In this document: one piece after another, positions 1-64,000 of the stretch
Numbering within the stretch: the stretch's first letter is position 1
How the letters are laid out: each line of letters opens with the position of its first letter
Position numbers and translations under genes: made by a program
Assembly: GCA_963740635.1 (NCBI GenBank)
Contig: CAVUEQ010000001.1
Location: 273,026-337,025 of the forward strand
DNA length: 64,000 nucleotides
From: an uncultured bacterium
GTDB lineage: Bacteria; Patescibacteriota; Saccharimonadia; UBA4664
Reading direction: 5' to 3'
The notes under the pieces: model-generated
The model's input: the letters and a program-made list of their open reading frames with translations, nothing else
Told to the model about the DNA's origin: nothing
The model's database searches: none

Positions 1-341
1 ACGGCCGGCCGTTCGACGGGATGGGCCGGGGCGCCGCGCAGATCGAGTATCTGCGATGGTTTGGCGCGTTGGTGGACAGCGGCCGCGTTGTGGCCGTGGG
101 GGTGGCTAGGTGCGGGCGCGGGCGACGGGGCTGCGGGCGAATTGGGGGTGGCGGGTGGCGGGGTTTGGCGCGTGGCGTTGGTGCGGGAGCGCGGCGACAG
201 GTCGAGCGATACGCGCCTGGCCGCCGCCGGTGGGTTGCCGTCTGAAGACGTAAGAGCGGTGCCGCAGACCGAGCAGTAAACCTGCCCCCCGATCTTCACG
301 GGAGGGGTTTCGCGTTGGCACATCGGGCAATTTGTCGCCAT
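1..341 (-). CDS. zinc-ribbon protein with Pro/Ala-rich linker; partial, runs off the window start
   Basis: Absent from the ORF track because it has no stop inside the window. The minus-strand ATG at 341 opens a stop-free frame to position 1: MATNCPMCQRETPPVKIGGQVYCSVCGTALTSS... This is CxxC-x14-CxxC followed by a Pro-rich low-complexity region. No clear SD. Confidence 0.4.
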   Translation of the reverse strand, partial: MATNCPMCQRETPPVKIGGQVYCSVCGTALTSSDGNPPAAARRVSLDLSPRSRTNATRQTPPPATPNSPAAPSPAPAPSHPHGHNAAAVHQRAKPSQILDLRGAPAHPVERPA

Positions 342-385
342 ATTGTGCTTATGTTACAACACAATGGCTATGCTTGGAATAGGCT

Positions 386-1234
386 TTAGCGGGATCGCCA
401 CACCCGGAAGATGAAGCGCGGGATAGCGAGAGCACGACGCAGGCGGCTGGGCTCGAGCAGGAGGCGCCACAGCCATTCCAGACCAACCCTTTGCAGCCAG
501 GCGGGAGCTTTTTGCCTGGCGCCGCCAAAACTGGCGTAGTCGAAGGTGCCGCCTTCGCCGATGAGCAGGCCGTGCGGGAGGCCGGCGGCGAGCTCGGCGC
601 AAACGCCTTCCTGGAGCGGAAAACCCATGCCCACCAGGGTAAGGTCGGCGCCGGCGTCGCGCAGACGGGTGGCGGTAGCTTGAGTCCAGGCTTCGCTGAC
701 CCGGCCGCGGGGGGCGTCCGGGTCGCGCCCGCTCAGGGTGCCGACAACTTGCAGCCCGGGGATTTGCTTAGTGATGGTGGCCGCGACTGCTTCGATTTCT
801 TCCGGTGTTTCCTTGCCGATCAGAAACACCCGCAAGTGGGTTTCGGCGGCGGCTTGCAGGAGCGGCCAGGTGAAGTTGGTGCCGGCGGCGCGCTCGGGAA
901 CGGGCCAGCTTAGCTTGGCGGGGGCGAGCACAATTTGGCAGAGGGTAACCCAAAACCTTAGCGGTGTGCGCGGGCCGGCGTAGAGGTAATGGGCGGCCCA
1001 CAGCACGGCCACGCCGTCGGCGATGGCCAGCTCGGCGTGGTTGAGCAGCCCGGCTAGTTTGGGGTCGGCGGCGGCGCGGTCCAGAAATTCCACGTAGGGT
1101 TTTATGACATAGCCGGCCGGTTTGGTATGGTCGGCGGCGTAATCGCAGATGTAGGCGATGGCTTCGGTGAGCCCGATGCCGTCGACGTCTACGCCCAGAA
1201 TTCCGACTTTGTCGTAAACCTGCTGCCTAGACAC
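386..1234 (-). CDS. WecB/TagA/CpsF-family glycosyltransferase
   Basis: 282 aa. Family-typical blocks: GILGVDVD...AIADGVAVLWAA, LIGKE, VGMGFPLQE and the C-terminal EWLWRLLLEPSRL. Its start overlaps the upstream gene by 8 nt. Confidence 0.85.
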   Translation of the reverse strand: MSRQQVYDKVGILGVDVDGIGLTEAIAYICDYAADHTKPAGYVIKPYVEFLDRAAADPKLAGLLNHAELAIADGVAVLWAAHYLYAGPRTPLRFWVTLCQIVLAPAKLSWPVPERAAGTNFTWPLLQAAAETHLRVFLIGKETPEEIEAVAATITKQIPGLQVVGTLSGRDPDAPRGRVSEAWTQATATRLRDAGADLTLVGMGFPLQEGVCAELAAGLPHGLLIGEGGTFDYASFGGARQKAPAWLQRVGLEWLWRLLLEPSRLRRALAIPRFIFRVWRSR

Positions 1235-2510
1235 GTCTCGCCTCCCCTGCCGCGCCGGCGGCGGCGCCGGCCACGGTCCAGGTGACGAGGGCGGTGGTGG
1301 AATCGGCCCACGAGGGCAGCACCAGGGCTACAAACCCCACGCCCACGATGGCGGCTGCGGCCGGCAAAGCTGTGGTGACCGTGGGGTAGGCAAGCCGTAG
1401 AGCCAGGATTAGGGCGACGCAGATGAAGATGAATATCAGGGCTCCGAGCGCGCCGGTTTCATAACCCACTTGCAGGTAGTAATTCTCGATGATGTTGGGA
1501 GTAGCGGCGTGGAAGGTGGCAGGGCCGGCGGTGCCCAGGCCGTGGCCGAGCGGGTTTGCGAGCACGGCGGCGGCGCCGTTATGCAGTGACTGCGAGTGCT
1601 GGGAATCGGACAGGTTGCTTTGGTCGTGGGCGGCCACGCTGGAATGCAGAATGTAGTACTGGAGCGGGCCGCCGTGGGTGAGGGCGAACGGCAGGGCCAG
1701 CAGCAGGCAGGCGAGGACTCCTCCGGCGGCGAGGGTGACTGGGCGCCGCGCGCGGGCTGGAAGGCTAGCCAGGGCCGTGAGCGCCACGGCCAGCGCTGCC
1801 CCTAGCCAGGCGCTGCGCGAGAATGTCCAGACGAGGCTAATAAGGCAGGCGGCGAAGAGTACCGGCTGCCACCAGGCGCGGTGGCGCATGAAAAGCGCGG
1901 TGGTGAGGCACAGCGGCAATATCAGGTAAGTGCCGAGCTGGTTGGGGCCGCCGAGCGTGGCCGGGAAGCGCAGGGCTGACGTGCCTTGGGTGATATGTTG
2001 GTACGGGAGGATGGTGCTGGGTCCGTAGCCGAAATGCGTGAGGAAATCCGGCGGCAGCATGAAAATTTGCAGGAGGTCGAAGCCGGTGACCACGGCCGCG
2101 CCAATCAGCACCACGCGGACCAGCTGGCCGACGAACGGTTTGCCGGCGACGAACGCTGCGAGCACGGCCGCCAGCAGGAATTCCAGGTCGGTTTTGAGCC
2201 CGAAGGCCGCGAGCGTGAGGGGCGGGTGGGTGACAACCGTTACGAGCAGGGCGAGCCCAGCAAATGCGGCCACGCCAATGACCCATGGCTGCTGTAGGCG
2301 GTGCAGCCGCGCCGGCTCCCGCCACACGAGGATTGCTGCGAGCGCCGCGAGAACCAGCAGCAGCGCCTCTTTCCAGGCTTGGATAATGGCTTCGTGTCCA
2401 AACAAACTGCCCAGCCACACGCTGAGGAAGGCGTGGAATGGCATGACGGCGACAATTAGGAGCAGCCCCCATTCAATGAGCTTTTCGATTTGTGTGGTTT
2501 GGGCTTTCAT
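1227..2510 (-). CDS. O-antigen ligase-like (Wzy_C) polytopic membrane protein
   Basis: 427 aa and multi-TM. It has the FSRSAWLG-type loop typical of O-antigen ligase/polymerase-like proteins and is collinear with the TagA-like gene. Confidence 0.7.
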   Translation of the reverse strand: MKAQTTQIEKLIEWGLLLIVAVMPFHAFLSVWLGSLFGHEAIIQAWKEALLLVLAALAAILVWREPARLHRLQQPWVIGVAAFAGLALLVTVVTHPPLTLAAFGLKTDLEFLLAAVLAAFVAGKPFVGQLVRVVLIGAAVVTGFDLLQIFMLPPDFLTHFGYGPSTILPYQHITQGTSALRFPATLGGPNQLGTYLILPLCLTTALFMRHRAWWQPVLFAACLISLVWTFSRSAWLGAALAVALTALASLPARARRPVTLAAGGVLACLLLALPFALTHGGPLQYYILHSSVAAHDQSNLSDSQHSQSLHNGAAAVLANPLGHGLGTAGPATFHAATPNIIENYYLQVGYETGALGALIFIFICVALILALRLAYPTVTTALPAAAAIVGVGFVALVLPSWADSTTALVTWTVAGAAAGAAGEARRV

Positions 2511-2589
2511 TTTCTTCTGAGATAAGTATAACTTGTATCGAAATTTTGCGAGCGGCTTGAGCCCAGCTGCGATTGAGAGTTCGCCCGGC

Positions 2590-2608
2590 TATACTCCCAA
2601 AGAGTATA
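2590..2608. repeat. 19-bp palindrome TATACTC-N5-GAGTATA (copy 1)
   Basis: Read directly as tatactcccaaagagtata. It lies in the 282-bp lower-GC spacer between the mreB stop and the O-antigen-ligase-like start. Confidence 0.6.
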
Positions 2609-2702
2609 CCCTCCCCATTTTCGGCCAGAATTTACCCAACATGCGCTAAATTATGGCTTAGGCAAAGTAATTATCACGACATATTTTCGCAATGCAAGAA
2701 AC

Positions 2703-2721
2703 TATACTCTTTTGGAGTATA
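2703..2721. repeat. 19-bp palindrome TATACTC-N5-GAGTATA (copy 2, inverted relative to copy 1)
   Basis: Reads tatactcttttggagtata, which equals the reverse complement of copy 1 with one mismatch. Confidence 0.6.
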
Positions 2722-2792
2722 GTGACCGTCTCGCTAACCCGTGCAGCAGGCGGATCCGAAATGTCACCACCAGGCGGTGCCGGGTGAGGCCA

Positions 2793-3797
2793 CTATTTCA
2801 CAGCAACCAAACTACGTTTGTATTCTTCGAGGTTGTCGAGGGCGATGCCGGTGCCGCGGGCCACGCACAGCAGCGGTTCTTCGGCGACAACGCACGGAAC
2901 GCCGGTGACCTGGGTGAGCATTTTGTCGAGGTTTTGGAGGAGGGCGCCGCCGCCGGTGAGGACCATGCCGCGGTCGATGATGTCGGAGCTAAGCTCGGGC
3001 GGTGTCTGCTCGAGCACCACGCGGATGGCCTGGATGATTTTTTCGAGCTCGTCCTGGAGGGCGCCGGAAATTTCGTTGGCGCGGATGGTGATGGTTTTGG
3101 GGAGGCCGGCGATGATGTCGCGGCCGCGGATTTCCATGGTTTTGTCGCGGGTGAGCTTGAGCGCCGTGCCGAGCTGCTGCTTGATGATTTCGGCGGTGCG
3201 GTCGCCCACGGCCAGGCCGTAGGTGCGGCGGATGTACTCACCGATGGCGTTGTCGAGGCGGTTGCCGCCGATGCGGATGCTGTGCTGCGCCACCACGCCG
3301 CCGAGCGAGAGGATGGCGATCTCGGTGGTGCCGCCGCCGATGTCCACGACCATGTTGCCGGCCGCGCTGGCGATGGGGATGCCGGCGCCGATGGCCGCGG
3401 CTACGGGCTCGCGGATGATGTAGGCGGCGCGGGCGCCCGCGGCCAGGGTGGCGTCGATGACGGCGCGGCGCTCGGTGCTGGTGGCGCCGGCGGGCACGCA
3501 GACCATGACGTCGGGCCGCGAGAGCCGCCAGCCGCCGGAAATCTTGTTGATGTAGTGGCGGATCATGGCCTGCGTGATGCGGTAATCGGCGATTACGCCG
3601 TCGCGTAGCGGCCGGCTGGCCGTGATGCTATCCGGCGTGCGGCCCAGCATTTCCTTGGCCTCGGCGCCGATGGCCACAATTTTGTTGTGGTCATCGATGG
3701 CGACTACGCTGGGCTCGTTGATCACGATCCCCCGTTTTGGGACATACACCAACACGTTGGCCGTACCCAGGTCAATAGCAATGCGCTTGGAAAACAT
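2793..3797 (-). CDS. mreB: rod-shape-determining protein MreB
   Basis: 334 aa. MFSKRIAIDLGTANVLVYV...GVIADY...DIGGGTTEIA... shows actin-fold MreB signatures throughout. Confidence 0.95.
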   Translation of the reverse strand: MFSKRIAIDLGTANVLVYVPKRGIVINEPSVVAIDDHNKIVAIGAEAKEMLGRTPDSITASRPLRDGVIADYRITQAMIRHYINKISGGWRLSRPDVMVCVPAGATSTERRAVIDATLAAGARAAYIIREPVAAAIGAGIPIASAAGNMVVDIGGGTTEIAILSLGGVVAQHSIRIGGNRLDNAIGEYIRRTYGLAVGDRTAEIIKQQLGTALKLTRDKTMEIRGRDIIAGLPKTITIRANEISGALQDELEKIIQAIRVVLEQTPPELSSDIIDRGMVLTGGGALLQNLDKMLTQVTGVPCVVAEEPLLCVARGTGIALDNLEEYKRSLVAVK

Positions 3798-3802
3798 GAC
3801 TG

Positions 3803-3812
3803 TAGTATACTA
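3803..3812. promoter_or_regulatory. 10-bp palindrome TAGTATACTA giving a TATACT -10-like hexamer on both strands
   Basis: The divergent spacer between the mreB ATG (3797) and the PEGA gene ATG (3826) is only 28 bp. The minus-strand TATACT (3809..3804) lies 6 nt from the mreB ATG. The plus-strand TATACT (3806..3811) lies 14 nt from ATG 3826, with AAGG in between. Confidence 0.35.
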
Positions 3813-3825
3813 TGGCTCAAGGTTC

Positions 3826-5238
3826 ATGCAGCGACGACTCTTTATCATATTTGGCTACCTTTTGGTTGCGCTCGCGATAGTCGGGTTCACGGTTGGGTTA
3901 GTCGCGTACGGCAACGATTACTCGTACGACTTTGCTACTCATAGCATTATTCAACGCGGGACGGTAATTATAGAGAGCATCCCGGGGGGAGTCTCGGTCA
4001 CGGCCGATGGCAAGCAGACCGGGCGCAGGACCCGGTACCAGGTGGCGTTCAAAGTGGGCGGCCACACGTTTGAGCTCGAAAAAGATGGTTTTTGGCCGTG
4101 GGAGAAGGTGCTGAATGTGGTGGCAGGCCGCGTGTCGTTGGTGAATTATGTGGTGATGGTGCCGAAATCGCCGGCCAGCAGTGAGTTGGATTCCAAGACT
4201 CAGATTGTCGCGCAGGATATATCGAAGGACCACCGCCACCTGGCCTACATTACGGGCGGGGCGGATGCGGCACTGTATACGCTGGACTTGGGTAATCGCA
4301 AGGTGGTGAAATTGTATGTGCCGAAAGCGGCTGTCGCGGCCACTCCGACCGCACCGGCCACGCCGGCTGAGGTACTGCAGAACGTGACGTGGTCCGATGA
4401 TGCCTCGCACCTGCTGATCGCGAGCGATATGGGCGGCGCGCCCACGCACCGGCTGGCGGCGGCGTCGGGCGGTGAGCCGGGCAACCTGACGCAGACATTT
4501 GGCTTTAACCTGGCCGGCTTGCAGTTTTCGGGCAACAACTGGCGCCAGCTGTACTGGGTGTCGCCGGACGGTTTGCGGCGGCTGGATGTGGAGGCAGCGA
4601 CCGTGTCGGGGGTGCTGGCCGACAAGGTGTCGCAGTTTTGGGTGCAGCCCGACCGTGTGCTATACGTGCAGCAAACCGAACTCGGCCGGTCGCTCTGGAG
4701 CCTGGATAGCCGCGGCAAGAAACAGGAATTGATCCAGGCGCTGGTGGAAAGCGATTCGTACTCAGTGGCGTTCAGCCGGTACAATGGCACCGACGAATTG
4801 GCGGTGGCGCCTTCCAAGACCGGCGTGGCTACGCTGTACTCGGGCATTTTTGGCGATACGCCGGTGGCCAAGGTGATAACGCGCGGCGTAAGCGGCGTGA
4901 ACTTTTCGCCGGACGGCCATCTCTTGGCGCTCACCAGCGGCAGTGCTACCAGCGTGTACGACCTCGAACAATCAGACATTCAAAACACTTTTGTGATACA
5001 TAATTTCACTAATGCGCCGGGGAACCTGGCTAGCCTAACGTGGTTTGATAACTACCATTTGCTGGCAAACCGGGACGGCGAGCTGTGGTGGAGTGAATTT
5101 GACGGCGCCAATGCGGTGGATTTGGGTAAGACTGCAGGTGGCCTACCCGCCTACTCGGATGCGGATCGCAAAGCGGTGATTATGTTTAAGCCGACGGCAA
5201 ATGCCGTCAAACTTACAAGTTTACTGATAAGGCAGTAA
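3826..5238 (+). CDS. membrane-anchored PEGA-domain protein with C-terminal beta-propeller (TolB/PD40-like) repeats
   Basis: The track ORF starts at 3622 inside antisense mreB. I re-assigned the start to ATG 3826 (MQRRLFIIFGYLLVALAIVGF = TM anchor). The PEGA-like block is GTVIIESIPGGVSVTADGK...GGHTFELEKDGFWPWEKV. Repeated SPDG/WSDD propeller-like strands follow. Confidence 0.65.
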   Translation: MQRRLFIIFGYLLVALAIVGFTVGLVAYGNDYSYDFATHSIIQRGTVIIESIPGGVSVTADGKQTGRRTRYQVAFKVGGHTFELEKDGFWPWEKVLNVVAGRVSLVNYVVMVPKSPASSELDSKTQIVAQDISKDHRHLAYITGGADAALYTLDLGNRKVVKLYVPKAAVAATPTAPATPAEVLQNVTWSDDASHLLIASDMGGAPTHRLAAASGGEPGNLTQTFGFNLAGLQFSGNNWRQLYWVSPDGLRRLDVEAATVSGVLADKVSQFWVQPDRVLYVQQTELGRSLWSLDSRGKKQELIQALVESDSYSVAFSRYNGTDELAVAPSKTGVATLYSGIFGDTPVAKVITRGVSGVNFSPDGHLLALTSGSATSVYDLEQSDIQNTFVIHNFTNAPGNLASLTWFDNYHLLANRDGELWWSEFDGANAVDLGKTAGGLPAYSDADRKAVIMFKPTANAVKLTSLLIRQ

Positions 5239-5272
5239 TCAATTTCATTCGAGACAATGTTCATTTTCGCGT

Positions 5273-5317
5273 AACTAGGTATTCTAATCACCTAGTAGGT
5301 CATTGGAATACCTAGTT
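5273..5317. repeat. hairpin with perfect 12-bp stem (AACTAGGTATTC / GAATACCTAGTT) and a 21-nt CTAG-rich loop
   Basis: Read directly. It lies between the convergent PEGA-protein and sortase genes and has no adjacent T-tract. Confidence 0.4.
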
Positions 5318-5371
5318 GGGCTGAGTTGATAGGACTTATAGCAGCCTACTTAGAACTGCAGCGGTATTCTG

Positions 5372-6508
5372 CTATTTAATCGCGGGAAGCTGGCCGGTGG
5401 CCGCTGGCGTGGGCGTGGGGCTGGCGGCCGGTTTGCCGCTAATAATTGAGCTGAGGCTTGAGAAGATGCCGTTCCAGGCTTGCGATAGCGAATCGAGGAA
5501 GTTCGACGACGAGCTGAGGGTGGACGGGGCCGAGGGCTGGGCTGTGGGCGTGGACGGGGCCGGCTTGGTAGTGCCGGGAACAGGGCTGACCTGCTTGGCC
5601 GTCACCACCAGGCGCTTAAGTGAGGTGCCGGGCGGGGTGCAGGTGATGAGTGTGAGCGTGGGTGTGGGTGTGGCATTGAGCACGCCGACGTCGGTAGGCT
5701 CCACGACCCGGCTGCCGGTGACCTCGTAGACATAGCGGTGTGACTGGAAGTCGATTGTGACCTGGTCGCCGGGCGCCAATTTGTCGAGCAGCACAAACAC
5801 GAATTTGAAATTACCAGGCTCCCACCAGTCGTTGGAGCTATGGCCAAAGATGGCGACGTTGCCGTTTTGGCCAGGGGTGGCGGTGTTGCCGTAGTGCACT
5901 ACCCCGTCCTGGAGGGCGCGCTGGATGGCGGCTTCTTGGATACTTGGTTCGTATTCGACCGGCGCATGGACGTTGATCTTGGCAATGGTAATGGTGTTTT
6001 CGGCCGGCACGACCTCGGCTGCCGCCGGTGCGGCAGCCACCGGGGCCTGGTTCTTATTTGAGAGCGAATATTGGATTTGGCTGATAATTACCGGCGCCTT
6101 AAATAGCAGCAGCACGAGCAAAAACACGCCTACGGCGGTCACAAACGGCAGCACGGCCGACGGAATGCGGCGGCGGTGCACCAGCGGCTTGTCGCGGTCG
6201 GTGCCGGCCAGCTTGGCCTTGTCGGTGACGAGGTCGGCGGTGGAGATGGCCGGCGCTAGCGTGGGCCCGCCGGCGGCCGGGTGCAGTTCGGGCACGGGTT
6301 GGTAATCCCCCATCTCAGCGATGCGGGCGCGGGCGGCCGCGGCGGCTGCCGGGCGCTTCACGCCATCGGGGCGGTGGCCGGCAGCGTGCGCGGCCTGACC
6401 GGAACCGTGCTCAGGCGTGTGGGCGCCATGAACCTCCACCGGCCGCTTCGGGTACTCCTTGCGCAGTCGGATTGAGCTAATATCTAAACTGTCTGAGCGG
6501 TCTGCCAT
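5372..6508 (-). CDS. sortase-family transpeptidase with long disordered N-terminus, TM anchor and Pro/Thr/Ser-rich tail
   Basis: 378 aa. The sortase core reads ...GNVAIFGHSS...LAPGDQVTI...YVYEVTG...PTLTLITCTPPG. His and the TLxTC Cys motif are present. Confidence 0.85.
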   Translation of the reverse strand: MADRSDSLDISSIRLRKEYPKRPVEVHGAHTPEHGSGQAAHAAGHRPDGVKRPAAAAAARARIAEMGDYQPVPELHPAAGGPTLAPAISTADLVTDKAKLAGTDRDKPLVHRRRIPSAVLPFVTAVGVFLLVLLLFKAPVIISQIQYSLSNKNQAPVAAAPAAAEVVPAENTITIAKINVHAPVEYEPSIQEAAIQRALQDGVVHYGNTATPGQNGNVAIFGHSSNDWWEPGNFKFVFVLLDKLAPGDQVTIDFQSHRYVYEVTGSRVVEPTDVGVLNATPTPTLTLITCTPPGTSLKRLVVTAKQVSPVPGTTKPAPSTPTAQPSAPSTLSSSSNFLDSLSQAWNGIFSSLSSIISGKPAASPTPTPAATGQLPAIK

Positions 6509-6613
6509 GATTGTCTACCGTTCATTGTCTATGGTATCTTGAGTTACGTGTTAAATCCAAGCGTGAGCGTTCAAATCCTGTATTTAAACATAAATTAGCA
6601 TCCTAGGCAATAT

Positions 6614-6699
6614 GCCGCTGTGGTGGAATGGTAGACACAAGGGACTCAAAATCCCTCGAGCACTAGCTCATGTCGGTTCGAGTCCGACCAGCGGTACCA
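6614..6699 (+). tRNA. tRNA-Leu (anticodon CAA), long variable arm, CCA encoded
   Basis: Acceptor GCCGCTG/CAGCGGT (one G-U pair). Anticodon stem-loop AGGGA-CTCAAAA-TCCCT. T-arm GTCGG-TTCGAGT-CCGAC. Terminal ACCA at 6696-6699. Confidence 0.9.
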
Positions 6700-6711
6700 G
6701 TAATTATTCTG

Positions 6712-6735
6712 AGGCTCTCCGGAGCCTTATTTTTG
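6712..6735 (+). terminator. intrinsic terminator after tRNA-Leu
   Basis: AGGCTC-tccg-GAGCCT stem followed by TATTTTTG. It overlaps the stop codon of the convergent SDR gene. Confidence 0.55.
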
Positions 6736-7425
6736 TTGTGGGGTTGGCGACCAGGGCGCTTGTCCGCCCCGCCATTGGTGCGGGTTGCTGAGATCAATAG
6801 ATTCAACCATGACCGTACTCGGTCGTGTCGAGATGAACTCAATTGTTGCCGCAACATCTTCGGGCTGTATGAATTCCTCCGGAGTCGGGGCGCCCCAGGT
6901 ATCAACCCCCCACGCATGGACCGTCGAGACCCTGACCGACGGCTCAAGCTCATTGCGTAGTACATTGGCGAAATTCGTAATCCCGCTCTTGGTGGCCGCG
7001 TAAACGCTCTCCCCTACTATGCTCGACTTGGCGGCCATCGAGGACATGAAGATAATCTGGGGATTTGGGCTTTTGCGGAGGAGCGGTAGAAGCGAACGGG
7101 TGACGAGCAGGTGCGATCGCAAATTGAGATCGAGCATGTGATCGATGTCATCCACCGACAGGTCGGCAAATTGCTTCATGGTCATGACGCCGGCGATATT
7201 AATAAGCGCGTCAATCTTGTCTGTTTGTTCGACGATTTGGTTGATGAGCTTATCGATTTCTGCTGATTTCGTCAGATCGCACGCTATGAGCGTGGGGTTT
7301 TGAAAAGTATCTTTAAAGGATTCTTTGGAGGTGGCAATCAAGAATAAGTGGTTATCGGGATTATCAAATTGTTTGGCAGTCGCAAGACCAATGCCCCGGC
7401 TTGCACCGGTGATTACTATATTCAT
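6727..7425 (-). CDS. short-chain dehydrogenase/reductase (SDR) family oxidoreductase
   Basis: 232 aa. MNIVITGASRGIGLA is the TGxxxGxG motif, and ...SSMAAK...YAATK... is the YxxxK motif. GC is visibly lower (sample lines 43-52%). TACAAT lies 6 nt upstream of the ATG. Confidence 0.85.
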   Translation of the reverse strand: MNIVITGASRGIGLATAKQFDNPDNHLFLIATSKESFKDTFQNPTLIACDLTKSAEIDKLINQIVEQTDKIDALINIAGVMTMKQFADLSVDDIDHMLDLNLRSHLLVTRSLLPLLRKSPNPQIIFMSSMAAKSSIVGESVYAATKSGITNFANVLRNELEPSVRVSTVHAWGVDTWGAPTPEEFIQPEDVAATIEFISTRPSTVMVESIDLSNPHQWRGGQAPWSPTPQQK

Positions 7426-7533
7426 GGAGTTATTGTATCAAAGTCTGATAGGGGCATCAGATAGTAATGAGGCGTAACTCCCAGTGCTGAACCACTCCCA
7501 CAGGTTACGGGCCAGTTCCTGATGCGGTACGTT

Positions 7534-7555
7534 CTGCGGTACCAGCAATTATTCT
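7534..7555 (+). repeat. direct repeat of the tRNA-Leu 3' end plus flank (20/22 identical to 6689-6710)
   Basis: CTGCGGTACCAGCAATTATTCT here versus CAGCGGTACCAGTAATTATTCT at the tRNA. Both copies are followed by a hairpin plus TTTTTG. Confidence 0.6.
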
Positions 7556-7561
7556 CAATAA

Positions 7562-7581
7562 CGGCCTTCGGGCCGCTTTTT
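7562..7581 (+). terminator. terminator-like hairpin following the tRNA-3'-end repeat
   Basis: CGGCC-ttcg-GGCCG then CTTTTT. No plus-strand CDS lies upstream of it. Confidence 0.45.
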
Positions 7582-7634
7582 GTGGTATCGTTGGGCGATC
7601 GGAACGTTCCGCGCACAGTTAGGAGTTGGAAATC

Positions 7635-8294
7635 ATGACCGCCGCTACTGGAATCAGTCTTCCGCAAGGCTTGAGGGATGCCCTGACGAAGATCGCAAAA
7701 GCGCTCGTCGAAGGCCCCGTGAGCGACAAGGTCGATTACGGCATGCTGCATTATTACGCGTATCTGACGAGCCCCGACGACGATGAAGCCAAAGCAGTAC
7801 GGGCATTTCTCGACCGGCAGGTCCGCGAGCTGACCGGCGGTACGAAGACGGTTCTGTTCGCCGAGAAGGCCTACCTCGACATTGGGGCCACCGGGGGTCT
7901 CTACCTGGCGATGGTGCCCGTGGGGCATGACGCTAGGTCGCCGGAAGCGCAGTACCTCGGCCTGTATGCCGGGATTGGCGGATTGTACCTGGCGAGGCGA
8001 GCGTCCAAGCAGAAGATCACCGACCGACTGCGCCGGGACGAGGCCAACGATCGCCGGCGCGGACAGCAGGTTTCCGGAGAACTCTTGGCGATTGAACTGA
8101 CTGAAGTTGTCCGGCGGCATGTCTTGTCGGTTTACGAAGATTTGAAACTGACCGAACTGCGGTTCGACGATATCTTCTACGCCGCCCCAGGTACCGGCTC
8201 CACTCTGCGTGAGCGGTTGTCTCAGCTGAGCCTGGAGCAACTCTGCACGATTCTGGTTATCTTGGGCCGGCCCGATCTGCCCAGCTACCAGTAG
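7635..8294 (+). CDS. hypothetical protein (orphan; C-terminal LSLEQLCTILVILGRPD block is reminiscent of DUF3775)
   Basis: The track ORF starts at TTG 7626. ATG 7635 sits 9 nt after AGGAG (7621-7625). A strong terminator lies right after the stop. The composition is protein-like, unlike the 391-aa antisense ORF. Confidence 0.55.
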   Translation: MTAATGISLPQGLRDALTKIAKALVEGPVSDKVDYGMLHYYAYLTSPDDDEAKAVRAFLDRQVRELTGGTKTVLFAEKAYLDIGATGGLYLAMVPVGHDARSPEAQYLGLYAGIGGLYLARRASKQKITDRLRRDEANDRRRGQQVSGELLAIELTEVVRRHVLSVYEDLKLTELRFDDIFYAAPGTGSTLRERLSQLSLEQLCTILVILGRPDLPSYQ

Positions 8295-8302
8295 CCGCCA
8301 CC

Positions 8303-8342
8303 GACGAACGCCACCGGCGATTTGTCGGTGGCGTTCGTCTTT
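8303..8342 (+). terminator. intrinsic terminator (perfect 14-bp stem)
   Basis: GACGAACGCCACCG-gcgatttgt-CGGTGGCGTTCGTC followed by TTTACA. The T-tract is short. Confidence 0.6.
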
Positions 8343-8373
8343 ACAAGCACGATACCCGAGATGCGAATGGCAT

Positions 8374-8408
8374 AACGTCTTGACGTCGAGACGTTGTTGA
8401 GGTACCAT
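8374..8408 (+). promoter_or_regulatory. putative TA-operon promoter with overlapping dyad operator
   Basis: Inverted repeat AACGTCT-N8-AGACGTT (8374-8395) embeds TTGACG (8380-8385). TACCAT lies 17 nt downstream (8403-8408). Confidence 0.4.
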
Positions 8409-8430
8409 GGGATCAATCAAGGAGACTATT

Positions 8431-8661
8431 ATGGCGACTTTAACTGAGCGTACAACCGTATACCTCAATCCATATGTTAAAAAATATCTGCAGCATGAAG
8501 CAGTCGAACAGAACAAATCGATCTCGGAATTAATAAATGACCAACTCACTGAGCTTCTGGAAGATGCTGAGGATGCGGCGACAATTGATGAGCGCAAGTC
8601 TGAGCGCCTGACGTCTTGGGAGAAGGTTAAGGCTGATTTGGTGCGAGACGGATTGCTCTAG
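8431..8661 (+). CDS. ribbon-helix-helix (CopG/RelB-like) antitoxin
   Basis: Start re-assigned to ATG 8431, 6 nt after AAGGAG (8419-8424). The 76-aa product has the same length and layout as the antitoxin at 62194. It has an N-terminal beta-strand/helix RHH pattern and an acidic tail, and lies 5 nt upstream of the RelE-like toxin. Confidence 0.7.
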   Translation: MATLTERTTVYLNPYVKKYLQHEAVEQNKSISELINDQLTELLEDAEDAATIDERKSERLTSWEKVKADLVRDGLL

Positions 8662-8666
8662 AGCGA

Positions 8667-8918
8667 ATGTATACTGTTACGCTTCGATCCGGTGCCGTTA
8701 AGGAGCTGCGTAAGCTCCCCGAAGCTATTCGAAAGCAAGTCGCTACCACTATCGATCTGTTAGCGATTGACCCGCGGCCTCGTGGCGTGAAGAAAATGGC
8801 AGGGGTTGAAGCGTGGCGGATGAGGGTTGGTGATTATCGGATTATTTACTCAATCGCAGATCAACAACTTGTAGTCGAGGTTATAAGAATTGGCCATCGG
8901 CGGGAAGTTTATCGGTAG
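8667..8918 (+). CDS. RelE/ParE-family type II toxin
   Basis: 83 aa. ...LPEAIRKQV...LAIDPRPRGVKKMAG...WRMRVGDYRIIYSIADQQLVVEVIRIGHRREVY is the classic RelE/StbE pattern. Confidence 0.85.
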   Translation: MYTVTLRSGAVKELRKLPEAIRKQVATTIDLLAIDPRPRGVKKMAGVEAWRMRVGDYRIIYSIADQQLVVEVIRIGHRREVYR

Positions 8919-9042
8919 AAGTCCTGTCACGGGGGGGGGTAATCTGACGCTCGGTTGTCAGCACTGTCAGATTGCCCGATGGCACACGTAGCTGGATGGG
9001 GCATAATGCGTTGTTGTCCACCAAGGAACAGGAAGCTTGCCT

Positions 9043-9837
9043 ATGGACTGGTTGCCGCGTGAACTCATTACTCAAAATATCGAATTGCATCGTCAAATTC
9101 GCTATCTTGAGCAGCTGATCGACAAGCTTGACGCGGCCGTGGCGGTGGTCAATACCGACCTGGTGTACCAGATGGCGAACCAGACTTTTGCCAGCATGAT
9201 CGACCGGCAGGCGCGTGATCTTTTGGGGAAGACAATGTTCTCGATATTCCCCGGCACCAATGACAGTCAGGTGACGGCCATTTTCGCGAACGTTTTACTG
9301 ACCGGAGAGCCGTTTACCGCGCGGAGATTTCCGTTTACTTATCCGGACCGGGGTCACGTCAAAGCTGAATATTGGGACGGGACTGCCAGCGCTATTTCAA
9401 ACGACCAGGGCGAGCACGTTGGCATAATGATCATTTGCGCGAATGTGACTGACCAAGTGAGGCTTGAGGAGGAGCAAAATTCCCGCATTGCCGCGATGGA
9501 AAGCTCAGTTGAAGCGATGTTTTCTGCAGCCACGACTGGGGTCATTACGGGTTGGAATAACAGTGCCAGACGGGTATATGGCTATGCGGCGGAGGAGATT
9601 GTGGACAGGCCCGTGGACATCGTGGTGCCCCGCGACAAGCTCGAGGAACTGCGAACGGACATTGCCGAATTGAAAAAGGGTAACCGGGTAACCCATGTTA
9701 CCGCCCGCATCCGCAAATCGGGTGAACGCTTTCCGGCTTTTGTGAATAAGTTACCGGTGAGAAGTGCCGCCGGCGAAGTGGTCGGAATCTTCGCGTCCAC
9801 GCGCGACCTGTCCGAGCGCCGGGTAAATTTAGCGTAG
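9043..9837 (+). CDS. stand-alone tandem PAS-domain protein (no output domain)
   Basis: There are two PAS-like units (AVAVVNTDLVYQMANQTF...ICANVTDQ and AMFSAATTGVITGWNNSARRVYGY...IFASTRDLSERR). ATG 9043 is preferred over TTG 9037; an AGGAA-rich stretch lies upstream. Confidence 0.75.
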   Translation: MDWLPRELITQNIELHRQIRYLEQLIDKLDAAVAVVNTDLVYQMANQTFASMIDRQARDLLGKTMFSIFPGTNDSQVTAIFANVLLTGEPFTARRFPFTYPDRGHVKAEYWDGTASAISNDQGEHVGIMIICANVTDQVRLEEEQNSRIAAMESSVEAMFSAATTGVITGWNNSARRVYGYAAEEIVDRPVDIVVPRDKLEELRTDIAELKKGNRVTHVTARIRKSGERFPAFVNKLPVRSAAGEVVGIFASTRDLSERRVNLA

Positions 9838-9909
9838 GTGTGATCTTGATCCTAGGTTTTTGATGCGCTTGTGCTTATAATGAGTGCGGTTAATTAACCT
9901 GGGTCAAAA

Positions 9910-12273
9910 ATGTACAAACACATCAAGTTTTTCAAAGACGTAACGCTTAGTGATGTGCCTCAGGTGGGAGGTAAAAACGCCTCGCTTGGTGAGATGGTGA
10001 AGTACCTGGCGCCCAAGGGTGTGCGGCTGCCGAATGGGTTTGCGACCACCGCCGACAGCTATTATTACTTTTTGAAAGAGACCGGACTGAAGGCCAAGAT
10101 CGAGGCTGTGCTCGAGGGCTTGGATGTGAAGGACGTGCGCGAATTGGGGCAGCGGGGAGCTAAAATCCGTGCCGTCATTATGAACTCGGACTTGCCGAAG
10201 GATTTTGAGGACGAGATTGTGGAGGGCTACCGGGAGCTGAGCCGGATTTGCGGGCATGATGATCTGGTGGTGGCGATCCGCTCGTCGGCGACGGCCGAGG
10301 ATCTGCCCAATGCCAGCTTTGCCGGCCAGCAAGAGACGTTTCTGAACATTTCGGGGGTAAAGGAGGTGCTTCATGCGACTAAAGCGTGTATTGCGTCGCT
10401 GTTTACCGACCGGGCCATTGTGTACCGCGTGGAGAACGGCTTCGCGCACATGAGCGTGGCGCTGAGCGTGGGCGTGCAGCAGATGGTGGCAGTGCGGAGC
10501 AAGGCGGCGGGCGTGATGTTTACGATTGATACCGAAACAGGTTTCAAGAATGCGGTGATTGTGACGTCGATATATGGGCTTGGCGAAAACATTGTGCAAG
10601 GGCGTGTGAGCCCCGACGAATTTACGGTGTTTAAGCCGACGCTGGCGATTTTGAAAAAGCGGGTGGGCGAAAAGAAAGAGAAGATGGTGCCGGTGGTGGG
10701 GTCGAAGACCAAGAATGTGCCGGTGAGCAAGGAAGACCGTGAGCGCTTTGCTATCACGGATGAGCAGGTGAAGACGCTGGCGCAGTGGGCCATTGAGATC
10801 GAGAAGCATTACGAGCGGCCGATGGACATCGAGTGGGCGCTCGATGAAGACGACGACCAGCTGTATATCGTGCAGGCGCGGGGCGAGACGGTGCAGTCGC
10901 GCAAAGACACTAGCGAGATCGAGGAATACGAACTGACGGGCAAGGGCGAGCTGCTGGCTACGGGTACGAGCGTGGGCAACCGGATTGGAGCGGGGCGGGC
11001 CAGCAAGATTGTGGATCTCAAGGATATCGCGTCGTTTAAGGCCGGGGATGTGCTGGTGACCGAGATGACCGATCCCGACTGGGTGCCGATAATGCAGCAG
11101 GCCAGCGCGATTGTGACCGACAAGGGCGGGCGTACATGCCACGCGGCGATTGTGAGCCGAGAGCTGGGGATTCCGTGCGTGGTGGGCACGGGAGATGCGA
11201 CGGCCAAGATCGCCGACAAAGCGCCGATCACGGTGAGCTGCGGCGAGGGTGACCAGGGCTACGTGTATGCCGGCGAGCTGGAATTCAAGGTGAACCGCAC
11301 CAACATCAAGGACCTCAAGCGGCCCAAGACCAAGATCATGATGAACATCGGCTCGCCCGACCACGCGTTTGCCTACTCGCAGATTCCCAACGACGGTGTG
11401 GGGCTGGCGCGCGAGGAATTCATTATTGACTCGCATATCAAGATCCATCCGCTGGCGCTGCTGCGGTTTGATGAGGTGAAGGACAAGGCCGTGCGCGCCC
11501 AGATAAACGAGCTTACCGCCGGCTACAATGACAAGACGCAGTACTTCATTGACCGGCTGGCCGAGGGCATTGCGATCATCGGGGCGGCGTTCTTCCCGAA
11601 CGACGTCATCATCCGGTTTAGCGACTTTAAGACCAACGAGTACGCCGGGCTGATTGGCGGCAAGCAGTTCGAGCCGGTCGAGAACAACCCGATGATCGGC
11701 TGGCGGGGCGCGAGCCGGTATTACTCTCCCGAGTACAAGGCGGCTTTTGAGCTGGAGTGCCAGGCCTTCAAGCAAGTCCGCGACGACATGGGCATCACCA
11801 ATGTGAAGGCGATGATCCCCTTCTGCCGGAATCTGGATGAGGCTCACAAGGTGCTGGCGATAATGTCTGACAATGGGCTGAAGCGGGGCGTGAATGGGTT
11901 TGAGGCTTACATGATGGTCGAAATTCCCTCGAACGTGATCCTGGCCGAGCAGTTCGCGGAGCTGTTCGATGGCTTCTCGATCGGCAGTAATGACCTCACG
12001 CAGCTCACGCTCGGCGTGGACCGCGACAACCATACCGTGGCGCACGTGTACGACGAGAACAATGCGGCCGTGAAGGCGTTGATCAGCCAGGTGGTGAAGG
12101 TGGCGCGCGCCAAGCATGTAAAGATCGGCCTGTGCGGCCAGGCGCCGTCGGATTATCCGGAATTCGCGCGCTTCCTGGTAGAGTGCGGCATCAATAGCAT
12201 TTCGCTGGCGCCCGACACCATCGTTAAAACTACGATCGATATTGCCAAGACCGAGGCCAAGCTCGGGCGCTAG
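9910..12273 (+). CDS. ppsA: phosphoenolpyruvate synthase (pyruvate, water dikinase)
   Basis: 787 aa. VGGKNASLGEM, the phospho-His swivel block TDKGGRTCHAAIVSRELGIPCVVG and the C-terminal PEP-utilizer TIM-barrel block GSNDLTQLT are all present. Confidence 0.95.
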   Translation: MYKHIKFFKDVTLSDVPQVGGKNASLGEMVKYLAPKGVRLPNGFATTADSYYYFLKETGLKAKIEAVLEGLDVKDVRELGQRGAKIRAVIMNSDLPKDFEDEIVEGYRELSRICGHDDLVVAIRSSATAEDLPNASFAGQQETFLNISGVKEVLHATKACIASLFTDRAIVYRVENGFAHMSVALSVGVQQMVAVRSKAAGVMFTIDTETGFKNAVIVTSIYGLGENIVQGRVSPDEFTVFKPTLAILKKRVGEKKEKMVPVVGSKTKNVPVSKEDRERFAITDEQVKTLAQWAIEIEKHYERPMDIEWALDEDDDQLYIVQARGETVQSRKDTSEIEEYELTGKGELLATGTSVGNRIGAGRASKIVDLKDIASFKAGDVLVTEMTDPDWVPIMQQASAIVTDKGGRTCHAAIVSRELGIPCVVGTGDATAKIADKAPITVSCGEGDQGYVYAGELEFKVNRTNIKDLKRPKTKIMMNIGSPDHAFAYSQIPNDGVGLAREEFIIDSHIKIHPLALLRFDEVKDKAVRAQINELTAGYNDKTQYFIDRLAEGIAIIGAAFFPNDVIIRFSDFKTNEYAGLIGGKQFEPVENNPMIGWRGASRYYSPEYKAAFELECQAFKQVRDDMGITNVKAMIPFCRNLDEAHKVLAIMSDNGLKRGVNGFEAYMMVEIPSNVILAEQFAELFDGFSIGSNDLTQLTLGVDRDNHTVAHVYDENNAAVKALISQVVKVARAKHVKIGLCGQAPSDYPEFARFLVECGINSISLAPDTIVKTTIDIAKTEAKLGR

Positions 12274-12311
12274 CTGGTAAGGCTTATGTTACAAGTTTAT
12301 GATGGCTGTAA

Positions 12312-13520
12312 ATGACGCCATTGCTCAACACTCAGAGTTTCGTGGTCGGCACCTGGATCGACATCCTGATTGCGGTGTTGGTGCTGCTGAACGTGATTCG
12401 CGGGCGCAAGATTGGGACGGCGCCTTTGGTGCTGTCGGATCTGGGGTTTTTCGCGGGGATGTTTCTGGGGGTGCAGTTGGTGCCTTTTACGGTGCTAGCC
12501 GGGCCGGGGCCGGTGGGCCGCGTGATTGTGACCTTCGCGACGATTTTGGCGGTGGGGCTGTTTGTGGGGTTTGCCGGGTTTAACTTGGGTCTCGAAGCTA
12601 CCAAGCGGATCCGGTGGCCGAAGCTGCGGTATGGTGACGCAATGGTGGGCGGCGTGCTGTGTGGCGCCACGTGCATAATTCAGGTGTGGTTTATTTCGGG
12701 GATTTTCCTGGCCTCGCCGGTCCATTGGCTGGCGGCTGGGTTGGAGCGCTCGGTGGCAATCCGGGTACTGGATGCGGTGGCGCCGCCGGTGCCGGATGTG
12801 GTCACGCACATCCAGTCGTTTATTGATCCCAACGGTTCGCCGCAAGTGTTTGTGGATCTGGAGCCGATACCGCGGCCGCCGGTGACTGTGGCCGATGCGG
12901 CTCTGGTTGAACGGGCCGTGGCCAAGGGCGGCGGCTCGACCGTGCGCGTGAATGGTTTTAGCTGTGGCGGGCTGGTGAGCGGGTCGGGCTTTGTGGCGGC
13001 GCCCGGCGAGGTGATGACCGCAGCGCACGTGGTGGCCGGCTTGCGGTACCCGTTTGTGACCGACCAGGCGGGGGTGCATCCGGTGACGGTGGTGTGGTTT
13101 GACAGCGCGACGGACGTGGCGGTGCTGCGGTCTAGCGACCTAAAGGCCCGTCCGCTGGCGCTGGCAGCGGACGATGAGCCTGACGGCACCGAGGCGGTGG
13201 CGCTAGTGTATCCGGCGGGCGGGCAATTCGCCGCCGAGCCGGCCGGTATCATGGGTACGGATTTGATCACTGGACACGATATTTATGGACGCGGCGTAGT
13301 CAGCCGGCCAATTTACACCCTGGAGGCTCAGATCGTGTCCGGTGATTCCGGCGGGCCGGTGGTGTTGGCCGACGGGACGGTGGCCGGAATGGTGATCGCG
13401 CGCTCCCAAATCTCGGACAGCATCGGCTATGCGCTGACCGCCAAGGTGCTTGCTCCGGTGATTAAGCGCGCCGCTCTCCTCACCCGCACTGTGAGCAGCG
13501 GTACCTGCACCGGCAAATAG
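12312..13520 (+). CDS. MarP-like membrane serine protease (CvpA-type N-terminal TM domain + trypsin-like domain)
   Basis: 402 aa. There are four N-terminal TM helices, then a chymotrypsin-fold part with TAAHVV (His), DVAVL (Asp) and GDSGGPVV (Ser). Confidence 0.8.
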   Translation: MTPLLNTQSFVVGTWIDILIAVLVLLNVIRGRKIGTAPLVLSDLGFFAGMFLGVQLVPFTVLAGPGPVGRVIVTFATILAVGLFVGFAGFNLGLEATKRIRWPKLRYGDAMVGGVLCGATCIIQVWFISGIFLASPVHWLAAGLERSVAIRVLDAVAPPVPDVVTHIQSFIDPNGSPQVFVDLEPIPRPPVTVADAALVERAVAKGGGSTVRVNGFSCGGLVSGSGFVAAPGEVMTAAHVVAGLRYPFVTDQAGVHPVTVVWFDSATDVAVLRSSDLKARPLALAADDEPDGTEAVALVYPAGGQFAAEPAGIMGTDLITGHDIYGRGVVSRPIYTLEAQIVSGDSGGPVVLADGTVAGMVIARSQISDSIGYALTAKVLAPVIKRAALLTRTVSSGTCTGK

Positions 13521-13541
13521 CGGGTTTGTGAATTATGGGTA

Positions 13542-13588
13542 TTGACGCGAGGCTTGTTGTGAATTAACATTTAACCAAAGGGTTAAAT
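13542..13588 (+). promoter_or_regulatory. putative arsR promoter and operator
   Basis: TTGACG (13542-47), a 17-nt spacer, then TAACAT (13565-70). The dyad ATTTAACC-AAAG-GGTTAAAT (13569-13588) lies between the -10 and the ATG. TTGTGAATTA is repeated at 13526 and 13557. Confidence 0.45.
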
Positions 13589-13591
13589 GAA

Positions 13592-13957
13592 ATGTATGAA
13601 CAAGCCATACAGCTAAATTCGATATTCGCCTCTCTGGCCGACTCTACGCGCCGAGACATTTTGCGCCGGGTAGCGGATGTTGAGCTGTCGGTGTCCGAGA
13701 TTGCGGCCCCCTACGATTTGTCGCTGGCGGCGGTGTCGAAACATCTGATGATTTTAGAAAAAGCGAAGCTAATAATTAAACGCCGGGTAGGCAAACAACA
13801 GATTGTGAGGGCAGATGGCATGGCATTAATGACTGCTGAGCAGTACCTGCGCAGCTTCGAGAGATTGTGGAACGAGCGGCTCGACGCCTTGGCGCTGCTG
13901 CTGGCGGAAGAACAGCGTAACCAAAAGGAGAAGACCCATGGCAGAGACAACGACTAA
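13592..13957 (+). CDS. ArsR/SmtB-family transcriptional regulator
   Basis: 121 aa. FASLADSTRRDILRRV...SVSEIAAPYDLSLAAVSKHLMILEKAKLI is the winged-HTH pattern. Confidence 0.85.
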   Translation: MYEQAIQLNSIFASLADSTRRDILRRVADVELSVSEIAAPYDLSLAAVSKHLMILEKAKLIIKRRVGKQQIVRADGMALMTAEQYLRSFERLWNERLDALALLLAEEQRNQKEKTHGRDND

Positions 13958-14411
13958 AGAATTGACCTTAACGCGCGTGTTTGACGCGCCGCGCGAGCTG
14001 GTGTGGAAGGCCTGGACCGATGCTGAAATGCTGAAGAAGTGGTGGGGGCCGCATGGCTTCACCAACCCGGTGTGCGAGGTGGACCCGCGCGTGGGCGGCA
14101 AAATCAATATTGAAATGGAAGACTCGGAAGGCCTGATTGCCAAGGGCAGCCGTTACCCCATGACCGGAGAGTTTACGGAGCTGGAGGAGCCGGAGAAAAT
14201 CGTCTACACATCGGCGGCGATCATGAACGACGAAGTGCTGTTCGACAACTTAGTGACCGTGACTTTTGAGGAAGACAACGGCAAGACCAAGCAGACGGTC
14301 CACGTAGTGGTGACCAATATTCGCGACGCCGAAAAGGCCGCCGGTCCGCTCAGCGGCATGGAGATGGGCTGGAGCCAGTCGCTCGAGAAACTGGCCGATA
14401 GCTTAGCTTAA
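13938..14411 (+). CDS. SRPBCC (AHSA1/Aha1-like) domain protein
   Basis: 157 aa. LTLTRVFDAPRELVWKAWTDAEMLKKWWGPHGF is a typical family N-terminus. It overlaps arsR by 20 nt, a common ArsR-SRPBCC operon arrangement. Confidence 0.85.
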   Translation: MAETTTKELTLTRVFDAPRELVWKAWTDAEMLKKWWGPHGFTNPVCEVDPRVGGKINIEMEDSEGLIAKGSRYPMTGEFTELEEPEKIVYTSAAIMNDEVLFDNLVTVTFEEDNGKTKQTVHVVVTNIRDAEKAAGPLSGMEMGWSQSLEKLADSLA

Positions 14412-14429
14412 ATATTAGGAGGAAGTGGT

Positions 14430-14918
14430 ATGCAAAAGATAACGACATTTCTATGGTTCGACGACCAGACCGAAGAGGCCATGAAGTTCTACGTGGAGGT
14501 GTTTAATGGCAGCCCGCGCAAGCGCCTAGAGTCAAAGGTCGTGACGATCAAGCGCTACGAAAAAGGCATGGAGACGCCTGGGATTGACCAGATGGTGGGC
14601 AAGGTGCTGACGGGAGTATTTGAGCTCGACGGGCAGCAATTTATGGCGCTCGACGGCGGCCCGATCTTCAAATTCACCGAGGCAGTGTCATTGCTGGTGG
14701 ATTGCGAGGACCAGGCCGAAATCGATTACTTCTGGGAGCAGTTGTCGGCGGTGCCAGAGAGTGAGCAGTGTGGCTGGTGCAAGGACAAATTTGGCCTGAG
14801 CTGGCAGATAGTGCCCAAGAATATGGACGAGCTGCTGTGGAACAACCAGGCGGTAAACGCGATGCTGAAAATGAAGAAGCTCGATATTGCTGAGCTCGAG
14901 AAAGCAGGGGGCAAATAA
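14430..14918 (+). CDS. VOC-superfamily protein (PhnB / 3-demethylubiquinone methyltransferase-like domain)
   Basis: 162 aa. MQKITTFLWFDDQTEEAMKFYVEVF...FMALDGGP...DYFWEQL...CGWCKDKFGLSWQIVP. An SD (AGGAGG) lies upstream. Confidence 0.8.
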   Translation: MQKITTFLWFDDQTEEAMKFYVEVFNGSPRKRLESKVVTIKRYEKGMETPGIDQMVGKVLTGVFELDGQQFMALDGGPIFKFTEAVSLLVDCEDQAEIDYFWEQLSAVPESEQCGWCKDKFGLSWQIVPKNMDELLWNNQAVNAMLKMKKLDIAELEKAGGK

Positions 14919-15715
14919 TGAAATCTGTAGAATCCAAAGACGGTTCGAAGATAACTTATGAAAATCTGGGCGATGGGCCGCCGGTGATTCTGGTGGACGG
15001 CGCGATGGGTTCGCTGGCCGCTGGTTTTTCGAAGCATATGGCAGAGCTGCTAGCGCCCGACTTTACGGTGATCATGTATGACCGGCGCGGGCGCGGGGAA
15101 AGCACCAATACGCAGCCGTTTGCGGTGGCGCGCGAGATCGAAGACATAGAGGCGCTGATAGATGCGGCCGGCGGCAAGGCCTATGTGTATGGCATATCGT
15201 CGGGGGCGAGTCTGGCCCTGGAAGCGGCGGCCAAATTGGGCTACAAGGTGCCGAAGCTGGCGCTGTACGAAGCGCCTTACGATGAGGCCGACGGGGCCAA
15301 AGAAGCTTGGCATGAATACACCTCTAAGCTGAAAGAGCTGGTCGATAAGGGCGACCGCGCTGGGGCGGCTGAGCTGTTTATGCGGTTTGTGGGCACGCCC
15401 GAGGAGATGATCGCGGGTGTGAAGCAATCCCCGATGTGGCCGGCTTTTGAGGCGGTGGCGCCGACCCTGCCGTACGACGCGGCCGCAATGGGCAAGGATC
15501 GGAAAGTGCCGGTGGACCGCGCCGCCGAGGTGGAGGCGCATACGTTGGTGCTGGACGGCGGCAATAGCGCGCAGTACATGCCGTTTATGCAGGTGTCGGC
15601 CGATAAGCTGGCCGATGCCATGCCGCACGCCGAGCGCCGCACGATTGCCGGCCAGGGCCACGATGTGGATCCGAAGGCACTGGCGCCGGTGCTCAAGGAG
15701 TTCTTTGCTAGCTAA
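14918..15715 (+). CDS. alpha/beta-fold hydrolase
   Basis: 265 aa. The nucleophile elbow is GISSGAS and the C-terminus has GQGHDV (His). The start is coupled to the upstream stop (ATAATG). Confidence 0.8.
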   Translation: MKSVESKDGSKITYENLGDGPPVILVDGAMGSLAAGFSKHMAELLAPDFTVIMYDRRGRGESTNTQPFAVAREIEDIEALIDAAGGKAYVYGISSGASLALEAAAKLGYKVPKLALYEAPYDEADGAKEAWHEYTSKLKELVDKGDRAGAAELFMRFVGTPEEMIAGVKQSPMWPAFEAVAPTLPYDAAAMGKDRKVPVDRAAEVEAHTLVLDGGNSAQYMPFMQVSADKLADAMPHAERRTIAGQGHDVDPKALAPVLKEFFAS

Positions 15716-18182
15716 GTCGCTCGAGCGCGGCCGGCATGTCGATGCCCGGGCCGAGTACGGGCTCCCAGAGATCACCTACTTGCGCTAGGCGGTCTTTGAT
15801 ATTGAGGACCGTGAAGTCGGTAGGCTTGAGGCCCGGTTTGACCTCGTCCCATTTGAGCGGCGTGGACACCGGCATGCCCGGGCGGGGGCGCACCAAATAG
15901 ACTGAGGCTAGCGTTTGGCCGTGGCGGTTTTGGAGGTAGTCTAGGTACACGCGCTGCTGGCGCTTGGAGGGGCTGCGCTCGACGCTGGTGATTTTGGGGA
16001 CCCGGGCATTTACGAGGGTGGCGATGATGTGGGCGAAGTCGCGGACCTGGTCGTAGTTGTATTGGGCGCCCATGGGGATGTAAATGTGCATGCCGGTGGC
16101 GCCGGAGGTTTTGGGATAACTGGGGATGTTCGCGGCGTCGAGGGTTTCGTGGACGGCCTGGGCGGTTTCGATGACGGTGTCGAAGGTGACGTCTTCGGGG
16201 TCAAGGTCGATCACGCACCAATCGGGGTTTTCGAGCGAGCCGATGCGCGAATTCCAGGGGTTGAGGTCGATGCAGCCGAGGTTAATGAGGTACGCCAGGT
16301 CGCGCTCGGAATTGCAGAGCGCAAAGCGGATATCTTTGTTTTCGGAATCGGAATGGATAATCTCGGTGGGCAACCAGTCCGGGGCATGGGTGAGGTCTTT
16401 TTGGTAAAAGCTCTCGCCTTTGATGCCGTTGGGGAAGCGATTTAATGATTCGGGGCGGTCGCGCAGGTAAGGCAGGAGGGTGGGTGCGATCTGCGCGTAG
16501 TAATCGGCCAGTTGGCCCTTGGTGAAGCCGGAATCGTGCCAGAACATTTTGTCGCGGTGGGTCACCAGGTCCTGGTCCGGCGCCGGTTCCAGCTTTTTCT
16601 CGAAAAACTGCTGTTCCCGCTCGCGGCTCACGCCTGCGGCCGGCTTGTCCTCGCGCAGACCCAAAAATACGGGGTGGCGCAGGCGGCCGTCGTCGGTCCA
16701 TTCGGTGAACTGGACTTCGCATAGCAGCTCGGGGCGTACCCAGGTGACCGGTGCGTTGACCTCAATTTTTTCGGCGAATGGCGGATCTTTGGTTACGAGC
16801 GGGTCGAGCCGGGCTTTGAATGCGGCCAGGGTGGCGTCGTCGAAGCCGGTGCCGGTATGACCGATGAATCTGAATTTTTTGCCTTCGTAGAGGCCGAGCA
16901 CCAGCGCGCCAAATTCGGCGCGGGAGCCGCGTGGCTCGGTGTAACCCGCTATGACCGCTTCCTGGCGCAGATGGGTTTTGATTTTGAGCCAGGACTGCCC
17001 GCGCTTACCCGGCTGGTATGTGCTGGCGGCGTCCTTGGCCATGATGCCTTCGAGATTTTGTTGCGCTGCGGCTTTGAAGAAGGCTACGCCTTCGCGCTCG
17101 ATCGAATCGCTGAATTTCACGAACTCCCCCGATTGCGGCAGCAGGTCGCGCAGCAGCTCGCGGCGTTCGGCGAGTGGCAAGCCGGTCGTGTCGTGGCCGT
17201 CGAGCCATAGCAGGTCAAACACGTAGTAAACCAGCCTTCCCTCCCCCGTGCGCTGGTAATTTTGCAGCAGCTCGAACCGCGACCGGCCGTTTTCGTCCAC
17301 TGTCACCATTTCGCCGTCCAGAACCGCCCGGTGGCTCAGGGCCTCCAGTTCCGGGATCACCGGCTTGTAACGCTCGGTGTAATCCTGCTGGTTACGCGAT
17401 CGGAGAGTGATCTTTTTTGGCTCCACGTAAGCAATTATCCGATACCCGTCCCACTTCACCTCATACTGCCAGCCGTCGCGGTCGAAGGGCTCGTCGACTA
17501 GCGTGGCCAGCATGGGCGCAACCTCCTTGGGCATAGCCTTCTTGGGTAAATGATCGACCTCGCTGCTGTGGTCGTGCTCGGCGATTTCGCCCATGGTGCG
17601 GCCGGTTTTGGCCGATTTGTCGAGGTGCGTAATGTCCTGGTCGTTACGCGCCCACTTGTCCTTGCCGGCCTTAATCAGTAGCCAGGCGTTCTCGTCGTCG
17701 GAATGCTTTATCCTGACCAGTGCCCACTCCCCTTTCAGCTTCTGGCCTTTGAGGATGACGGTGATGTGCTCGGCATGAACCATGTGCCGCGCCTCTTTGT
17801 CTTGCTCGTCGCGGGTGAGCTCGAGGGTTTCGCCCGTTTTCTTGTCCCAGGCCACCGGTTCGTAGGTGCCTTCGTCCCAGACCATGACGGTGCCTGCGCC
17901 GTAGTTGTCTTTCGGGATGGTGCCTTCGAAATCCTTGTAATCGTAAGGGTGGTCTTCGGTCATCATGGCGAGGCGCTTGTCTTCGGGGTTCACCGACGGC
18001 CCCTTGGGCACCGCCCAGCTCTTGAGGACGCCGCCCATCTCCAGGCGGAAATCGTAATGCAATTGAGAGGCCTCATGTTTTTGGACGACGAAGCGCAGCG
18101 CCCCTTTGCCGTCGTGCGAACGGCCTTCGGGCTCAGGGGTGGAGTCGAATTTGCGTTTGGCGCCGTATTGATCGAGTGTCAT
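15708..18182 (-). CDS. ligD: multidomain ATP-dependent DNA ligase LigD (3'-phosphoesterase - ligase - polymerase/primase order)
   Basis: 824 aa. The N-terminal PE block is KRKFDSTPEP...FVVQKHEASQLHYDFRLE. The adenylation Lys is in EVKWDGYR. The C-terminal primase-polymerase block reads ...IDLDP...TSGATGMHIY. Confidence 0.9.
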   Translation of the reverse strand: MTLDQYGAKRKFDSTPEPEGRSHDGKGALRFVVQKHEASQLHYDFRLEMGGVLKSWAVPKGPSVNPEDKRLAMMTEDHPYDYKDFEGTIPKDNYGAGTVMVWDEGTYEPVAWDKKTGETLELTRDEQDKEARHMVHAEHITVILKGQKLKGEWALVRIKHSDDENAWLLIKAGKDKWARNDQDITHLDKSAKTGRTMGEIAEHDHSSEVDHLPKKAMPKEVAPMLATLVDEPFDRDGWQYEVKWDGYRIIAYVEPKKITLRSRNQQDYTERYKPVIPELEALSHRAVLDGEMVTVDENGRSRFELLQNYQRTGEGRLVYYVFDLLWLDGHDTTGLPLAERRELLRDLLPQSGEFVKFSDSIEREGVAFFKAAAQQNLEGIMAKDAASTYQPGKRGQSWLKIKTHLRQEAVIAGYTEPRGSRAEFGALVLGLYEGKKFRFIGHTGTGFDDATLAAFKARLDPLVTKDPPFAEKIEVNAPVTWVRPELLCEVQFTEWTDDGRLRHPVFLGLREDKPAAGVSREREQQFFEKKLEPAPDQDLVTHRDKMFWHDSGFTKGQLADYYAQIAPTLLPYLRDRPESLNRFPNGIKGESFYQKDLTHAPDWLPTEIIHSDSENKDIRFALCNSERDLAYLINLGCIDLNPWNSRIGSLENPDWCVIDLDPEDVTFDTVIETAQAVHETLDAANIPSYPKTSGATGMHIYIPMGAQYNYDQVRDFAHIIATLVNARVPKITSVERSPSKRQQRVYLDYLQNRHGQTLASVYLVRPRPGMPVSTPLKWDEVKPGLKPTDFTVLNIKDRLAQVGDLWEPVLGPGIDMPAALERLS

Positions 18183-18208
18183 AACGCCATTGTAGCGGGT
18201 TTAGTGCG

Positions 18209-18440
18209 CTAATCTTCGTAATGATCGGAAACGTTGATTGGCTGAAATTCGCCTCCAATCTCATACCCCAGTATCCGGTAGCGCTGGTTGAGGCGGAAAG
18301 ATCTGATAACCGGCGAAAGGTGCTTGGCCTTTTTTAGAATTTCATAATGTAGGGATGGATGCCGGTTATTGGCCTCAAACAAATCGGACCTGCTTGTCGA
18401 ACGTTTTTGTGAGCTGCAACGCCTGGAGTTTGCCAGCCAT
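18209..18440 (-). pseudogene. RelE/YafQ/YoeB-like toxin gene interrupted by a 1-nt frameshift
   Basis: Both pieces fall below the ORF-track length cutoff. ATG 18440 gives MAGKLQALQLTKTFDKQVRFV* (stop at 18375). An overlapping frame from TTG 18382 gives MFEANNRHPSLHYEILKKAKHLSPVIRSFRLNQRYRILGYEIGGEFQPINVSDHYED* (stop at 18209). The 232-nt span is not a multiple of 3. The fused product follows the ...TKTFxKQ...HPSLH...SFRxxxxYRI...H.. toxin pattern. Confidence 0.4.
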
Positions 18441-18444
18441 TTTC

Positions 18445-18687
18445 TTACTGTGGGGTTTGACTTTCATAAAGTGGGGAATCTGCCAAGCCTTCGACAATAT
18501 CATTTACTAGTTCTTCTGAATAACCTGCGCGGCGGAGCTCGGCTTCGTATTGCTCAAGGGGGGTGATAGATGGTGGAAGGTACACGAACTTGACCTCCTG
18601 GGTTTGTTCGACCTGTAATTCCTCGGACTGGTCTTTGGTCGAGGCGGTTTGCAGGACTTTCTCTGGTGTAGTGGCTGCTTTAGTCAT
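18445..18687 (-). CDS. small acidic hypothetical protein (antitoxin-like position)
   Basis: 80 aa. Its stop lies 4 nt upstream of the toxin-like ATG at 18440. It overlaps the DUF3467 gene by 8 nt. No recognisable domain. Confidence 0.45.
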   Translation of the reverse strand: MTKAATTPEKVLQTASTKDQSEELQVEQTQEVKFVYLPPSITPLEQYEAELRRAGYSEELVNDIVEGLADSPLYESQTPQ

Positions 18688-18946
18688 TGGGGTTGACCTC
18701 GTCAGCTATTTCGACAACTTCCTTTAGCTTTTTTGCGAATTCTTTGGCATGGTTACGGGAAAGGACAATGCGGCTGACCAAGGTTCCTTGCGGTGTGTCA
18801 GCTGGGTGGAAATAAACAAAGTTTAGGACAACTTCGGCAGGTGTCACGTTTATGTTAGCCATGTTGGCATATTTGCCAGCACGCAATATTTCCGGTACGT
18901 GGACCGGGATCTCGGGCGGCGTAGTTTTGGAATTGGATTGTTCCAT
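18680..18946 (-). CDS. DUF3467-like protein
   Basis: 88 aa. YANMANINVTPAEVVLNFVYFHP...LVSRIVLSRNHAKEFAKKLKEVV matches the family pattern I recall (YSNL..I.HSP.EFVLDF......V.SRI.L.P.HAKRL...L). Confidence 0.65.
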   Translation of the reverse strand: MEQSNSKTTPPEIPVHVPEILRAGKYANMANINVTPAEVVLNFVYFHPADTPQGTLVSRIVLSRNHAKEFAKKLKEVVEIADEVNPND

Positions 18947-18992
18947 GAGTAGATTGTATCTTAAGAGAGCTTAAATTTACAGTGATGTATGA

Positions 18993-19766
18993 TCATTTCT
19001 TGGTGGCTTCCAGGCTGGCTTTGAGGGCGGCCATGAGGTCTTTGGTGGCGCCCGATGAGGCGGCGGTGGAAGCTTTGGGCGCCGGCTGGCCCTTCACCTT
19101 GGCCTCAATGGTGGCTTCGAGCTCTTCGGTGTAGGTGTCGTGGAAGTCCTCGGGGATGAACGGTTCGGTGAGCTGGTCGATGAAGGTGAGCGCCATTTTG
19201 AGCTCGGAGTCCTTGATCTCGGAGTTGTCGGGCAGGTTGAGCCCGCCGGGCGAACGAAGGTCGGCCGGGTAGCGCATTTGGTTGAGCACCAGCACCCGGC
19301 CGACGGGTTTGATGACGGCCAAATGCTCGCGTTGCCGGAGCACGAAGCTGCAAACGGCGAGTTTGCCGGATTTGTTAAGCGCCTCGCGCAAGAGCGCGTA
19401 CGGTTTGTCGGCGCCCTTGCTTGGCTCTAAATAATAAGGCCGCTCGAGGTAACGCGCGTCGATTTGGTTTTCTTCGGTGAATTCCTTAATGTCGATAGTG
19501 GTGGTTTTTTTGACGTCGGCTTTTTCGAAATCCTCGTCGGTAATGATCACGAATTCGCCCTTGGCATACTCGAAGCCCTTCACGATTTCCTCGTACGGTA
19601 CCTCGATCCCCTCAACTTTACAGATTTTCGCATAACGGATCGGCGATTGATCCTTCTCGTGTAACATGCGCAGGTCGATCCCCTCCCGGTTTTCCGAGCC
19701 CGAGAAAAGTTTGACGGGAATGTTGATAAGGCCGAATGATATTGCACCGCTCCAAATCGCACGCAT
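18993..19766 (-). CDS. ku: Ku DNA end-binding protein
   Basis: Start re-assigned from TTG 19835 to ATG 19766. MRAIWSGAISFGLINIPVKLFSG is the canonical Ku N-terminus. Confidence 0.9.
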   Translation of the reverse strand: MRAIWSGAISFGLINIPVKLFSGSENREGIDLRMLHEKDQSPIRYAKICKVEGIEVPYEEIVKGFEYAKGEFVIITDEDFEKADVKKTTTIDIKEFTEENQIDARYLERPYYLEPSKGADKPYALLREALNKSGKLAVCSFVLRQREHLAVIKPVGRVLVLNQMRYPADLRSPGGLNLPDNSEIKDSELKMALTFIDQLTEPFIPEDFHDTYTEELEATIEAKVKGQPAPKASTAASSGATKDLMAALKASLEATKK

Positions 19767-19869
19767 AAGAGAATCTCCGGTTCCTGAGCCGATTATATTA
19801 TGCGCAGGCGGTGTCGGCCACTGACGAAACGCCAAGTCTTGTCAGACAGTATATGTATTATCCTCATTT

Positions 19870-19904
19870 TAGCTATCAGCTGATTACTAATCACGTGATA
19901 GCTA
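19870..19904. repeat. 35-bp near-perfect palindrome between GH16 stop and ku
   Basis: TAGCTATCAGCTGATTACTAATCACGTGATAGCTA has 9-bp outer arms plus 6-bp inner arms. It breaks symmetry only at two GC/CG dinucleotides. Confidence 0.55.
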
Positions 19905-19929
19905 ATTGTCGCGTGTGTTTCGAAGCTTC

Positions 19930-20880
19930 CTATTTGTAGATGCGGACGTAATCGACGATGAGGCTGGCCGGGAAGGAAGTGGTGGCGTCGGGGTAGCCGG
20001 GGTCATCGCCGCCGACGGCCAGGTTGAGCAGGAGGTAATACGGGCGGTTGTAGATCCAGCGGGAGCCGAGCGATGATTGGCGGACGGTTTGGTAGGCGGT
20101 GCCGTCGACCGACCAGGTGATGGCCTGGGGCGACCAGTCGACGGCGTAAACGTGGAAACTGCTCGCGGCGCCGGTGCCGGGAAGAAATTGGAGTTCGCGG
20201 GCGATGCCGCCGGCGCCGGTGAAGCCCGGGCCGTGGAGGGTACCCGAAATGATGCCGGGGTCGCGGCCGTTGTTTTCCATGATATCGATTTCGCCGGTGT
20301 CGGAGTCGTCGGCCGGCAGCATCCAGAAGGCCGGCCACAGCCCGTTGCCGGCCGGGGTCTTGAGGCGGGTCTCGATGCGGCCGTATTGGACGGCGAAGAG
20401 GCCCTGGGTCTGGAGGCGGGCCGAGGTGATGTTGCAGGGGCCGAGGGCACAAGGCCCGGGCGGTGAGGCTGGGCGGCGGGCGGTGATCACGAGGTGGCCG
20501 GCGCCGTCCTGGGCTGCGTTGGCGGTACCCGGCAGGTAGTACTCCCACTCGTCGTTGCCCCAGCCCCATCCCCCCGTGTCGGTGTTCCAGCGCGCAGGGT
20601 CAGCGGGCGTGCCGGCCGGGCCGTTAAATTCGTCGGCCCAGATGGGTTGTGGTGGGGTTGGCTGGGGCGCCGGCGCCGGGGTTGGGGTGGACGTGGGCGA
20701 TGTATCGGCTCCGAGCAGTTTGGGCTGGGCCGGCCGGGGTGAGGCCGCCAGCCCTGCAGCAGGCAGGTCTGAAGCTGTCTTGGCGGCCGGCTTGGGCGCG
20801 GGCGTGAGGGCGAATGACACGCCCGCCGCCGTCAGCAGCAGGATGGCGGCGCCTAAATACAATTGCCGGAAATTTCGCAT
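19930..20880 (-). CDS. secreted glycoside hydrolase family 16 (beta-glucanase/laminarinase-like)
   Basis: 316 aa. A signal peptide and Pro/Thr linker are followed by WADEFNG...NDEWEYY...GEIDIMEN (the ExDxxE catalytic motif). Confidence 0.85.
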   Translation of the reverse strand: MRNFRQLYLGAAILLLTAAGVSFALTPAPKPAAKTASDLPAAGLAASPRPAQPKLLGADTSPTSTPTPAPAPQPTPPQPIWADEFNGPAGTPADPARWNTDTGGWGWGNDEWEYYLPGTANAAQDGAGHLVITARRPASPPGPCALGPCNITSARLQTQGLFAVQYGRIETRLKTPAGNGLWPAFWMLPADDSDTGEIDIMENNGRDPGIISGTLHGPGFTGAGGIARELQFLPGTGAASSFHVYAVDWSPQAITWSVDGTAYQTVRQSSLGSRWIYNRPYYLLLNLAVGGDDPGYPDATTSFPASLIVDYVRIYK

Positions 20881-20977
20881 GATTCACCAGGATACTACGT
20901 CTTACCCTGGTCTGGGTAGGTATATTACGCAACTTACGGTATAGTTTGGGCGGATAAACACGGGAGTTAGTGACCGG

Positions 20978-21673
20978 ATGCTAAAGATTCAACGGCTCGA
21001 TTTGTTAGTGGCTCTATATATATTTTGCGTGATGGTGAGCGAACTGATGGGCGCGAAGACCTTCCCCTTGGGGACGGTCTTTGGGTTTAAATTGAACGCC
21101 AGTGTGGCGATTTTGGTGATCCCGCTGATGTTTACGGCGGTGGACGTGGTAGTGGAAGTGCTTGGCCGGCAGCGGGCTCGCAGTCTCGTGACGAGCGGGC
21201 TGATCGTGATTGCACTGCTGCTGCTGTATTCGCTGCTGGCGACGAGCTTGCCGCCGAGCACGCGGTTTGCCCCATCGGAGGCGGCTTACGATAAAATCTT
21301 CGAGACTTCGACGCGGTTTGCGGCCGCCAGTTTGATTGCTTTCGCGGTGTCGGAATTTTTCGACGTGGCGGTGTTTGCGCGCATGAAAGCGGCCATGAAA
21401 GGCCGGGCATTGTGGCTGCGCAACAATTTGGGGAACTTTATGTCCCAGGGTGTCGACACGGCGGTATTTATGACGCTGGCGTTTTACGCGCCGGCGGATT
21501 CTCTGGGGGCGAACGTGGGATTTTTACTCAGTATTTCGGTCCCCTACTATTTGCTGCGGTGTTTGATGTCCGTGGTAGAAACGCCGCTGGTGTACCTGGG
21601 CGTAGCGTGGCTGCGGGGAGAGAAGCCGGCGCGAACGGAGAAGGCCGGTAAATTGGCGGAGAGCGCCGCGTGA
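20978..21673 (+). CDS. yhhQ: YhhQ/VUT-family (queuosine-precursor transporter-like) membrane protein
   Basis: 231 aa and polytopic. Family-like blocks include ...FTAVDVVVEVLG.. and ..LRNNLGNFMSQGVDTAVF... Confidence 0.75.
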   Translation: MLKIQRLDLLVALYIFCVMVSELMGAKTFPLGTVFGFKLNASVAILVIPLMFTAVDVVVEVLGRQRARSLVTSGLIVIALLLLYSLLATSLPPSTRFAPSEAAYDKIFETSTRFAAASLIAFAVSEFFDVAVFARMKAAMKGRALWLRNNLGNFMSQGVDTAVFMTLAFYAPADSLGANVGFLLSISVPYYLLRCLMSVVETPLVYLGVAWLRGEKPARTEKAGKLAESAA

Positions 21674-22335
21674 AGCTGGCGGCCAACTTCGTGATGACCG
21701 TGGACGGCAAGGTCCAGGGTCCGGGCGCGGGGTACTGGCCAATTGGCTCGGAGCGGGATTTGGATCAGCTGCTGAAATTGCGCGCCGGGAGCGACGGGCT
21801 AATCCATGGCCGCATGACGGCGCTGGGACACGACCACATCGGGCGGCTGGGGTCGGCCAAATTCCAGGCGCGGCTGACGGGGCGGCGGTACCAATACGTG
21901 GTTGTGAGCGCGCACCCGGATGAGTTGCTGCTCGGCCACATCGACCCGGCCGGTGCGCCGCTGCGGGTGGTGCTGGCGACCACTGAGGACGCCGAGGTGC
22001 CGGCGGACATGCCTGCAGGCATCGAGCTGTGGCGGCTGGGCAGAGTGGAGGTGGACCTGAAGGCGTTGGCCGAGCGGCTCAAGGCCGAGGGTTGGCGCGC
22101 CGGGGCGCTGGAGGCCGGGCCGCGGCTGTTTGGCGCGTTTGTGGCTGCCGGACTCGTGGACGACTTGTACGTGACCATCGCGCCCAAGCTGTTTGGCACC
22201 TCGCTTGGCACGCCCACCATGATCAACGGCGTGCTGTTTAAGCCCGATGAAGTTCCTCGGCTGGAGCTCGTAAGCTCAAGCGCTCAGGGCGGTGAGGTTT
22301 ACTTGCACTACCGGTTTCCGGAGGCGGCCAAATGA
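21670..22335 (+). CDS. RibD C-terminal / dihydrofolate-reductase-like family reductase
   Basis: 221 aa. MKLAANFVMTVDGKV...LLKLRAGSDGLIHGRMT...EAGPRLFGAFVAAGLVDDLYVTIAPKLFG. It overlaps the upstream gene by 4 nt (GTGA). Confidence 0.7.
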   Translation: MKLAANFVMTVDGKVQGPGAGYWPIGSERDLDQLLKLRAGSDGLIHGRMTALGHDHIGRLGSAKFQARLTGRRYQYVVVSAHPDELLLGHIDPAGAPLRVVLATTEDAEVPADMPAGIELWRLGRVEVDLKALAERLKAEGWRAGALEAGPRLFGAFVAAGLVDDLYVTIAPKLFGTSLGTPTMINGVLFKPDEVPRLELVSSSAQGGEVYLHYRFPEAAK

Positions 22336-23081
22336 AACTGACCGCCATAAAAACCGACTTAATCCACGCTAATGATTTCGACTTGCTGGAATTGGTCGAC
22401 CGGTACGTCCAAGACATGCCCCGGCATTCAGTGCTGGCGATAACGTCCAAGGTAGTGTCGCTGTGCGAGGGCCGGGTGATCAAGATTGGTTCCGAGCCCA
22501 AAGAAGATATTGTGCGGCGCGAGGCGGAATATTATCTGCCGCCGGAATTTAATCCCTATGGCGTGATGGTGACGATCAACCGGGGCGTCATGATCGCCGG
22601 CGCCGGGATCGATGAATCGAACGGCGACGGAAATTACATCCTGTGGCCGAGGGATCCGCAGGCCAGCGCCAACCGGATTCGTGACCATTTGCGGAAACGG
22701 TTTGGACATGAGGTTGGGGTGCTAATTACCGACAGCCGCCTGACCCCGCTGCGCTGGGGAATTATCGGGCTTGGCTTGGCGCATAGCGGGTTTGCGGCGC
22801 TGGAAGACTATGTGGGCCAGATGGACGCGTTTGGGAATTATAAGATGAAGTACTCGTACGGCAGCGTGATAGACGGGTTGGCGGTGGCGGCAGTGTTGGA
22901 AATGGGCGAAGGGGCACAACAGACGCCGCTGGCTTTGATAGAGGATGCCGCTATGGTGCGGTTCCAGGACCGCAACCCCACGGAGGCCGAGCTCGACAAG
23001 CTGCGGATCGAGCCGGGCGAGGATTTGTTCGCCGAAATGCTGAAAAAGATTCCATGGGACAAGCGGCCGGGGAAAGACTAG
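22332..23081 (+). CDS. CofE-like gamma-glutamyl ligase family protein (F420-0:glutamate ligase fold; folate-type ligase suspected)
   Basis: 249 aa. ITSKVVSLCEGRV...AGIDESN...LITDSR..PLR.G..G..LA..G. resembles the CofE/FbiB N-domain. It overlaps the upstream gene by 4 nt (ATGA). Confidence 0.7.
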   Translation: MKLTAIKTDLIHANDFDLLELVDRYVQDMPRHSVLAITSKVVSLCEGRVIKIGSEPKEDIVRREAEYYLPPEFNPYGVMVTINRGVMIAGAGIDESNGDGNYILWPRDPQASANRIRDHLRKRFGHEVGVLITDSRLTPLRWGIIGLGLAHSGFAALEDYVGQMDAFGNYKMKYSYGSVIDGLAVAAVLEMGEGAQQTPLALIEDAAMVRFQDRNPTEAELDKLRIEPGEDLFAEMLKKIPWDKRPGKD

Positions 23082-23962
23082 AAGTCCTCGGATTGGCGCA
23101 GGGCGGCGGCGAGGGCCTGGGCTAGCTTGGGGGCTGACGGTGATTCATCGGGGCCCAGCCCGGCGCCGACCTGGCGGATCAGAAAGGCGGCGGTGGCCAG
23201 GCCCGCGACCGGGTTCGGGCGGTTCTGCAGCCAAAATGTGGTGAGGGCGCCGTAAAACAGGGCGGGTACCTTGCTCAACCGGTAATTTACGGGGGTCATG
23301 ACCAACCCGCCGCCGGCCGCCACGATGATCTCGGTGCCGTATACGGCGTAGGCGCAGGCGCCGGCGGCGGCCACGTCACGCACGATCTCGAGCTTGTTGA
23401 TGAGGCCGCCGCCCGGCCGGATGTTGATGGCCACGCCCAGCGCCCCGGCAAGCTTGAACAGCTCGGCCATGGTGAGGATCACTAGAGCCTTGGAGTTGCC
23501 GGTGACGCTCGCGACATTGTGGCGCAGGCCCGAGAGTCCCTCGTCGAACACGCTCACCGGCCGCTCCACCTCGGCAGCCAGGCGCTCGGCCAGTATGGCG
23601 GTGGCGGAATTGTTGGACAGGCTGGGCCCAATGGCCACCGCATCAGCCTCCTCACTAAGCTCGAGGATGCGCCCGAGCGCCGCGCGGTCGAGCGAGCCGG
23701 AGGCCGTGGCCGCCGCGAAGGCCACGCCGGGTGCGCCTCCTAGGAATTTGGCCAGCACATCCGGCAGCACCACGGTGCACTCCCCCACTCCGGCTGCCAG
23801 CGCGAACTGATGCACGGCCGTGGGCAGGCTGAATTCGCCTTGGTGGCCGCCGACCACCAGCAAGCGCCCGCCGGCCGCCCGCGTGACGGGCCGGTTATAC
23901 AGAACATCCGGGTAGAGCGGCTCGTCCGTTTGGCGCACAAATTGGGGCGTGGCAGGATTCAT
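23078..23962 (-). CDS. YjeF C-terminal (carbohydrate-kinase-fold, NAD(P)HX-dehydratase-like) protein, divergent
   Basis: 294 aa. The layout is LLVVGGHQGEFSLP...AIGPSLS...ILTMAELFKL. The usual GxGDxL block appears degenerate. Confidence 0.5.
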   Translation of the reverse strand: MNPATPQFVRQTDEPLYPDVLYNRPVTRAAGGRLLVVGGHQGEFSLPTAVHQFALAAGVGECTVVLPDVLAKFLGGAPGVAFAAATASGSLDRAALGRILELSEEADAVAIGPSLSNNSATAILAERLAAEVERPVSVFDEGLSGLRHNVASVTGNSKALVILTMAELFKLAGALGVAINIRPGGGLINKLEIVRDVAAAGACAYAVYGTEIIVAAGGGLVMTPVNYRLSKVPALFYGALTTFWLQNRPNPVAGLATAAFLIRQVGAGLGPDESPSAPKLAQALAAALRQSEDF

Positions 23963-24124
23963 AGCTTACAAACATACCATGCCACGGCCGTTTTGGCCTT
24001 TGCTTGGCTAATCCCACGACCGCTGAGCATTGTGATATTTTCCTAATTTAGTAAATATCTCGGACGCATACCTGTTCCGTACCGGCGTAGTATGGCACTG
24101 TTGCAACAAATTAAGGGGGTGCGC

Positions 24125-25300
24125 ATGAAGCATTTAGCATATAAATTAATGGGTGCTGCGACGCTGTCGGCGTTGTGGATCGCGGGGGCTTCGGCCTCGA
24201 GCGGTCACGACATGGCTGGGCCTGGCTATAAAGGCGATATGAAGCCTAGCTACAATCAGGTCAAACAGGACAGCCACCAGTATTCGAACAAGTCCGACAA
24301 CAAGACGTCGTACAAATCCGATAACCGGAACCAGGGCGACTATCAGAAAAACAACAATTACCAGGCCAAAGACAGCTATCAGCCCAAGAACAACTACCAG
24401 CCGGTGAGCCATCAGACCAACTACTCGAAGCCGGCCGACAGTAAGGTTTACAACCAGCGGCAGGACAACAACTACAAGCCGGTGGTTTACCAGCAGAACG
24501 ACAACAAAAAGAATGACTATAACCGTAATGACAACAACAAGAAGGATAATTACAGCAGGAAGAATAACAATTACAGCAACGACAACCGCCTGAACAATAA
24601 TTACGGTAACAAGTACGACAACAACCGGAACGATTTCCGCAAGATAGACTACGGCAACAACAATTACAGCAAAGACAACCGCAGCTACGACAACAACCGG
24701 TACAACAGTCACAACAATAACCGCAACGATTACGACAACAATCGTAACTACAACAAGTACAACAACCGGGACTACGATCGCAACTACAAGTCAGACGAGC
24801 ACTACCGGCCGGTTGTGTATTTCAGCAAGAACAATAACTACAAGCGCTACGACATGGACCGGTACGACCGAAACAAGCACTACCGGAACAACGAGCGAGA
24901 TTACGTGAGGTACGCCAGCTACAAGAGCTACGACAACTACAATAACTATAAACACCACAAAAACTACAACCAGTACAGCAACAGCCGTCACTATGATAAC
25001 AACCGGTATAGCCGTACCTACAAAACGGTCAGCTACCGGTCAAACAACTGTGACCGCCAGATTAACGTTCATCGAGTTAGTTACAACAAGCACAACGTGC
25101 GCTATGGGTCGTACAACATGAACCGAAGTTACCCGAGGGTCTATCTGGCGAGTTACCGGATGGGCACACACCAGGCTAACTACCGCAACGACTGCCAGCG
25201 GTCCTACCAGCGCCATCTGTGTGACTACAACCGCTGTGACAACAACCGCGTGAGCTACCACAACTACTCGGCCTGCCACTCAAACAGTTACTGCGCCTAA
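24125..25300 (+). CDS. secreted, extremely Asn/Tyr-rich low-complexity protein with Cys-rich C-terminus
   Basis: ATG 24125 lies 5 nt after AAGGGGG (24113-24119). The signal peptide is MKHLAYKLMGAATLSALWIAGASA|SS. About 365 aa follow, dominated by N, Y, D, R and K, with no hydrophobic core. The last ~90 aa carry about 7 Cys. A strong terminator lies 33 nt after the stop. Confidence 0.7.
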   Translation: MKHLAYKLMGAATLSALWIAGASASSGHDMAGPGYKGDMKPSYNQVKQDSHQYSNKSDNKTSYKSDNRNQGDYQKNNNYQAKDSYQPKNNYQPVSHQTNYSKPADSKVYNQRQDNNYKPVVYQQNDNKKNDYNRNDNNKKDNYSRKNNNYSNDNRLNNNYGNKYDNNRNDFRKIDYGNNNYSKDNRSYDNNRYNSHNNNRNDYDNNRNYNKYNNRDYDRNYKSDEHYRPVVYFSKNNNYKRYDMDRYDRNKHYRNNERDYVRYASYKSYDNYNNYKHHKNYNQYSNSRHYDNNRYSRTYKTVSYRSNNCDRQINVHRVSYNKHNVRYGSYNMNRSYPRVYLASYRMGTHQANYRNDCQRSYQRHLCDYNRCDNNRVSYHNYSACHSNSYCA

Positions 25301-25332
25301 AAAGTATCCAAAAATTAGATCATAACCGCGAG

Positions 25333-25358
25333 ACGGCCTGGAAAGGGGCCGTTTTTTT
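25333..25358 (+). terminator. intrinsic terminator
   Basis: ACGGCC-tggaaagg-GGCCGT stem followed by a run of seven T. Confidence 0.75.
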
Positions 25359-25370
25359 GTGCCCGGGTTT

Positions 25371-26210
25371 TTAGGCCAGCCGGGTGCGGTGGGCGGTTTG
25401 GCTGTCGCGGGACTTGGCCAGGAAGGATTCGTAGGCCGCCACCTCACTGATGCGGTCGTTCATGAGGCGCCAGGCAAGGCGCTGGCCAGTGGCGGTGAGA
25501 AACTGTTCCGGGCCGATCGAGGCGGCGACGTTTTGGATATAATCCGAGGGTTCCACTCCTTTGCGAGTTATGTCGAGCCAGAAGCTCTCATGGGTGTAGG
25601 GCCACATGCGGTCGGCTTCGCAGGCAATGATGAGCTCGCTGGGGGTGCGACCGGACTGGTAGCCGGAGGGGCGTTCGTGGTAGAGCGCGACATCACTGAT
25701 GAGCTTGATTTCGGCTTCGGTGAGGGGTTTCTTGAATTCGTAGCCGCGCAGAATTTCGGCTGCCAGCCGGCCGCCGTGCTCGGCGTGGAGGCGCTTGGCC
25801 TTGGCGGCTTGGCGGGTAAACCGGACGCCGGCGTAGTCCAGGCTGTCGGCGATTTGCGCTGGGCTGACCTGGCTCCAGCCGCAGTCATGCAGGATGACGG
25901 CCAGGGTGGTGAGGCGGAGGTCGGCTGTGGAGTCGATGGCGGCCTGGAGCTCGGGTACAAAGCTGACCGACACCGCGGTGTGAACGCTGGTGGTGCGTGG
26001 CGTCAGGTACGGCAAAGCATACTTAAAGAAATCGTGGTAGGCACCGGGAACGTGCTTGAGGTACGAACTATTCCAGGGGATATGAGTGAGTAGATGCAAT
26101 CGCTCGCGCTCTACGTGGAGCGTGGCGGGAACGGCTATGGAGATTGTTGTCGGTAGGAATTCGTCGGCGCCGTCAGGCAGGGAGACATTCCGGAAACTCA
26201 GCGATGTCAT
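25371..26210 (-). CDS. HD-domain-like metal-dependent phosphohydrolase (putative)
   Basis: 279 aa. H..(ILHDCGW)..H..D spacing suggests an HD domain. The call is weak without an HMM. Confidence 0.45.
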   Translation of the reverse strand: MTSLSFRNVSLPDGADEFLPTTISIAVPATLHVERERLHLLTHIPWNSSYLKHVPGAYHDFFKYALPYLTPRTTSVHTAVSVSFVPELQAAIDSTADLRLTTLAVILHDCGWSQVSPAQIADSLDYAGVRFTRQAAKAKRLHAEHGGRLAAEILRGYEFKKPLTEAEIKLISDVALYHERPSGYQSGRTPSELIIACEADRMWPYTHESFWLDITRKGVEPSDYIQNVAASIGPEQFLTATGQRLAWRLMNDRISEVAAYESFLAKSRDSQTAHRTRLA

Positions 26211-26253
26211 ACGGCATTAAGTATACACCAAAAAGCTTACGCCGGCGGGCTGA

Positions 26254-28032
26254 TTACCAGCCGCCGCCACCTCCGCCGCCGCCACCACCGCCGGCGGATC
26301 CGCCCGCGCCGGAGCTGGACGGCGGCGTGAAGCTGGCACTCGAGGCTTGAGAAAAGCCGGCCAGCGATCCGGCGAAATAGCCGGCATTGAACGAGGACGT
26401 GCCGGAATACCAGCCGGGTGGCTGTTGGTAAAGCTGGGCAAATTCTTTGGCCCAATCCTTTTCGATACCAAAGAGCATGGCGTAGGGCAGCAGGCGCTCA
26501 TACAGTTTGACCAGTTGCCCCTTATCGGCGGTGTCGATTTTTTCGGTGAGGCTGCCGTGAGGGCTTTGCATTACCTTAATGCGGTCCGCTTCGGCTAGCC
26601 GCATGTAATCGCGCAGACCGAGCAAATAATCGTGCAGCCCGACGCCTTTGGCGGTGCGGGCGGGCATGAATTTGGCTGAGATGAACAAAATGACGGCGGG
26701 CGGCAGGAAGGCGAAGCCGGCCTGCGGCACGAAGACCCCGAGAGTGATTTGGTAAAGCAAAAAGCCGGCCGCTAGGGCTGCGAGGCCGATGAGGAGAAAT
26801 GGGATTGCGGCGGTGGTGGGGTCGGTGCGGAAGTAACCGCCGGCGGTGAGGGCTAGGGCTTGGGATTTGTTGAGGGAGGCGGCGCCGACGTAAAGTTTGT
26901 TTTTGAGGCTGTCGAGCTTGATGCGGCTGCCGGGTTCATTGAAGGCCCCAAAGACCAGGTTTATTACGGCTTGCTCGTCGTTGCGCAGGTCCGCCGGGTC
27001 GCGGGTGAGTTCGAGCTCGTAGGATGTAACGTCAGCGAGGATGACGCGGCGCTTGGTCTCGTAGATTTTGATGTACCCCCGCACGGCCAGGTCGATAATT
27101 TGGGCGGTGATGGCTTTGGGCTCGAGCTTTTCGCGGAGTGTGACGCCGGCGCCGAGGACGCTGACTTCCTTGGGCGGTACGTATTCGGGGATAATGACGC
27201 CCCGGCCGGACGGGTCGCGGCCATACCGGCGCCAGTAAATCACCGCCACAATGAGCGTGATGATGGTAGGCAAGGCCAGAGCGGCCGCTATTGCCGCCAT
27301 CCCCCAGATTTGGGCGGTGGTGAGGTGGTAGGCAGCGAACGTCCCGGGCGCGAAGCGCAGCTCGTAGGTGAGGGTTTCGCCGGTTTCGAGGGGGCGTGTG
27401 GCGGTGAAGGTGGCGAGCGCACTGCCGCCGGTTTCCGGCTCGATGGCAGCGGTGCAGGCTTGGGTGGTGGAACCAGGCTGGCCGGTAAAGCAGCGGCTGC
27501 CGTCGGGTTGGCCGGCGGCGGCCAGGTCGTTGGTGAGGTGGACCCGGGCTGTAACCTGGCCGAATTGCTGCTGCCACTGGTCGCCGTTGACGTCCCAGAA
27601 ATGGCCGTCGTATCCGGAATTGTTAACGGTGACGTTGTCTTGGGTGTAGTCAATGTTGTACACCTGCCGGCCGTGAACGTAGCGCGAGGCATCGCCAATA
27701 CGCAGGACGAGGTTGGAGTTGGAATTGCTGCGCGAGTAATGCAGGGCCTGTCCGGAGTCGTTGGTAACACTTTGGACTCGGAGGTCCACGGTATGGCCCT
27801 GGTAGCGATCGGGGATGGCTCGCAGAATGCCGTGGTTTTGGTCGAAATCCGGGAAGTTGGCCACAATGTGCTCGTGGACGCGCAGGTGGGAGATATGATC
27901 GGTGTCGCGGCTGAGGTAATAATCGGCCTCAAATTGCGGGATGGTGAAGTCCTGGACACCGGCGGCGGCGCCCAACGGGGCGAGAGCCGGGGCGGCTAAG
28001 ACGAGGGCAAGGATAATGCGAAGTTTGCGCAT
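26254..28032 (-). CDS. DUF2207-family membrane protein
   Basis: 592 aa. It has a signal peptide, FTIPQFEADYYL...ILRAIP, mid-protein TM helices and the family-typical C-terminal poly-Gly tail ending GGGGGGGGGW. Confidence 0.85.
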   Translation of the reverse strand: MRKLRIILALVLAAPALAPLGAAAGVQDFTIPQFEADYYLSRDTDHISHLRVHEHIVANFPDFDQNHGILRAIPDRYQGHTVDLRVQSVTNDSGQALHYSRSNSNSNLVLRIGDASRYVHGRQVYNIDYTQDNVTVNNSGYDGHFWDVNGDQWQQQFGQVTARVHLTNDLAAAGQPDGSRCFTGQPGSTTQACTAAIEPETGGSALATFTATRPLETGETLTYELRFAPGTFAAYHLTTAQIWGMAAIAAALALPTIITLIVAVIYWRRYGRDPSGRGVIIPEYVPPKEVSVLGAGVTLREKLEPKAITAQIIDLAVRGYIKIYETKRRVILADVTSYELELTRDPADLRNDEQAVINLVFGAFNEPGSRIKLDSLKNKLYVGAASLNKSQALALTAGGYFRTDPTTAAIPFLLIGLAALAAGFLLYQITLGVFVPQAGFAFLPPAVILFISAKFMPARTAKGVGLHDYLLGLRDYMRLAEADRIKVMQSPHGSLTEKIDTADKGQLVKLYERLLPYAMLFGIEKDWAKEFAQLYQQPPGWYSGTSSFNAGYFAGSLAGFSQASSASFTPPSSSGAGGSAGGGGGGGGGGGW

Positions 28033-28038
28033 ACAGTC

Positions 28039-28105
28039 AGTGTAACCGACCGCGCGGCCCGGTGCGAACGGGGTGGGTTGGTTGTTGCACCATAAGCAGT
28101 ATAAT
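28039..28105. promoter_or_regulatory. back-to-back leaderless-type promoters in an 80-bp divergent spacer
   Basis: Minus-strand TACACT (28044..28039) lies 6 nt from the DUF2207 ATG at 28032. Plus-strand TATAAT (28100-28105) lies 7 nt from the SH3b-gene ATG at 28113. Neither gene has an SD. Confidence 0.5.
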
Positions 28106-28112
28106 GTAAGAG

Positions 28113-28835
28113 ATGGAAGCCAAGGATATACACTCGTCTCCCGAGCCGGAGCAGAGTTTGATGGATAAAATTGCTTCGGACCCGGAAATTATTAATCGCG
28201 GTGCGGCGCAGCCGGCGGAGGCTGTGGTAGCGCCGGTGGTGCCTTCGAGCGCCCCGCCGATGGGCGTCACAAGTGGCGACCAGACGGCCACCGGCAGCCA
28301 GGCGCCGGTGTTTAATTTGCTGGCGCCGCGTGATTTGGGGACCGATGAGCCCGCCGCGGCTGCTGCGCCAGCCGCCGGGGCCGGGGCTGCCGGCCCGGCG
28401 AAAAAGAGCGGCCGCGGGAAAATTGTGGCGGCGGTGCTGGTGGTGCTGGTGTTGGCAGGCGGCGCCGGGGCGTACTTTGTGCTGCTGCGCCCGGCGAGGC
28501 CTGTGGCCAAGGCGCCGGCAACTCCGACCGCTACGCCCACGCCCACGGCTACTCCGACGCCTACCCCCACTCCAACGCCCTCGCCCACCCCGGCTCCAGT
28601 CCAGCAAGTGACAGCGCCGGCGGCAGCTCCGACAGCGGACCATCCGCAGACAGTTACGGTGAGGGTGGCAGCGGGCCTATGGTTGCGCAGCTCACCGGAC
28701 AGCAGTAATCAGAAGAACGTGATTGGCTGGATTCCTAATGGCGGACAGGTGAGCGTGGACGCTGTGGGCGACTTTTGGTGGCACGGCACTTACGCCGGCA
28801 AGCACGGTTACTTCGCGGTGAATTACACGAAATAG
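28113..28835 (+). CDS. membrane-anchored SH3b-domain protein with Thr-Pro linker
   Basis: 240 aa. The TM segment is IVAAVLVVLVLAGGAGAYFVLL, the linker is TPTATPTPTATPTPTPTPTPSPTP and the C-terminal SH3_3-like block is RVAAGLWLRSSPDSS...GWIPNGGQVSV...WWHGTYAGKHGYFAVNY. Confidence 0.75.
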   Translation: MEAKDIHSSPEPEQSLMDKIASDPEIINRGAAQPAEAVVAPVVPSSAPPMGVTSGDQTATGSQAPVFNLLAPRDLGTDEPAAAAAPAAGAGAAGPAKKSGRGKIVAAVLVVLVLAGGAGAYFVLLRPARPVAKAPATPTATPTPTATPTPTPTPTPSPTPAPVQQVTAPAAAPTADHPQTVTVRVAAGLWLRSSPDSSNQKNVIGWIPNGGQVSVDAVGDFWWHGTYAGKHGYFAVNYTK

Positions 28836-29005
28836 ATTTTCTTATAAGATATTTGGCAACCCATTCTGGAGTGTATTGCCCATTTTGGGAGACAGGGGTG
28901 AAAATTAGCCTCAAATTTGAAATCAATGTTTCAATTTGGGACATGTACTCCAGCATGAGTGATCGGGAAAATAGCCGGCCACGGACAGCTTGATTATAAG
29001 AAAAT
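28836..29005. repeat. 12-bp perfect terminal inverted repeats (ATTTTCTTATAA / TTATAAGAAAAT) bracketing a 146-nt AT-richer spacer
   Basis: Read directly at 28836-28847 and 28994-29005. The pair spans almost the whole spacer between the convergent SH3b and metK genes. An inner imperfect hairpin AAATTTGAAA/TTTCAATTT lies near 28912-28940. Confidence 0.5.
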
Positions 29006-29014
29006 GCCTGTGTT

Positions 29015-30145
29015 CTAAGAGCGTGAGGCCAGTGCTGGTTGGGCGGCTTTTTGCTCCCAGGGAAATTCGTTGCGGCCAAAGTGGCCGTAAGCCGCGGTTT
29101 TTTCGTAGAGCGGCCGGCGCAGGTCCAGGCCGTCGATGATGCCTTTCACGCTAGTGTCGAGGAGATTGTCGGCAAACCGGCGCAATTGCGCGGGCGAGGC
29201 GGTGCTGGTGCCAAAGGTGCTGATTTCGAGGGCCACGGGTGCTTTGGCGCCGATGAAGTACGCCAGCGACACCTCGGCGCGGTCGGCCAGGCCGGCGGCT
29301 ACCAGATTCTTGGCGATGTAGCGGGCGGCGTAGGCGCCGGAGCGGTCGACCTTGGTCGGGTCTTTGCCGCTGAAGGCGCCGCCGCCCACGCGGGCGTAGC
29401 CGCCGTAGCCGTCGACCACGATCTTGCGGCCGGTGAGGCCGGCGTCGGAGGCCGGGCCGGGCTGGTGCCACACGCCGGTGCCGTTGAGAACCACGCTGCC
29501 CTCGGCGATGCTAAACCCATAGCGCTCGAGCACCGGGCTGATTACGCGGGTGTAAATGTCGGCAAACACGGTTTTGTGGGAGGTGTTTTCGTTGTGGGGT
29601 ACCGCAACTGTGACGTGGTCGATGCCCACCGCCTGCCCGTCTTTATACCGTACCGTTACTTGGGCCTTGCCGTCGGGCCGCAGGTAGCCGAGTTCACCCG
29701 TTTCGCGCGCCGTATCGATGGCGCGCGTGAGCGAATGGGCCAGCGTGATGGGCAGCGGCATGAGTTCCGGTGTTTGCTGGCAGGCAAATCCGAACATCAT
29801 GCCCTGGTCCCCCGCCCCATCCAGGTCTACGCCCTGGGCAATTTCCGGCGATTGGGCGCCGATGTAGTCGAAGACTTCACATTGGTCGGAAAATCCCCAG
29901 GCGGGATTGGTGTAGCCCAGGCGCTTGAGGGTGGCCCGCGCCACCGCCGTGTGGTCGATCTTGGCGGTGGTGGTGACCTCGCCGAGCAATATCAACCGGT
30001 TGCCGCCCACGGCCGTTTCCACGGCCACGCGGCCTTTCGGGTCCTGAGCCAAAATGGCGTCCAAAATCGCGTCTGAGACCTGGTCGCAGACTTTGTCGGG
30101 ATGGCCGGCACAGACCGACTCGCTGGTAAATACGTGTTGAGACAT
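29015..30145 (-). CDS. metK: S-adenosylmethionine synthetase
   Basis: 376 aa. FTSESVCAGHPDKVCDQVSDAILDA, GAGDQGMMFGFA and GGGAFSGKDPTKVDRS are MetK signature blocks. Confidence 0.95.
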   Translation of the reverse strand: MSQHVFTSESVCAGHPDKVCDQVSDAILDAILAQDPKGRVAVETAVGGNRLILLGEVTTTAKIDHTAVARATLKRLGYTNPAWGFSDQCEVFDYIGAQSPEIAQGVDLDGAGDQGMMFGFACQQTPELMPLPITLAHSLTRAIDTARETGELGYLRPDGKAQVTVRYKDGQAVGIDHVTVAVPHNENTSHKTVFADIYTRVISPVLERYGFSIAEGSVVLNGTGVWHQPGPASDAGLTGRKIVVDGYGGYARVGGGAFSGKDPTKVDRSGAYAARYIAKNLVAAGLADRAEVSLAYFIGAKAPVALEISTFGTSTASPAQLRRFADNLLDTSVKGIIDGLDLRRPLYEKTAAYGHFGRNEFPWEQKAAQPALASRS

Positions 30146-30148
30146 AGA

Positions 30149-30245
30149 ATATCTCTCCTGTTGAGGCTAGATGTGGCACCGTACGGCATAACCGCGGTTG
30201 CCGGCAGGTCAGTGGGCTAGATCCCTCGCTGCGCTCTTGATATGG
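30149..30245 (-). promoter_or_regulatory. SAM-I (S-box)-like riboswitch in the metK leader
   Basis: The minus-strand RNA is CAUAUCAAGAGCGCAGCGAGGGAUCUAGCCCACUGACCUGCCGGCAACCGCGGUUAUGCCGUACGGUGCCACAUCUAGCCUCAACAGGAGAGAUAUUCU-AUG. The conserved SAM-I blocks occur in order: UAUCAAGAG, GAGGGA, (C)UAGCCC, UGA, CCGGCAACC, GGUGCCA, AGAU. P1 is AUAUC/GAUAU. The SD (GGAG) lies inside the 3' part of the aptamer. Confidence 0.6.
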
Positions 30246-30295
30246 CTATTTAGTTGTGCGGTCAGTGTACCAGCGTTACCGGTTATGGCGCAAGC

Positions 30296-30535
30296 TTAGC
30301 GCCCCGTGTTCTCCACTTCGTACCGGGGCTCGTCATCGTCGAGGTCCGCGAAATCGAGGCTCTCGTAGTAGACCGGCGCCCGGGTGCCCATCTGATGCCG
30401 TTCGACAATTTCGTCGGCGACCTCGGCATCGAAGCCGAGCTCAATAATACTTTGGACTTTGCTCACATCGGGGATGTTTGCGTACAGAATCTCGTCGAGA
30501 CGCTGTTCTTGCTGAGCATAATTACGACTGCTCAT
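30296..30535 (-). CDS. small acidic hypothetical protein
   Basis: Start re-assigned to ATG 30535, preceded by GGAGGG at 7 nt. The product is 79 aa (MSSRNYAQQEQRLDEILY...). No recognisable domain. Confidence 0.45.
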   Translation of the reverse strand: MSSRNYAQQEQRLDEILYANIPDVSKVQSIIELGFDAEVADEIVERHQMGTRAPVYYESLDFADLDDDEPRYEVENTGR

Positions 30536-30658
30536 AGTATGGCCCTCCACCATTAGGATTTCAGCATACGGGCAGCGCGAGGCGGCGCGCACTGGTGGTT
30601 TACACAACCCCGGCCGGAAATTTGGCGGTGGGCATTTGGCGGTTCATAATGACGGGAC

Positions 30659-31849
30659 ATGAGTTACGTGTTGAGCAAAGATCAGGCCGAGGCGCTGCGA
30701 CAGATTGGAGCCTGGTACCGGGGGCAGACTTCGCCATTTCTGACGTTGGGCGGCTATGCCGGTACCGGGAAAACCACTTTGATTGCCTATTTGCGCAAGG
30801 CGCTGACGGAGCATGATTCTGATGCGACGGTGGCGTTTTGCGCCTACACGGGCAAAGCTACAAGGGTTTTGCAAAACAAATTGCGCGAGCGGCGGGCGGC
30901 GCGGCGCGGTGACAGTGTTTCGACGATTCACAGTTTGATCTACACGACGGAGGAGGGGCCGGGCAGGGTGCCGCGCTGGATACGAAAAGACAAACTGGAC
31001 CGCAGCCTGATAATCGTGGACGAGGCCAGTATGGTGGATGAAGCGATCTGGAAGGATTTGCTGAGCTTCGGGATTCCGATCCTGGCGGTGGGCGACCACG
31101 GGCAGTTGCCGCCGATAGGCGGGCGGTTTAACCTGATGGCTGAGCCGGTGCTGCGGCTGGAGCGGATTTTCCGGCAGGAGGCGGACTCGCCGATCATTGA
31201 CGTGGCCACGCTGGCGCGCGAGACCGGAGTGCTGCCGGTACGGGATTATGGGCCGGGAGTGGCTAAATTGGACCGGGCACTGCCGGAGACGGGGCAGACC
31301 GTGCAGGACATGCTCGAGAACTGGCGGCCGGAGCTGCTGGTGCTGTGCGGCTACAACGCGACCCGCGTGAAGCTCAACCAGGGAATTCGTGAAATGCGCG
31401 ACATGGTGGGGCCCAAGCCGCAGTCCGGCGACCGCGTGGTGTGCCTGCGCAACAACCGCACCAAGCACCTGTTTAACGGCATGCTGGGGCAGATTGTGCG
31501 GGTGGCGCCGGCCATGGGCGAAGATGGCCGGGCGTGGTATGAGGCGGAAATTGAACTTGAGGGCGAGGATTACACCTACTCCGGGTATATTTTTCGCGAA
31601 CAATTCGGCGCTAACGAAACGGTGAAGGATGTGCCGCCGGCGCCCGACGGCGAGCGCGGCGACCTGTGGGACTTCGGCTATGCGCTGACGGTGCACAAGG
31701 CGCAGGGTTCGCAAGCGCCGCGGGTGCTGGTGTTTGAGGAGCGGTTCGCGCGCAGCACCGAGGAGGATTGGCGGCGGTGGCTGTACACGGCGGTCACGCG
31801 GGCGGAGACGGAGCTGACGGTTGTGGGGCCAAAACCCGCCGGCGGCTGA
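30659..31849 (+). CDS. RecD/Dda-like SF1B DNA helicase
   Basis: 396 aa. Walker A is GGYAGTGKTT and Walker B is IIVDEASMV. GDHGQLPPI and the C-terminal YALTVHKAQGSQ...YTAVTRA are also present. CATAAT lies 8 nt upstream of the ATG. Confidence 0.85.
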   Translation: MSYVLSKDQAEALRQIGAWYRGQTSPFLTLGGYAGTGKTTLIAYLRKALTEHDSDATVAFCAYTGKATRVLQNKLRERRAARRGDSVSTIHSLIYTTEEGPGRVPRWIRKDKLDRSLIIVDEASMVDEAIWKDLLSFGIPILAVGDHGQLPPIGGRFNLMAEPVLRLERIFRQEADSPIIDVATLARETGVLPVRDYGPGVAKLDRALPETGQTVQDMLENWRPELLVLCGYNATRVKLNQGIREMRDMVGPKPQSGDRVVCLRNNRTKHLFNGMLGQIVRVAPAMGEDGRAWYEAEIELEGEDYTYSGYIFREQFGANETVKDVPPAPDGERGDLWDFGYALTVHKAQGSQAPRVLVFEERFARSTEEDWRRWLYTAVTRAETELTVVGPKPAGG

Positions 31850-32423
31850 GCACTATGGCGGCGATCAGGAGTGAGTTAAATTCCAATACAATCACCGAGG
31901 CCAAGGTCGAAAAAGTATAGCTGCTAAGGCTGAGAAAAGTGAGAATGCCCGCGAAGCTGGCGAACGCGAAACTCTCCCAGGTTTCGGCAAACGGATCGGT
32001 CCAGGCATGATGCCAGGTCGGCAGGGCCGCTATGAGGATGACTACTTGGGCGATGGCGATGGCGAGGTTGGCATTGCTGGTGGCTCTCCAGGCAATTATG
32101 CCTATCACGGCCAACACTTGGCAGCCGATGTCGAAGGCCGTATAGCGCTTAACGCCGTGCCTGAAAGCCAGGACGGTAATTACGACGGTGCCGATGGTGG
32201 CTCCCCCGATTAGGGTAGCGGATTGGACGGCGCCGGTGCTGAGGGTAGCAATGGTTGACATCAGGTTCACCACCGACCAAGTGATCCAGGTGACGAGGTT
32301 GGGATGGGTCTTGCCCTTCAGGATATTGACGATATAGGGTATGGACGCCAGGGCTACGATGAGGCCGGCGATATCGGCGAGTGCGGTTTTCACCACTACA
32401 GAGTAGCATATTAGTGATGACAA
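31794..32423 (-). CDS. polytopic membrane protein, unknown family
   Basis: 209 aa with about 6 predicted TM helices. The start is TTG (uncertain). The 3' end overlaps the helicase 3' end by 56 nt in convergent orientation. Confidence 0.5.
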   Translation of the reverse strand: MSSLICYSVVVKTALADIAGLIVALASIPYIVNILKGKTHPNLVTWITWSVVNLMSTIATLSTGAVQSATLIGGATIGTVVITVLAFRHGVKRYTAFDIGCQVLAVIGIIAWRATSNANLAIAIAQVVILIAALPTWHHAWTDPFAETWESFAFASFAGILTFLSLSSYTFSTLASVIVLEFNSLLIAAIVLSRRRVLAPQPSAPSPPA

Positions 32424-32465
32424 TTATGCCAACCATGGGTATGATATCGCTAACGTTTAATCAGA

Positions 32466-32855
32466 TTGGAAGTTATGGAAGATAAAACCACCTTGGATGC
32501 AATTCACCGGCTGATGTTGGAGCTGGCCGAGACCCGCGGCAAAATGAAGAAAATTAAGGACGACCTCAAAGATATCGCCGAGCAAAACGATGAGTATCGT
32601 GTGCTGGCCGAGGAGCTCAAGGAGGTGTCCGAGAAGCGCGCCACGGCCAAAAAGCTGCTGGAGGCCGACAAGGATTACCAGGTGGTGAACTCGGAGCTCG
32701 AGGAGCTGAAGTTCAAATACAAGGACCTGGGCGAAATTATGAGCCACCATTTAGTAACGTATTTTTCCGAGAGTGGCGAGACTTCGCTAACCACGCCCGA
32801 CGGCGAGACGCTACAGGTTGTGGTGAGCGCGCGGTTGGGCAAAGAGGTCGCGTAG
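32466..32855 (+). CDS. coiled-coil hypothetical protein
   Basis: 129 aa with charged heptad-like K/E-rich helices (KMKKIKDDLKDIAEQNDEYRVLAEELKEV...). The start is uncertain (TTG 32466 or ATG 32475). Confidence 0.5.
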   Translation: MEVMEDKTTLDAIHRLMLELAETRGKMKKIKDDLKDIAEQNDEYRVLAEELKEVSEKRATAKKLLEADKDYQVVNSELEELKFKYKDLGEIMSHHLVTYFSESGETSLTTPDGETLQVVVSARLGKEVA

Positions 32856-33539
32856 CTACTTAGTGCCCGTTGTTTGCTTGATCTGCTGGGATTCGTTGAC
32901 ATTGCAGCCGGCCCAGAGGCCGCGGTTGTTGGAGCGGGCTTCGGTTTCGAGGGCGCGGAACTCGTCGAGCTTGGTGATCGGGAACACGGTGTAGGCAAAG
33001 GCGTAGCCGTCGCGGATGAGCTCGGCGTTTACAAGCGTGCCGTCTGGTAGGTAGACGTAGCGCAGCAGGCGGTGGTACTTGTCGCGGTCGGAGTCGGTGG
33101 GGTCGGGTTCGAGGCGGACGTCTTTGCCTTCGAGCAGCGCTTTGGTATGGGCGGCGGCGGCCAGGCCGAAGCATTGGACGGGCTTGCGCGGGTCGTGGGT
33201 TTCAGGGGTATCGATGCCGAGGAAGCGCACAGTCTCCTTTTGGCTGCCCATTTGCACGTCGATGGTGTCGCCGTCGACGTCGCGGGTGACGCGCCACAGG
33301 CCGGGCTGGGCGTTGATGACGGTTTGCGATGTGCCCCCCACCGCTTGCTGGACTGAGTCCGGGACCACCTGGTCAACCGCCTGGCCGACGGTTTGGCGGA
33401 CTTGGGGTGGGGCGGCTTGCAGCAAGAGGCTGAGGATAACGGCGAAGGCAGCCGTAAAACCAGATAGCCGCAGTACCCGGGCCCGGGGAGAACGGCGCCG
33501 ACGAGAAGTATGAGCTTGCGGCTTTAGTTCGGTTTCCAT
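32856..33539 (-). CDS. membrane-anchored thermonuclease (staphylococcal-nuclease fold)
   Basis: 227 aa. An N-terminal TM segment is followed by V.RDVDGDTIDV...VRFLGIDTPET...RDKYHRLLRYVY..DGTLVNAELIRDGYA. Confidence 0.85.
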   Translation of the reverse strand: METELKPQAHTSRRRRSPRARVLRLSGFTAAFAVILSLLLQAAPPQVRQTVGQAVDQVVPDSVQQAVGGTSQTVINAQPGLWRVTRDVDGDTIDVQMGSQKETVRFLGIDTPETHDPRKPVQCFGLAAAAHTKALLEGKDVRLEPDPTDSDRDKYHRLLRYVYLPDGTLVNAELIRDGYAFAYTVFPITKLDEFRALETEARSNNRGLWAGCNVNESQQIKQTTGTK

Positions 33540-33707
33540 ACCCAGCTATGTTGCCACAGATGACGCCGGGGGTCAAAATGTGGTAACTTTGAGCGCACGA
33601 ATAAGTGCACAGGCATTATTCGAATCCATCTACTTCCGGGAAGGGAGTTGAGCACCTTGATTTGGCACGCGTACTCAAACGCCGTCGTGAACGACGGAGG
33701 CACTGCG

Positions 33708-34016
33708 ATGTTCAACGGGATTATGCTGCCGTTTTTCGGCGTCCTGATCCAGCTGCTGGCAATGTTTTGCTTGGTTGCCACTCGGGACGCATTCAAAGGT
33801 CTCCGCCAATCTGGCGCCGGGATTGCGTCTGGGGCAATTTGGTTTCTGCCGTTCCTCGGTCTGGGGGCTCTTGTCGGCAGTGTCTGGCTAATAGTGGCCG
33901 GCTTCTTGGAGGCTGGGCAATGGGCCTTGATTGGGCTACTGGCCGGTGCGGTTATCGTCGCGGCTTTACTGTACTTGTTTGGTCCCGCCATTCGTAAGTC
34001 GATGAAGGCCACATGA
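33708..34016 (+). CDS. small membrane protein
   Basis: Start re-assigned to ATG 33708, 7 nt after GGAGG. The product has about three hydrophobic helices. Confidence 0.5.
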   Translation: MFNGIMLPFFGVLIQLLAMFCLVATRDAFKGLRQSGAGIASGAIWFLPFLGLGALVGSVWLIVAGFLEAGQWALIGLLAGAVIVAALLYLFGPAIRKSMKAT

Positions 34017-34030
34017 GAGGAGAGCAAACA

Positions 34031-34237
34031 ATGAGTAGTTACTACACGGCAATGCTGGCCGGTGGCTTCGGTGCGCCGTTGCTGCTGCTGGCCGGATCAG
34101 CCTTGCTGGTGGCTTACGCATTCGGCACCAATATTCCTGCTGCAGCGGCCGGTATCTGCGTTGTGGCCGTGGTGTGGGCTGTACTGTCGGAGTTGACCGC
34201 AAAGCCTCCGATATGGAGGTTGCGAGCCAGCCAATAG
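34031..34237 (+). CDS. small membrane protein
   Basis: ATG 34031 is preceded by GAGAGGAGAG. The 68-aa product has two hydrophobic helices. It is followed by a strong terminator. Confidence 0.5.
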   Translation: MSSYYTAMLAGGFGAPLLLLAGSALLVAYAFGTNIPAAAAGICVVAVVWAVLSELTAKPPIWRLRASQ

Positions 34238-34270
34238 CTGGAATCTCGCTAGGCGATGGGTCGTGTGATG

Positions 34271-34308
34271 GCGGCCGGGGAGGTTCCCCCGGCCGCTGAA
34301 TGTTTTTT
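34271..34308 (+). terminator. intrinsic terminator (perfect 10-bp GC stem)
   Basis: GCGGCCGGGG-aggttc-CCCCGGCCGC, then tgaatg and a TTTTTT run. Confidence 0.75.
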
Positions 34309-34329
34309 GGATGTAGTTATTCGAAATTG

Positions 34330-34359
34330 GATGCAAATTGCACATGTGCAAAATGCATC
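34330..34359. repeat. 30-bp near-perfect palindrome
   Basis: GATGCAAATTGCACA|TGTGCAAAATGCATC matches at 13 of 15 positions per arm. The core TGCACATGTGCA is perfect. Confidence 0.55.
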
Positions 34360-34455
34360 TAATCTTTGGTCGAGCTATGCTGGTTTCCAAGATATTTTCG
34401 GGAAAGAAAGAGGCTTTCCCTTATCAGAAAACGCCAAGGTCTGTCTTGTGCGGAA

Positions 34456-34980
34456 CTAACACCGAACGCGGGGACCGGTTGCGATGCCGGCCGGGACTAC
34501 AGGTTGCGAGGGTGGCCTCAAACTGATGCGGCCGCCGAGGCGGGTGCCGGAGTCGGCCAGGGTAATGCCGAGCGCTTGAGTGAGGCGGCCGGGGCCGCTG
34601 GTGAGCAGTCGTGGATCGGTGAGGCCGCGACGGGCGGCCATGACTTCGGCGCCGGTAGTGGGTTCGAGGGCGCGGATGAGCACCGCTTGGGCCTCCCCTG
34701 CCGGGCCCGTGACAATATTCAGGCAGTTATGGACGCCATAGCTGAAATAAACGTAGATGGTGCCGCCGGCTTCGAACATCGGCCCGGTGCGCGGGGTGAG
34801 GCCGCGGTAGGCGTGGCTGGCCGGATCGCCGGCGCCGTGGTAGGCCTCGACCTCGACGATGCGCCCGGCGGTGCGGACGCCGCCTGCATGGGTGATGATC
34901 TCCCAGCCGAGCAGGGCCGGCGCGACGGTCAGAGCGTCACCGAGGAGCCAATCGTACTGCGGGGTGGGCTGTGCTAACAT
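34456..34980 (-). CDS. mpg: DNA-3-methyladenine glycosylase (Mpg/AAG family)
   Basis: 174 aa. GRIVEVEAYHGAGDPASHAYRG.TPRT..MF..GG..YVYFSYG.H.C.N.V is the family signature. Confidence 0.9.
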   Translation of the reverse strand: MLAQPTPQYDWLLGDALTVAPALLGWEIITHAGGVRTAGRIVEVEAYHGAGDPASHAYRGLTPRTGPMFEAGGTIYVYFSYGVHNCLNIVTGPAGEAQAVLIRALEPTTGAEVMAARRGLTDPRLLTSGPGRLTQALGITLADSGTRLGGRISLRPPSQPVVPAGIATGPRVRC

Positions 34981-35007
34981 GACCTTAAAATAACCCGAGG
35001 TAAGCCG

Positions 35008-35397
35008 ATGTTAAAGGATTTTAAATCATTTTTGTTGCGCGGGAACGTGGTTGACCTGGCGGTGGCGGTGGTGATCGGGGCGGCCTTTGGGGCGGTGGTG
35101 ACGTCGATGGTGAAAGACTTAATCACGCCGCTAATTGGGGCGATTGGCGGGACGCCGGACTTCAGCGGGCTGTATGTCACCATCAACCATAGCCGGATAA
35201 TGTACGGATCATTTTTGAATGCGCTGATTGCCTTCGTGGTGATAGCAGGCGTAGTGTTTTTCTTTGTGGTGAAGCCAATAAATGTGCTTCTCACCCGCTT
35301 ACAGAGCGGCAAAGAGGCTGAGCCTACACCGAAAGATCCTCAGATTGAGCTGCTGGAGGAAATTCGGGACGCTCTGAAGTCTCAGAACCGGGGCTAG
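35008..35397 (+). CDS. mscL: large-conductance mechanosensitive channel
   Basis: 129 aa. MLKDFKSFLLRGNVVDLAVAVVIGAAFGAVVTSMVKDLITPLIG is near-canonical MscL. Confidence 0.95.
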   Translation: MLKDFKSFLLRGNVVDLAVAVVIGAAFGAVVTSMVKDLITPLIGAIGGTPDFSGLYVTINHSRIMYGSFLNALIAFVVIAGVVFFFVVKPINVLLTRLQSGKEAEPTPKDPQIELLEEIRDALKSQNRG

Positions 35398-38300
35398 GCC
35401 GGGGCCGGCGGCGCCGGCTGCCCCGGGCTCCAACCCAAGCCGGCAGCCGGCTGAGCTTGGAAAACCAGGAGTACAGGATGGGGGTGGTAAATAGTGACAG
35501 TACGCCCGAGGTCAGAATGCCGGCGATAATCACCAACGCCAGGCCGCGCCAAAACGGGCTGAGCAGGGCCAGCGGCAGCAGTGAGCCGAGGGCCGTGACC
35601 TTGGTGAGGAAAATGGGCCGGAAGCGCACGGCGGTGGCTTCGGCGATGGCCTCTTTTACCGGCACGCCCGCTTCCACGCGCTTGTTGGCATAGTCGATCA
35701 CGAAAATGCCGACATTGACCACGATGCCGGCCAGCGTGATGATGCCCAGAATTTCCAGAAAGCCGAATTCGTTATCGAGAATGGCCAGTATCGGGAACAC
35801 GCCAAGGAACGACAGCGGCAGGGCGAAGGTGATAATGATGGGTTTGAGGAAGCTGCGGAAGAAGAAGGCCAGCACCAGGTAAATGAGCAGCAGTGATATG
35901 GCCAGGGCCTCAAACAGGTTGGTGAAGGATTTGGCGATGTCGTCGCCCTCGCCTTTGTTTTCCAGGGCGTCGGAACGCAGGCCGGCCGCCGCCAGCTGGT
36001 CCTTGGCCCAGTTGCTGAGGTCGCTCTGGATCTTGAAACTATTGGCGTCGGTGGCGACGGCGGCCTGCACGGTGGCGTAGCGCAGACCGTTTTGGTGGAG
36101 GATGTTGCCTGAGGTGGTGTCGGTGCTGATGCCTGCGATCTGCGACAGCTGCACCGGGCCGGTGGGCGTGGCGACGGTGATGCGGCCGAGGCTGGCGGCG
36201 GTGGTGTAGTCGGCGGCGCCGGCGTAGCTCGCCACCACGTCGACGGTTTGGTCGCCGAGACCTAGCTTGGTCAGGGGCTGGGTGCCGAGCAGGCCGGCGA
36301 CCTGGGCGCCCACCGCTGCGGCGTTGAGGCCATGGGCGGCGGCCGCGGTCTTGTTGACGTTGATGCTGACTGCGGCGGTGGAACCGTCGGTATAGCCGTC
36401 GGACACCCGCGTGACGCCGGCCATGCCCCTGGCGTGATCAGCCACACGCAGCGCGAAGGCTTTGAGCTTAGTGAGATCGCCTTCATAGATCTGGATGACT
36501 ACCGGGAAGTCCGGCACCGGCGGCCCGGCGGAGAGGGTGCTGGCGGAGGAGTAAATCTGCTTGGCGGAGTCGTGGGGCAGGTCATTGTTGATTTGCTTCA
36601 CGAGCTCCTCGGCCTTGGTCGGGCGTTCGGCAATGGGAATTAGCGACAGGAACAGCGTGAAGCCGGTGGGCGACTGCTGGAAATAGTAGTAATTGGCGAT
36701 TTCATAATGGCTGTCCAGTGCCGTTTCGGTTTTGCGGGCAAGCGCGTCGATTTGCCCAGGGGTGGAACTGGCCGGAAACGACACGCTTACCAGGGCCTCG
36801 ACGGTGTCGTGGGGTTTGGAGAACTGGGCGCTTTTTACTTTGCCCGATGCAAACAGGTAGCCGGTAACCAATACCGGCGCGGCTACGGCCACGATCATGA
36901 TCAGGATTTGGAGCCAGGTGCGGCCAAGGATGAACAGGTTGGTGCGCTTAAACCAGCGGCTGACGGCCCACAGCGCGGCATCCTCGTCTTCGAGCTTGCC
37001 GGCGTGGTGGTGCGCGGGAATGAACTTGGCGGCCAGCGGCGCCAGGAAAATCAGCGGGATGAAAAACGATGCCACCAACGCCGGGATCACCGTGATGGGA
37101 ATAAATTTAATGATTTCCCCAAACACCCCCGACACAATGCCAAACGGCGTAAACACGATGATGGAGCAAAGCGTGGCCATCATCAGCCCGTTGCCAATGG
37201 AGTTCACGGCCGCCAGTACGCCCGCTTTGCCGGTTTGGCCGATGTCTTTGTGGCGCTGGATGCTTTCGAGCACCACAATAGCGGGGTCGACTACCAGGCC
37301 TAGCACCAGGATCATCGAAAACAGGGTGAGTGTGTTGAGCGTAATACCGGCTGCCCATAGCGCCAGCAGCGTGAACAGGAACGATAATGGTATGGCGATG
37401 CCGGCGATGAGGGCGGTGCGCAGGTTAACGAACAGGAACATGGCCAGCATCAGCAACCAGATGCCGCCGACGGCGTAACCGACCCAGGAGAGCGGACCGA
37501 TACCCTTCCATTTTTGGCCGATGGCGCCGGCTTTGATTTCGTTGATTTGCTCGGTGGTGTTGGCGGCATCGTCGAACAGCCGGGTGAGGGTGATGTCGCG
37601 GCTGATGGTGCCGTTGCCGGTGAGGCGCTTGAGCGCGGCGGTGAGGTCGTGGTCAACGGTAATGATGTCGGCGTCCGAGGCTATCGCCACGTTGTAGACC
37701 AGGCCGGGCCGGGAGACCGGGAAGCCGCTTTCGGGAACACCGATCCGGTTGATGGTGCCGTTTTGGTCGACACTGCGGGTGATGGTGGCAACCCGCGAGA
37801 GGGTTTCGCTGCCGCCGCCGGTGGTTGGCAGAGGCGTATTGCTCAGGTCATCGATGCTGGCGTCGCGGGCAGCGGTGAGGGCGGTGGCGCGCGAACCGTC
37901 GAGGGTGAGGCTGGAGCCGGCGGGCAGGTTGAGGTTGTTGGCCGCAATGGCCGAGGTTAAGGCCGATTGGTCGACCTTGGCTGCGGCGAGCTTCGCGGGG
38001 TCGAACACCACATTAACCTGGTCCTTGACGTCGCTGGCCAGTGTAACAGACTTTACACCCTTCACCTGCCCCACTTCCCGGGCAAAGATTTGGCCCTGGG
38101 CGAGCAGGGTTTCCAGCGAATCCGGCCCGCTGAGGCCAAACGTGAAGGCGGCGTTGCCGGTGGTGGGCTGCATGACTTCGGGTTTGTCGGCCGCGGTCGG
38201 CAAGGTCACGGAGGCGACTTTGGTCGTAATATTTTGCAGTCCGGCATCCAGGTTGGCATTTTCGTTGAGCGTAACGGTGATGAGCGAGTGGCTTTCAGAC

Positions 38301-38575
38301 GAGGTGGAGGCAAACGATTTGACCTCGTGGACATCGATGGCCGCCTCTAGCGGGGTCGTGACGCTGGTCTCAACTTCGCTGGCGGCCGCGCCCTTGTAAA
38401 CGGTGGAGACCACCACGATCTTCACCGGCACTTGCGGGAATCCTTCCCGGCGCAGGTTGATCAACGCGGCTGTCCCCCCGCCCACAAGCAGGATAAATAA
38501 CACGATCACAAGCTGGCGCCGGCCCATAAAAAAGCCGGTTAGCCGGCTGGCCCAATTTGCGCGCTCCTGATGCAT
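35324..38575 (-). CDS. RND-superfamily efflux permease (AcrB/AcrD/AcrF-type, 12 TM)
   Basis: 1083 aa with the duplicated TM/periplasmic-loop architecture. No membrane-fusion or outer-membrane partner gene is adjacent. The low-complexity C-terminal tail overlaps the mscL 3' end by 74 nt. Confidence 0.85.
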   Translation of the reverse strand: MHQERANWASRLTGFFMGRRQLVIVLFILLVGGGTAALINLRREGFPQVPVKIVVVSTVYKGAAASEVETSVTTPLEAAIDVHEVKSFASTSSESHSLITVTLNENANLDAGLQNITTKVASVTLPTAADKPEVMQPTTGNAAFTFGLSGPDSLETLLAQGQIFAREVGQVKGVKSVTLASDVKDQVNVVFDPAKLAAAKVDQSALTSAIAANNLNLPAGSSLTLDGSRATALTAARDASIDDLSNTPLPTTGGGSETLSRVATITRSVDQNGTINRIGVPESGFPVSRPGLVYNVAIASDADIITVDHDLTAALKRLTGNGTISRDITLTRLFDDAANTTEQINEIKAGAIGQKWKGIGPLSWVGYAVGGIWLLMLAMFLFVNLRTALIAGIAIPLSFLFTLLALWAAGITLNTLTLFSMILVLGLVVDPAIVVLESIQRHKDIGQTGKAGVLAAVNSIGNGLMMATLCSIIVFTPFGIVSGVFGEIIKFIPITVIPALVASFFIPLIFLAPLAAKFIPAHHHAGKLEDEDAALWAVSRWFKRTNLFILGRTWLQILIMIVAVAAPVLVTGYLFASGKVKSAQFSKPHDTVEALVSVSFPASSTPGQIDALARKTETALDSHYEIANYYYFQQSPTGFTLFLSLIPIAERPTKAEELVKQINNDLPHDSAKQIYSSASTLSAGPPVPDFPVVIQIYEGDLTKLKAFALRVADHARGMAGVTRVSDGYTDGSTAAVSINVNKTAAAAHGLNAAAVGAQVAGLLGTQPLTKLGLGDQTVDVVASYAGAADYTTAASLGRITVATPTGPVQLSQIAGISTDTTSGNILHQNGLRYATVQAAVATDANSFKIQSDLSNWAKDQLAAAGLRSDALENKGEGDDIAKSFTNLFEALAISLLLIYLVLAFFFRSFLKPIIITFALPLSFLGVFPILAILDNEFGFLEILGIITLAGIVVNVGIFVIDYANKRVEAGVPVKEAIAEATAVRFRPIFLTKVTALGSLLPLALLSPFWRGLALVIIAGILTSGVLSLFTTPILYSWFSKLSRLPAWVGARGSRRRRPRPSPGSETSERPEFPPAAQSEDLSV

Positions 38576-38593
38576 GCAATAAAATTAGGTGCT

Positions 38594-38985
38594 ATGAGAG
38601 ATTTTGGCAAGCCAATCAGTAACGAAACGCGCACTGAGCTCACAGGCTTAGTTGAACAAGTGTACAACAACGGTTCGGCGCAACGGGCGCTGAGGGCCAG
38701 TGATTTTGCGATGGAAGAGGTCCCGGACCGGATCGTGGCGAAGGAAGTTGAGGTCCGCTGGGACGATTCCCGATTGCGGGTGGCAGCTACCGAGTCCGAT
38801 GCCCGGCCGCCGTTTGAGTGGCTGTATGAAGTGACGGCAAATGTTGGCGACACGGATTACTTTAAGCACTACCTCGTGCGAACGGATGACATCGTGCTGG
38901 CTCAGCGTAAAGTGCTGACCGTCATTGATGACAAGGAGGCGGCGGTAATGCGGGCCGATTTGCTGGCTGCGCTGCGCGCCGCTGG

Positions 38986-38989
<4 letters not shown>
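38594..38989 (+). CDS. hypothetical protein
   Basis: 131 aa counted from ATG 38594; the track start at 38570 would overlap the RND gene start. No recognisable domain. Confidence 0.45.
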
Positions 38990-40572
<1,583 letters not shown>

Positions 40573-40812
40573 CTAATTATCCTCCTTGGTTTTATTTTCA
40601 GCTGAATCTAATTCGGCGATTTGCTCGTTGAGTGTGTCGACCAGCTGGCGCATGCTGGAGGTAGGCACGAGGCAGACCATCGAGGCGTGTTTGGTGAAGA
40701 CCATAAGTTTATCGCCGGCAGAGAGGCCTACCTGTTCGCGGATGGCGGCCGGAATTACGACTTGGCCGCGCTCTCCCACCGTTACGAAGTCCATGCTGGT
40801 ATGATTTTGCAT
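40573..40812 (-). CDS. AbrB/MazE/SpoVT-type DNA-binding protein
   Basis: The swapped-hairpin pattern is VTVGERGQVVIPAAIREQVGLSAGDKLMV. The start is set at ATG 40812 from the promoter geometry; alternatives are 40821 and 40794. Confidence 0.65.
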   Translation of the reverse strand: MQNHTSMDFVTVGERGQVVIPAAIREQVGLSAGDKLMVFTKHASMVCLVPTSSMRQLVDTLNEQIAELDSAENKTKEDN

Positions 40813-40819
40813 ACATTTC

Positions 40820-40848
40820 ATACTAATGTGATAGTGATAGGTTGTCAA
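40820..40848 (-). promoter_or_regulatory. near-consensus promoter driving a leaderless abrB-like/MFS operon
   Basis: On the minus strand, TTGACA (40848..40843) is followed by 17 nt and then TAGTAT (40825..40820). ATG 40812 lies 7 nt further downstream. Confidence 0.5.
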
Positions 40849-41058
40849 GATGAGCGGGTATTGTTGCGAGTTTGTGTGAAGGTGCGGATAAATAGCGAAA
40901 CTATATATGTAAATACTTCGTGGCTTTGCTAAGCGAAAATCATTCGGTATCACACGAAATATGTTTAGTTTGACTATACATCCCGTACCCCCAATATTTG
41001 CTGGCTAAAAACCAGCTTTCGGCTTTGACGTAGCCAATGTACAGGAGGAATTTGTTGG

Positions 41059-43838
<2,780 letters not shown>

Positions 43839-43866
43839 AGAGCAATCATACAATACCGCCGCCGCT

Positions 43867-44538
43867 TTAGTAGTCACCCGCGGCGTAGCCGGGGAAGTTG
43901 TCCTGGATAAGCCGGTTAATGGGTAATGCGAACGGCGGGGCGCACAAGCGCACAAATGATTTTGGCCCGGAGACATACACGTAACTATCTGCGTAGCCTG
44001 GGACGAGTTGGGCGAGGGTTTCGGGGGTGAGAATGCCGGTGTGGTGAATGAGCTCGAAGGTGGGGTCGGCGGCGGCCCAGGCCGCCAGCTCGGCCGCGAA
44101 TACCGGAGCAGATCCGGGGCGGGTGGCGTAGATCAGCCTGGCATGCACCGGCAGGCCGCGGTGCCGGCGGTCCGAGATGATGGCATAAAACGGCGTGATG
44201 CCAATGCCTTGGGCGGCGAAGACCAGGGGGCTGGCGGCCGGTCTCCAGACAAAATCCCCGGCCGGCGCGTCGAGCAGCGTGAGGCGGCCGCCGATGGGCA
44301 GAGCCGCCAGGGCGGCCTTGAAGGTGGTGGCGGTGAGGCGCGTGGTGATGGTGAGGGGCTCGTGGGGCGCTGCCGCGATCGTGAAGCGCCGCTGGGTGCC
44401 CTCGGCGTCCGGGTGGGCGTGCGGCAGGTCCGCCCGCATGAACTGCCCGGCTTCCCAGGTTATGGGCCCGGTACTTTCAAACCGGAATTGCCAGACGTTA
44501 TCCACCAGGTGTTGTTTGGCGGTGAGAGTGAGTTTCAT
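43867..44538 (-). CDS. ferredoxin-NADP reductase-like FAD/NAD(P)-binding oxidoreductase
   Basis: Start re-assigned to ATG 44538 (MKLTLTAKQ...). RRFTIAA is an RxYS-type FAD motif and FAAQGIGITPF is the NAD-binding glycine motif. Confidence 0.75.
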   Translation of the reverse strand: MKLTLTAKQHLVDNVWQFRFESTGPITWEAGQFMRADLPHAHPDAEGTQRRFTIAAAPHEPLTITTRLTATTFKAALAALPIGGRLTLLDAPAGDFVWRPAASPLVFAAQGIGITPFYAIISDRRHRGLPVHARLIYATRPGSAPVFAAELAAWAAADPTFELIHHTGILTPETLAQLVPGYADSYVYVSGPKSFVRLCAPPFALPINRLIQDNFPGYAAGDY

Positions 44539-44871
44539 GTGAGAGTGAGCTTCATGGGTGCAGTTATCGTACAACGAGGGCGCCCGGTCACAAAAATTCA
44601 CCGGCCATTAGTTCCTGTCGGTGTGCTGCCAAGCCGGCTTCCGATCTAAATAACCAGAAGCCGACTAATATTTTGCTAACCAGGCTATCTATCGCCCTGT
44701 GTCGTCTTTCGATCCGTTCATCGGGATCGCAGGTCTACGAAGATGCGAGGGGCCCGCGGGCCTCCCATCACAGTGGAGATTAATACTCTCAAAACAGCTC
44801 GGGGCAATGTATGGGCAAATGTCTAATTTCGTCCGCGGGCAGTCAGATAGTTTTGAATGGGATGTTATTGC

Positions 44872-45505
44872 TTACGCAGGGGTGGGCGTGGTGTCAATTT
44901 GGCGGTCTTCTTTGCCCGTGACACGGCCATCCGAGTTGAAGCTATAGATTAAGACATTACCAAACGGCATCTCCAGGTGCTCCACGCCGGCGTCGTCGAT
45001 TTGGTCGAGGTGCTTTATGAGGGCGCGCAGTGAGTTGCCATGGGCAGTGATGAGGACGGTTTGGCCGGCTTTGAGCAGCGGCAAAATGTGCTCGGTGAAG
45101 TACGGAATGGCGCGGGCATGGACGTCCTTGAGGGTTTCGCCGCCGGGCACGGGGAAGTCCCAGCCACGGCGCCATTTGGTGAACTTGGCGTCGCCATACT
45201 TTTCCTGCACTTCCCATTTGTTGAGACCGGTGAGGTCGCCGTAGTCACGTTCGTTGAGCTGGTGCGCCTGGTGCACCGGGATGTCCCAATGGTTGGTGTG
45301 CAAGATGACCTTGAGTGTTTTCGGTGGCCCGCACCAGCGCGGATTCGAAGGCCACGTCGGGCTGGGTGTCGGCGATGGCCTCGGCCATTTGCTCGGCCTG
45401 GTGGCGGCCCTTGTCGGTGAGCGGGATGTCCCAGATGCCGGTCCAGAGGCTTTTGGCGTTAAATTCGGATTCGCCGTGGCGGGTGAGGATCAGTTTACCG
45501 GCCAT
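44872..45505 (-). pseudogene. gpmA: 2,3-BPG-dependent phosphoglycerate mutase split by a single-base frameshift
   Basis: The N-terminal ORF (45245..45505) begins MAGKLILTRHGESEFNAKSLWTGIWDIPLTDKG.... The C-terminal ORF (44872..45303) reads ...LNERDYGDLTGLNKWE...ITAHGNSLRAL.... Removing one base from the T4 run at 45318-45321 (A4 on the coding strand) restores ...RATETLKVILHTNHWDIPV... Confidence 0.75.
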
Positions 45506-46471
45506 TTACAGGTACCCCAGCACGTATTCGATGAGAGCCATGCGGATCAGCATTCCGTAATGCATTTGGCGGAAGTAGGCCGCGCGAGGGTCGTCATCGA
45601 CGGCCGGGGTAATTTCATTGACGCGGGGCAGGGGGTGAAGGATGCGGGCTTCGCGCTTGAGCCGCCTAACATCGGGCAGGTCGATGATGTAATCCATGGG
45701 GGCATCGGGGTTTTTGGCCAGGAATTTCTTCTGGTCGTTGGTGAGGCGCTCGGTTTGCACGCGGGTCCAGTACAGCACGTCGGCTTGCTCAAGGGCGGGG
45801 TATTTGCGGGTGGTTTGTTCGAAGGTGCCGCCGGCCTTTCTGATGACGTCGAGAATGTCGTCGCGCATTTCGAAGCTGGGTGGTGCGATAAACGTGAAGT
45901 GGTTGCCGGGGTACAGGGTGAGTAATTTGGCCAGGCTGCGGGTGGTGCGGCTGTTGGCCATGTCGCCGCCCGCTACGATGTGCAGGTTGTCGAGGCGGCC
46001 AAATTCGCGCTTGATGGTGTAGAGGTCGAGCAGGCCCTGGGTGGGATGCTCGCCGCTGCCGTCACCGGCGTTGATGACCGGCACCGTGGATACTGCTGCA
46101 GCCTGGGCAGCCTCGCCGGCGCTGGCGCTGCGGAGCACGATCATGCTGGGCAGGTAGCTGCAAATCGTGCGGATGGTATCTTCGAGGCTTTCGCCCTTAG
46201 ACACGGACGAAAATTGCACGCTCTGGGTTCCGAGAACGTTCATGCCCAGATGGGTGGCGGCGAACCCGAATGATTCGTAGGTGCGGGTGGATTCCTTGTA
46301 AAACAGGCGGTATAGGATGTGGCCGGCCAGGCGATTGCCAATCTGTTGGTGGCGATGCTCATCTTCAACTGTGACTCCGGCCCGGTCAGCATATTCAAAC
46401 AGCCGGCTGATGGTTTCGGCGTCGAATTGGCCGGCCGAGAGGATGTGGCGAAGTTTGGATGTAGATGGCAT
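45506..46471 (-). CDS. pyrB: aspartate carbamoyltransferase catalytic chain
   Basis: 321 aa. ESTRT, HPTQGLLD and HPLPRVNEI motifs are present. No pyrI or other pyr gene is adjacent. Confidence 0.8.
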   Translation of the reverse strand: MPSTSKLRHILSAGQFDAETISRLFEYADRAGVTVEDEHRHQQIGNRLAGHILYRLFYKESTRTYESFGFAATHLGMNVLGTQSVQFSSVSKGESLEDTIRTICSYLPSMIVLRSASAGEAAQAAAVSTVPVINAGDGSGEHPTQGLLDLYTIKREFGRLDNLHIVAGGDMANSRTTRSLAKLLTLYPGNHFTFIAPPSFEMRDDILDVIRKAGGTFEQTTRKYPALEQADVLYWTRVQTERLTNDQKKFLAKNPDAPMDYIIDLPDVRRLKREARILHPLPRVNEITPAVDDDPRAAYFRQMHYGMLIRMALIEYVLGYL

Positions 46472-46486
46472 GGGCAGCTCCTGGGT

Positions 46487-46939
46487 TTAATGCGCGGCGG
46501 CCAGCGGCTGGGCGGTGCGAGGCTGAACAACACCGGCCGGGTCGACCACTTGGGTCGAGATGTGGATATCCGATGGTTTGGCGCCGGCTTCGATGAGGGC
46601 CGCGCGGACGTCTGTGGCGGCCTGGTCGAGGTCGGCGTAGAGGCGCTTCAGTTCCTCCTCGTGCGAGCTGAAGGTGACGCCGGCCAGGCGGTAGGCGCCG
46701 CAATTGGTGTGGCTCTGGAGGTAGACCCGCTGGGCCTGATTCACCATGTACGAAACCATGATTTGCTTGAGAGCGACGGCGCGGTCTTCGGGAGCGAGGA
46801 AGGCGGCTCCCCCGCCGGCCAGGCTGGCCCAAAAAGAGTCACCGTGGGCGGCAATGAAGTCAGCGTCGGCCTTGATGAGCCGGTCGTCAATGCAACCGAA
46901 GAAGACACTTTTGGCGGTGTGGGGGTGACTAGTGGACAT
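46487..46939 (-). CDS. small beta-carbonic-anhydrase-like protein (putative)
   Basis: 150 aa. FGCIDDRL fits the CxDxR motif and LQSHTNCGA fits the HxxC motif. These are the zinc-ligand and Asp-Arg dyad pattern of beta-class carbonic anhydrases, but the protein is unusually short. Confidence 0.4.
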   Translation of the reverse strand: MSTSHPHTAKSVFFGCIDDRLIKADADFIAAHGDSFWASLAGGGAAFLAPEDRAVALKQIMVSYMVNQAQRVYLQSHTNCGAYRLAGVTFSSHEEELKRLYADLDQAATDVRAALIEAGAKPSDIHISTQVVDPAGVVQPRTAQPLAAAH

Positions 46940-47015
46940 TTACGAAAATTCTCCTCCTGGTGTGATCATATTTTGTAGCCACAAACTATAATACAATGAC
47001 TGGAGAGGAAGCGAA

Positions 47016-47942
47016 ATGATTACATACCATTACCGGAGCCTGCGCGAAGAAAAGCTGACGCGCCCGACCGATTTCCGGACCGGCTCGCTGGTAGCGGTAG
47101 AAGCGCCGTCGGCCGATGAGCTGAAGGTGCTGGAAGCCAAATTCAAGCTCGATCCCGACCTCATCGCGGACGCCCTCGACCCGGATGAAATTCCGCGCAT
47201 CGAGATGGATGACGACCGGCTGTACGTGTACATGCGGTTCCCGTACAAGCGCGGCGATGTGTCGGATACCGATCCGGTAATGGTGGTGGTGGGGCCGAAC
47301 TTTGTGGTGGTGTTGTCGCGGCGGCCGGTGCCGGGTTTTGACCGCCTGCTGAACTCCACCGGTGTGTACACCACCCAGCGCGCCAAATTGCTGCTGCTGA
47401 TTTTGCGGCACCTGGTGCAGAGTTATGAATCGAATGTTAATTCGCTCGACCGGCAGATCCGGGGTGTGCGCGCCAAGCTCAGCGTGGAACACATCAGCAA
47501 CCGGGATTTTGTAGCCTTCGTGGTCATTGAAGACTCGCTCAGTTCATTTCTATCCGATCTGAACGCGGCCAACCTGGTGCTTCAGAGCATTATGGCAGGA
47601 CGGTACGGGTTGGTCTTCCACGAAGAAGACAAAGATTTGGTGGAGGACTTGGCCCAAGCGACGCGGCAGCTCATAGAGGCGAGCCGCTCCAGTATGCAAA
47701 CAATTGTGAACATCCGCGAGGCTTACTCGACTATCATGGCCAACAATCTTAACCGGATATTCAGAATTTTGACTGTGCTCACGATTTTGATGAGCATTCC
47801 GACGATTGTATCGAGCATTTATGGCATGAATGTACTTTTGCCCGGTCAGCACAACCCCTCGATGTTTTGGGTGCTGGCTGGGGTTATCGTAGTGGCGATC
47901 GGTGTGGTGGCGTTCTTATTTCGGCGCAATAGGTGGTTTTGA
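47016..47942 (+). CDS. corA: CorA-family Mg2+/Co2+ transporter
   Basis: 308 aa. The YGMN motif (SIYGMNV) lies between the two C-terminal TM helices. The SD GGAGAGGAAG lies upstream. Confidence 0.9.
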   Translation: MITYHYRSLREEKLTRPTDFRTGSLVAVEAPSADELKVLEAKFKLDPDLIADALDPDEIPRIEMDDDRLYVYMRFPYKRGDVSDTDPVMVVVGPNFVVVLSRRPVPGFDRLLNSTGVYTTQRAKLLLLILRHLVQSYESNVNSLDRQIRGVRAKLSVEHISNRDFVAFVVIEDSLSSFLSDLNAANLVLQSIMAGRYGLVFHEEDKDLVEDLAQATRQLIEASRSSMQTIVNIREAYSTIMANNLNRIFRILTVLTILMSIPTIVSSIYGMNVLLPGQHNPSMFWVLAGVIVVAIGVVAFLFRRNRWF

Positions 47943-48012
47943 GTCCTACTTATAAGGATTGATTTGTCATCTCTGCTCGCGTGTCGCTAGGTTGCCCCTT
48001 TGGATGCTCCTT

Positions 48013-48052
48013 CCAAAATGGATAGTTCGACTTTTTTCGAACTATTTTTGGG
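48013..48052. terminator. bidirectional terminator-like hairpin between convergent corA and otsA/B
   Basis: ATAGTTCGA-cttttt-TCGAACTAT is flanked by CCAAAA on the 5' side and TTTTGG on the 3' side. Confidence 0.5.
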
Positions 48053-48180
48053 GTGCTTGTTTATGCTTACCCGAAGGGATAATCCAACCCTAGTTTAATA
48101 ATTCGAGATTTTTCGAACTATCAATATCGAAGGCAAAACCCCTGAGTGGATGGTCCGGCAACGCGAAGATGTCTCATTTA

Positions 48181-50373
48181 TCAAGAGGCCTCTGCTGCCA
48201 GCTTGCTTAAAAGAGAAATGACTTGTTCAACTGAGGTGATGTGGAACCGGGCGACGGAGTTGCTCAGCCCCACTTTAACTGTAAACGCGCCGACCGGCAG
48301 GGACGCGAACAGGTCCTCGTCGGTATAGTCGTCACCGATAGCCAGGATAAAATCGTAGGAACCGGCCGAAAGTTTTTCCTGGGCGGCGGCGCCTTTGGTG
48401 ATGAAACGGGGCTTGAATTCGAGGATTTTGTTGCCTTGGAACACCTCGATATCGGAGTCACGCAGGATTTTTTCGGTGTCATGCTTGAGGGCGGCGCGGC
48501 GGACGTAGGCGAGCTCGGGGGTGACATTGCGGTAGTGCCACACCAGCGAGAAGTTTTTTTCTTCGATGAAGGCGCCGGGCGTGCGCTCGGTGAACGTTTC
48601 CAGAATGTCGCGGAGGGGTTCTTTCCAGTCGGCTGGGAAGTTGGTGCGGGCGGCCCACTTGCCGTGGTCTTTTACCCAGGCGCCGTGCTCGGCTACGAGT
48701 GTAATCGGGAGTTTGCTAAACCAGGCGTCGAGGGCGCGCTTGGGCCGGCCGCTGACCATCATGAGCTCGCTGGTCTGGGAGAGTTTCTTGAGAATGCGCA
48801 GGAGCTTGCTTGAGGGTTTGCTCGACATGGGGCGGATGTCGGACACGAAGTTGGTGAGGGTGCCGTCATAGTCGAGCAGGAGCAGCCGCTTCTTGGCCCG
48901 GCGGTATTTAGCGATAATTTCCGACGCCGCCTTGGCGTCGAGGAGCTTGAGGTCGTGGGCTACGCGGCGCTCTTTGGCCTGGGAGAGCTGCTCGATGAAG
49001 TCCTGGGCCCAGCGCTCCAGGGTGTAGACGGAGAGGCGCTGCTGCATGATGTGGAGTTTGCGGCGCTGGGCGGTGGGGGTCATCTTGAGAGCGGCAACGA
49101 GTGCGCGCACCAGCTCGCCGCGGTGCAGCGGGTTGATGCGGATGGCCTCGGGCAGCTCGTCGGCCACGCCGGCCATTTCGCTGATGATGAGCGCGCCGCT
49201 GCGGCCCTGTTTGCTGGCGATGTACTCTTTGGCCACCAGGTTCATGCCGTCGCGCAGGGGGGTCACCAGGGCGACGTCGGCGCGGTAGTAGAGGGCCACG
49301 AGCTGCTCGAACGGCAGGTTTTTGTATTGGTACGAGATGGGCGACCAATCCACGGTGGAATACTGGCCGTTGATGCGGCTGACAATGCGCTCAATTTCCT
49401 CCCGCATGTGCTGGTAGGCTTCGATGTCTACGCGCGACGGCACGGCTACCACTACCAGCGTGAGCTTTTTGAGCCAGCGCTTATTGCGGCTTAGGAATTC
49501 GTCGAAGGCAACGAGTCGCTCGGGGATGCCCTTGGAGTAGTCGAGCCGGTCGACCGACAGGATGATTTTCTGGTCGGCGTAGCGTTTTTTTAGCGCCACC
49601 AACTCGGCTTTCACGGCTGGTAACTTAGGGGCTTCTGCAAATTTGGTGTAGTCGATGCCAATCGGGAAAACGTCGGCGCGCACCATCCGCTCGCCCACTA
49701 TCACTGAGCTCATCTGGCTTTCATACCCGAGCGTGCGCAGGACGGCGCTCAGGAAGTGCCGGACGTAGTCGTAAGTGTGGAAGCCGAGCAGGTCGGCGCC
49801 GAGCAGGCCCTCCACGATTTCTTTGCGGTCTGGCAGCAGGCGGTAGATTTCGTACGACGGGAACGGGATGTGCAAAAAGAAACCGATGGATGCGTCCGGG
49901 AGCTCGTCGCGCAGCATTTTGGGCAGCACCATGAGGTGGTAGTCGTGGATCCAGACCTGCGACTGCGGCGAGGCGTATTTGAGCACGGCCGCCAGGAAGA
50001 GCTTGTTGACCTTTTTGTACTCTTCCCAAAACTCGGGTTTGTGCACGGTGAGCGATTGGAAATAATGAAAAAGCGGCCACAGGGTCGCGTTGGCGTAGCC
50101 GTCGTAGAAGTTGGTGACCTGTTTTGAGCTGAGGAATACCGGATAGCAAAGGTATTTTTCGAGCTCGCGGCGGATGGTTTTCTTGTCGTCGGGGGTGAGT
50201 TCGTCGGAGCTAATACCGGGCCAACCCACCCAGACGTACTCGCGGGTTCGGCCGAGCGACGACATGGCGGTGGCGAGTCCGCCGGCGCTGGGTTCAAAGG
50301 TTAGTTTGCCGTTTACCTTTTTGACGACCACGGGGAGGCGGTTTGACACAACGATCAATGATGGTGCGGCCAA
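48181..50373 (-). CDS. otsA: bifunctional trehalose-6-phosphate synthase / trehalose-phosphatase fusion
   Basis: 730 aa. The N-terminal GT20 part reads LIVVSNRLP...GGLATAM...WIHDYHL. The C-terminal HAD phosphatase part reads [10 protein letters not shown]...[10 protein letters not shown]. Confidence 0.9.
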
Positions 50374-50434
50374 CTCGTTACTCCCTAGGTTGATTCTATT
50401 CTAACACCCCGTCATCATTACGATTGAGGCCGAA

Positions 50435-51739
50435 CTAATGCTCCTTTATAAGCTCGAGCTGGGACGGGTTAGTGAAATCATACTTGCCGAGGAAGAGCTC
50501 GTCGAAGGACGCCTGGGTGAGTGGGTGCTCGCTGAAGTGGCGCCCGGCGACCATGAGGCCGCGCCAATACTTGGTGGTGGAGCGCTCGATGAGGCCGGCG
50601 CGGCCCAGGCGTAACACCCGGATGACGCGTGAGAAGGCGGCGCGGCGGTAGCGGTGCGATTTGGCTTGGTAGGCGGCTTCGCTGGGGTTGGCCAGGGCGG
50701 TTACTAGGTCCGCGGCGAAGTCGAAGACCTGACGAAAGCTAGGCTGGGCGGGGCTCGAGGCGTAGTCGATGATGGCCAGCGGCGCTAGGGAGTTGACGGC
50801 CTCGTATTTGGGCAGGCCGGCGCTGCCGAGTAGCACCGCGAGGGCCTCTTCGACCGGTGCATAGCCGGGCAGGCCGTATCCGGCTAGGCGCTCCTGACTG
50901 GCGGCGCCGTTACTGGCGCGCAGCACGTGCACGCCGATCTCATGGACGGTTAGCGCTTTGACGTGGTCGGGGGTGTAACGGCGCCCGGCGGGTATGACGA
51001 CGGCGTGGCGGTCGAGGTCCACAAAAATGTTGGGTGCGCCGGCCTTGACCCGCGCCTGCCAATTGTCCGCGCTTGGCCCCAGGATGGCGGTGATGGTTTG
51101 CTGGAGCACTGCTTGGACCGATTCCGAGGGGATGGTGCGGTGGTTTGGCAAGCCGGCCAAGAGCTGGTCGACGAAGCCAAATTTGGCTTTTGCCAGTGGC
51201 CTTAGGCTGGTTCGAGCGTTCTCGATGGCCGCTAGCTCCGTGCCCAGCGGCGGGGCTTGATTGGAGTAGCCGAAGATCGTCAGCATTGAGCCGCGGGCGG
51301 CGGCCGCGGCCTCAGATTTCGGTTCGGTGCCTGCCAGGTGGGCGGCCAGCTGCTCTTGGGCCTGCGCTGACCGGAGGGCTTCCAGCGTGCCAAACAAGCG
51401 GTCGTTGGCCGCGGCCACGGCAGCGGGGTCGCCGGCCTCCAACACCAGGCTGAGCGCTGCCAGACGGTCGGATTCGAAGGCTTGGTAGACCGGCAGGCAG
51501 GCGTAATCGGCGGCAGGTAGTTTGGCCGAGGCGGCCAGGAAGTCGTGGATGCGGCCGGCCGCCGTGGCTGCCGCAGCAGTATTTATCGGTTCGAAGGCCA
51601 CTGGTTCTGGTGTGGCGCCGGTGATAAACTCGGCCACCGCGGTCTCGCTAAAAGCCGGCCAGAAAGCGCTCATGTGAAAGTTCGGCGCCGACGCCGATTG
51701 CCAAAGCTCAAACAAGCACGATGAAGAAGATTTAGGCAT
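50435..51739 (-). CDS. DUF1704/MATCAP-like putative zinc metallopeptidase (HExxH)
   Basis: 434 aa. The HEIGVH motif is at codons 266-271 (about nt 50944-50927). A VEEALAV block about 30 aa downstream resembles the QEGLA motif of this family. GATAAT lies 5 nt upstream of the ATG. Confidence 0.65.
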   Translation of the reverse strand: MPKSSSSCLFELWQSASAPNFHMSAFWPAFSETAVAEFITGATPEPVAFEPINTAAAATAAGRIHDFLAASAKLPAADYACLPVYQAFESDRLAALSLVLEAGDPAAVAAANDRLFGTLEALRSAQAQEQLAAHLAGTEPKSEAAAAARGSMLTIFGYSNQAPPLGTELAAIENARTSLRPLAKAKFGFVDQLLAGLPNHRTIPSESVQAVLQQTITAILGPSADNWQARVKAGAPNIFVDLDRHAVVIPAGRRYTPDHVKALTVHEIGVHVLRASNGAASQERLAGYGLPGYAPVEEALAVLLGSAGLPKYEAVNSLAPLAIIDYASSPAQPSFRQVFDFAADLVTALANPSEAAYQAKSHRYRRAAFSRVIRVLRLGRAGLIERSTTKYWRGLMVAGRHFSEHPLTQASFDELFLGKYDFTNPSQLELIKEH

Positions 51740-51798
51740 GTTGTATTATCCCGGCGCGGTGACTAATCTAGGGAGACGATGTTTCGCGTGCTCTATTA

Positions 51799-52797
51799 TT
51801 GCTCATACCCGAGAAACTTGCCAGCGGCGGACTGGGTGATGCCCCTGTGACCACAATTGTCATCTTCACGCGGACATTAATTGCAGACGGGTACCCGTTT
51901 AGCAGTAAATATCTTTGGAACGCCTATTTGGATTTGATGTTGGCAATTAAGGCTCGCGGGGCGCAGGCGTATTTTGCGAGCGGCATGGGCAGTTATGCCG
52001 GCGGCGGCGTTTTCCGGCGGGCGTACACGGCCGGCCGCAAGGTGGGGGTGAGCGAATTTGAGCTAGCGCGCGATGTGAAAGCTGACCTGGTGTTTGAGAA
52101 GGGCGGGTTTACGGGCCGTGACATGCCGGTGATAAATCAGGAATTTGTGAGCAAAATTGCCGGCGACAAGGCCGAGACCTACCGGCTGTTTGGCAAGTAT
52201 CAGCCGGTGACGGTGATGTGTAACGGTGAGCGCGAACTTAGGGCGGCCATCAAGCAGCTTCCCGGCGACCGCGTGGTGCTGAAGGCGCCGGTGAGCAATA
52301 AGGGCCGCGAGGTTTGGATAGGCTCCAAAGCTGAGGCGCCGGAGAATTTGCCGGCCGGCTATCCCCTGCTGGTCCAGGAGTTTCTGGATACGTCGGTGGG
52401 CGTACCGGGTTTGGCGGCCGGCGTTCATGACGTGAGGGTCAAAATTGCCGGCGGCAAAATCCTGGGCGGCATGGTGCGCATACCGGCGCCGGGAGAGCTG
52501 CGGGCCAATGTGGACCAGGGCGGCTCGGCGCGGCATTTGTATCTGGACGAGCTGCCCACAGCGGCCGTCAAAATGGCCGGGGAAATTGATTGCTATTTTG
52601 AACGCTATCCCCGATACTATGCAATTGATATGGCCAACACTCCATGGGGGTGGAAGCTGATAGAGTTGAACAATAAGCCAGGGCTATCACCTATTGCACT
52701 CAGCGCCCAGGCCAAACACGTTACCGAATCATTAGCCGACTACTTAATTTCGGAAGCCAGCCATGGTCCTCTACCACCAAACCAAGCAGCGCAATAA
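51799..52797 (+). CDS. ATP-grasp ligase (RimK/YheC-D-like)
   Basis: 332 aa. VVLKAPVSNKGREVWIG, LLVQEFL, HDVRVKI, ANVDQGGSA and LIELNNKPG are ATP-grasp core strands. The TTG start is uncertain. Confidence 0.7.
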   Translation: MLIPEKLASGGLGDAPVTTIVIFTRTLIADGYPFSSKYLWNAYLDLMLAIKARGAQAYFASGMGSYAGGGVFRRAYTAGRKVGVSEFELARDVKADLVFEKGGFTGRDMPVINQEFVSKIAGDKAETYRLFGKYQPVTVMCNGERELRAAIKQLPGDRVVLKAPVSNKGREVWIGSKAEAPENLPAGYPLLVQEFLDTSVGVPGLAAGVHDVRVKIAGGKILGGMVRIPAPGELRANVDQGGSARHLYLDELPTAAVKMAGEIDCYFERYPRYYAIDMANTPWGWKLIELNNKPGLSPIALSAQAKHVTESLADYLISEASHGPLPPNQAAQ

Positions 52798-54097
52798 GTT
52801 CCTGTTCGTGAACGCCTTCTCGCCGGCCCAGTCCGAGGCGTTGGTGAAATTTAGCAAAGTCGTGGGGTATGCGGTGGAGCCGCTGCTGCTGTTTGACAAC
52901 AAGAAGACCGTGAAGCCGTGGCTGGAAGCGCTGGAGCCGAAGACAATTGTGCGGGTGGATATTACCGACACCGGGGCGATCCAGACGGCCCTCAAGCCGT
53001 ACCAGGACGAAATCCTGTCGGCCACAACTCTTAGCGACGCTAACGTGCCGCATCTGCGCAAGGTGGTGCCGCTGCTCCCCTACTGCAACCTGCCCACCGA
53101 GAAGTCATTGGAGTGGACCACCGAGAAGATCAAAATGCGGGCGCTGCTGCGTAATTACGACAAGTCTATCGCGCCGAATTTTTTGGTGGTGGGCGATGAC
53201 ACCGCCAGCACGATCGAGCGCATCCAGAAGCGCATCGGTTATCCGCTGGTGGTGAAGCCTTCGGGGCTGGCGGCGAGCCTGCTGGTGAGTGTGTGCTATC
53301 ACCGCGAAGAGCTGGAAAAGGCCCTGCGCCTAAGTGTTAAGAAAATCGAGCAGGTCTACAAGGCTAAGCGCGGGCGCGGTGCGCCGCAGCTGCTGGTGGA
53401 GGAATTTCTGGAAGGCGACATGTACTCGATAGATGCTTATGTGAACGCCCGCGGGGTAGTGTATTTTGCGCCGGCGGTGTACGTGAAGACCGGCCGCGAG
53501 GTGGGATTTGACGATTTCTTTGGTTACATGCGGCTGACGCCGACCCAGCTGAACCAGCACCATGCCGGGGAGGCGCAAGAGGCGGCCGAGAAAGGCATCC
53601 GGGCGCTGGGCATGCGCAGCACCACCTGCCACATCGAGCTGATTCGCACTGAAACGGGTTGGAAAGTGGTGGAGATCGGCCCACGCATCGGGGGCTTCCG
53701 GCACGAGATGTACGAGCGCTCGTTTGGCATTGACCACTCGCTCAACGACATGCTCATCCGGGTGCCCAAGCAGCCGATACTGCCCAAGAAGGTCAAGGGT
53801 TACACGGCCGTGATGCAGTTTTATGCCCGCCGCGAGGGGTATCTCGAGAAAATTCAGGGGTTGTTTAAGATTGAGGCGCTGGCTACGGTGCAGCGCGTGC
53901 GCGTGCGCAAAGAGCCCGGCGACCGGCTGACGTTTGCCAAAAACGGCGGCGACCCGGTGTTGGAGGTGGTGCTGTTTGATCCGTCACGGTCCAACGTGCT
54001 GGCCGACATCCGCCGCACCGAGCAGCATCTAAATATCATGGTGTCGGTCAAAAGCCAGGAGGCTAAGAGCGCTGAGGCGTCGAAGCCTCAGGCGTGA
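52763..54097 (+). CDS. ATP-grasp ligase (L-amino-acid-ligase/carboxylate-amine-ligase-like, with pre-ATP-grasp N-domain)
   Basis: 444 aa. YPLVVKPSGLAAS, LLVEEFLEGDMYSIDAYV and CHIELIRTETGWKVVEIGPRIGG are present. It overlaps the upstream ligase by 35 nt. Confidence 0.75.
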   Translation: MVLYHQTKQRNKFLFVNAFSPAQSEALVKFSKVVGYAVEPLLLFDNKKTVKPWLEALEPKTIVRVDITDTGAIQTALKPYQDEILSATTLSDANVPHLRKVVPLLPYCNLPTEKSLEWTTEKIKMRALLRNYDKSIAPNFLVVGDDTASTIERIQKRIGYPLVVKPSGLAASLLVSVCYHREELEKALRLSVKKIEQVYKAKRGRGAPQLLVEEFLEGDMYSIDAYVNARGVVYFAPAVYVKTGREVGFDDFFGYMRLTPTQLNQHHAGEAQEAAEKGIRALGMRSTTCHIELIRTETGWKVVEIGPRIGGFRHEMYERSFGIDHSLNDMLIRVPKQPILPKKVKGYTAVMQFYARREGYLEKIQGLFKIEALATVQRVRVRKEPGDRLTFAKNGGDPVLEVVLFDPSRSNVLADIRRTEQHLNIMVSVKSQEAKSAEASKPQA

Positions 54098-54100
54098 ATT

Positions 54101-54628
54101 TTAGTCCTCGAGGAGCTTCTCGAGCTCGGCTTTGGTCTTGGCCAAAATCCCGGCGGCTTGGTCGAGCTTGACGTCGGAGCCGGCGTGCAGGATGTGCCGC
54201 GACAGCCCCGCCAGTTCAAATAGCGCCGATTTTAGTTTTATGACCTTGCCGACTTGCTCGTTTTCGGCCCAGGGTGGGGTGGTTTTTTTGTCTTCGGCCT
54301 GCTTGCGGCCGGCGTCGGTGATGGTATAGATCTTTTTGCCGTTTTCTTCCTTCCCGGTCACGAGCTCTTCCTCCTCCAGGAGTTGGAGCGTGGGATAAAC
54401 CGAGCCGGGGCTGGGGCGCCACATACCGTGGCTGCGCTTTTCGAGTTCGCGGATTATTTCGTAGCCGTGCATCGGCCGTTCGAGCAGCACACCGAGCAAT
54501 AGGGGGCTGATGTCGCCCCGCTTGGCCTGCATCCCGTGCCAACCCCGGAACATCGGGTTGCCGTGCCAGGGCATTTTTTCGTGCCAGTTTTCCCAGTTTT
54601 CAAAATCAGCTTTATAACCTTTATGCAT
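54101..54628 (-). CDS. PadR-family transcriptional regulator
   Basis: Start re-assigned to ATG 54628, 7 nt after AAGGAG. LLLGVLLERPMHGYEIIRELEKRSHGMWRPSPGSVYPTLQLLEEEELV is the PadR winged-helix pattern. Confidence 0.85.
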   Translation of the reverse strand: MHKGYKADFENWENWHEKMPWHGNPMFRGWHGMQAKRGDISPLLLGVLLERPMHGYEIIRELEKRSHGMWRPSPGSVYPTLQLLEEEELVTGKEENGKKIYTITDAGRKQAEDKKTTPPWAENEQVGKVIKLKSALFELAGLSRHILHAGSDVKLDQAAGILAKTKAELEKLLED

Positions 54629-54650
54629 AATTCGTCTCCTTGCACGCGAC

Positions 54651-54689
54651 ATATCGCGATATATTTTTAATATACGCGCCGATATATCG
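54651..54689. promoter_or_regulatory. cluster of AT/CG dyads upstream of padR (putative operator)
   Basis: ATATCGCGATAT is a perfect 12-bp palindrome (54651-54662). CGATATATCG is a perfect 10-bp palindrome (54680-54689). CGATATAT and ATATATCG form arms 17 nt apart. Confidence 0.4.
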
Positions 54690-54718
54690 CTAAGTCAAGC
54701 GTTCGCCGGAATTTATGC

Positions 54719-55615
54719 TTACTGGTCGTAGCTGCGGAGGTTTTCACCGGGTTCGCCGAGTTCCTCGTTTAGCAATACTTCCGTGATTTCTGAGCGGCGC
54801 ATAATGTCGGCCCGGTTGGTGAATTTAGTGTCATGGGGGATTGATTCGAAGAAGCTCACTACGTTGGCGGGTGCCTGCAACCTTCGCGCCCGGCTGGCGA
54901 TTTCGCCGCTGGTGACCGGAAAGTGCTCCACGGTCGCGAGCATGGCATTGAGCGCGGCCAGGTCGAGCGGCTCGGCCCGCGGCGCCGGGCGGTAGGCGTT
55001 CATGAGCTGCCTCACCTCTTCGTCGCTGACTTGGTCAAAATTTCGGTAGTAGGCGCCGATGGCGCCCAGAAACTTCGCGGGCAGCTCCAGTACCACGATG
55101 TCATCGGCAGATTCGATGATTTCGCGCGGCACATCTTCGGGCGCTACGGGGACAGCCACCACTATCTGGGCCGGTCGCAGTTTGCGCAGATCGCGCACGG
55201 CCGCAATCACCGTGAGGCCGGTGGCGATGCCGTCGTCCACCAGGATGGCAGTAATGCCTGCCCCATCCGGCACCGGCTGGTCGCCCTGGTACCTGACCCG
55301 TCGGCGCTTGGCCTCGCGCCGGGCGAGCTCAACTTGCCGCTGCCGCCACGGTTCATTGGTGAATTTGAGCTCGGCCGGGTTCCACACCGGCTCGCCGGTT
55401 TCGGTGACGGCGCCGATGGCGTATTCGGGCGATAGCGGGTGGCCGATTTTGCGCGGAATTATGAGTGCCAGGGGGGCATTCAGGTATCTGGCGACTTCGG
55501 CGCCGAGCACCACTCCGCCCCGGGGCAGGGCGTATACCACTACGTCCATCCCGCGGTAGGCGGTCAGGGTTCGCGCCAATTGAAGGCCCGCATCGGTGCG
55601 GTTTTTGAATACCAT
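54719..55615 (-). CDS. phosphoribosyltransferase-family protein with C-terminal DUF2795-like extension
   Basis: 298 aa. MVFKNRTDAG..LA..L, VVYALPRGGV and the PRPP loop AILVDDGIATGLT are present. The last ~90 aa (VEHFPVTSGEIASRARRLQAPANVVSFFESIP...) look DUF2795-like. Confidence 0.75.
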   Translation of the reverse strand: MVFKNRTDAGLQLARTLTAYRGMDVVVYALPRGGVVLGAEVARYLNAPLALIIPRKIGHPLSPEYAIGAVTETGEPVWNPAELKFTNEPWRQRQVELARREAKRRRVRYQGDQPVPDGAGITAILVDDGIATGLTVIAAVRDLRKLRPAQIVVAVPVAPEDVPREIIESADDIVVLELPAKFLGAIGAYYRNFDQVSDEEVRQLMNAYRPAPRAEPLDLAALNAMLATVEHFPVTSGEIASRARRLQAPANVVSFFESIPHDTKFTNRADIMRRSEITEVLLNEELGEPGENLRSYDQ

Positions 55616-55711
55616 GACTTACTCCCCTTTTCGGCCATTTATTTTACTACGCGTGGGCGTGCGATCCCATGTACGAAGACACACGCGTCCGAATTACTGC
55701 TTTACTTAACA

Positions 55712-55969
55712 TCACCGGTGCAATGATTGCAGTGACGTGGCGCACTCCAGGTAGAAAAGCTGGGTTATTGCTCGAGCAGTTTTTGATGGGTCGAAATAAT
55801 AGTCGCGCCAGCCGTCGGCGAAATCGTCGTATTCGGCTTCGGGGACGTTGGCGTGGGTGAACTCGATGGTGGTGCTGTTCCCTTCCGGTTTGAGCTTGAA
55901 GCTGTCCTTTTCGCTGCGCTCGGGGTTGTCGTGGCCGTGCCAGTCTTGCTCGAGCAATTCCGGCGGCAC
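55712..55969 (-). pseudogene. 5'-truncated SRPBCC/AHSA1-like gene fragment
   Basis: Only the C-terminal roughly half of the domain is present (...STTIEFTHANVPEAEYDDFADGWRDYYFDP...). In-frame stops lie immediately upstream of the GTG start. Deleting one base from the T5 run at 55780-55784 would give the family-like ending ...YYFDPSKLLEQ*. Confidence 0.4.
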
Positions 55970-55995
55970 AATTTGAGCATTTATTCAACATAACT

Positions 55996-56024
55996 TTGAC
56001 ATAATGTTGCAAAAAAAGATAAAT
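55996..56024 (+). promoter_or_regulatory. near-consensus sigma70-type promoter of the GT2-GH18 operon
   Basis: TTGACA (55996-56001), a 17-nt spacer, then ATAAAT (56019-56024). This places the ORF-track ATG at 56004 upstream of the predicted transcription start. Confidence 0.5.
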
Positions 56025-56060
56025 CCTGTTATACTTTTGTTCAACATTTGTTTTCTGCAG

Positions 56061-58418
56061 ATGGGGCTGCGCATCAAGGGCGCGGTATTTGATCGAGAGG
56101 TAGAGTTTCTAACTGTGAGAAGCCAAAAACATCACATTAAGCCAGCGCGCAGGCGTCAATGGGGCGCCGAGCGCCGCACAACGCCGTTGCCTGTTGTGCA
56201 TGCTCGTCCGTCAACTAGGCTGATCACATCGAGCCGATTGGCTATCGTGGTCACGGTGCTGATGTGGTTGGCGTATGTGGTTTCGGTGATTATCCGGCAA
56301 TTTTTCGAAGGTCCTCATAGCTTCCAGTTCACGATGCAGGCAATTGGCTATGTGGTGGTGGTGACGTTCCTTACGTTTTCGGCTTTGATGTATTTGATCG
56401 CCCGTCAGGGTGCTCTACAGCGGTTTAGCAAACATATCCGTGTACCGCGGGCCGAGCTGGACCGGCACTTTTCGCATGAGCGGTCGTCGATTACAGTGCT
56501 GGTGCCCTCGTACAGCGAGGAGCCGGGGGTGGTCCGTAAAACCTTGATTTCCGCGGCGCTGCAGGAATACCCCGGATTGCGGGTGGTGCTGCTGCTTGAT
56601 GACAATCCAAACCCGACAAATCCGCCTGTGGCGGCGCGGCTGGAGGCGACACGGGTATTGGCTGGAGACATTATGAAACTCATGTCGAAGCCGCGCGTAC
56701 GGTTTGGCGACGCGCTGGCGCGGTTTGAAAAAGACAATGCCAAGGCTTCATTTGCGAGCTCTGACGAAGTGCGCGAATTGGCCGGGCATTATGCCTGGGC
56801 TTCGGCATGGCTAAATGCGCAGGCCGATAATGAAGAGGTTGAGGACCATGTGGATGTGTTCTTTGGTGAGCAGGTGCTGCGGGGTTTGGCCGGCGAGCTC
56901 AGCTTGGTTGGCGAGGCTCTGGATGCTTCGTGCACTGAAGGAGCGCGAATACCGGCATCGCGCGTGAGTCAGCTGTACCGGCGCTTGGCTTGGATTTTTG
57001 AAGCTGAGATAGAGGTGTTCGAGCGCAAAAAATACGCTTCACTATCGCATGAGGCGAACAAAGCCATGAACCTGAATTCGTATATCGCTCTGATGGGCGG
57101 TACCTACCGGCGGGTGCAAACCCCCGACGGGATTGTGCTCGTGCCGGCCGCCGGGCGCAGCCAAAACACGGTCACATTTCCGGATAGCGATTTTTTGCTT
57201 ACACTGGACGCAGATTCCATTCTGCTGCGGGATTATTGCCTGCGCTTGGTCTATTTCCTGCAACGGCCAGATAATGCCCGTGTGGCGGTAACCCAGACCC
57301 CCTACTCATCATTTCGTGGGGCGGGTACCCGCATTGAACGTCTGGCCGGCGCCACTACCGACATTCAGCACATTTTGCATCAGGGCATGAGCCACTATGG
57401 GGCGACGTTTTGGGTGGGGGCGAACGCGGTAATTCGCAAGCGAGCGCTCGAAGACATCGCCGAAACGGAATGGGTGGGCGGATTTGAGGTCCGCCGTTTT
57501 ATCCAGGACCGCACAGTGATCGAAGACACCGAGTCGAGCATTGACCTGGCCAAGCACAGCTGGACGCTCGTAAATTACCCGGAGCGGCTGAGCTACAGCG
57601 CGACGCCGCCGGACTTTGGTTCGTTGATTGTGCAGCGCCGGCGTTGGGCCAACGGCGGCCTCCTGATTCTGCCGAAGCTGTGGGCAACCGTGCGTGCGCG
57701 CCGCAGCCGCAGCGAGTTGGTGGCGAGCACTGAGGTACTGCTGCGGTTGAACTATATGGCCTCGATCGCATGGGCGAGCTTTGGCCTCATCTTTCTGCTG
57801 GCGTATCCCTACGATGGCCGCCTGTTGAGTCCTTTTGTGCTCCTGGCTGCTCTCCCATATTTTCTGGCCATGGCCAGCGATTTGAAATATTGCGGCTACA
57901 AGCGAAGTGACGTGTTGAGGATTTATGGCTTTAACCTGATTTTGCTGCCGGTAAATCTGGCCGGCGTACTGAAGTCCCTGCAGCAGGCGCTAAGTGGCAA
58001 GAAAATCCCATTCGCGCGCACGCCCAAGGTAAAAAATCGCACCACTTCGCCAATGCTGTACGTAGTGGCGCCGTTGCTGATCGTGGGGTTCTCGTTGTTT
58101 ACGCTATGGCGCGACGAGACCGCCCAAAACTGGGGCAACGCGGCCTTTGCGGCTTTCAATGCGTTTGTGGCGGCTTGGGCAATTCTGGCCTACATCGGTG
58201 TCGGTAACACTTTGATTGATATTTGGCGCGGCCTTACGAATTGGCTGTATGTGGAAGTTGATAGCAACCCGAAGACTCCAACCAGCAAAGGTGAGGGCGT
58301 GCTCGATTGGCGCGCGGTCCTTTATCATGGTGACGCCAAGGAAACGGTGCCGGTAATCGCGCCAAATTATGCCGCCGCTGGCACAATGCCGGCCGAGAAG
58401 AGACAGGTGACGTCGTGA
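56061..58418 (+). CDS. processive family-2 glycosyltransferase (cellulose/chitin/hyaluronan-synthase-like) with flanking TM helices
   Basis: DD lies near nt 56598, DAD at 57207-57215, ED near 57522 and QRRRW (QxxRW) at 57633-57647. There are 2 TM helices N-terminal and several C-terminal. The start is uncertain (56061, GTG 56115 or GTG 56196). Confidence 0.8.
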   Translation: MGLRIKGAVFDREVEFLTVRSQKHHIKPARRRQWGAERRTTPLPVVHARPSTRLITSSRLAIVVTVLMWLAYVVSVIIRQFFEGPHSFQFTMQAIGYVVVVTFLTFSALMYLIARQGALQRFSKHIRVPRAELDRHFSHERSSITVLVPSYSEEPGVVRKTLISAALQEYPGLRVVLLLDDNPNPTNPPVAARLEATRVLAGDIMKLMSKPRVRFGDALARFEKDNAKASFASSDEVRELAGHYAWASAWLNAQADNEEVEDHVDVFFGEQVLRGLAGELSLVGEALDASCTEGARIPASRVSQLYRRLAWIFEAEIEVFERKKYASLSHEANKAMNLNSYIALMGGTYRRVQTPDGIVLVPAAGRSQNTVTFPDSDFLLTLDADSILLRDYCLRLVYFLQRPDNARVAVTQTPYSSFRGAGTRIERLAGATTDIQHILHQGMSHYGATFWVGANAVIRKRALEDIAETEWVGGFEVRRFIQDRTVIEDTESSIDLAKHSWTLVNYPERLSYSATPPDFGSLIVQRRRWANGGLLILPKLWATVRARRSRSELVASTEVLLRLNYMASIAWASFGLIFLLAYPYDGRLLSPFVLLAALPYFLAMASDLKYCGYKRSDVLRIYGFNLILLPVNLAGVLKSLQQALSGKKIPFARTPKVKNRTTSPMLYVVAPLLIVGFSLFTLWRDETAQNWGNAAFAAFNAFVAAWAILAYIGVGNTLIDIWRGLTNWLYVEVDSNPKTPTSKGEGVLDWRAVLYHGDAKETVPVIAPNYAAAGTMPAEKRQVTS

Positions 58419-59974
58419 GCGCTGAACCGCAGCGGCGCTTGTCGCCCTGGCGGGTGGCGCTGGCGGTCTTGATATTGGCCGGGGGTATCGCCGGCGGGGC
58501 ATTTGGTGGCCAGCGATGGTTGGCAGACCGTCTGGGCGGGTCTCATGAGCCATGGTTTGCCAGCTACGTGGATGTGACAGCGACGCCCGCCTTCGCTTTC
58601 GACCAGATGGGCACCACGCCAAACCGAGACGCTGTGCTGTCGTTTGTAGTGTCGCTGCCGGCAGAGCCCTGCACCCCTGCTTGGGGGGGCGCGTACACAT
58701 TGGCACAGGCTAGCGGTTCGCTAGATTTGGACCGGCGAATCGCACGGCTCAAGCAGCAGGGTGGGAACGTTGCAGTGTCGTTTGGGGGTATGAAGAACCA
58801 GGAATTGGCCGTAGGATGCAGTGAACCGGATAAGCTTACGAACGCGTACCGGTCGGTGGTGGAGCAATACAGAATCGAAACAATTGATTTGGATTTGGAA
58901 AATGACGGCCTCACCAACACCGTTGCCGGTGAGCGCCGAGCTGAGGCGATCGCCAAGCTGCAGTCGGAGCGCCGCGCCCTGGGCAAAAAGCTGGCGGTGT
59001 GGGTGACGCTGCCGGTGACACCGCAGGGGCTCAATGAGGACGGCACAAATGCCGTCGCCCAGCTTTTGGCGAAGGGTGTGGACTTGGCCGGCGTAAACGT
59101 TATGACGATGAATTATGGCTCTAGCCGGCCGCAGGGTCAATCTATGCTGGCCGCTTCCGAAAGTGCGTTGACCCAGACCCAGCGACAGCTGGGTGTGCTT
59201 TACCAGAGCAGGGGTCTGAACCTCAGTGCAAGTACGCTCTGGTCGAAGGTAGGCGCCACACCGATGATCGGCCAAAATGACGACGCCGACGAGGTGTTTA
59301 CGATCGATGACGCCAATGGTTTGAACCAATTTGCCAGGCTGCATGGGGTGGGACGAATGTCGATGTGGTCGGCCAACCGTGACCTTACATGCGGTGGCAA
59401 CTATGTGGATGTGAAGGTGGTTTCGGATTCATGCAGCGGCGTTGTCGAAGACAAGCACGGTTTTGGGGCCGTGCTGGGCGCCGGATTTACGGGTAGCTTG
59501 AAGCAGAGCGCCGGCGTGGTTACCACCCAAGAGAAGGCTTCGACTGTGCAGACGGCGGACAACCCCGCCGAAAGCCCATACCAGATCTGGGCGGCGGCGG
59601 GGGCGTATCTCCAGGGCACGAAGGTCGTGTGGCACCACAATGTGTACGAGGCCAAATGGTGGACTCAGGGTGACATGCCTGATAACCCCGTGCTTCAGAG
59701 TTGGCAGACTCCCTGGGATCTGATTGGTCCGGTGCTGCCTGGTGAGAAGCCGATTCCACAGCCGACTCTGCCTGCTGGAACCTACCCGGATTGGGTGGGA
59801 ACCGCCACCTACAACACTGCCGACAGGGTGCTATTTAACGGCGTCCCCTATCAGGCCAAATGGTGGAACCAGGGCCAAAGCCCGGCTGCTGCTTCATCAA
59901 ATGCCGACAGTTCGCCTTGGACTCCGCTCACTCAAGCTCAAATCAACACGCTGCTGTCTGCTTCTAGCAAATAG
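58415..59974 (+). CDS. membrane-anchored GH18 chitinase-like hydrolase with two C-terminal CBM5/12-type chitin-binding modules
   Basis: 519 aa. The GTG start overlaps the GT2 stop (GTGA). An N-terminal TM helix is present. The GH18 block is VSFGG...IDLDLE (DxDxE at 58886-58900), with later ...MNYG and MIGQND blocks. Two YxAKWW(T/N)QG modules lie at about 59576-59719 and 59780-59929. Confidence 0.85.
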   Translation: MSAEPQRRLSPWRVALAVLILAGGIAGGAFGGQRWLADRLGGSHEPWFASYVDVTATPAFAFDQMGTTPNRDAVLSFVVSLPAEPCTPAWGGAYTLAQASGSLDLDRRIARLKQQGGNVAVSFGGMKNQELAVGCSEPDKLTNAYRSVVEQYRIETIDLDLENDGLTNTVAGERRAEAIAKLQSERRALGKKLAVWVTLPVTPQGLNEDGTNAVAQLLAKGVDLAGVNVMTMNYGSSRPQGQSMLAASESALTQTQRQLGVLYQSRGLNLSASTLWSKVGATPMIGQNDDADEVFTIDDANGLNQFARLHGVGRMSMWSANRDLTCGGNYVDVKVVSDSCSGVVEDKHGFGAVLGAGFTGSLKQSAGVVTTQEKASTVQTADNPAESPYQIWAAAGAYLQGTKVVWHHNVYEAKWWTQGDMPDNPVLQSWQTPWDLIGPVLPGEKPIPQPTLPAGTYPDWVGTATYNTADRVLFNGVPYQAKWWNQGQSPAAASSNADSSPWTPLTQAQINTLLSASSK

Positions 59975-60018
59975 TTTGCCGGTCTGTCACTTTGTGATGT
60001 CGGTTATAATACTTCGTG

Positions 60019-60283
60019 ATGACTTACCGCGAAATACTCCACACACAGCAGCAGGTGAACGAGCGGATCGCCGGGATGGCGGCCGAGATACCACGCCGCG
60101 CGGGTTGAGTTTGTGGTGCTCGTGAAGAAGCACAAAGACCCACCAATAGCCCACGAGGTGGCGACTTTTGGCTTTGAGACGCCGGATAACTGGCTGATTG
60201 GGATGGGCATGGACGACCCCAGGATCGCCCCGGAAGCCAATCGCTGGGCTGGTTGGATCGCCGTCGCGAACAACCGGAGATAA
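60019..60283 (+). pseudogene. hpt: hypoxanthine phosphoribosyltransferase remnant with internal deletion and frameshift
   Basis: The N-terminal piece is MTYREILHTQQQVNERIAGMAAEI..* (stop at 60106). The C-terminal piece, in the +1 frame, is EFVVLVKKHKDPPIAHEVATFGFETPDNWLIGMGMDD...*. It aligns to the Hpt C-terminus (LLDKPSRR..V..GF.IPD.FVVGYG.D). About 100 central codons, including the PRPP loop, are absent. Confidence 0.55.
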
Positions 60284-60349
60284 TTTGTGAAATCCGTTAC
60301 ATATTCTTCCGCTCTGCCGGGCTAGAATGGCTGAAAACTGGAGGATCTT

Positions 60350-60766
60350 ATGAGGGGACCAATTGACTACATAATTGTTGGCTTTGAGGGCAACAAGTTT
60401 AATGGCAGCATACTGAAGGCGCTGGCTGATGCGCTGGACAGCGGTGTGATTGGGCTGGTGGCGCTCACGGTGATACGCAAAGACAAAGAGGGGAAAATTA
60501 CGAAAATCGACATCGCCGATGCGGGTGATTCGTACATGGTCGACTTCATTGAGAAGTACAGCACTGGGCGGTCGGAGATGGACGAAGACGACGTTGCCGA
60601 GGCCGGTGACCTGCTCGAAAAAGATACGGCTGCCGGTCTGCTGGTGGTCGAGCATCTGTGGGCGAAGCCGCTGAAGCGGGCGATTCTGGAGACCGGCGGA
60701 GTGCTGGTGGCCGAGGGCCGGATCCACCCGGAGGCAGAGGAAGAACTAAGCTTAAAGGAGGCATGA
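60350..60766 (+). CDS. DUF6325-like protein
   Basis: 138 aa. GPIDYIIVGFEGNKFNGSILKALADALDSGVIGLVAL...DKEGK...LLVVEHLWAKPL. The SD GGAGGA lies upstream. It is paired with a SHOCT gene 1 nt downstream. Confidence 0.6.
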   Translation: MRGPIDYIIVGFEGNKFNGSILKALADALDSGVIGLVALTVIRKDKEGKITKIDIADAGDSYMVDFIEKYSTGRSEMDEDDVAEAGDLLEKDTAAGLLVVEHLWAKPLKRAILETGGVLVAEGRIHPEAEEELSLKEA

Positions 60767-60767
60767 G

Positions 60768-61028
60768 ATGGGATTACTACGAGGAGTAGCGCGGACGGCG
60801 GTGGTGGCCGGTACGGCGACGGCGGTGTCGAACCGGGTGAGCCGGCGGCAGATGCGGCGCTGGGGCGATCAGGATGCGCAGCAGGAGGCTGAGGCCCAGC
60901 CGGAAGCCGAGCCGGTTTCGACCGACCCGATGACGGCCGAGCTGGAAAATCTAGCCGATTTGCGGCAGAGGGGCATCTTGACCCAGGCCGAATTCGACGC
61001 CAAAAAGAAGCAAGTTCTGGGAATTTAA
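60768..61028 (+). CDS. SHOCT-domain protein
   Basis: 86 aa. The C-terminal LENLADLRQRGILTQAEFDAKKKQVL is the SHOCT motif. Confidence 0.8.
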   Translation: MGLLRGVARTAVVAGTATAVSNRVSRRQMRRWGDQDAQQEAEAQPEAEPVSTDPMTAELENLADLRQRGILTQAEFDAKKKQVLGI

Positions 61029-61101
61029 TAACCAGCTACGGGGGCCAGGTGTGATGATGCCTGGCCCCGCTTGCCGGGCTTATGGTGCAGTGGGAGTAAT
61101 T

Positions 61102-61767
61102 ATGGCTACAGATAGGACAAAATCTAGCGGTCGCCAGCGCCTGGCCCAGATCCTGCGCACTATTATCCTGGTAACCGGGACGTATCAGCTGGTGTTTGGC
61201 GAGCGCCTGATGGGCTTGGCTACTCTATTGTGCCTGCTGGCGATTACACTGCCGGGTCTGGTCACGCGGGGCCGGCTGAAGGCCCTGCCGCTACAATTCG
61301 AGCTGATATTGTTTGGGATGGTGACGCTGCAGTTCGTGGTGGGCGAGTTCTTTAATTTCTATGACAATGTCCCCTACTTCGACAAAGTGGTGCATTTCTC
61401 GCTGCCATTTTTCTTGGGGTACATTGTGGCGATGCTGGCCTACGCCATGGTGACTACGGGCAACCTGCGCATGTCCGCGGGCCTGGGTTTTGTGATAGTG
61501 GTGCTGGTGACGATGGGGATTGGGGCATTTTGGGAGATCGTGGAGTATCTTTCGGACATTTTTTTGCACACCGTCTCCCAGGGCAGCCTCACGGCCAACC
61601 CGCTCGTCGACACCATGAACGACCTCATCGCGGATACACTGGGGGGCTTGTTTGGGGCGCTCGTGGCCTGGCGGGCTATTCGCCGCGGCCGGGCGACCCA
61701 TGACGAGCGCCTGTCGGCCACGACGGATGAGATTGCGACCGACTTCTCCATGGCCTCACGGAAGTGA
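61102..61767 (+). CDS. integral membrane protein, unknown family
   Basis: Start re-assigned to ATG 61102, 5 nt after GGGAG. It has about 5 TM helices and a WEIVEYLSD...D.MNDLIAD block. Confidence 0.55.
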   Translation: MATDRTKSSGRQRLAQILRTIILVTGTYQLVFGERLMGLATLLCLLAITLPGLVTRGRLKALPLQFELILFGMVTLQFVVGEFFNFYDNVPYFDKVVHFSLPFFLGYIVAMLAYAMVTTGNLRMSAGLGFVIVVLVTMGIGAFWEIVEYLSDIFLHTVSQGSLTANPLVDTMNDLIADTLGGLFGALVAWRAIRRGRATHDERLSATTDEIATDFSMASRK

Positions 61768-61813
61768 CCGGATAGTTTTATAGTAACAATGCAACTATTT
61801 TCAAGGAGGTTCC

Positions 61814-62146
61814 ATGGCAGAAAGCGTAAAAGTACTCGTGTATCCCGCAAAGGATTTGGAGGCCGCTAAGGCATTATTTAAGACGTTTTTGGGCGTGGAC
61901 CCATACGTGGACGGTGCATATTACGTCGGGTATAATGCGGGTGAGCTGGAGGTTGGCCTGGATCCCAACGGCGAGGCAGTCATTGCTTACATTGATGTGG
62001 ACGATATTCAAGCGAGTCTGCAAGCCCTAGTGGACGCCGGTGCCAGCCTTCATCAACCGGCCAAAGACGTTGGCGGTGGCTTGTTAATTGCTCAGGTAAA
62101 AGATGCCAATGGGAATGTTTTGGGGCTGAGGCAAGCGGCTAAGTAA
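61814..62146 (+). CDS. VOC/glyoxalase-family small protein
   Basis: 110 aa. The SD AAGGAGG lies upstream. ...FLGVDPYVDGAYYVGY...LIAQVKDANGNVLGL fits the glyoxalase fold pattern. Confidence 0.75.
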   Translation: MAESVKVLVYPAKDLEAAKALFKTFLGVDPYVDGAYYVGYNAGELEVGLDPNGEAVIAYIDVDDIQASLQALVDAGASLHQPAKDVGGGLLIAQVKDANGNVLGLRQAAK

Positions 62147-62158
62147 CAGAATGCGGAA

Positions 62159-62187
62159 TTGACGGCATTACGGCATTACAGTAAAAT
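62159..62187 (+). promoter_or_regulatory. promoter of second TA pair with tandem 8-mer in the spacer; leaderless geometry
   Basis: TTGACG (62159-64), a 17-nt spacer, then TAAAAT (62182-87). ATG 62194 lies 6 nt downstream. The spacer contains ACGGCATT-ACGGCATT (62162-62177). Confidence 0.5.
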
Positions 62188-62193
62188 GGTAAC

Positions 62194-62424
62194 ATGATTA
62201 CTAAAGCCACACTTTATCTGGATTCAGACATGTACAAGGCCCTCAAGTTACGCGCGGTCGAAACTGGTCAGTCTATATCTACCTTAATGAACGATGCCCT
62301 GCAGGCACAGCTGGGTGAGGATTTGGAGGATATTGAAGCTATTCGCTCACGACTGGCTAAGAATGAGACGCCCCTTACCTACGAGGCTGCTTTACTAGAA
62401 TTAAAAAACAATGGCTCTATATAG
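62194..62424 (+). CDS. ribbon-helix-helix antitoxin (paralog of 8431..8661)
   Basis: 76 aa. MITKATLYLDSDMYKALKLRAVETGQSISTLMNDAL is an RHH N-terminus. It overlaps the toxin gene by 14 nt. Confidence 0.7.
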   Translation: MITKATLYLDSDMYKALKLRAVETGQSISTLMNDALQAQLGEDLEDIEAIRSRLAKNETPLTYEAALLELKNNGSI

Positions 62425-62671
62425 TATCGAGATCTTGCCAAGTGTTATTCGAAAGGACTTAGTGCGACTCCCCAAAACCGATGTTCAGAGAATAATGAGT
62501 CGTATCAAAGATCTCGGTGATGATCCGCGCCGGCCCTGGTCAAAAAAACTTTCGGGAAGGGAAGAATACCGAGCAAGACAGGGAAACTACCGGATACTGT
62601 ATGTTATTGAAGACGCAATCAGGGTAGTCCAGGTGACAAAAGTTGGCCATCGCCGCGAAATCTATCAATGA
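62411..62671 (+). CDS. RelE/ParE-family type II toxin (paralog of 8667..8918)
   Basis: 86 aa. ...DLVRLPKTDVQRIMSRIKDLGDDPRP...YRARQGNYRILYVIEDAIRVVQVTKVGHRREIY. Confidence 0.85.
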   Translation: MALYSIEILPSVIRKDLVRLPKTDVQRIMSRIKDLGDDPRRPWSKKLSGREEYRARQGNYRILYVIEDAIRVVQVTKVGHRREIYQ

Positions 62672-62676
62672 TTACC

Positions 62677-64000
62677 CTATAGGTACTGAGCGATGAGCGC
62701 GCTCTTGCTCTGAAGTATTTCGGCCGGGGTACCTTCGAACATAATTTTGCCGCCGGCGTTGCCGCCCTCGGGGCCGAGGTCGATGATCCAGTCGGCTTGG
62801 CGGATGACTTCCTGGTTGTGTTCGATGGTGATGACGGTGTTGTTGGCGTCGACGAGCCGGTTGATGATGGTGTGCAGGCGGGAGATGTCGGACATGTGCA
62901 GGCCGGTTGTGGGCTCGTCGAGGACGTAAATGCTGCCTTTTTTGTGGAGCTCACTGGCTAGCTTAATGCGCTGGCACTCCCCTCCCGATAGTGAGCTGAG
63001 GGGCTGGCCGAGGGTGAGGTAATCGAGGCCGACTTCGCTTAGGGCCGCGAGCTTTTTGGCGATTTCCTTGAGATCGAAGAACTCGATGGACTGGGCGACG
63101 GTGAGCTCCAAGACTTCAGAGATATTTTTGCCGTTGTACTTATATTCCAACACCTCCGGCTTGAAGCGCTTGCCCTCGCAGATTTCGCAGGGCAGTTTGG
63201 CATCATCGAGGAAGGCCAGGTCGGTGGTGACGAAGCCGGCGCCACGGCAGTTGTCGCAGGCACCTTTGGAATTGAAGCTGAAGAGCGCGATGTCGGCCTT
63301 GTTGGTCGTGGCGAAAGCTTTGCGAATGACGTCCATGATGCCGGTGTAGGTGGCGGGATTGGAGCGGGTGGACACACCGATGCCCGATTGGTCGACCACG
63401 ATGGCTTCGGGGTGTTGGCGCAAGAAGACCTGGTTGATGAGCGAGCTTTTGCCGGAGCCGGCGACGCCGGTGATCACGGTGAACACGCCGGTGGGGATGT
63501 CGAGGTCGATGTGCTGCAAGTTGTTGGCGTGGGCGTCGCGGATTTCTAATTTGCCGGTGGGCTGGCGGAAGTTGGCCTTGATGGGTGACTTATCTTTTAA
63601 GTGGCGGCCGGTGAGGGTATCAGCTTTGAGCAGGTCTTTATAGATGCCTTCGAATACTATCTCGCCGCCCTTGCTGCCGGCCATTGGACCGATATCGACG
63701 ATATGGTCGGCGGCCTGGATGACGTCTGGGTCGTGCTCGACTACGAGGACAGTATTGCCGGTATCGCGGAGTTTTTGCAGTAACTCGTTCAGGCGATGAA
63801 CGTCGCGCGGGTGCAAGCCAACGCTGGGCTCGTCGAAGATGTACATAACGTCGACCAGGCTGCCGTTTAGGTGCTTGACCATTTTGACCCGCTGGGACTC
63901 GCCGCCGGATAGGGTGTCAGTCACGCGGTCGAGGCTGAGGTAGCCCAGGCCGATATCGACGAGGTTGCTCAAGCGGTCGTGCAGGGTGGCGACGATGGCC
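62677..64000 (-). CDS. UvrA-like ABC ATPase (excinuclease-A paralog); 5' end beyond the window
   Basis: The frame is open to the window edge. It has two ABC signatures (LSGGESQRVKM and LSGGECQRIKL), Walker A GVAGSGKSS, and a zinc module CDNC...CEIC. Confidence 0.85.
   Translation of the reverse strand, partial: AIVATLHDRLSNLVDIGLGYLSLDRVTDTLSGGESQRVKMVKHLNGSLVDVMYIFDEPSVGLHPRDVHRLNELLQKLRDTGNTVLVVEHDPDVIQAADHIVDIGPMAGSKGGEIVFEGIYKDLLKADTLTGRHLKDKSPIKANFRQPTGKLEIRDAHANNLQHIDLDIPTGVFTVITGVAGSGKSSLINQVFLRQHPEAIVVDQSGIGVSTRSNPATYTGIMDVIRKAFATTNKADIALFSFNSKGACDNCRGAGFVTTDLAFLDDAKLPCEICEGKRFKPEVLEYKYNGKNISEVLELTVAQSIEFFDLKEIAKKLAALSEVGLDYLTLGQPLSSLSGGECQRIKLASELHKKGSIYVLDEPTTGLHMSDISRLHTIINRLVDANNTVITIEHNQEVIRQADWIIDLGPEGGNAGGKIMFEGTPAEILQSKSALIAQYL

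Follow-up and report, generated by a model that had tools for sequence, protein, structure and literature searches.

What might a bacterium do with an exported protein whose mature chain is 37% Asn plus Tyr, and is the frame that encodes it a gene at all? The ORF in question lies at 24092..25300 on the plus strand of the window, by which we mean the whole 64-kb stretch of uncultured Saccharimonadia DNA that was analyzed. The original prediction, made from the letters of the sequence, had claimed a real gene here. We confirm that the ORF is present and judge the gene to be real; the features discussed below are collected in Table 1.

The gene and its expression signals

The long open frame is not a chance occurrence. 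None of 5000 mononucleotide shuffles stays open, with a mean of 17 stops per shuffle, and the frame is intact although it is prone to stops: 5.6% of all single-base changes in the Tyr-rich gene would create one, versus 2.2–3.1% in the neighboring genes. Asn and Tyr are mostly encoded by AAC and TAC, as had been noticed (AAC:AAT is 66:14 and TAC:TAT is 45:12), and GC3 is 0.77, compared with 0.72–0.84 in 11 neighboring genes. The local GC content, first put at about 40%, is higher than that, with 0.489 (49%) for the ORF and 0.474 for a 1-kb window, the 64 kb as a whole being at 0.593. Because the codon usage is native, the amino acid composition appears to be set at the protein level rather than imported, in keeping with the original view, and GC3, together with synonymous choices like those of the neighbors, rules out a gene taken up horizontally from an AT-rich source. 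Val-rich ORFs on the minus strand (24146–24712 and others) mirror AAC/TAC as GTT/GTA and are rejected as genes; the plus-strand frame is preferred because the conserved Shine–Dalgarno (SD) sequence, start, and signal peptide belong there and relatives keep that frame.

The gene had been drawn from 24092, but translation most likely starts at ATG 24125, giving a product of 391 aa. The later start is favored because TAAGGGGG-N5-ATG can be aligned across four loci (the window, L003, L005, and L001), whereas the ATG at 24092 sits within a conserved TAnnAT and no ATG occurs at that place in L005 or L001. The SD core that had been pointed out, AAGGGGG, stands; TAAGG(G/A)GG is kept in all four aligned loci, and in L013 and L027 the ATG is preceded by GGGGGAAAT/GGGGAAAT. 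T-A-n-n-A-T is also invariant in those four loci, and because no complete promoter came out of a generic sigma-70 scan, a promoter role for this −10-like element is only putative. The proposed terminator with seven T after the stop codon holds in part. A hairpin followed by T7 does lie between the Tyr-rich gene and a convergent HD-domain gene that ends at 25371, with an MFE of −16.8 kcal/mol in its 71-nt context, but the fold z-score of that 71-nt stretch is unremarkable. The hairpin is also missing from the list of the generic terminator scan, and its role is therefore presumptive. A search of 23000–26500 against Rfam gave no match.

Table 1. Features of the Tyr-rich gene, its product, and its immediate surroundings in the window
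Feature	Position	Strand	Remarks
yjeF_C / NAD(P)H-hydrate-dehydratase-like gene (distant), 294 aa	23078..23962	-	divergent to Tyr-rich gene; marks syntenic slot
-10-like TAnnAT element (TAGTAT)	24088..24093	+	~30 nt upstream of start codon; encloses non-conserved ATG 24092
Shine-Dalgarno TAAGGGGG	24112..24119	+	AAGGGGG at 24113-24119; 5 nt before ATG 24125
Predicted signal peptide MKHLAYKLMGAATLSALWIAGASA, 24 aa, cleavage ASA/SS	24125..24196	+	from inspection, conservation, AlphaFold helix
Tyr-punctuated polar low-complexity body, residues 25-295	24197..25009	+	degenerate x(2-9)-Y units
YKPVVY island, residues 117-122	24473..24490	+	
YRPVVY island, residues 227-232	24803..24820	+	aligned to YHPVVY of P0001
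Conserved C-terminal module, residues 296-391	25010..25297	+	holds all 6 Cys
Stop codon TAA	25298..25300	+	
Terminator-like hairpin (GACGGCC...GGCCGT), then T7	25331..25358	+	predicted; hairpin ~25331-25353, 7-T run 25352-25358

A chain predicted to be exported, and its small family

The N-terminus of the product reads, by inspection, as a Sec-type (signal peptidase I) signal peptide: a charged n-region with two Lys (K2 and K7), an h-region (LMGAATLSALWIAGA) of 15 residues with a mean Kyte–Doolittle hydropathy of 1.57, and small −3/−1 residues (A-S-A) ahead of the predicted cleavage site. The clean signal peptide ending ASA/SS of the original prediction is thereby borne out. Conservation within the family is strongest here, following the pattern M-[KGR]-x-[LI]-x-Y-K-[LVF]-x-G-A-x4-A-x-W-x3-A-x-A, with Y6, K7, G10, A11, A16, W18, A22, A24, and G27 invariant in seven members, and AlphaFold models a helix at residues 2–22 (pLDDT 70–78). 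These observations support a predicted Sec-exported product. No bacterial lipoprotein lipobox ([LVI][ASTVI][GAS]C) is found, the first Cys of the protein being residue 309, and the sequence, which ends in ...SACHSNSYCA, contains neither the LPXTG nor the C-terminal hydrophobic or transmembrane segment of a sortase anchor. With no LPXTG, lipobox, or C-terminal transmembrane segment as an anchoring signal, attachment of the protein to the cell is therefore only assumed. A sortase gene is located at 5372–6508 in the window, and another in L005.

The mature chain was expected to have about 365 residues, with roughly a quarter Asn and one Tyr in seven, and these estimates are close: we count 367 aa, with N 21.8%, Y 15.3%, S 9.5%, R 9.5%, D 9.3%, K 8.2%, and E 0.5%. 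The hydrophobic core is near-absent, as proposed, since ILVFMW amount to 26 residues and ILFMW to 3.3% of the mature chain; L, I, and M stand at 0.8%, 0.5%, and 1.4% of the window protein, which is cationic (pI ∼9.6). Its body, rich in N, Y, D, R, K, and S, is made of units such as KNNNY, DNNRY, and GNNNY, with a Tyr–Tyr spacing of mostly 3–10 residues, and TRF detects only short degenerate arrays of period 9–21. The YKPVVY and YRPVVY islands, said to recur, are present at residues 117 and 227 in one copy each, plus a YQPV at residue 91. A tail with about seven Cys in the last 90 or so residues had also been described; the location holds, all Cys lying within the last 83 residues, and the count is six (residues 309, 357, 366, 371, 384, and 390). 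The C-terminal module that holds them reads TVSY..NNCDR..VHRVSY..PRVY..NDCQRSY..LCDYNRCDNNR..SYCA and aligns at 45% identity with PRVHY(V/A)SY...NNCD(T/R)SCYQNRCDYNR...NYC(A/V) of L013 and L027, as well as with TVSY..C..VHRVSY of P0001.

The protein appears, as first suspected, to lie outside any characterized family, there being no match in Pfam or NCBIfam even at E up to 10, none in PHROGs up to E 0.1, and none for the family profile in the PDB up to E 1. Seven relatives were found, in metagenomes and in one Candidatus Saccharimonadia MAG, which is the only named genome to yield one. We define the family as the window protein, P0001, P0002, P0006, P0004 with its downstream ORF, L013, and L027. 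A five-member profile retrieved only P0001 and P0004 from 90%-identity clusters, and a hand-made pattern of the invariant signal-peptide codons gave 26 loci in a metagenome scan, of which two (L013 and L027) are real and 24 spurious. The same codon pattern had 0 matches in viral contigs, and automatically chosen low-complexity patterns gave no confirmed relative in the metagenome scan. An exhaustive HMMER search also brought up P0003 and P0005, which were rejected: they are tandem-repeat proteins unrelated to the family and show neither a signal peptide nor the Tyr pattern. Look-ups of identical sequences gave no match for the window protein, with either start, or for its neighbor. In the literature on tyrosine-rich or disordered secreted proteins of Saccharibacteria nothing relevant was found, the one match being a host protein, AesB.

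The window protein aligns with P0001 at a pairwise E of 4e-19 and, in the columns that can be aligned, shares 42–44% identity with L013 and L027. What the family keeps is the signal peptide, Tyr density, a near-absence of aliphatic hydrophobics, Y-x-P-V islands, and a Cys-bearing tail. Tyr ranges over 9–19%, ILFMW over 1–6%, and Asn over 4–22%; Tyr density and the missing hydrophobic core are thus, on these sequences, the conserved traits, and because of the wide Asn range the extreme Asn richness is lineage-specific rather than family-wide. Relatives with an ORF of similar composition, which the original prediction had named as a check, do exist in L013 (421 aa, N 17.7%, Y 17.0%) and L027 (376 aa, N 20%, Y 19%). 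Y-x-P-V occurs in six of seven members: YKPVV, YRPVVY, and YHPVVY in P0001, YRPVVY in P0002, YQPVNY in L013, and YQPVYY in L027, with four copies in the fused L005 protein. Mature-chain Cys are confined to the C-terminal 10–50% of each member and usually have Asp, Asn, His, or Arg next to them. Because their number varies from 3 to 15 and is odd (3 each) in two members, a fixed disulfide pattern is unlikely.

In the window and in five relative loci (L001, L003, and L005–7), the Tyr-rich gene adjoins the yjeF_C-like gene, whose protein is 70% identical to the L001 copy, 78% to that of L003 over 100 aa, and 57% to that of L005, and weakly matches TIGR00196 (E 9e-4) and PDB 2ax3 (E 2e-3). A functional link between the two is not supported, the neighbor being apparently of a housekeeping type and the Tyr-rich gene lying on its opposite side in L001.

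The family proteins are only about 25–45% identical, versus 57–93% for the flanking proteins, and the family as sampled is small, unannotated, and fast-evolving, assigned to date to Saccharimonadia-type genomes alone, where it evolves by repeat turnover and compositional drift. A rival reading is a decaying or functionless lineage-specific ORF, in which slippage-expanded low-complexity sequence is tolerated rather than used. Its very narrow distribution (∼8 members found), its rapid evolution, the repeat arrays evident in L013 and L027, and the L005/L006/L007 ortholog, split by a frameshift seen in six contigs, would all be in line with decay. The gene is thus dispensable or variable in the L005–7 lineage. 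Frames broken in relatives had been named beforehand as grounds for doubting the gene, and that lineage shows them; L013 and L027 are open. Three Asn/Tyr-rich versions remain open over 376–421 codons against the elevated rate of stop-creating mutations, the codon usage is native, and conservation extends to the SD, the start codon, the signal peptide, and motifs of the C-terminus. Between L013 and L027, dN/dS is ∼0.36 overall, below 1 in every segment, and 0.08 over residues 1–55, the signal-peptide region. These data support a real gene under selection, and we regard a functionless ORF as highly improbable.

Predicted disorder and the amyloid, metal, and cross-linking alternatives

The mature chain is predicted to be intrinsically disordered, without a confident fold. 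AlphaFold returns a mean pLDDT of 38.5 with the signal-peptide helix as the sole modeled structure; the body stays below 50 with no secondary structure, and no confident fold is assigned to the C-terminal module. As only five sequences went into the alignment, a low pLDDT is by itself a weak argument for disorder. In a charge–hydropathy analysis, each family member falls on the disordered side of the boundary.

Among the roles first suggested was a prion-like or functional amyloid matrix, in which segments of the GNNNY and KNNNY type would stack into cross-β fibrils. The abundance of Asn and Tyr is suggestive here, short N-runs closed by Tyr resemble the Sup35 zipper GNNQQNY, and when an approximate scale of prion propensity is applied, a few windows of 41 residues score as high as about +0.15. 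On that same approximate scale the mean is −0.12, however, and charged residues, 28% of the chain, are spread evenly throughout, the longest run without charge being 16 residues. The long Q/N-rich stretch that characterizes prion-like domains, of roughly 40–60 aa or more, nearly devoid of charge and Pro and of positive propensity, is thus not found, as far as this scale can tell. High Asn with interspersed Tyr is shared with yeast Q/N-rich prion domains, and a predicted extracellular location with curli CsgA. Unlike the former, the chain lacks an extended Q/N tract free of charge, and Asn is not conserved: it is only 4–10% in orthologs that keep the architecture, and Asn zippers therefore cannot be the conserved function. 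Pfam and NCBIfam give no Curlin (Curlin_rpt) or other amyloid-family match, no csg-like neighbors of the csgBAC/csgDEFG kind occur among the annotated ORFs of the window, and the AlphaFold model is without β structure. We consider the amyloid proposal a poor fit and very unlikely.

Another reading is extracellular metal binding or buffering, in which ions would be coordinated by Tyr, His, Asp, and Cys side chains, by D-C-D-H and N-C-D-R motifs, and by a mature N-terminal G-H. ATCUN motifs have His at position 3. G-H is conserved right after the cleavage site and places His at that position, in ATCUN-like fashion, in P0001 (ASA/SGH) and P0002 (ASA/AGH); the residues flanking Cys, noted above, would also suit this role, and the fused L005 ortholog contains 13% His. 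In the window protein, though, His is just 4.1%, and there, as in P0006 and the L005 protein, G-H is off the ATCUN register if cleavage follows A-x-A. No conserved metal transporter or metallochaperone gene lies beside it, CorA (47016–47942) being 22 kb away, and no known metal-binding family is matched in Pfam or NCBIfam. To this reading, too, we give very little credence.

A further alternative is a covalently cross-linked coat, for which the protein would be a substrate of oxidative Tyr–Tyr (dityrosine/DOPA-type) and disulfide chemistry that yields an insoluble protective layer, in the manner of the CotC/CotU/CotG spore-coat proteins or of quinone-tanned invertebrate proteins. The 15% Tyr content and the restriction of Cys to the tail would suit such a substrate, and no trait of the composition is better conserved than Tyr density. 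In spore coats, which contain dityrosine, disulfide, and isopeptide links, the Tyr-rich CotC and CotU form high-mass assemblies (PMC7944565). The window protein resembles CotC/CotU/CotG of Bacillus subtilis in being bacterial, of low complexity, and rich in Tyr, Lys, and Asp; the Cot proteins are destined for an extracellular proteinaceous layer, and coat and crust proteins also have Cys-mediated links, as the Cys tail might form. Bacillus coat proteins lack a signal peptide and are laid down from the mother cell during sporulation, and CotC and CotU are far shorter than the window protein. Sporulation is not known from Saccharimonadia. Unlike the Cot proteins, the window protein has a signal peptide; no homology to coat proteins is detected in Pfam or NCBIfam, and the annotated ORFs of the window include no sporulation genes and offer no CotH-type kinase, SodA, or peroxidase context. 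Candidate cross-linking enzymes are likewise missing: there is no tyrosinase, multicopper oxidase, peroxidase, transglutaminase, or Dsb protein among the ∼40 ORFs scanned in these 64 kb of the genome or the annotated genes of L001 and L005. A cross-linked coat overlaps with the sticker explanation set out below, from which it differs only by needing enzymatic covalent chemistry, and we consider it unlikely.

A possible Tyr sticker protein of the cell surface

The reading that we prefer, with a probability of roughly 45%, is an exported disordered Tyr "sticker" protein that serves as adhesive or cohesive surface or matrix material. Of the roles first suggested, an adhesive Tyr-rich coating or another extracellular scaffold is, we infer, the best. 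The chain would consist of short polar spacers, each closed by Tyr, and a Cys-bearing C-terminal tail, and after export it would remain unfolded on or around the cell. Its Tyr residues, together with Arg and Lys, could make many weak π–π, cation–π, and hydrogen-bond contacts, the partners being glycan-rich surfaces or other copies of the same protein, while the Cys tail may allow disulfide-linked multimerization or tethering. The exported chain would thus act as a multivalent sticky or cohesive component of the surface or matrix.

A similar design is known from the phase-separating low-complexity sticker-and-spacer domains of the FUS family, with which the window protein shares Tyr at mostly every 3–10 residues, abundant Arg/Lys, and a polar disordered chain, and with which its family shares the conservation of composition rather than sequence. 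FUS-family sticker domains are intracellular and eukaryotic, with Gly/Ser/Gln spacers and Tyr/Arg stickers. The window protein, in contrast, is bacterial and predicted to be exported, has spacers rich in Asn, Asp, Lys, and Arg, and carries a Cys tail.

The wet adhesives of invertebrates offer a second comparison. In mussel adhesive proteins Tyr is enriched and Leu, Ile, Met, and Glu are rare, and Dbfp7 and Mfp3 are also enriched in Asn (PMC12993968). By analogy and not homology, the window protein shows the same compositional features, being predicted to be secreted and disordered, cationic, Tyr-rich, and low in L/I/M/E; like Mfp-3, Mfp-5, Dbfp7, and other invertebrate wet adhesives, it combines a signal peptide with an unstructured chain of small to medium size that is polymorphic or fast-varying. 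Mussel foot proteins differ from it in being eukaryotic, with no sequence homology, and Gly-/Pro-rich, versus 2.5% Gly and 2.2% Pro in the window protein. They also usually use enzymatic Tyr-to-DOPA conversion, whereas no tyrosinase is seen in the 64 kb of the window, and with 367 aa the mature chain far exceeds Mfp-3 and Dbfp7 in length.

Because cultivated Saccharimonadia live attached to host bacteria, an attachment or cell-coat role appears the most plausible, an epibiotic lifestyle being assumed for the lineage of the window. A bolder version, which we hold to be doubtful, is that a clade of Saccharimonadia, which are ultra-small bacteria, has evolved its own mussel-glue-like Tyr sticker polymer for attachment to the host wall or as an epibiont coat. 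Rapid compositional turnover, repeat expansion, and occasional frameshift inactivation would then be marks of an arms race with various hosts or of adaptation to them. If true, the polymer would be a convergent bacterial equivalent of the Tyr-based wet adhesives of eukaryotes and, for Patescibacteria, a host-attachment factor of a new class.

As it stands, this is a well-supported gene of a narrow lineage whose role we can only infer. Little is understood of adhesion to the host and surface building in Patescibacteria/CPR epibionts, whose surface proteins are for the most part orphans without annotation. Here, an odd ORF becomes a small family delimited by its diagnostic signal peptide, its place in a syntenic slot, its conserved motifs, and a conserved compositional rule, namely Tyr density without a hydrophobic core. 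The family offers a natural bacterial case of extracellular disordered proteins, as predicted, in which composition is conserved while sequence diverges. It is a concrete candidate for studies of attachment or of the cell coat and, if the adhesive reading is confirmed, would be of interest to biomaterials research.

The Tyr-rich ORF and its flanking signals

The Tyr-rich ORF is present in the window, and its length is not a product of chance, as the original prediction had argued. None of 5000 mononucleotide shuffles remained open (mean, 17 stops), and the remaining five reading frames of the region contain 5–54 stops. The frame is fragile as well: 134 of its 391 codons lie one substitution from a stop, and 5.6% of all possible point mutations create one, compared with 2.2–3.1% in four neighbouring genes. 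Local GC had been put at about 40%, but the ORF measures 0.489, against 0.593 for the whole window. By codon position, GC is 0.39, 0.30 and 0.77, the last value being inside the 0.72–0.84 range of 11 neighbouring genes, and AAC (AAC:AAT, 66:14) and TAC (TAC:TAT, 45:12) are favoured as they are in the neighbours (74% and 76%). Because GC3 and codon choice match the neighbours, the low GC arises at codon positions 1 and 2, from the amino acids encoded. The earlier view that composition is set at the protein level, rather than imported from an AT-rich donor, is thus upheld, and the gene looks native to the genome.

The SD box AAGGGGG was found as claimed, but the start implied by the earlier range, ATG 24092, has to be replaced. 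Alignment of the upstream regions of four loci shows that TAAGG(G/A)GG-N5-(A/G)TG is kept in all of them, whereas ATG 24092 sits within a TAnnAT element and has no ATG counterpart in L005 or L001 (a metagenomic and a Saccharimonadia MAG locus, respectively). We therefore assign the start to ATG 24125, which yields 391 aa with the N-terminus MKHLAYKLMGAATLSALWIAGASA/SSGHD (slash, predicted cleavage). The proposed seven-T terminator stands in part: a GC-rich hairpin and T run follow the TAA stop, but a generic terminator scan did not report them.

Coordinates of features in the window and in the compared loci
Feature	Locus	Position	Strand	Remark
TAnnAT element	window	24088–24093		~30 nt upstream; conserved in four aligned loci
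Tyr-rich ORF, as first listed	window	24092–25300	+	
AAGGGGG box	window	24113–24119	+	5 nt ahead of ATG 24125
Gly-His after predicted cleavage	window	24197–24211		
Seven T after GC-rich hairpin	window	25352–25358		3′ of TAA stop
PEP-synthase/PPDK-like enzyme	window	9910–12273		~17 kb differing segment
Trypsin-like peptidase	window	12312–13520		~17 kb differing segment
LigD	window	15708–18182		~17 kb differing segment; NHEJ pair with Ku
Ku	window	18993–19835		~17 kb differing segment; NHEJ pair with LigD
Secreted GH16	window	19930–20880		~17 kb differing segment
DUF2207 membrane protein	window	26254–28032	−	
AcrB-family transporter	window	35324–38575		
G6PD	window	42348–43976		
Trehalose-6-phosphate synthase/phosphatase	window	48181–50373	−	Glyco_transf_20 + Trehalose_PPase
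MATCAP/DUF1704 and ATP-grasp proteins	window	50435–51739 and 52763–54097	− and +	
CBM_5_12 protein	window	58415–59974	+	519 aa
Tyr-rich and yjeF_C-like genes	L001	10001–11965		convergent
Split ortholog	L005	8001–9319		
Split ortholog	L006	7586–8904		
Split ortholog	L007	6180–7498		

Genomic neighbourhood

Synteny links the window to L005, with identities of 93% for MreB, 56% for a PEGA protein, 60% for sortase, 70% for a helicase and 84% for MscL. In the window, and in loci L003 and L005–L007, the Tyr-rich gene is divergent from an adjoining gene, 57–78% identical between loci, whose 294-aa product is by its sequence a distant yjeF_C/NAD(P)H-hydrate-dehydratase-like protein. In L001 the Tyr-rich gene lies on the opposite side of the yjeF_C-like gene, and the adjacency appears to have outlasted a rearrangement other than a simple inversion.

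Between the sortase and yjeF_C-like genes, about 17 kb (window 6500–23000) holds different genes from L005; besides those tabulated, it carries a Vut_1 transporter, RibD_C and an F420-ligase-like gene, and L005 has an ABC transporter and MscS at the corresponding place. GC drops to 0.50–0.53 at 7–10 kb and 18–19 kb. Elsewhere, the DUF2207 protein ends with eleven Gly and then Trp (...SAGGGGGGGGGGGW), and a protein matching MATCAP/DUF1704 (E 1e-9; tyrosine-carboxypeptidase-like) has as a near neighbour an ATP-grasp protein resembling L-amino-acid ligases; the two may form a peptide-modifying pair. With the fused trehalose enzyme, G6PD and AcrB, the gene set is fairly rich for a genome that shares synteny with Saccharimonadia-type contigs. 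The CBM_5_12 protein, which has a hydrophobic segment in its N-terminal part and carries its chitin/carbohydrate-binding module at the C-terminus, is a further candidate surface or host-wall-binding protein.

A small and divergent family

Curated family libraries and solved structures contain no match to the protein, and no paper covering it was found in the literature searched. A word-indexed search of 5.8 billion clusters yielded a single relative at E 2.5e-5: P0001, 319 aa long, which gives a pairwise E of 4e-19 and is encoded in MAG GCA_038245115.1, labelled Candidatus Saccharimonadia bacterium. Exhaustive HMMER searching of 1.84 billion representatives with a two-sequence profile gave only six matches, four of them genuine: P0001, P0002 (242 aa), P0004 (112 aa) and P0006 (175 aa). 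P0003 and P0005 were rejected as unrelated repeat proteins. A DNA pattern of invariant signal-peptide codons, run on metagenome contigs, added two members from JGI contigs, L013 (421 aa; N 17.7%, Y 17.0%; 8 Cys) and L027 (376 aa; N 20%, Y 19%; 6 Cys), neither recovered by the exhaustive protein search. Both have GC3 of ~0.8 and clear QPKxVEY and (Q)KDNNRY(E) tandem repeats, and their tail end, ...RCDYNR...NYC(A/V), matches ...LCDYNRCDNNR...SYCA in the window. The check proposed earlier, whether relatives keep an ORF of similar composition, was thus passed three times over. The L013 and L027 contigs (1295 and 1161 bp) have ends that nearly coincide with the borders of the reverse-strand gene; such repeat-rich genes may break assemblies, so that catalogues of assembled proteins would contain too few members of the family.

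Conserved across the family are signal-peptide positions Y6, K7, G10, A11, A16, W18, A22, A24 and G27, a G-H or GPVH directly past the cleavage site, Tyr at 9–19%, ILFMW at 1–6%, Y-x-P-V islands (6/7 members) and mature-chain Cys, often as (N/D)-C-(D/G)-(R/H/Y), in the C-terminal 10–50% of each protein. Asn (4–22%), His (1–13%), Gln/Val/Ala content, length (175–439 aa) and Cys number (3–15) vary; only the window/L013/L027 lineage is thus extremely rich in Asn. Judged from sequence, the family rule is a tyrosine-punctuated, polar, core-less chain. Gly-His also follows the predicted cleavage in P0001, P0002, P0006 and the L005 protein; His is mature residue 3 in P0001 (SGH...) and P0002 (AGH...), like ATCUN Cu/Ni-binding motifs, and out of register in the window (SSGH...) unless cleavage falls one residue later.

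Identity between the window protein and its relatives is only 25–45%. The closest pair, formed by L013 and L027, gives rough Nei-Gojobori dN/dS values, with dS near saturation and an uncertain low-complexity alignment, of ~0.36 overall, 0.08 for the first 55 residues and ~0.44 for both body and tail, which indicate purifying but relaxed selection. These comparisons show a family that is, at the sequence level, fast-evolving and narrow-lineage. In L005–L007 a −1 frameshift near L005 8237 breaks the ortholog into a signal peptide plus ~79 aa in one frame and a 349-aa Tyr/His/Val-rich ORF in the other (junction KYEAP/EQNYEHK). Neither a homopolymer nor an obvious slippery sequence is present at the junction, and past it the frame stays open for ~360 codons; the split may reflect recent pseudogene formation, translation from an internal start with no export, or recoding. 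Since six contigs, drawn from at least three ENA samples, share exactly this break, the gene can be lost or switched off. That the protein is tolerated junk would accommodate this break, but the open yet fragile frames, dN/dS below 1 and conserved ends contradict it, and we consider it very improbable.

A predicted disordered chain and its proposed role

With two Lys in its n-region, an h-region of 15 residues (mean hydropathy 1.57) and A-S-A at the cleavage site, the N-terminus resembles a Sec signal peptide, in agreement with the one originally proposed, ending ASA ahead of SS; by sequence logic the protein would be exported. The 367-aa mature chain is 21.8% Asn, 15.3% Tyr, 9.5% Ser, 9.5% Arg, 9.3% Asp and 8.2% Lys, with 0.5% Glu and 3.3% Ile+Leu+Phe+Met+Trp (net charge +29, pI 9.6), and Tyr mostly recurs every 3–10 residues. 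Six Cys (residues 309, 357, 366, 371, 384 and 390) were counted rather than about seven, and the supposedly recurrent YKPVVY and YRPVVY islands are both present (residues 117 and 227), but in one copy each. AlphaFold2 modelled only the signal-peptide helix (residues 2–22, pLDDT 70–78) and left residues 42–391 almost entirely below 50, without secondary structure; overall confidence was low (mean pLDDT 38.5, pTM 0.18), which by itself is weak evidence given the shallow 5-member alignment. Sequence measures point the same way: on the Uversky charge-hydropathy plot all seven mature chains fall well within the disordered region (window protein, mean hydropathy 0.26 versus a boundary of 0.44), and the protein is predicted to be disordered.

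Cultivated Saccharimonadia are epibionts of other bacteria. As the genome context points to an organism of Saccharimonadia type, a role in attachment or a coat is plausible, at a probability of about 0.45. Outside the cell, the protein would act as a multivalent sticky or cohesive component, with Tyr, Arg and Lys making many weak contacts and the Cys tail joining chains to each other or to a partner. Enzymatic cross-linking of the Tyr residues is unlikely, as no oxidase was found among the genes scanned in the 64 kb or those annotated in the related loci. The earlier amyloid or prion-like proposal has little probability: 28% of residues are charged and evenly spread, the longest charge-free run is 16 residues, and Asn content is not conserved in the family. 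Metal binding, hinted at by the G-H N-terminus, Cys-Asp-His contexts and an ortholog with 13% His, is a slim prospect because the signal is inconsistent from member to member.

For an attachment or coat role, the closest functional analogues would be mussel adhesive proteins and spore-coat CotC and CotU, neither of them homologs. The former share the Tyr enrichment and are also poor in Leu, Ile, Met and Glu, and Mfp3 and Dbfp7 are enriched in Asn too (PMC12993968); the latter are likewise Tyr-rich and form high-mass assemblies (PMC7944565). As a kind, secreted low-complexity proteins that are rich in Tyr and have structural or adhesive roles are already known elsewhere; what is new is the family itself, a well-delimited orphan family of narrow distribution, with a functional hypothesis open to testing, in a group of bacteria that is poorly understood.

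Follow-up and report, generated by a model that had tools for sequence, protein, structure and literature searches.

Sequence comparisons of a horizontally spread GT2-GH18 gene cassette suggest that bacteria make and trim a chitin-like coat

The gene pair analyzed here, from a 64,000-nucleotide stretch of Saccharimonadia DNA (the window), encodes a processive GT2 synthase and a membrane-anchored GH18 protein, and sequence comparisons identify it as a self-contained, horizontally spread cassette present in hundreds of bacterial species. It is probable (roughly 0.6) that the cassette is a synthase-dependent exopolysaccharide unit, mainly of monoderm bacteria, with a GlcNAc-containing, chitin-like product that is trimmed by the GH18 enzyme. 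The conservation, coupling and fusion of the two genes strongly support a functional synthase-plus-hydrolase unit, and the presence of GlcNAc in the product is supported indirectly. A literature search returned no paper on the GT2-GH18 pair and no biochemical datum for any member.

Results

In the list of open reading frames, the GT2 gene (56115..58418, + strand) encodes 767 aa from GTG 56115, and the gene of the anchored GH18 protein with two CBM5/12 modules (58415..59974, + strand) encodes 519 aa. The maximal GT2 reading frame (56004-58418, + strand) opens at ATG 56004, but the true start is probably GTG 56115, because homologues open there (MRSKKA... versus VRSQKH..., V38 of the maximal frame) and because the ATG lies inside the proposed promoter. 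The junction (58406..58418, + strand) shows the two genes to be translationally coupled, judging from an AGGTGA Shine-Dalgarno sequence 5 nt upstream of the GH18 start and a GTG start codon that overlaps the TGA stop (GTGA), with the GT2 gene ending in ...ACG TCG TGA and the GH18 gene opening with GTG AGC GCT. No start codon other than GTG 58415 precedes the conserved RRLSPWR motif of the GH18 protein. The coordinates and letters of both reading frames and of the stop/start overlap agree with the initial annotation.

Upstream of the pair, sequence reading and a consensus scan point to two overlapping sigma-70-like promoter candidates in an AT-rich region (55996..56035, + strand). What had been described as a near-consensus promoter, TTGACA-17-ATAAAT at 55996-56024, is present and occurs as an exact string only once in the window. 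The critical A is missing from position 2 of its second hexamer, however, and the call is statistically weak, with promoter-like sites not enriched in the region (4 versus 2.3 +/- 1.6 in shuffles). The second candidate, TTGCAA-17-TGtTATACT at 56007-56035, was listed by the consensus scan, has an extended -10 and appears to be the better promoter fit.

A GH18/CBM homologue lies directly downstream of GT2 in 79/79 related loci with room downstream, drawn from 541+ species, so that the co-conservation which the initial annotation had left to be checked holds throughout these loci. The two genes share a strand in 75 of 76 loci, and no other neighbor gene is conserved across the GT2-GH18 loci compared. 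Stop/start overlaps recur in other phyla and measure 1 or 8 nt in Diaminobutyricibacter, Reticulibacter and a further contig of Saccharibacteria size, two proteins (P0031 and P0104) are single-chain GT2-GH18-CBM fusions, and a further fusion among more distant clade members (P0368) also counts as evidence of coupling. Additionally, the pairwise identities of the GT2 and GH18 proteins co-vary (r = 0.93).

The carriers include Saccharibacteria and other Patescibacteria, Ktedonobacteria, Microbacteriaceae and Firmicutes. Most of the named carriers belong to monoderm lineages, and many are associated with plants or soil (Leifsonia including L. xyli, other Microbacteriaceae, soil Saccharibacteria and Ktedonobacteria). 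Intact copies adjoining IS elements are found on Arthrobacter plasmids and Lactococcus dairy plasmids, and the identities of the cassette proteins are as high between phyla as within them.

The GT2 protein, with residues counted from GTG 56115, matches Pfam Glyco_trans_2_3 (E 1e-35). Hydropathy places two TM helices before the glycosyltransferase domain (56238..56399, + strand; residues 42-60 and 77-95, AF2 helices 34-65 and 70-104) and a C-terminal hydrophobic bundle of 4-5 segments after it (57747..58202, + strand; residues 545-696, AF2 helices 538-708), in keeping with the earlier description of helices on both sides. The bundle is presumed to be the polymer channel, and its TM count would be even, because the N-in anchor of the partner directly follows it in the fusions. 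The full processive motif set that had been claimed (DD, DAD, ED, QRRRW) was located, all on the + strand, and the motifs are invariant in 79/79 homologues. The UDP-binding DD (residues 162-163; 56598..56603), which closes the first beta-alpha-beta unit of the GT-A fold, is invariant in the homologue alignments and aligns with the DDG segment of BcsA. Between DD and the KAxN motif, an inserted helical segment (residues 170-294; 56622..56996, + strand), about 125-150 residues long, splits the GT-A domain; it has the conserved blocks DHVDxFF and QLYRRLAW and is without a counterpart in alignments to BcsA, PgaC and NodC. NKAMNLN (residues 315-321; 57057..57077), the counterpart of BcsA HAKAGN with its diphosphate-binding lysine, matches the E. 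coli BcsA column HAKAGNINN in hhalign and is found in 79/79 homologues. The same proportion retains LDADS, which contains the metal/donor-binding DxD motif DAD (residues 365-367; 57207..57215) aligned with those of BcsA and PgaC, and FWVGAN (residues 432-437; 57408..57425), the counterpart of the BcsA acceptor-site motif FFCGS. The catalytic base motif ED (residues 470-471; 57522..57527), TED in BcsA, lies within VIEDTES, and QRRRW (residues 507-511; 57633..57647), replaced by QRGRW in the Lactococcus copy, is the processivity/acceptor-stacking motif by alignment to BcsA. AF2 modeled the protein poorly (pLDDT 57, < 50 in the catalytic core), with the insertion as the best part (block means mostly 70-92), and at this pLDDT the best Foldseek matches of the model are CesA, BcsA and HAS.

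Among > 5000 GT2 homologues, the synthase sits in a large, uncharacterized clade of its own, comprising 573 clusters at 50% identity. Its hhalign scores are 71 for BcsA and 70 for PgaC (95% probability for BcsA and for E. coli PgaC), 51 for NodC (N-terminal segment only) and 41 for OpgH. BcsA is the only solved structure matched by the sequence (E 3e-13) and the best NCBIfam match is CelA, while TIGR03030 (BcsA), TIGR03937 (PgaC/IcaA) and TIGR04242 (NodC) score 76.7, 44.7 and 22 bits against cut-offs of 699, 422 and 550, respectively. A Pfam scan gave no chitin-synthase match. As the enzyme is about equidistant from BcsA and PgaC, its sugar is not assigned by homology; it resembles GlcNAc transferases no more closely than glucosyltransferases, which counts against a GlcNAc product. 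The motif variants KAxN, xEDxE(S/T) and FxxG(A/S)N, which are closer to BcsA than to NodC and chitin synthases, also count against a chitin-like reading.

The partner protein begins with a predicted signal-anchor helix (58439..58510, + strand; residues 9-32 by hydropathy, AF2 helix 11-40), kept as an internal TM helix in P0031 and P0104. Because RR precedes the helix, the anchor is predicted to be N-in, with the catalytic domain therefore outside the cell. This GH18 TIM barrel (58550..59494, + strand; about residues 46-360) has the DxDxE motif as DLDLE (residues 158-162; 58886-58900, + strand), along with SFGG at 122, MTMNYG and MWSANRD. Its profile matches chitinase 1 of Streptomyces venezuelae (9buf; E 1e-61, 36% identity, target-normalized Foldseek TM 0.90) and a chitinase of Pyrococcus furiosus (2dsk; E 2e-26, 26% identity, TM 0.84). 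The Pfam GH18 score of 23.5 bits is under the gathering cut-off of 29.6 and counts against the chitin-like reading; family membership is based on the profile and fold matches to solved chitinases, not on Pfam, and these comparisons place the domain in one clade with chitinases whose structures have been solved experimentally. DxDxE is retained in 78/78 homologues, which speaks against the dead, lectin-type member that the initial annotation had considered.

Two CBM5/12 modules follow, at about residues 388-436 (59577..59722, + strand; YEAKWWTQG, AKWW at 413) and 457-505 (59783..59929, + strand; YQAKWWNQG, AKWW at 481), confirming the anchored, two-module enzyme as first described. Pfam CBM_5_12 matches two stretches (41.9 bits, cut-off 26.2; best stretch 460-502), the second module has PDB matches to the CBM5/12 of chitinase C and MmChi60, and DNA repeat D4 (59649-59670 and 59853-59874) has one copy in each module. 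Both modules are kept in 75/78 homologues. CBM5 members are known to bind cellulose too, a point against the chitin-like reading. Databases label the GH18 partner simply as a chitinase or carbohydrate-binding protein.

At 43-52% GT2 identity, distant partners still have SFGG, DxDxE and CBM5/12. Among more distant clade members, a CE4 deacetylase is fused in 6/18 long proteins (TFDDG/HSxxH motifs in several) and adjoins the synthase in two further contexts, LCP, Acyl_transf_3 and EAL fusions occur, and MBOAT is found near some of the genes. Combined with the position of GH18 in the chitinase clade, the CE4, LCP, EAL and acyltransferase partners would indicate a GlcNAc-containing, wall-associated exopolymer. 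GH18, CE4 and LCP enzymes are all able to act on peptidoglycan, and thus the partners do not point exclusively to a GlcNAc product.

Discussion

The proposal that the genes form a chitin-like synthesis and trimming pair holds for the functional unit and gains indirect support for GlcNAc from the chitinase-clade GH18 and the CE4 partners, but is not borne out by the homology of the GT2. In the mechanism that we favor, the synthase would be membrane-embedded, its split GT-A domain facing the cytoplasm, and would use a UDP-sugar, most likely UDP-GlcNAc, to build a beta-linked chain that contains GlcNAc. Chitin-like beta-1,4 chains or chito-oligomers would result and would pass outward via the enzyme's own C-terminal bundle. 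At the outer face the GH18 partner, on one N-in helix and probably packed against the synthase, would hold the emerging chain through its CBM5/12 modules and cut, release, size or possibly transglycosylate it by substrate-assisted catalysis, which depends on a 2-acetamido group occupying the -1 subsite. Such a role would parallel those of BcsZ, PgaB and AlgL beside other synthases. In distant clade members a CE4 deacetylase, LCP wall ligase or O-acyltransferase would be the partner instead, and the EAL domain may tie the synthase to c-di-GMP.

The closest known systems each share part of this arrangement. As in Bcs (BcsA/BcsZ), a membrane-embedded processive GT2 with D, DxD, (T)ED, QxxRW, the KAxN lysine motif and its own translocation channel is encoded beside a cognate hydrolase, but the cassette is without a PilZ domain, BcsB and BcsC, its GT-A domain is split, and its hydrolase is a GH18 with CBM5/12 instead of a GH8, membrane-anchored, translationally coupled and sometimes fused. 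PgaC/IcaA with PgaB/IcaB, and Streptomyces MatAB, combine a GT2 GlcNAc-homopolymer synthase with CE4, a pairing also seen in sister clades of the present GT2, which is far larger, has the insertion domain and is without PgaD or IcaD; its chitinase-type partner with chitin-type CBMs argues for a beta-1,4 over a beta-1,6 linkage. NodC is likewise a bacterial GT2 and makes beta-1,4-GlcNAc chains, but its GT-A fold alignment covers only the first 46 residues, and it is without a long C-terminal channel bundle or a hydrolase partner. PF-ChiA-like chitinases (9buf and the P. furiosus ChiA domain AD2, 2dsk) form the same GH18 subgroup, and the cassette enzyme keeps their SxGG, DxDxE, MxM(D/N)Y and W-S-x-N-R-D; the known ones are secreted and degradative, whereas the cassette GH18 has a predicted uncleaved anchor and in every case either follows a synthase gene or is fused to the synthase. 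Possible bacterial synthesis of chitin or chito-oligomers, by horizontally acquired CHS genes of putative function, was proposed by Gonçalves et al. (2016); the proteobacterial enzymes are division-1 proteins that have Chitin_synth Pfam domains, and the dozen Gram-negative species concerned encode them in operons together with an epimerase and DUF1501/DUF1800 (PMC5122149). The cassette is similarly acquired and its chitin-like product equally a proposal, but its GT2 forms a separate clade, mostly in monoderm lineages and with a GH18 partner. In monoderm Streptomyces, the membrane GT2 of the CslA-GlxA-CslZ-LpmP system needs membrane-associated glycan-active enzymes for glycan deposition outside the wall; its product is reported as cellulose, and its peptidoglycan-remodeling partners comprise a GH6 glucanase, an AA10 LPMO and a copper oxidase (PMC9040799). 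Unlike the cassette, it has neither a GH18 nor a strict two-gene organization.

An alternative that we regard as unlikely, but as the foremost competitor, is that the GT2 makes a non-GlcNAc beta-glycan (cellulose-like or a mixed glucan) and that the GH18 opens peptidoglycan, with its GlcNAc-MurNAc backbone, for passage of the chain across the monoderm wall, the CE4 and LCP partners of sister clades being likewise wall-acting. CAZy lists lysozyme-type and peptidoglycan-directed activities in GH18, and CE4 includes peptidoglycan deacetylases; the cellulose-synthase matches, the BcsA-like motif variants and the monoderm carriers all suit this view. It has a Streptomyces precedent, in which peptidoglycan remodeling by the glucanase CslZ and the 'chitin-type' LPMO LpmP lets the CslA glycan pass (PMC9040799). 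Against it, the GH18 is nearest to true chitinases, the modules are of chitin type, the GT2 is equally close to PgaC, and 1:1 coupling with single-chain fusion suits an enzyme acting on the nascent chain. The known parallel for a synthase-fused CE4 comes from PNAG synthesis, whose deacetylase modifies the product itself.

Less probable still is that short soluble chito-oligosaccharides, arising from short-chain synthesis or from cutting of the emerging chain into defined oligomers by the anchored chitinase, are released as signals or decoys to plants, fungi or host bacteria. NodC is an example of a bacterial GT2 that makes chito-oligomers, a hydrolase fused 1:1 at the channel exit suits the cutting of every chain, and many carriers live with plants or in soil, but CBM5/12 modules typically bind insoluble or crystalline substrates. 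A similar role was proposed for the proteobacterial chitin synthases (PMC5122149). Opposing this are the full multi-helix C-terminal bundle and QRRRW, as in polymer-forming synthases, the restricted NodC match, LCP and CE4 partners that indicate a retained, wall-associated polymer, and the dairy Lactococcus plasmids, with no plant or fungus there. That the genes are mere neighbors, a nutritional or antifungal chitinase beside a synthase of an unrelated glycan, would fit the database label, which the window protein alone would also receive; this idea is close to refuted by an adjacency that extends over several phyla, by the overlaps, fusions and co-variation, and by a membrane anchor in place of a cleavable secretion signal.

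The sequence evidence thus suggests that bacteria use the cassette to make and trim a chitin-like coat. If true, the product in this case would be a surface polymer of a Saccharimonadales episymbiont whose genome measures about 0.83 Mb.

Organization of the gene pair

The synthase gene (probably 56115–58418, + strand) and the gene for its GH18/CBM5/12 partner (58415–59974, + strand, 519 amino acids) are coupled as the initial annotation described, with the TGA stop of the first overlapping the GTG start of the second in a shared GTGA (ACG TCG TGA versus GTG AGC GCT). An AGGTGA lies five bases 5' of this GTG, which is the sole start codon 5' of the conserved N-terminal RRLSPWR motif of the partner. 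The maximal open reading frame of the synthase spans 56004–58418 on the + strand (804 amino acids), and since homologues begin at the position of V38 (MRSKKA... versus VRSQKH...), the true start is most likely the GTG at 56115, which gives a protein of 767 amino acids.

The promoter proposed for the operon fared less well than the coupling. The sequence TTGACA-17-ATAAAT is present (55996–56024) and unique in the window, and the ATG at 56004 falls within it; its second hexamer lacks an A at position 2, and promoter-like sites are not enriched in the region (four versus 2.3 ± 1.6 in shuffled sequences). An overlapping candidate, TTGCAA-17-TGtTATACT (56007–56035), is the one accepted by a consensus scan. 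As the sole AT-rich gap directly 5' of the pair, this region remains a plausible position for a candidate promoter, and a search of Rfam for a leader RNA 5' of the synthase had no match.

A processive GT2 with an inserted helical domain

The synthase belongs to the Pfam family Glyco_trans_2_3 (E = 1e-35, 123.6 bits versus a cut-off of 27) and retains the complete processive motif set that had been read from its sequence (767-residue numbering: DD 162–163, DAD 365–367, ED 470–471 and QRRRW 507–511), invariant in 79 of 79 homologues. Each of the four motifs aligns with its BcsA and PgaC counterpart, which places the protein by its motifs in the processive membrane GT2 superfamily. Further motifs are NKAMNLN (315–321), FWVGAN (432–437) and VIEDTES (468–474). 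Hydropathy likewise bears out the transmembrane segments noted on both sides of the catalytic domain, as two N-terminal helices and a C-terminal hydrophobic bundle (545–696). Between DD and the lysine motif KAxN, the GT-A fold is split by a conserved helical insertion of approximately 150 residues (170–294 and beyond), which may be likened in position, by analogy only, to the P-CR of plant CesA. This insertion is the only confidently modelled stretch of the AlphaFold2 model (pLDDT 57, with the catalytic core <50), which was built from 46 homologues that are 71–78% identical to the window protein (Neff 1.7). Foldseek searches with this pLDDT 57 model, which support the general fold only, had CesA, BcsA and HAS as best matches. 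Because the model is poor, a translocation channel formed by the transmembrane helices is what we infer and not what is seen.

The sugar could not be read from the synthase itself. Scores fell below both BcsA/CelA equivalog cut-offs (TIGR03030, 76.7 versus 699.1 bits; NF008558, 30.2 versus 992), below that for the PNAG synthase PgaC/IcaA (TIGR03937, 44.7 versus 422.3) and below that for NodC (TIGR04242, 22.4 versus 550). Neither Chitin_synth_1 nor Chitin_synth_2 matched the window protein in Pfam at E ≤ 0.01, and the partial Chitin_synth_2 matches of a few distant clade members (21–26 bits) are below the cut-off of 27. No chitin synthase occurred among the PDB matches from either the sequence search or Foldseek, with BcsA being the only solved structure matched by sequence. 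In hhalign comparisons with Escherichia coli BcsA, PgaC and OpgH and Sinorhizobium meliloti NodC, the scores were 71, 70, 41 and 51, respectively, the NodC alignment covering 46 N-terminal columns only. Assignment of the sugar by homology, attempted with NCBIfam, Pfam, the PDB search and hhalign, was dropped, as the clade is equidistant from BcsA and PgaC. The motif variants KAxN, xEDxE(S/T) and FxxG(A/S)N look more BcsA-like than NodC- or Chs-like.

An anchored GH18 with two chitin-binding modules

The partner carries an N-in anchor helix (residues 9–32; helix 11–40 in the AlphaFold2 model) followed by a GH18 barrel and two CBM5/12 modules. GH18 enzymes are (beta/alpha)8 barrels with SxGG and DxDxE; in the latter, the glutamate serves as the catalytic acid, and substrate-assisted catalysis is supported by the second aspartate. 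A dead, lectin-type GH18 would have undermined the reading of the pair offered by the initial annotation; the motif is intact in the window copy (SFGG at 122, DLDLE 158–162), both SFGG and DLDLE are invariant across the family, and DxDxE is kept in 78 of 78 homologues. The motifs MTMNYG and MWSANRD are also present, with the window and Lactococcus copies sharing a D-to-N change in MxM(D/N)Y. The binding modules held up equally well, as PF02839 matches two stretches (41.9 bits versus a gathering score of 26.2), AKWW occurs twice and two KWW motifs are found in 75 of 78 homologues. The Pfam GH18 model itself (PF00704) scores 23.5 bits, below its 29.6 cut-off. In the PDB, the family profile matches two solved chitinases, namely chitinase 1 of Streptomyces venezuelae in its hydrolase domain (9buf, E = 1e-61) and that of Pyrococcus furiosus (2dsk, E = 2e-26), and the modelled barrel superposes on the same structures with target-normalised TM-scores of 0.90 and 0.84. 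On account of these profile and fold matches, the partner is identified as a GH18 of the PF-ChiA type, predicted to be active, in which the motif for substrate-assisted catalysis is intact.

Conservation and horizontal spread

Co-conservation of the pair, which the initial annotation had proposed as a check, is almost without exception among the best 80 loci of synthase relatives: a GH18/CBM homologue lies directly 3' of the GT2 in 79, and the remaining locus ends at the GT2. Of the 76 loci that could be evaluated, 75 have both genes on one strand, and no other window gene recurs across the 80; other shared clusters near the cassette were discarded as shadow frames or Leifsonia-specific synteny. 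Overlaps of 1 or 8 nt between the two genes recur in Diaminobutyricibacter, Reticulibacter and another Saccharibacteria-size contig, and in two proteins of approximately 1295 amino acids (P0031 and P0104) the GT2, anchor helix, GH18 and both CBMs form a single chain. Pairwise identities of the synthase and partner co-vary (r = 0.93, 76 loci).

When one genome per species was scanned, relatives of the synthase turned up in at least 541 species. Patescibacteria among the best 80 loci include Saccharibacteria, Levyi-, Woese- and Collierbacteria and WWE3, alongside Ktedonobacteria, Paenibacillus, Paenisporosarcina, many Microbacteriaceae (Leifsonia, including L. xyli subsp. cynodontis, Humibacter, Cryobacterium and Frigoribacterium) and a few metagenome-assembled genomes with Gammaproteobacteria or Bdellovibrionales labels that may be wrong. 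Since identities between phyla (0.64–0.71) are as high as those within Saccharibacteria (0.68), these sequences indicate that the cassette has spread horizontally. The other named carriers all belong to monoderm lineages, and the four contigs with diderm labels (loci L052, L055, L057 and L068) are either mis-binned or the record of a transfer into diderm bacteria.

Intact copies also reside on plasmids. Thirteen Lactococcus lactis/cremoris dairy plasmids carry the cassette adjoining prtP/prsA and an IS6 element; on one of them, pUC063A (locus L081, NZ_CP016715.2, ~41.9–45.7 kb), the GT2 and partner are 53% and 48% identical to the window proteins. RefSeq gives the Lactococcus GT2 a downstream start (636 versus ~750 amino acids) and labels the partner a ‘hypothetical protein’, and a paper on the Lactococcus pan-plasmidome lists pUC063A with no mention of the cassette genes. 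The Arthrobacter sp. NicSoilB8 plasmid pNicSoilB8 (locus L082, NZ_AP024656.1, ~190–199 kb) holds an intact cassette in the only other gene order seen, with the CBM/GH18 partner divergent and 5' of the GT2; just past the GT2 lie a GGDEF gene and another GH18 gene, shorter than the first.

Genomic surroundings

The genes around the pair have no relation to it: ATP-grasp ligases, PadR, a phosphoribosyltransferase, DUF6325, SHOCT and a ParE-family toxin gene (62411–62671, + strand) approximately 2 kb 3' of the cassette, overlapped by a small upstream ORF (62194–62424, + strand) that is presumably its antitoxin. On a Saccharibacteria-size contig (locus L088), the cassette is flanked by YafQ/ParE and Zeta toxin genes. 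An 85-residue SRPBCC/AHSA1 remnant (55712–55969, − strand), which covers profile positions 58–117 of 125 only, abuts the upstream AT-rich region, and on the other side a 74-residue frame (60059–60280, + strand) resembles by eye the C-terminal tail of a purine phosphoribosyltransferase; the latter has no Pfam match and is not relied on. These flanking remnants may be insertion scars. Mobile-element boundaries were looked for and set aside, as the flanks hold no direct or inverted repeats that convince and base composition shows no island. Also set aside were a phage origin (no relative among 2.9 million viral contigs) and a defence origin (no PADLOC match).

Elsewhere, the window is rich in ‘accessory’ functions for a genome of ~0.83 Mb; the spans 15708–18182 (−), 48181–50373 (−), 35324–38575 (−) and 51799–54097 (+) encode a LigD with three domains (phosphoesterase-ligase-primase/polymerase), a fusion of OtsA and OtsB (trehalose-phosphate synthase/phosphatase), an RND pump of the AcrB type and a pair of adjacent ATP-grasp ligases. 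A GH16 beta-glucanase-like protein (19930–20880, − strand) with an additional partial SKN1/KRE6 match may bear on surface or host-wall biology. The window also holds a PEP synthase (9910–12273), whose best named relatives belong to Candidatus Saccharimonadales and make a Saccharibacteria (Patescibacteria) host most likely, and a SAM (S-box) riboswitch (30146–30246, − strand; Rfam RF00162, 54 bits) directly 5' of the SAM synthetase gene metK (29015–30145, − strand).

The wider synthase clade

An exhaustive search placed the window synthase in a clade of 573 clusters at 50% identity (E ≤ 1e-30), whose members are full-length, insertion included, down to ~36% identity. Among 18 unusually long members, a sample and no census, the C-terminal addition is a CE4 polysaccharide deacetylase in six (TFDDG and HSxxH being present in several of them), an EAL domain in four, LytR-CpsA-Psr (LCP) in two, and Acyl_transf_3, a DMFA2_C amidase-like domain and GH18/CBM in one each; apart from the last, these are P0366, P0372, P0374, P0375, P0390, P0419, P0468, P0478, P0410, P0386, P0409, P0421, P0471 and P0416. 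The similarly small set of unfused members sampled includes two (52% and 43% identity) with an overlapping GH18/CBM partner that keeps SFGG and DxDxE, two (44% and 37%) with an adjacent CE4 gene, near one of which lies MBOAT, and two with no partner. Because distant members bear alternative C-terminal domains, the clade looks like a modular synthase platform with putatively interchangeable product-processing partners. A synthase and a product-modifying enzyme are encoded together (79/79 adjacency, fusions, CE4 in sister clades), as in synthase-dependent exopolysaccharide systems. Pfam matches neither PilZ nor GGDEF nor EAL in the window pair, and the synthase thus lacks a PilZ domain; a predicted c-di-GMP link exists in the clade and not in the window cassette, as EAL is fused in four more distant members.

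Product and function

For GH18 catalysis, a 2-acetamido sugar must occupy the −1 subsite; enzymes of family CE4 strip acetyl groups from GlcNAc-type polymers. The recurrent joining of these two unrelated ‘chitin-active’ families to the same synthase clade is best explained if the clade product contains GlcNAc, and the combination of GH18 with CBM5/12 would favour a beta-1,4 over a beta-1,6 linkage. The LCP, acyltransferase and EAL partners suggest a wall-associated, c-di-GMP-linked exopolymer. In the model that we prefer for the pair, the GT2 would polymerise a UDP-sugar in the cytoplasm and export the chain through its own helix bundle, while the single N-in helix of the partner would keep its catalytic domain and binding modules on the outside of the membrane, where the CBMs would hold the chain and the GH18 site would release, size or transglycosylate it. 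The C-terminus of the GT2 would be cytoplasmic, since the GT2-anchor-GH18 fusions require it, and this fits an even number of transmembrane helices.

It is highly probable that the two proteins form a functional synthase-hydrolase unit. Given the near-constant adjacency, single-chain fusions and co-varying identities, we consider it nearly excluded that they are mere neighbours. The full GlcNAc-polymer model for the pair has a probability of roughly 0.6. An unlikely explanation, though one with a real precedent, is that the GT2 makes a non-GlcNAc glycan and the partner opens peptidoglycan to let it through, much as in Streptomyces, where CslZ and LpmP, an LPMO, remodel the wall to make way for the CslA glycan (PMC9040799). 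BcsA as the only solved structure matched by the GT2 sequence and the BcsA-like motif variants sit easily with this explanation; the equal closeness of the GT2 to PgaC, the recurrence of CE4 beside GH18 and the paired CBM5/12 modules speak against it. Less likely still is a factory for chito-oligosaccharide signals, which a hydrolase anchored at the predicted channel exit would suit; the GT2 aligns with NodC over 46 N-terminal columns only, and the LCP and CE4 partners point to a wall-associated product.

Beyond the GlcNAc-polymer model, we tentatively entertain a stronger possibility, and only as a whole: that the clade consists of genuine chitin (beta-1,4-GlcNAc) synthases, large in number, independent and unrelated to eukaryotic chitin synthases and NodC, and that the window enzyme, with its anchored GH18, forms a minimal two-gene ‘make-and-trim chitin’ cassette. 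Such a cassette would be horizontally mobile among monoderms, a group that takes in episymbiotic Patescibacteria of very small size, perhaps the actinobacteria on which they live, and the lactococci of dairies, and would provide a chitin/chitosan-like surface layer for attachment or protection.

Significance

The logic of a synthase with a cognate hydrolase is already known from Bcs, Pga, Alg and Pel. New are the GT2 clade with its insertion domain, the GH18/CBM protein as partner, the reduction to two genes and the spread through monoderm lineages that include Patescibacteria. To our knowledge, chitin is regarded as a eukaryotic polymer, and the bacterial record is confined to NodC oligomers and a few eukaryote-derived putative chitin synthases. 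A full-text literature search of incomplete coverage returned no description of the GT2-GH18 pair. The only report of a ‘bacterial chitin synthase’ that it returned concerns eukaryote-derived CHS of putative function in a dozen mainly Proteobacterial species (PMC5122149), which belong to a different family than the GT2 clade.

Should the cassette make a chitin-like polymer, bacterial chitin synthesis would be widespread, with at least 541 species from a single scan and 573 clusters defined at 50% identity, and would rest on an independent GT2 lineage, the systems would constitute a fifth class of synthase-dependent exopolysaccharide systems, and the presence of ‘chitinases’ in genomes without a chitin diet would be explained. 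Intact copies are available in tractable carriers, namely Leifsonia, Paenibacillus, Reticulibacter and the food-grade Lactococcus lactis with its dairy plasmids. A defined surface polymer would thereby be gained for the Saccharibacteria, a group in which little is understood of surface biology and host attachment. Should the product be something other than chitin, the strict coupling of synthase and hydrolase, together with the alternative CE4, LCP and EAL partners, still defines a new modular system.
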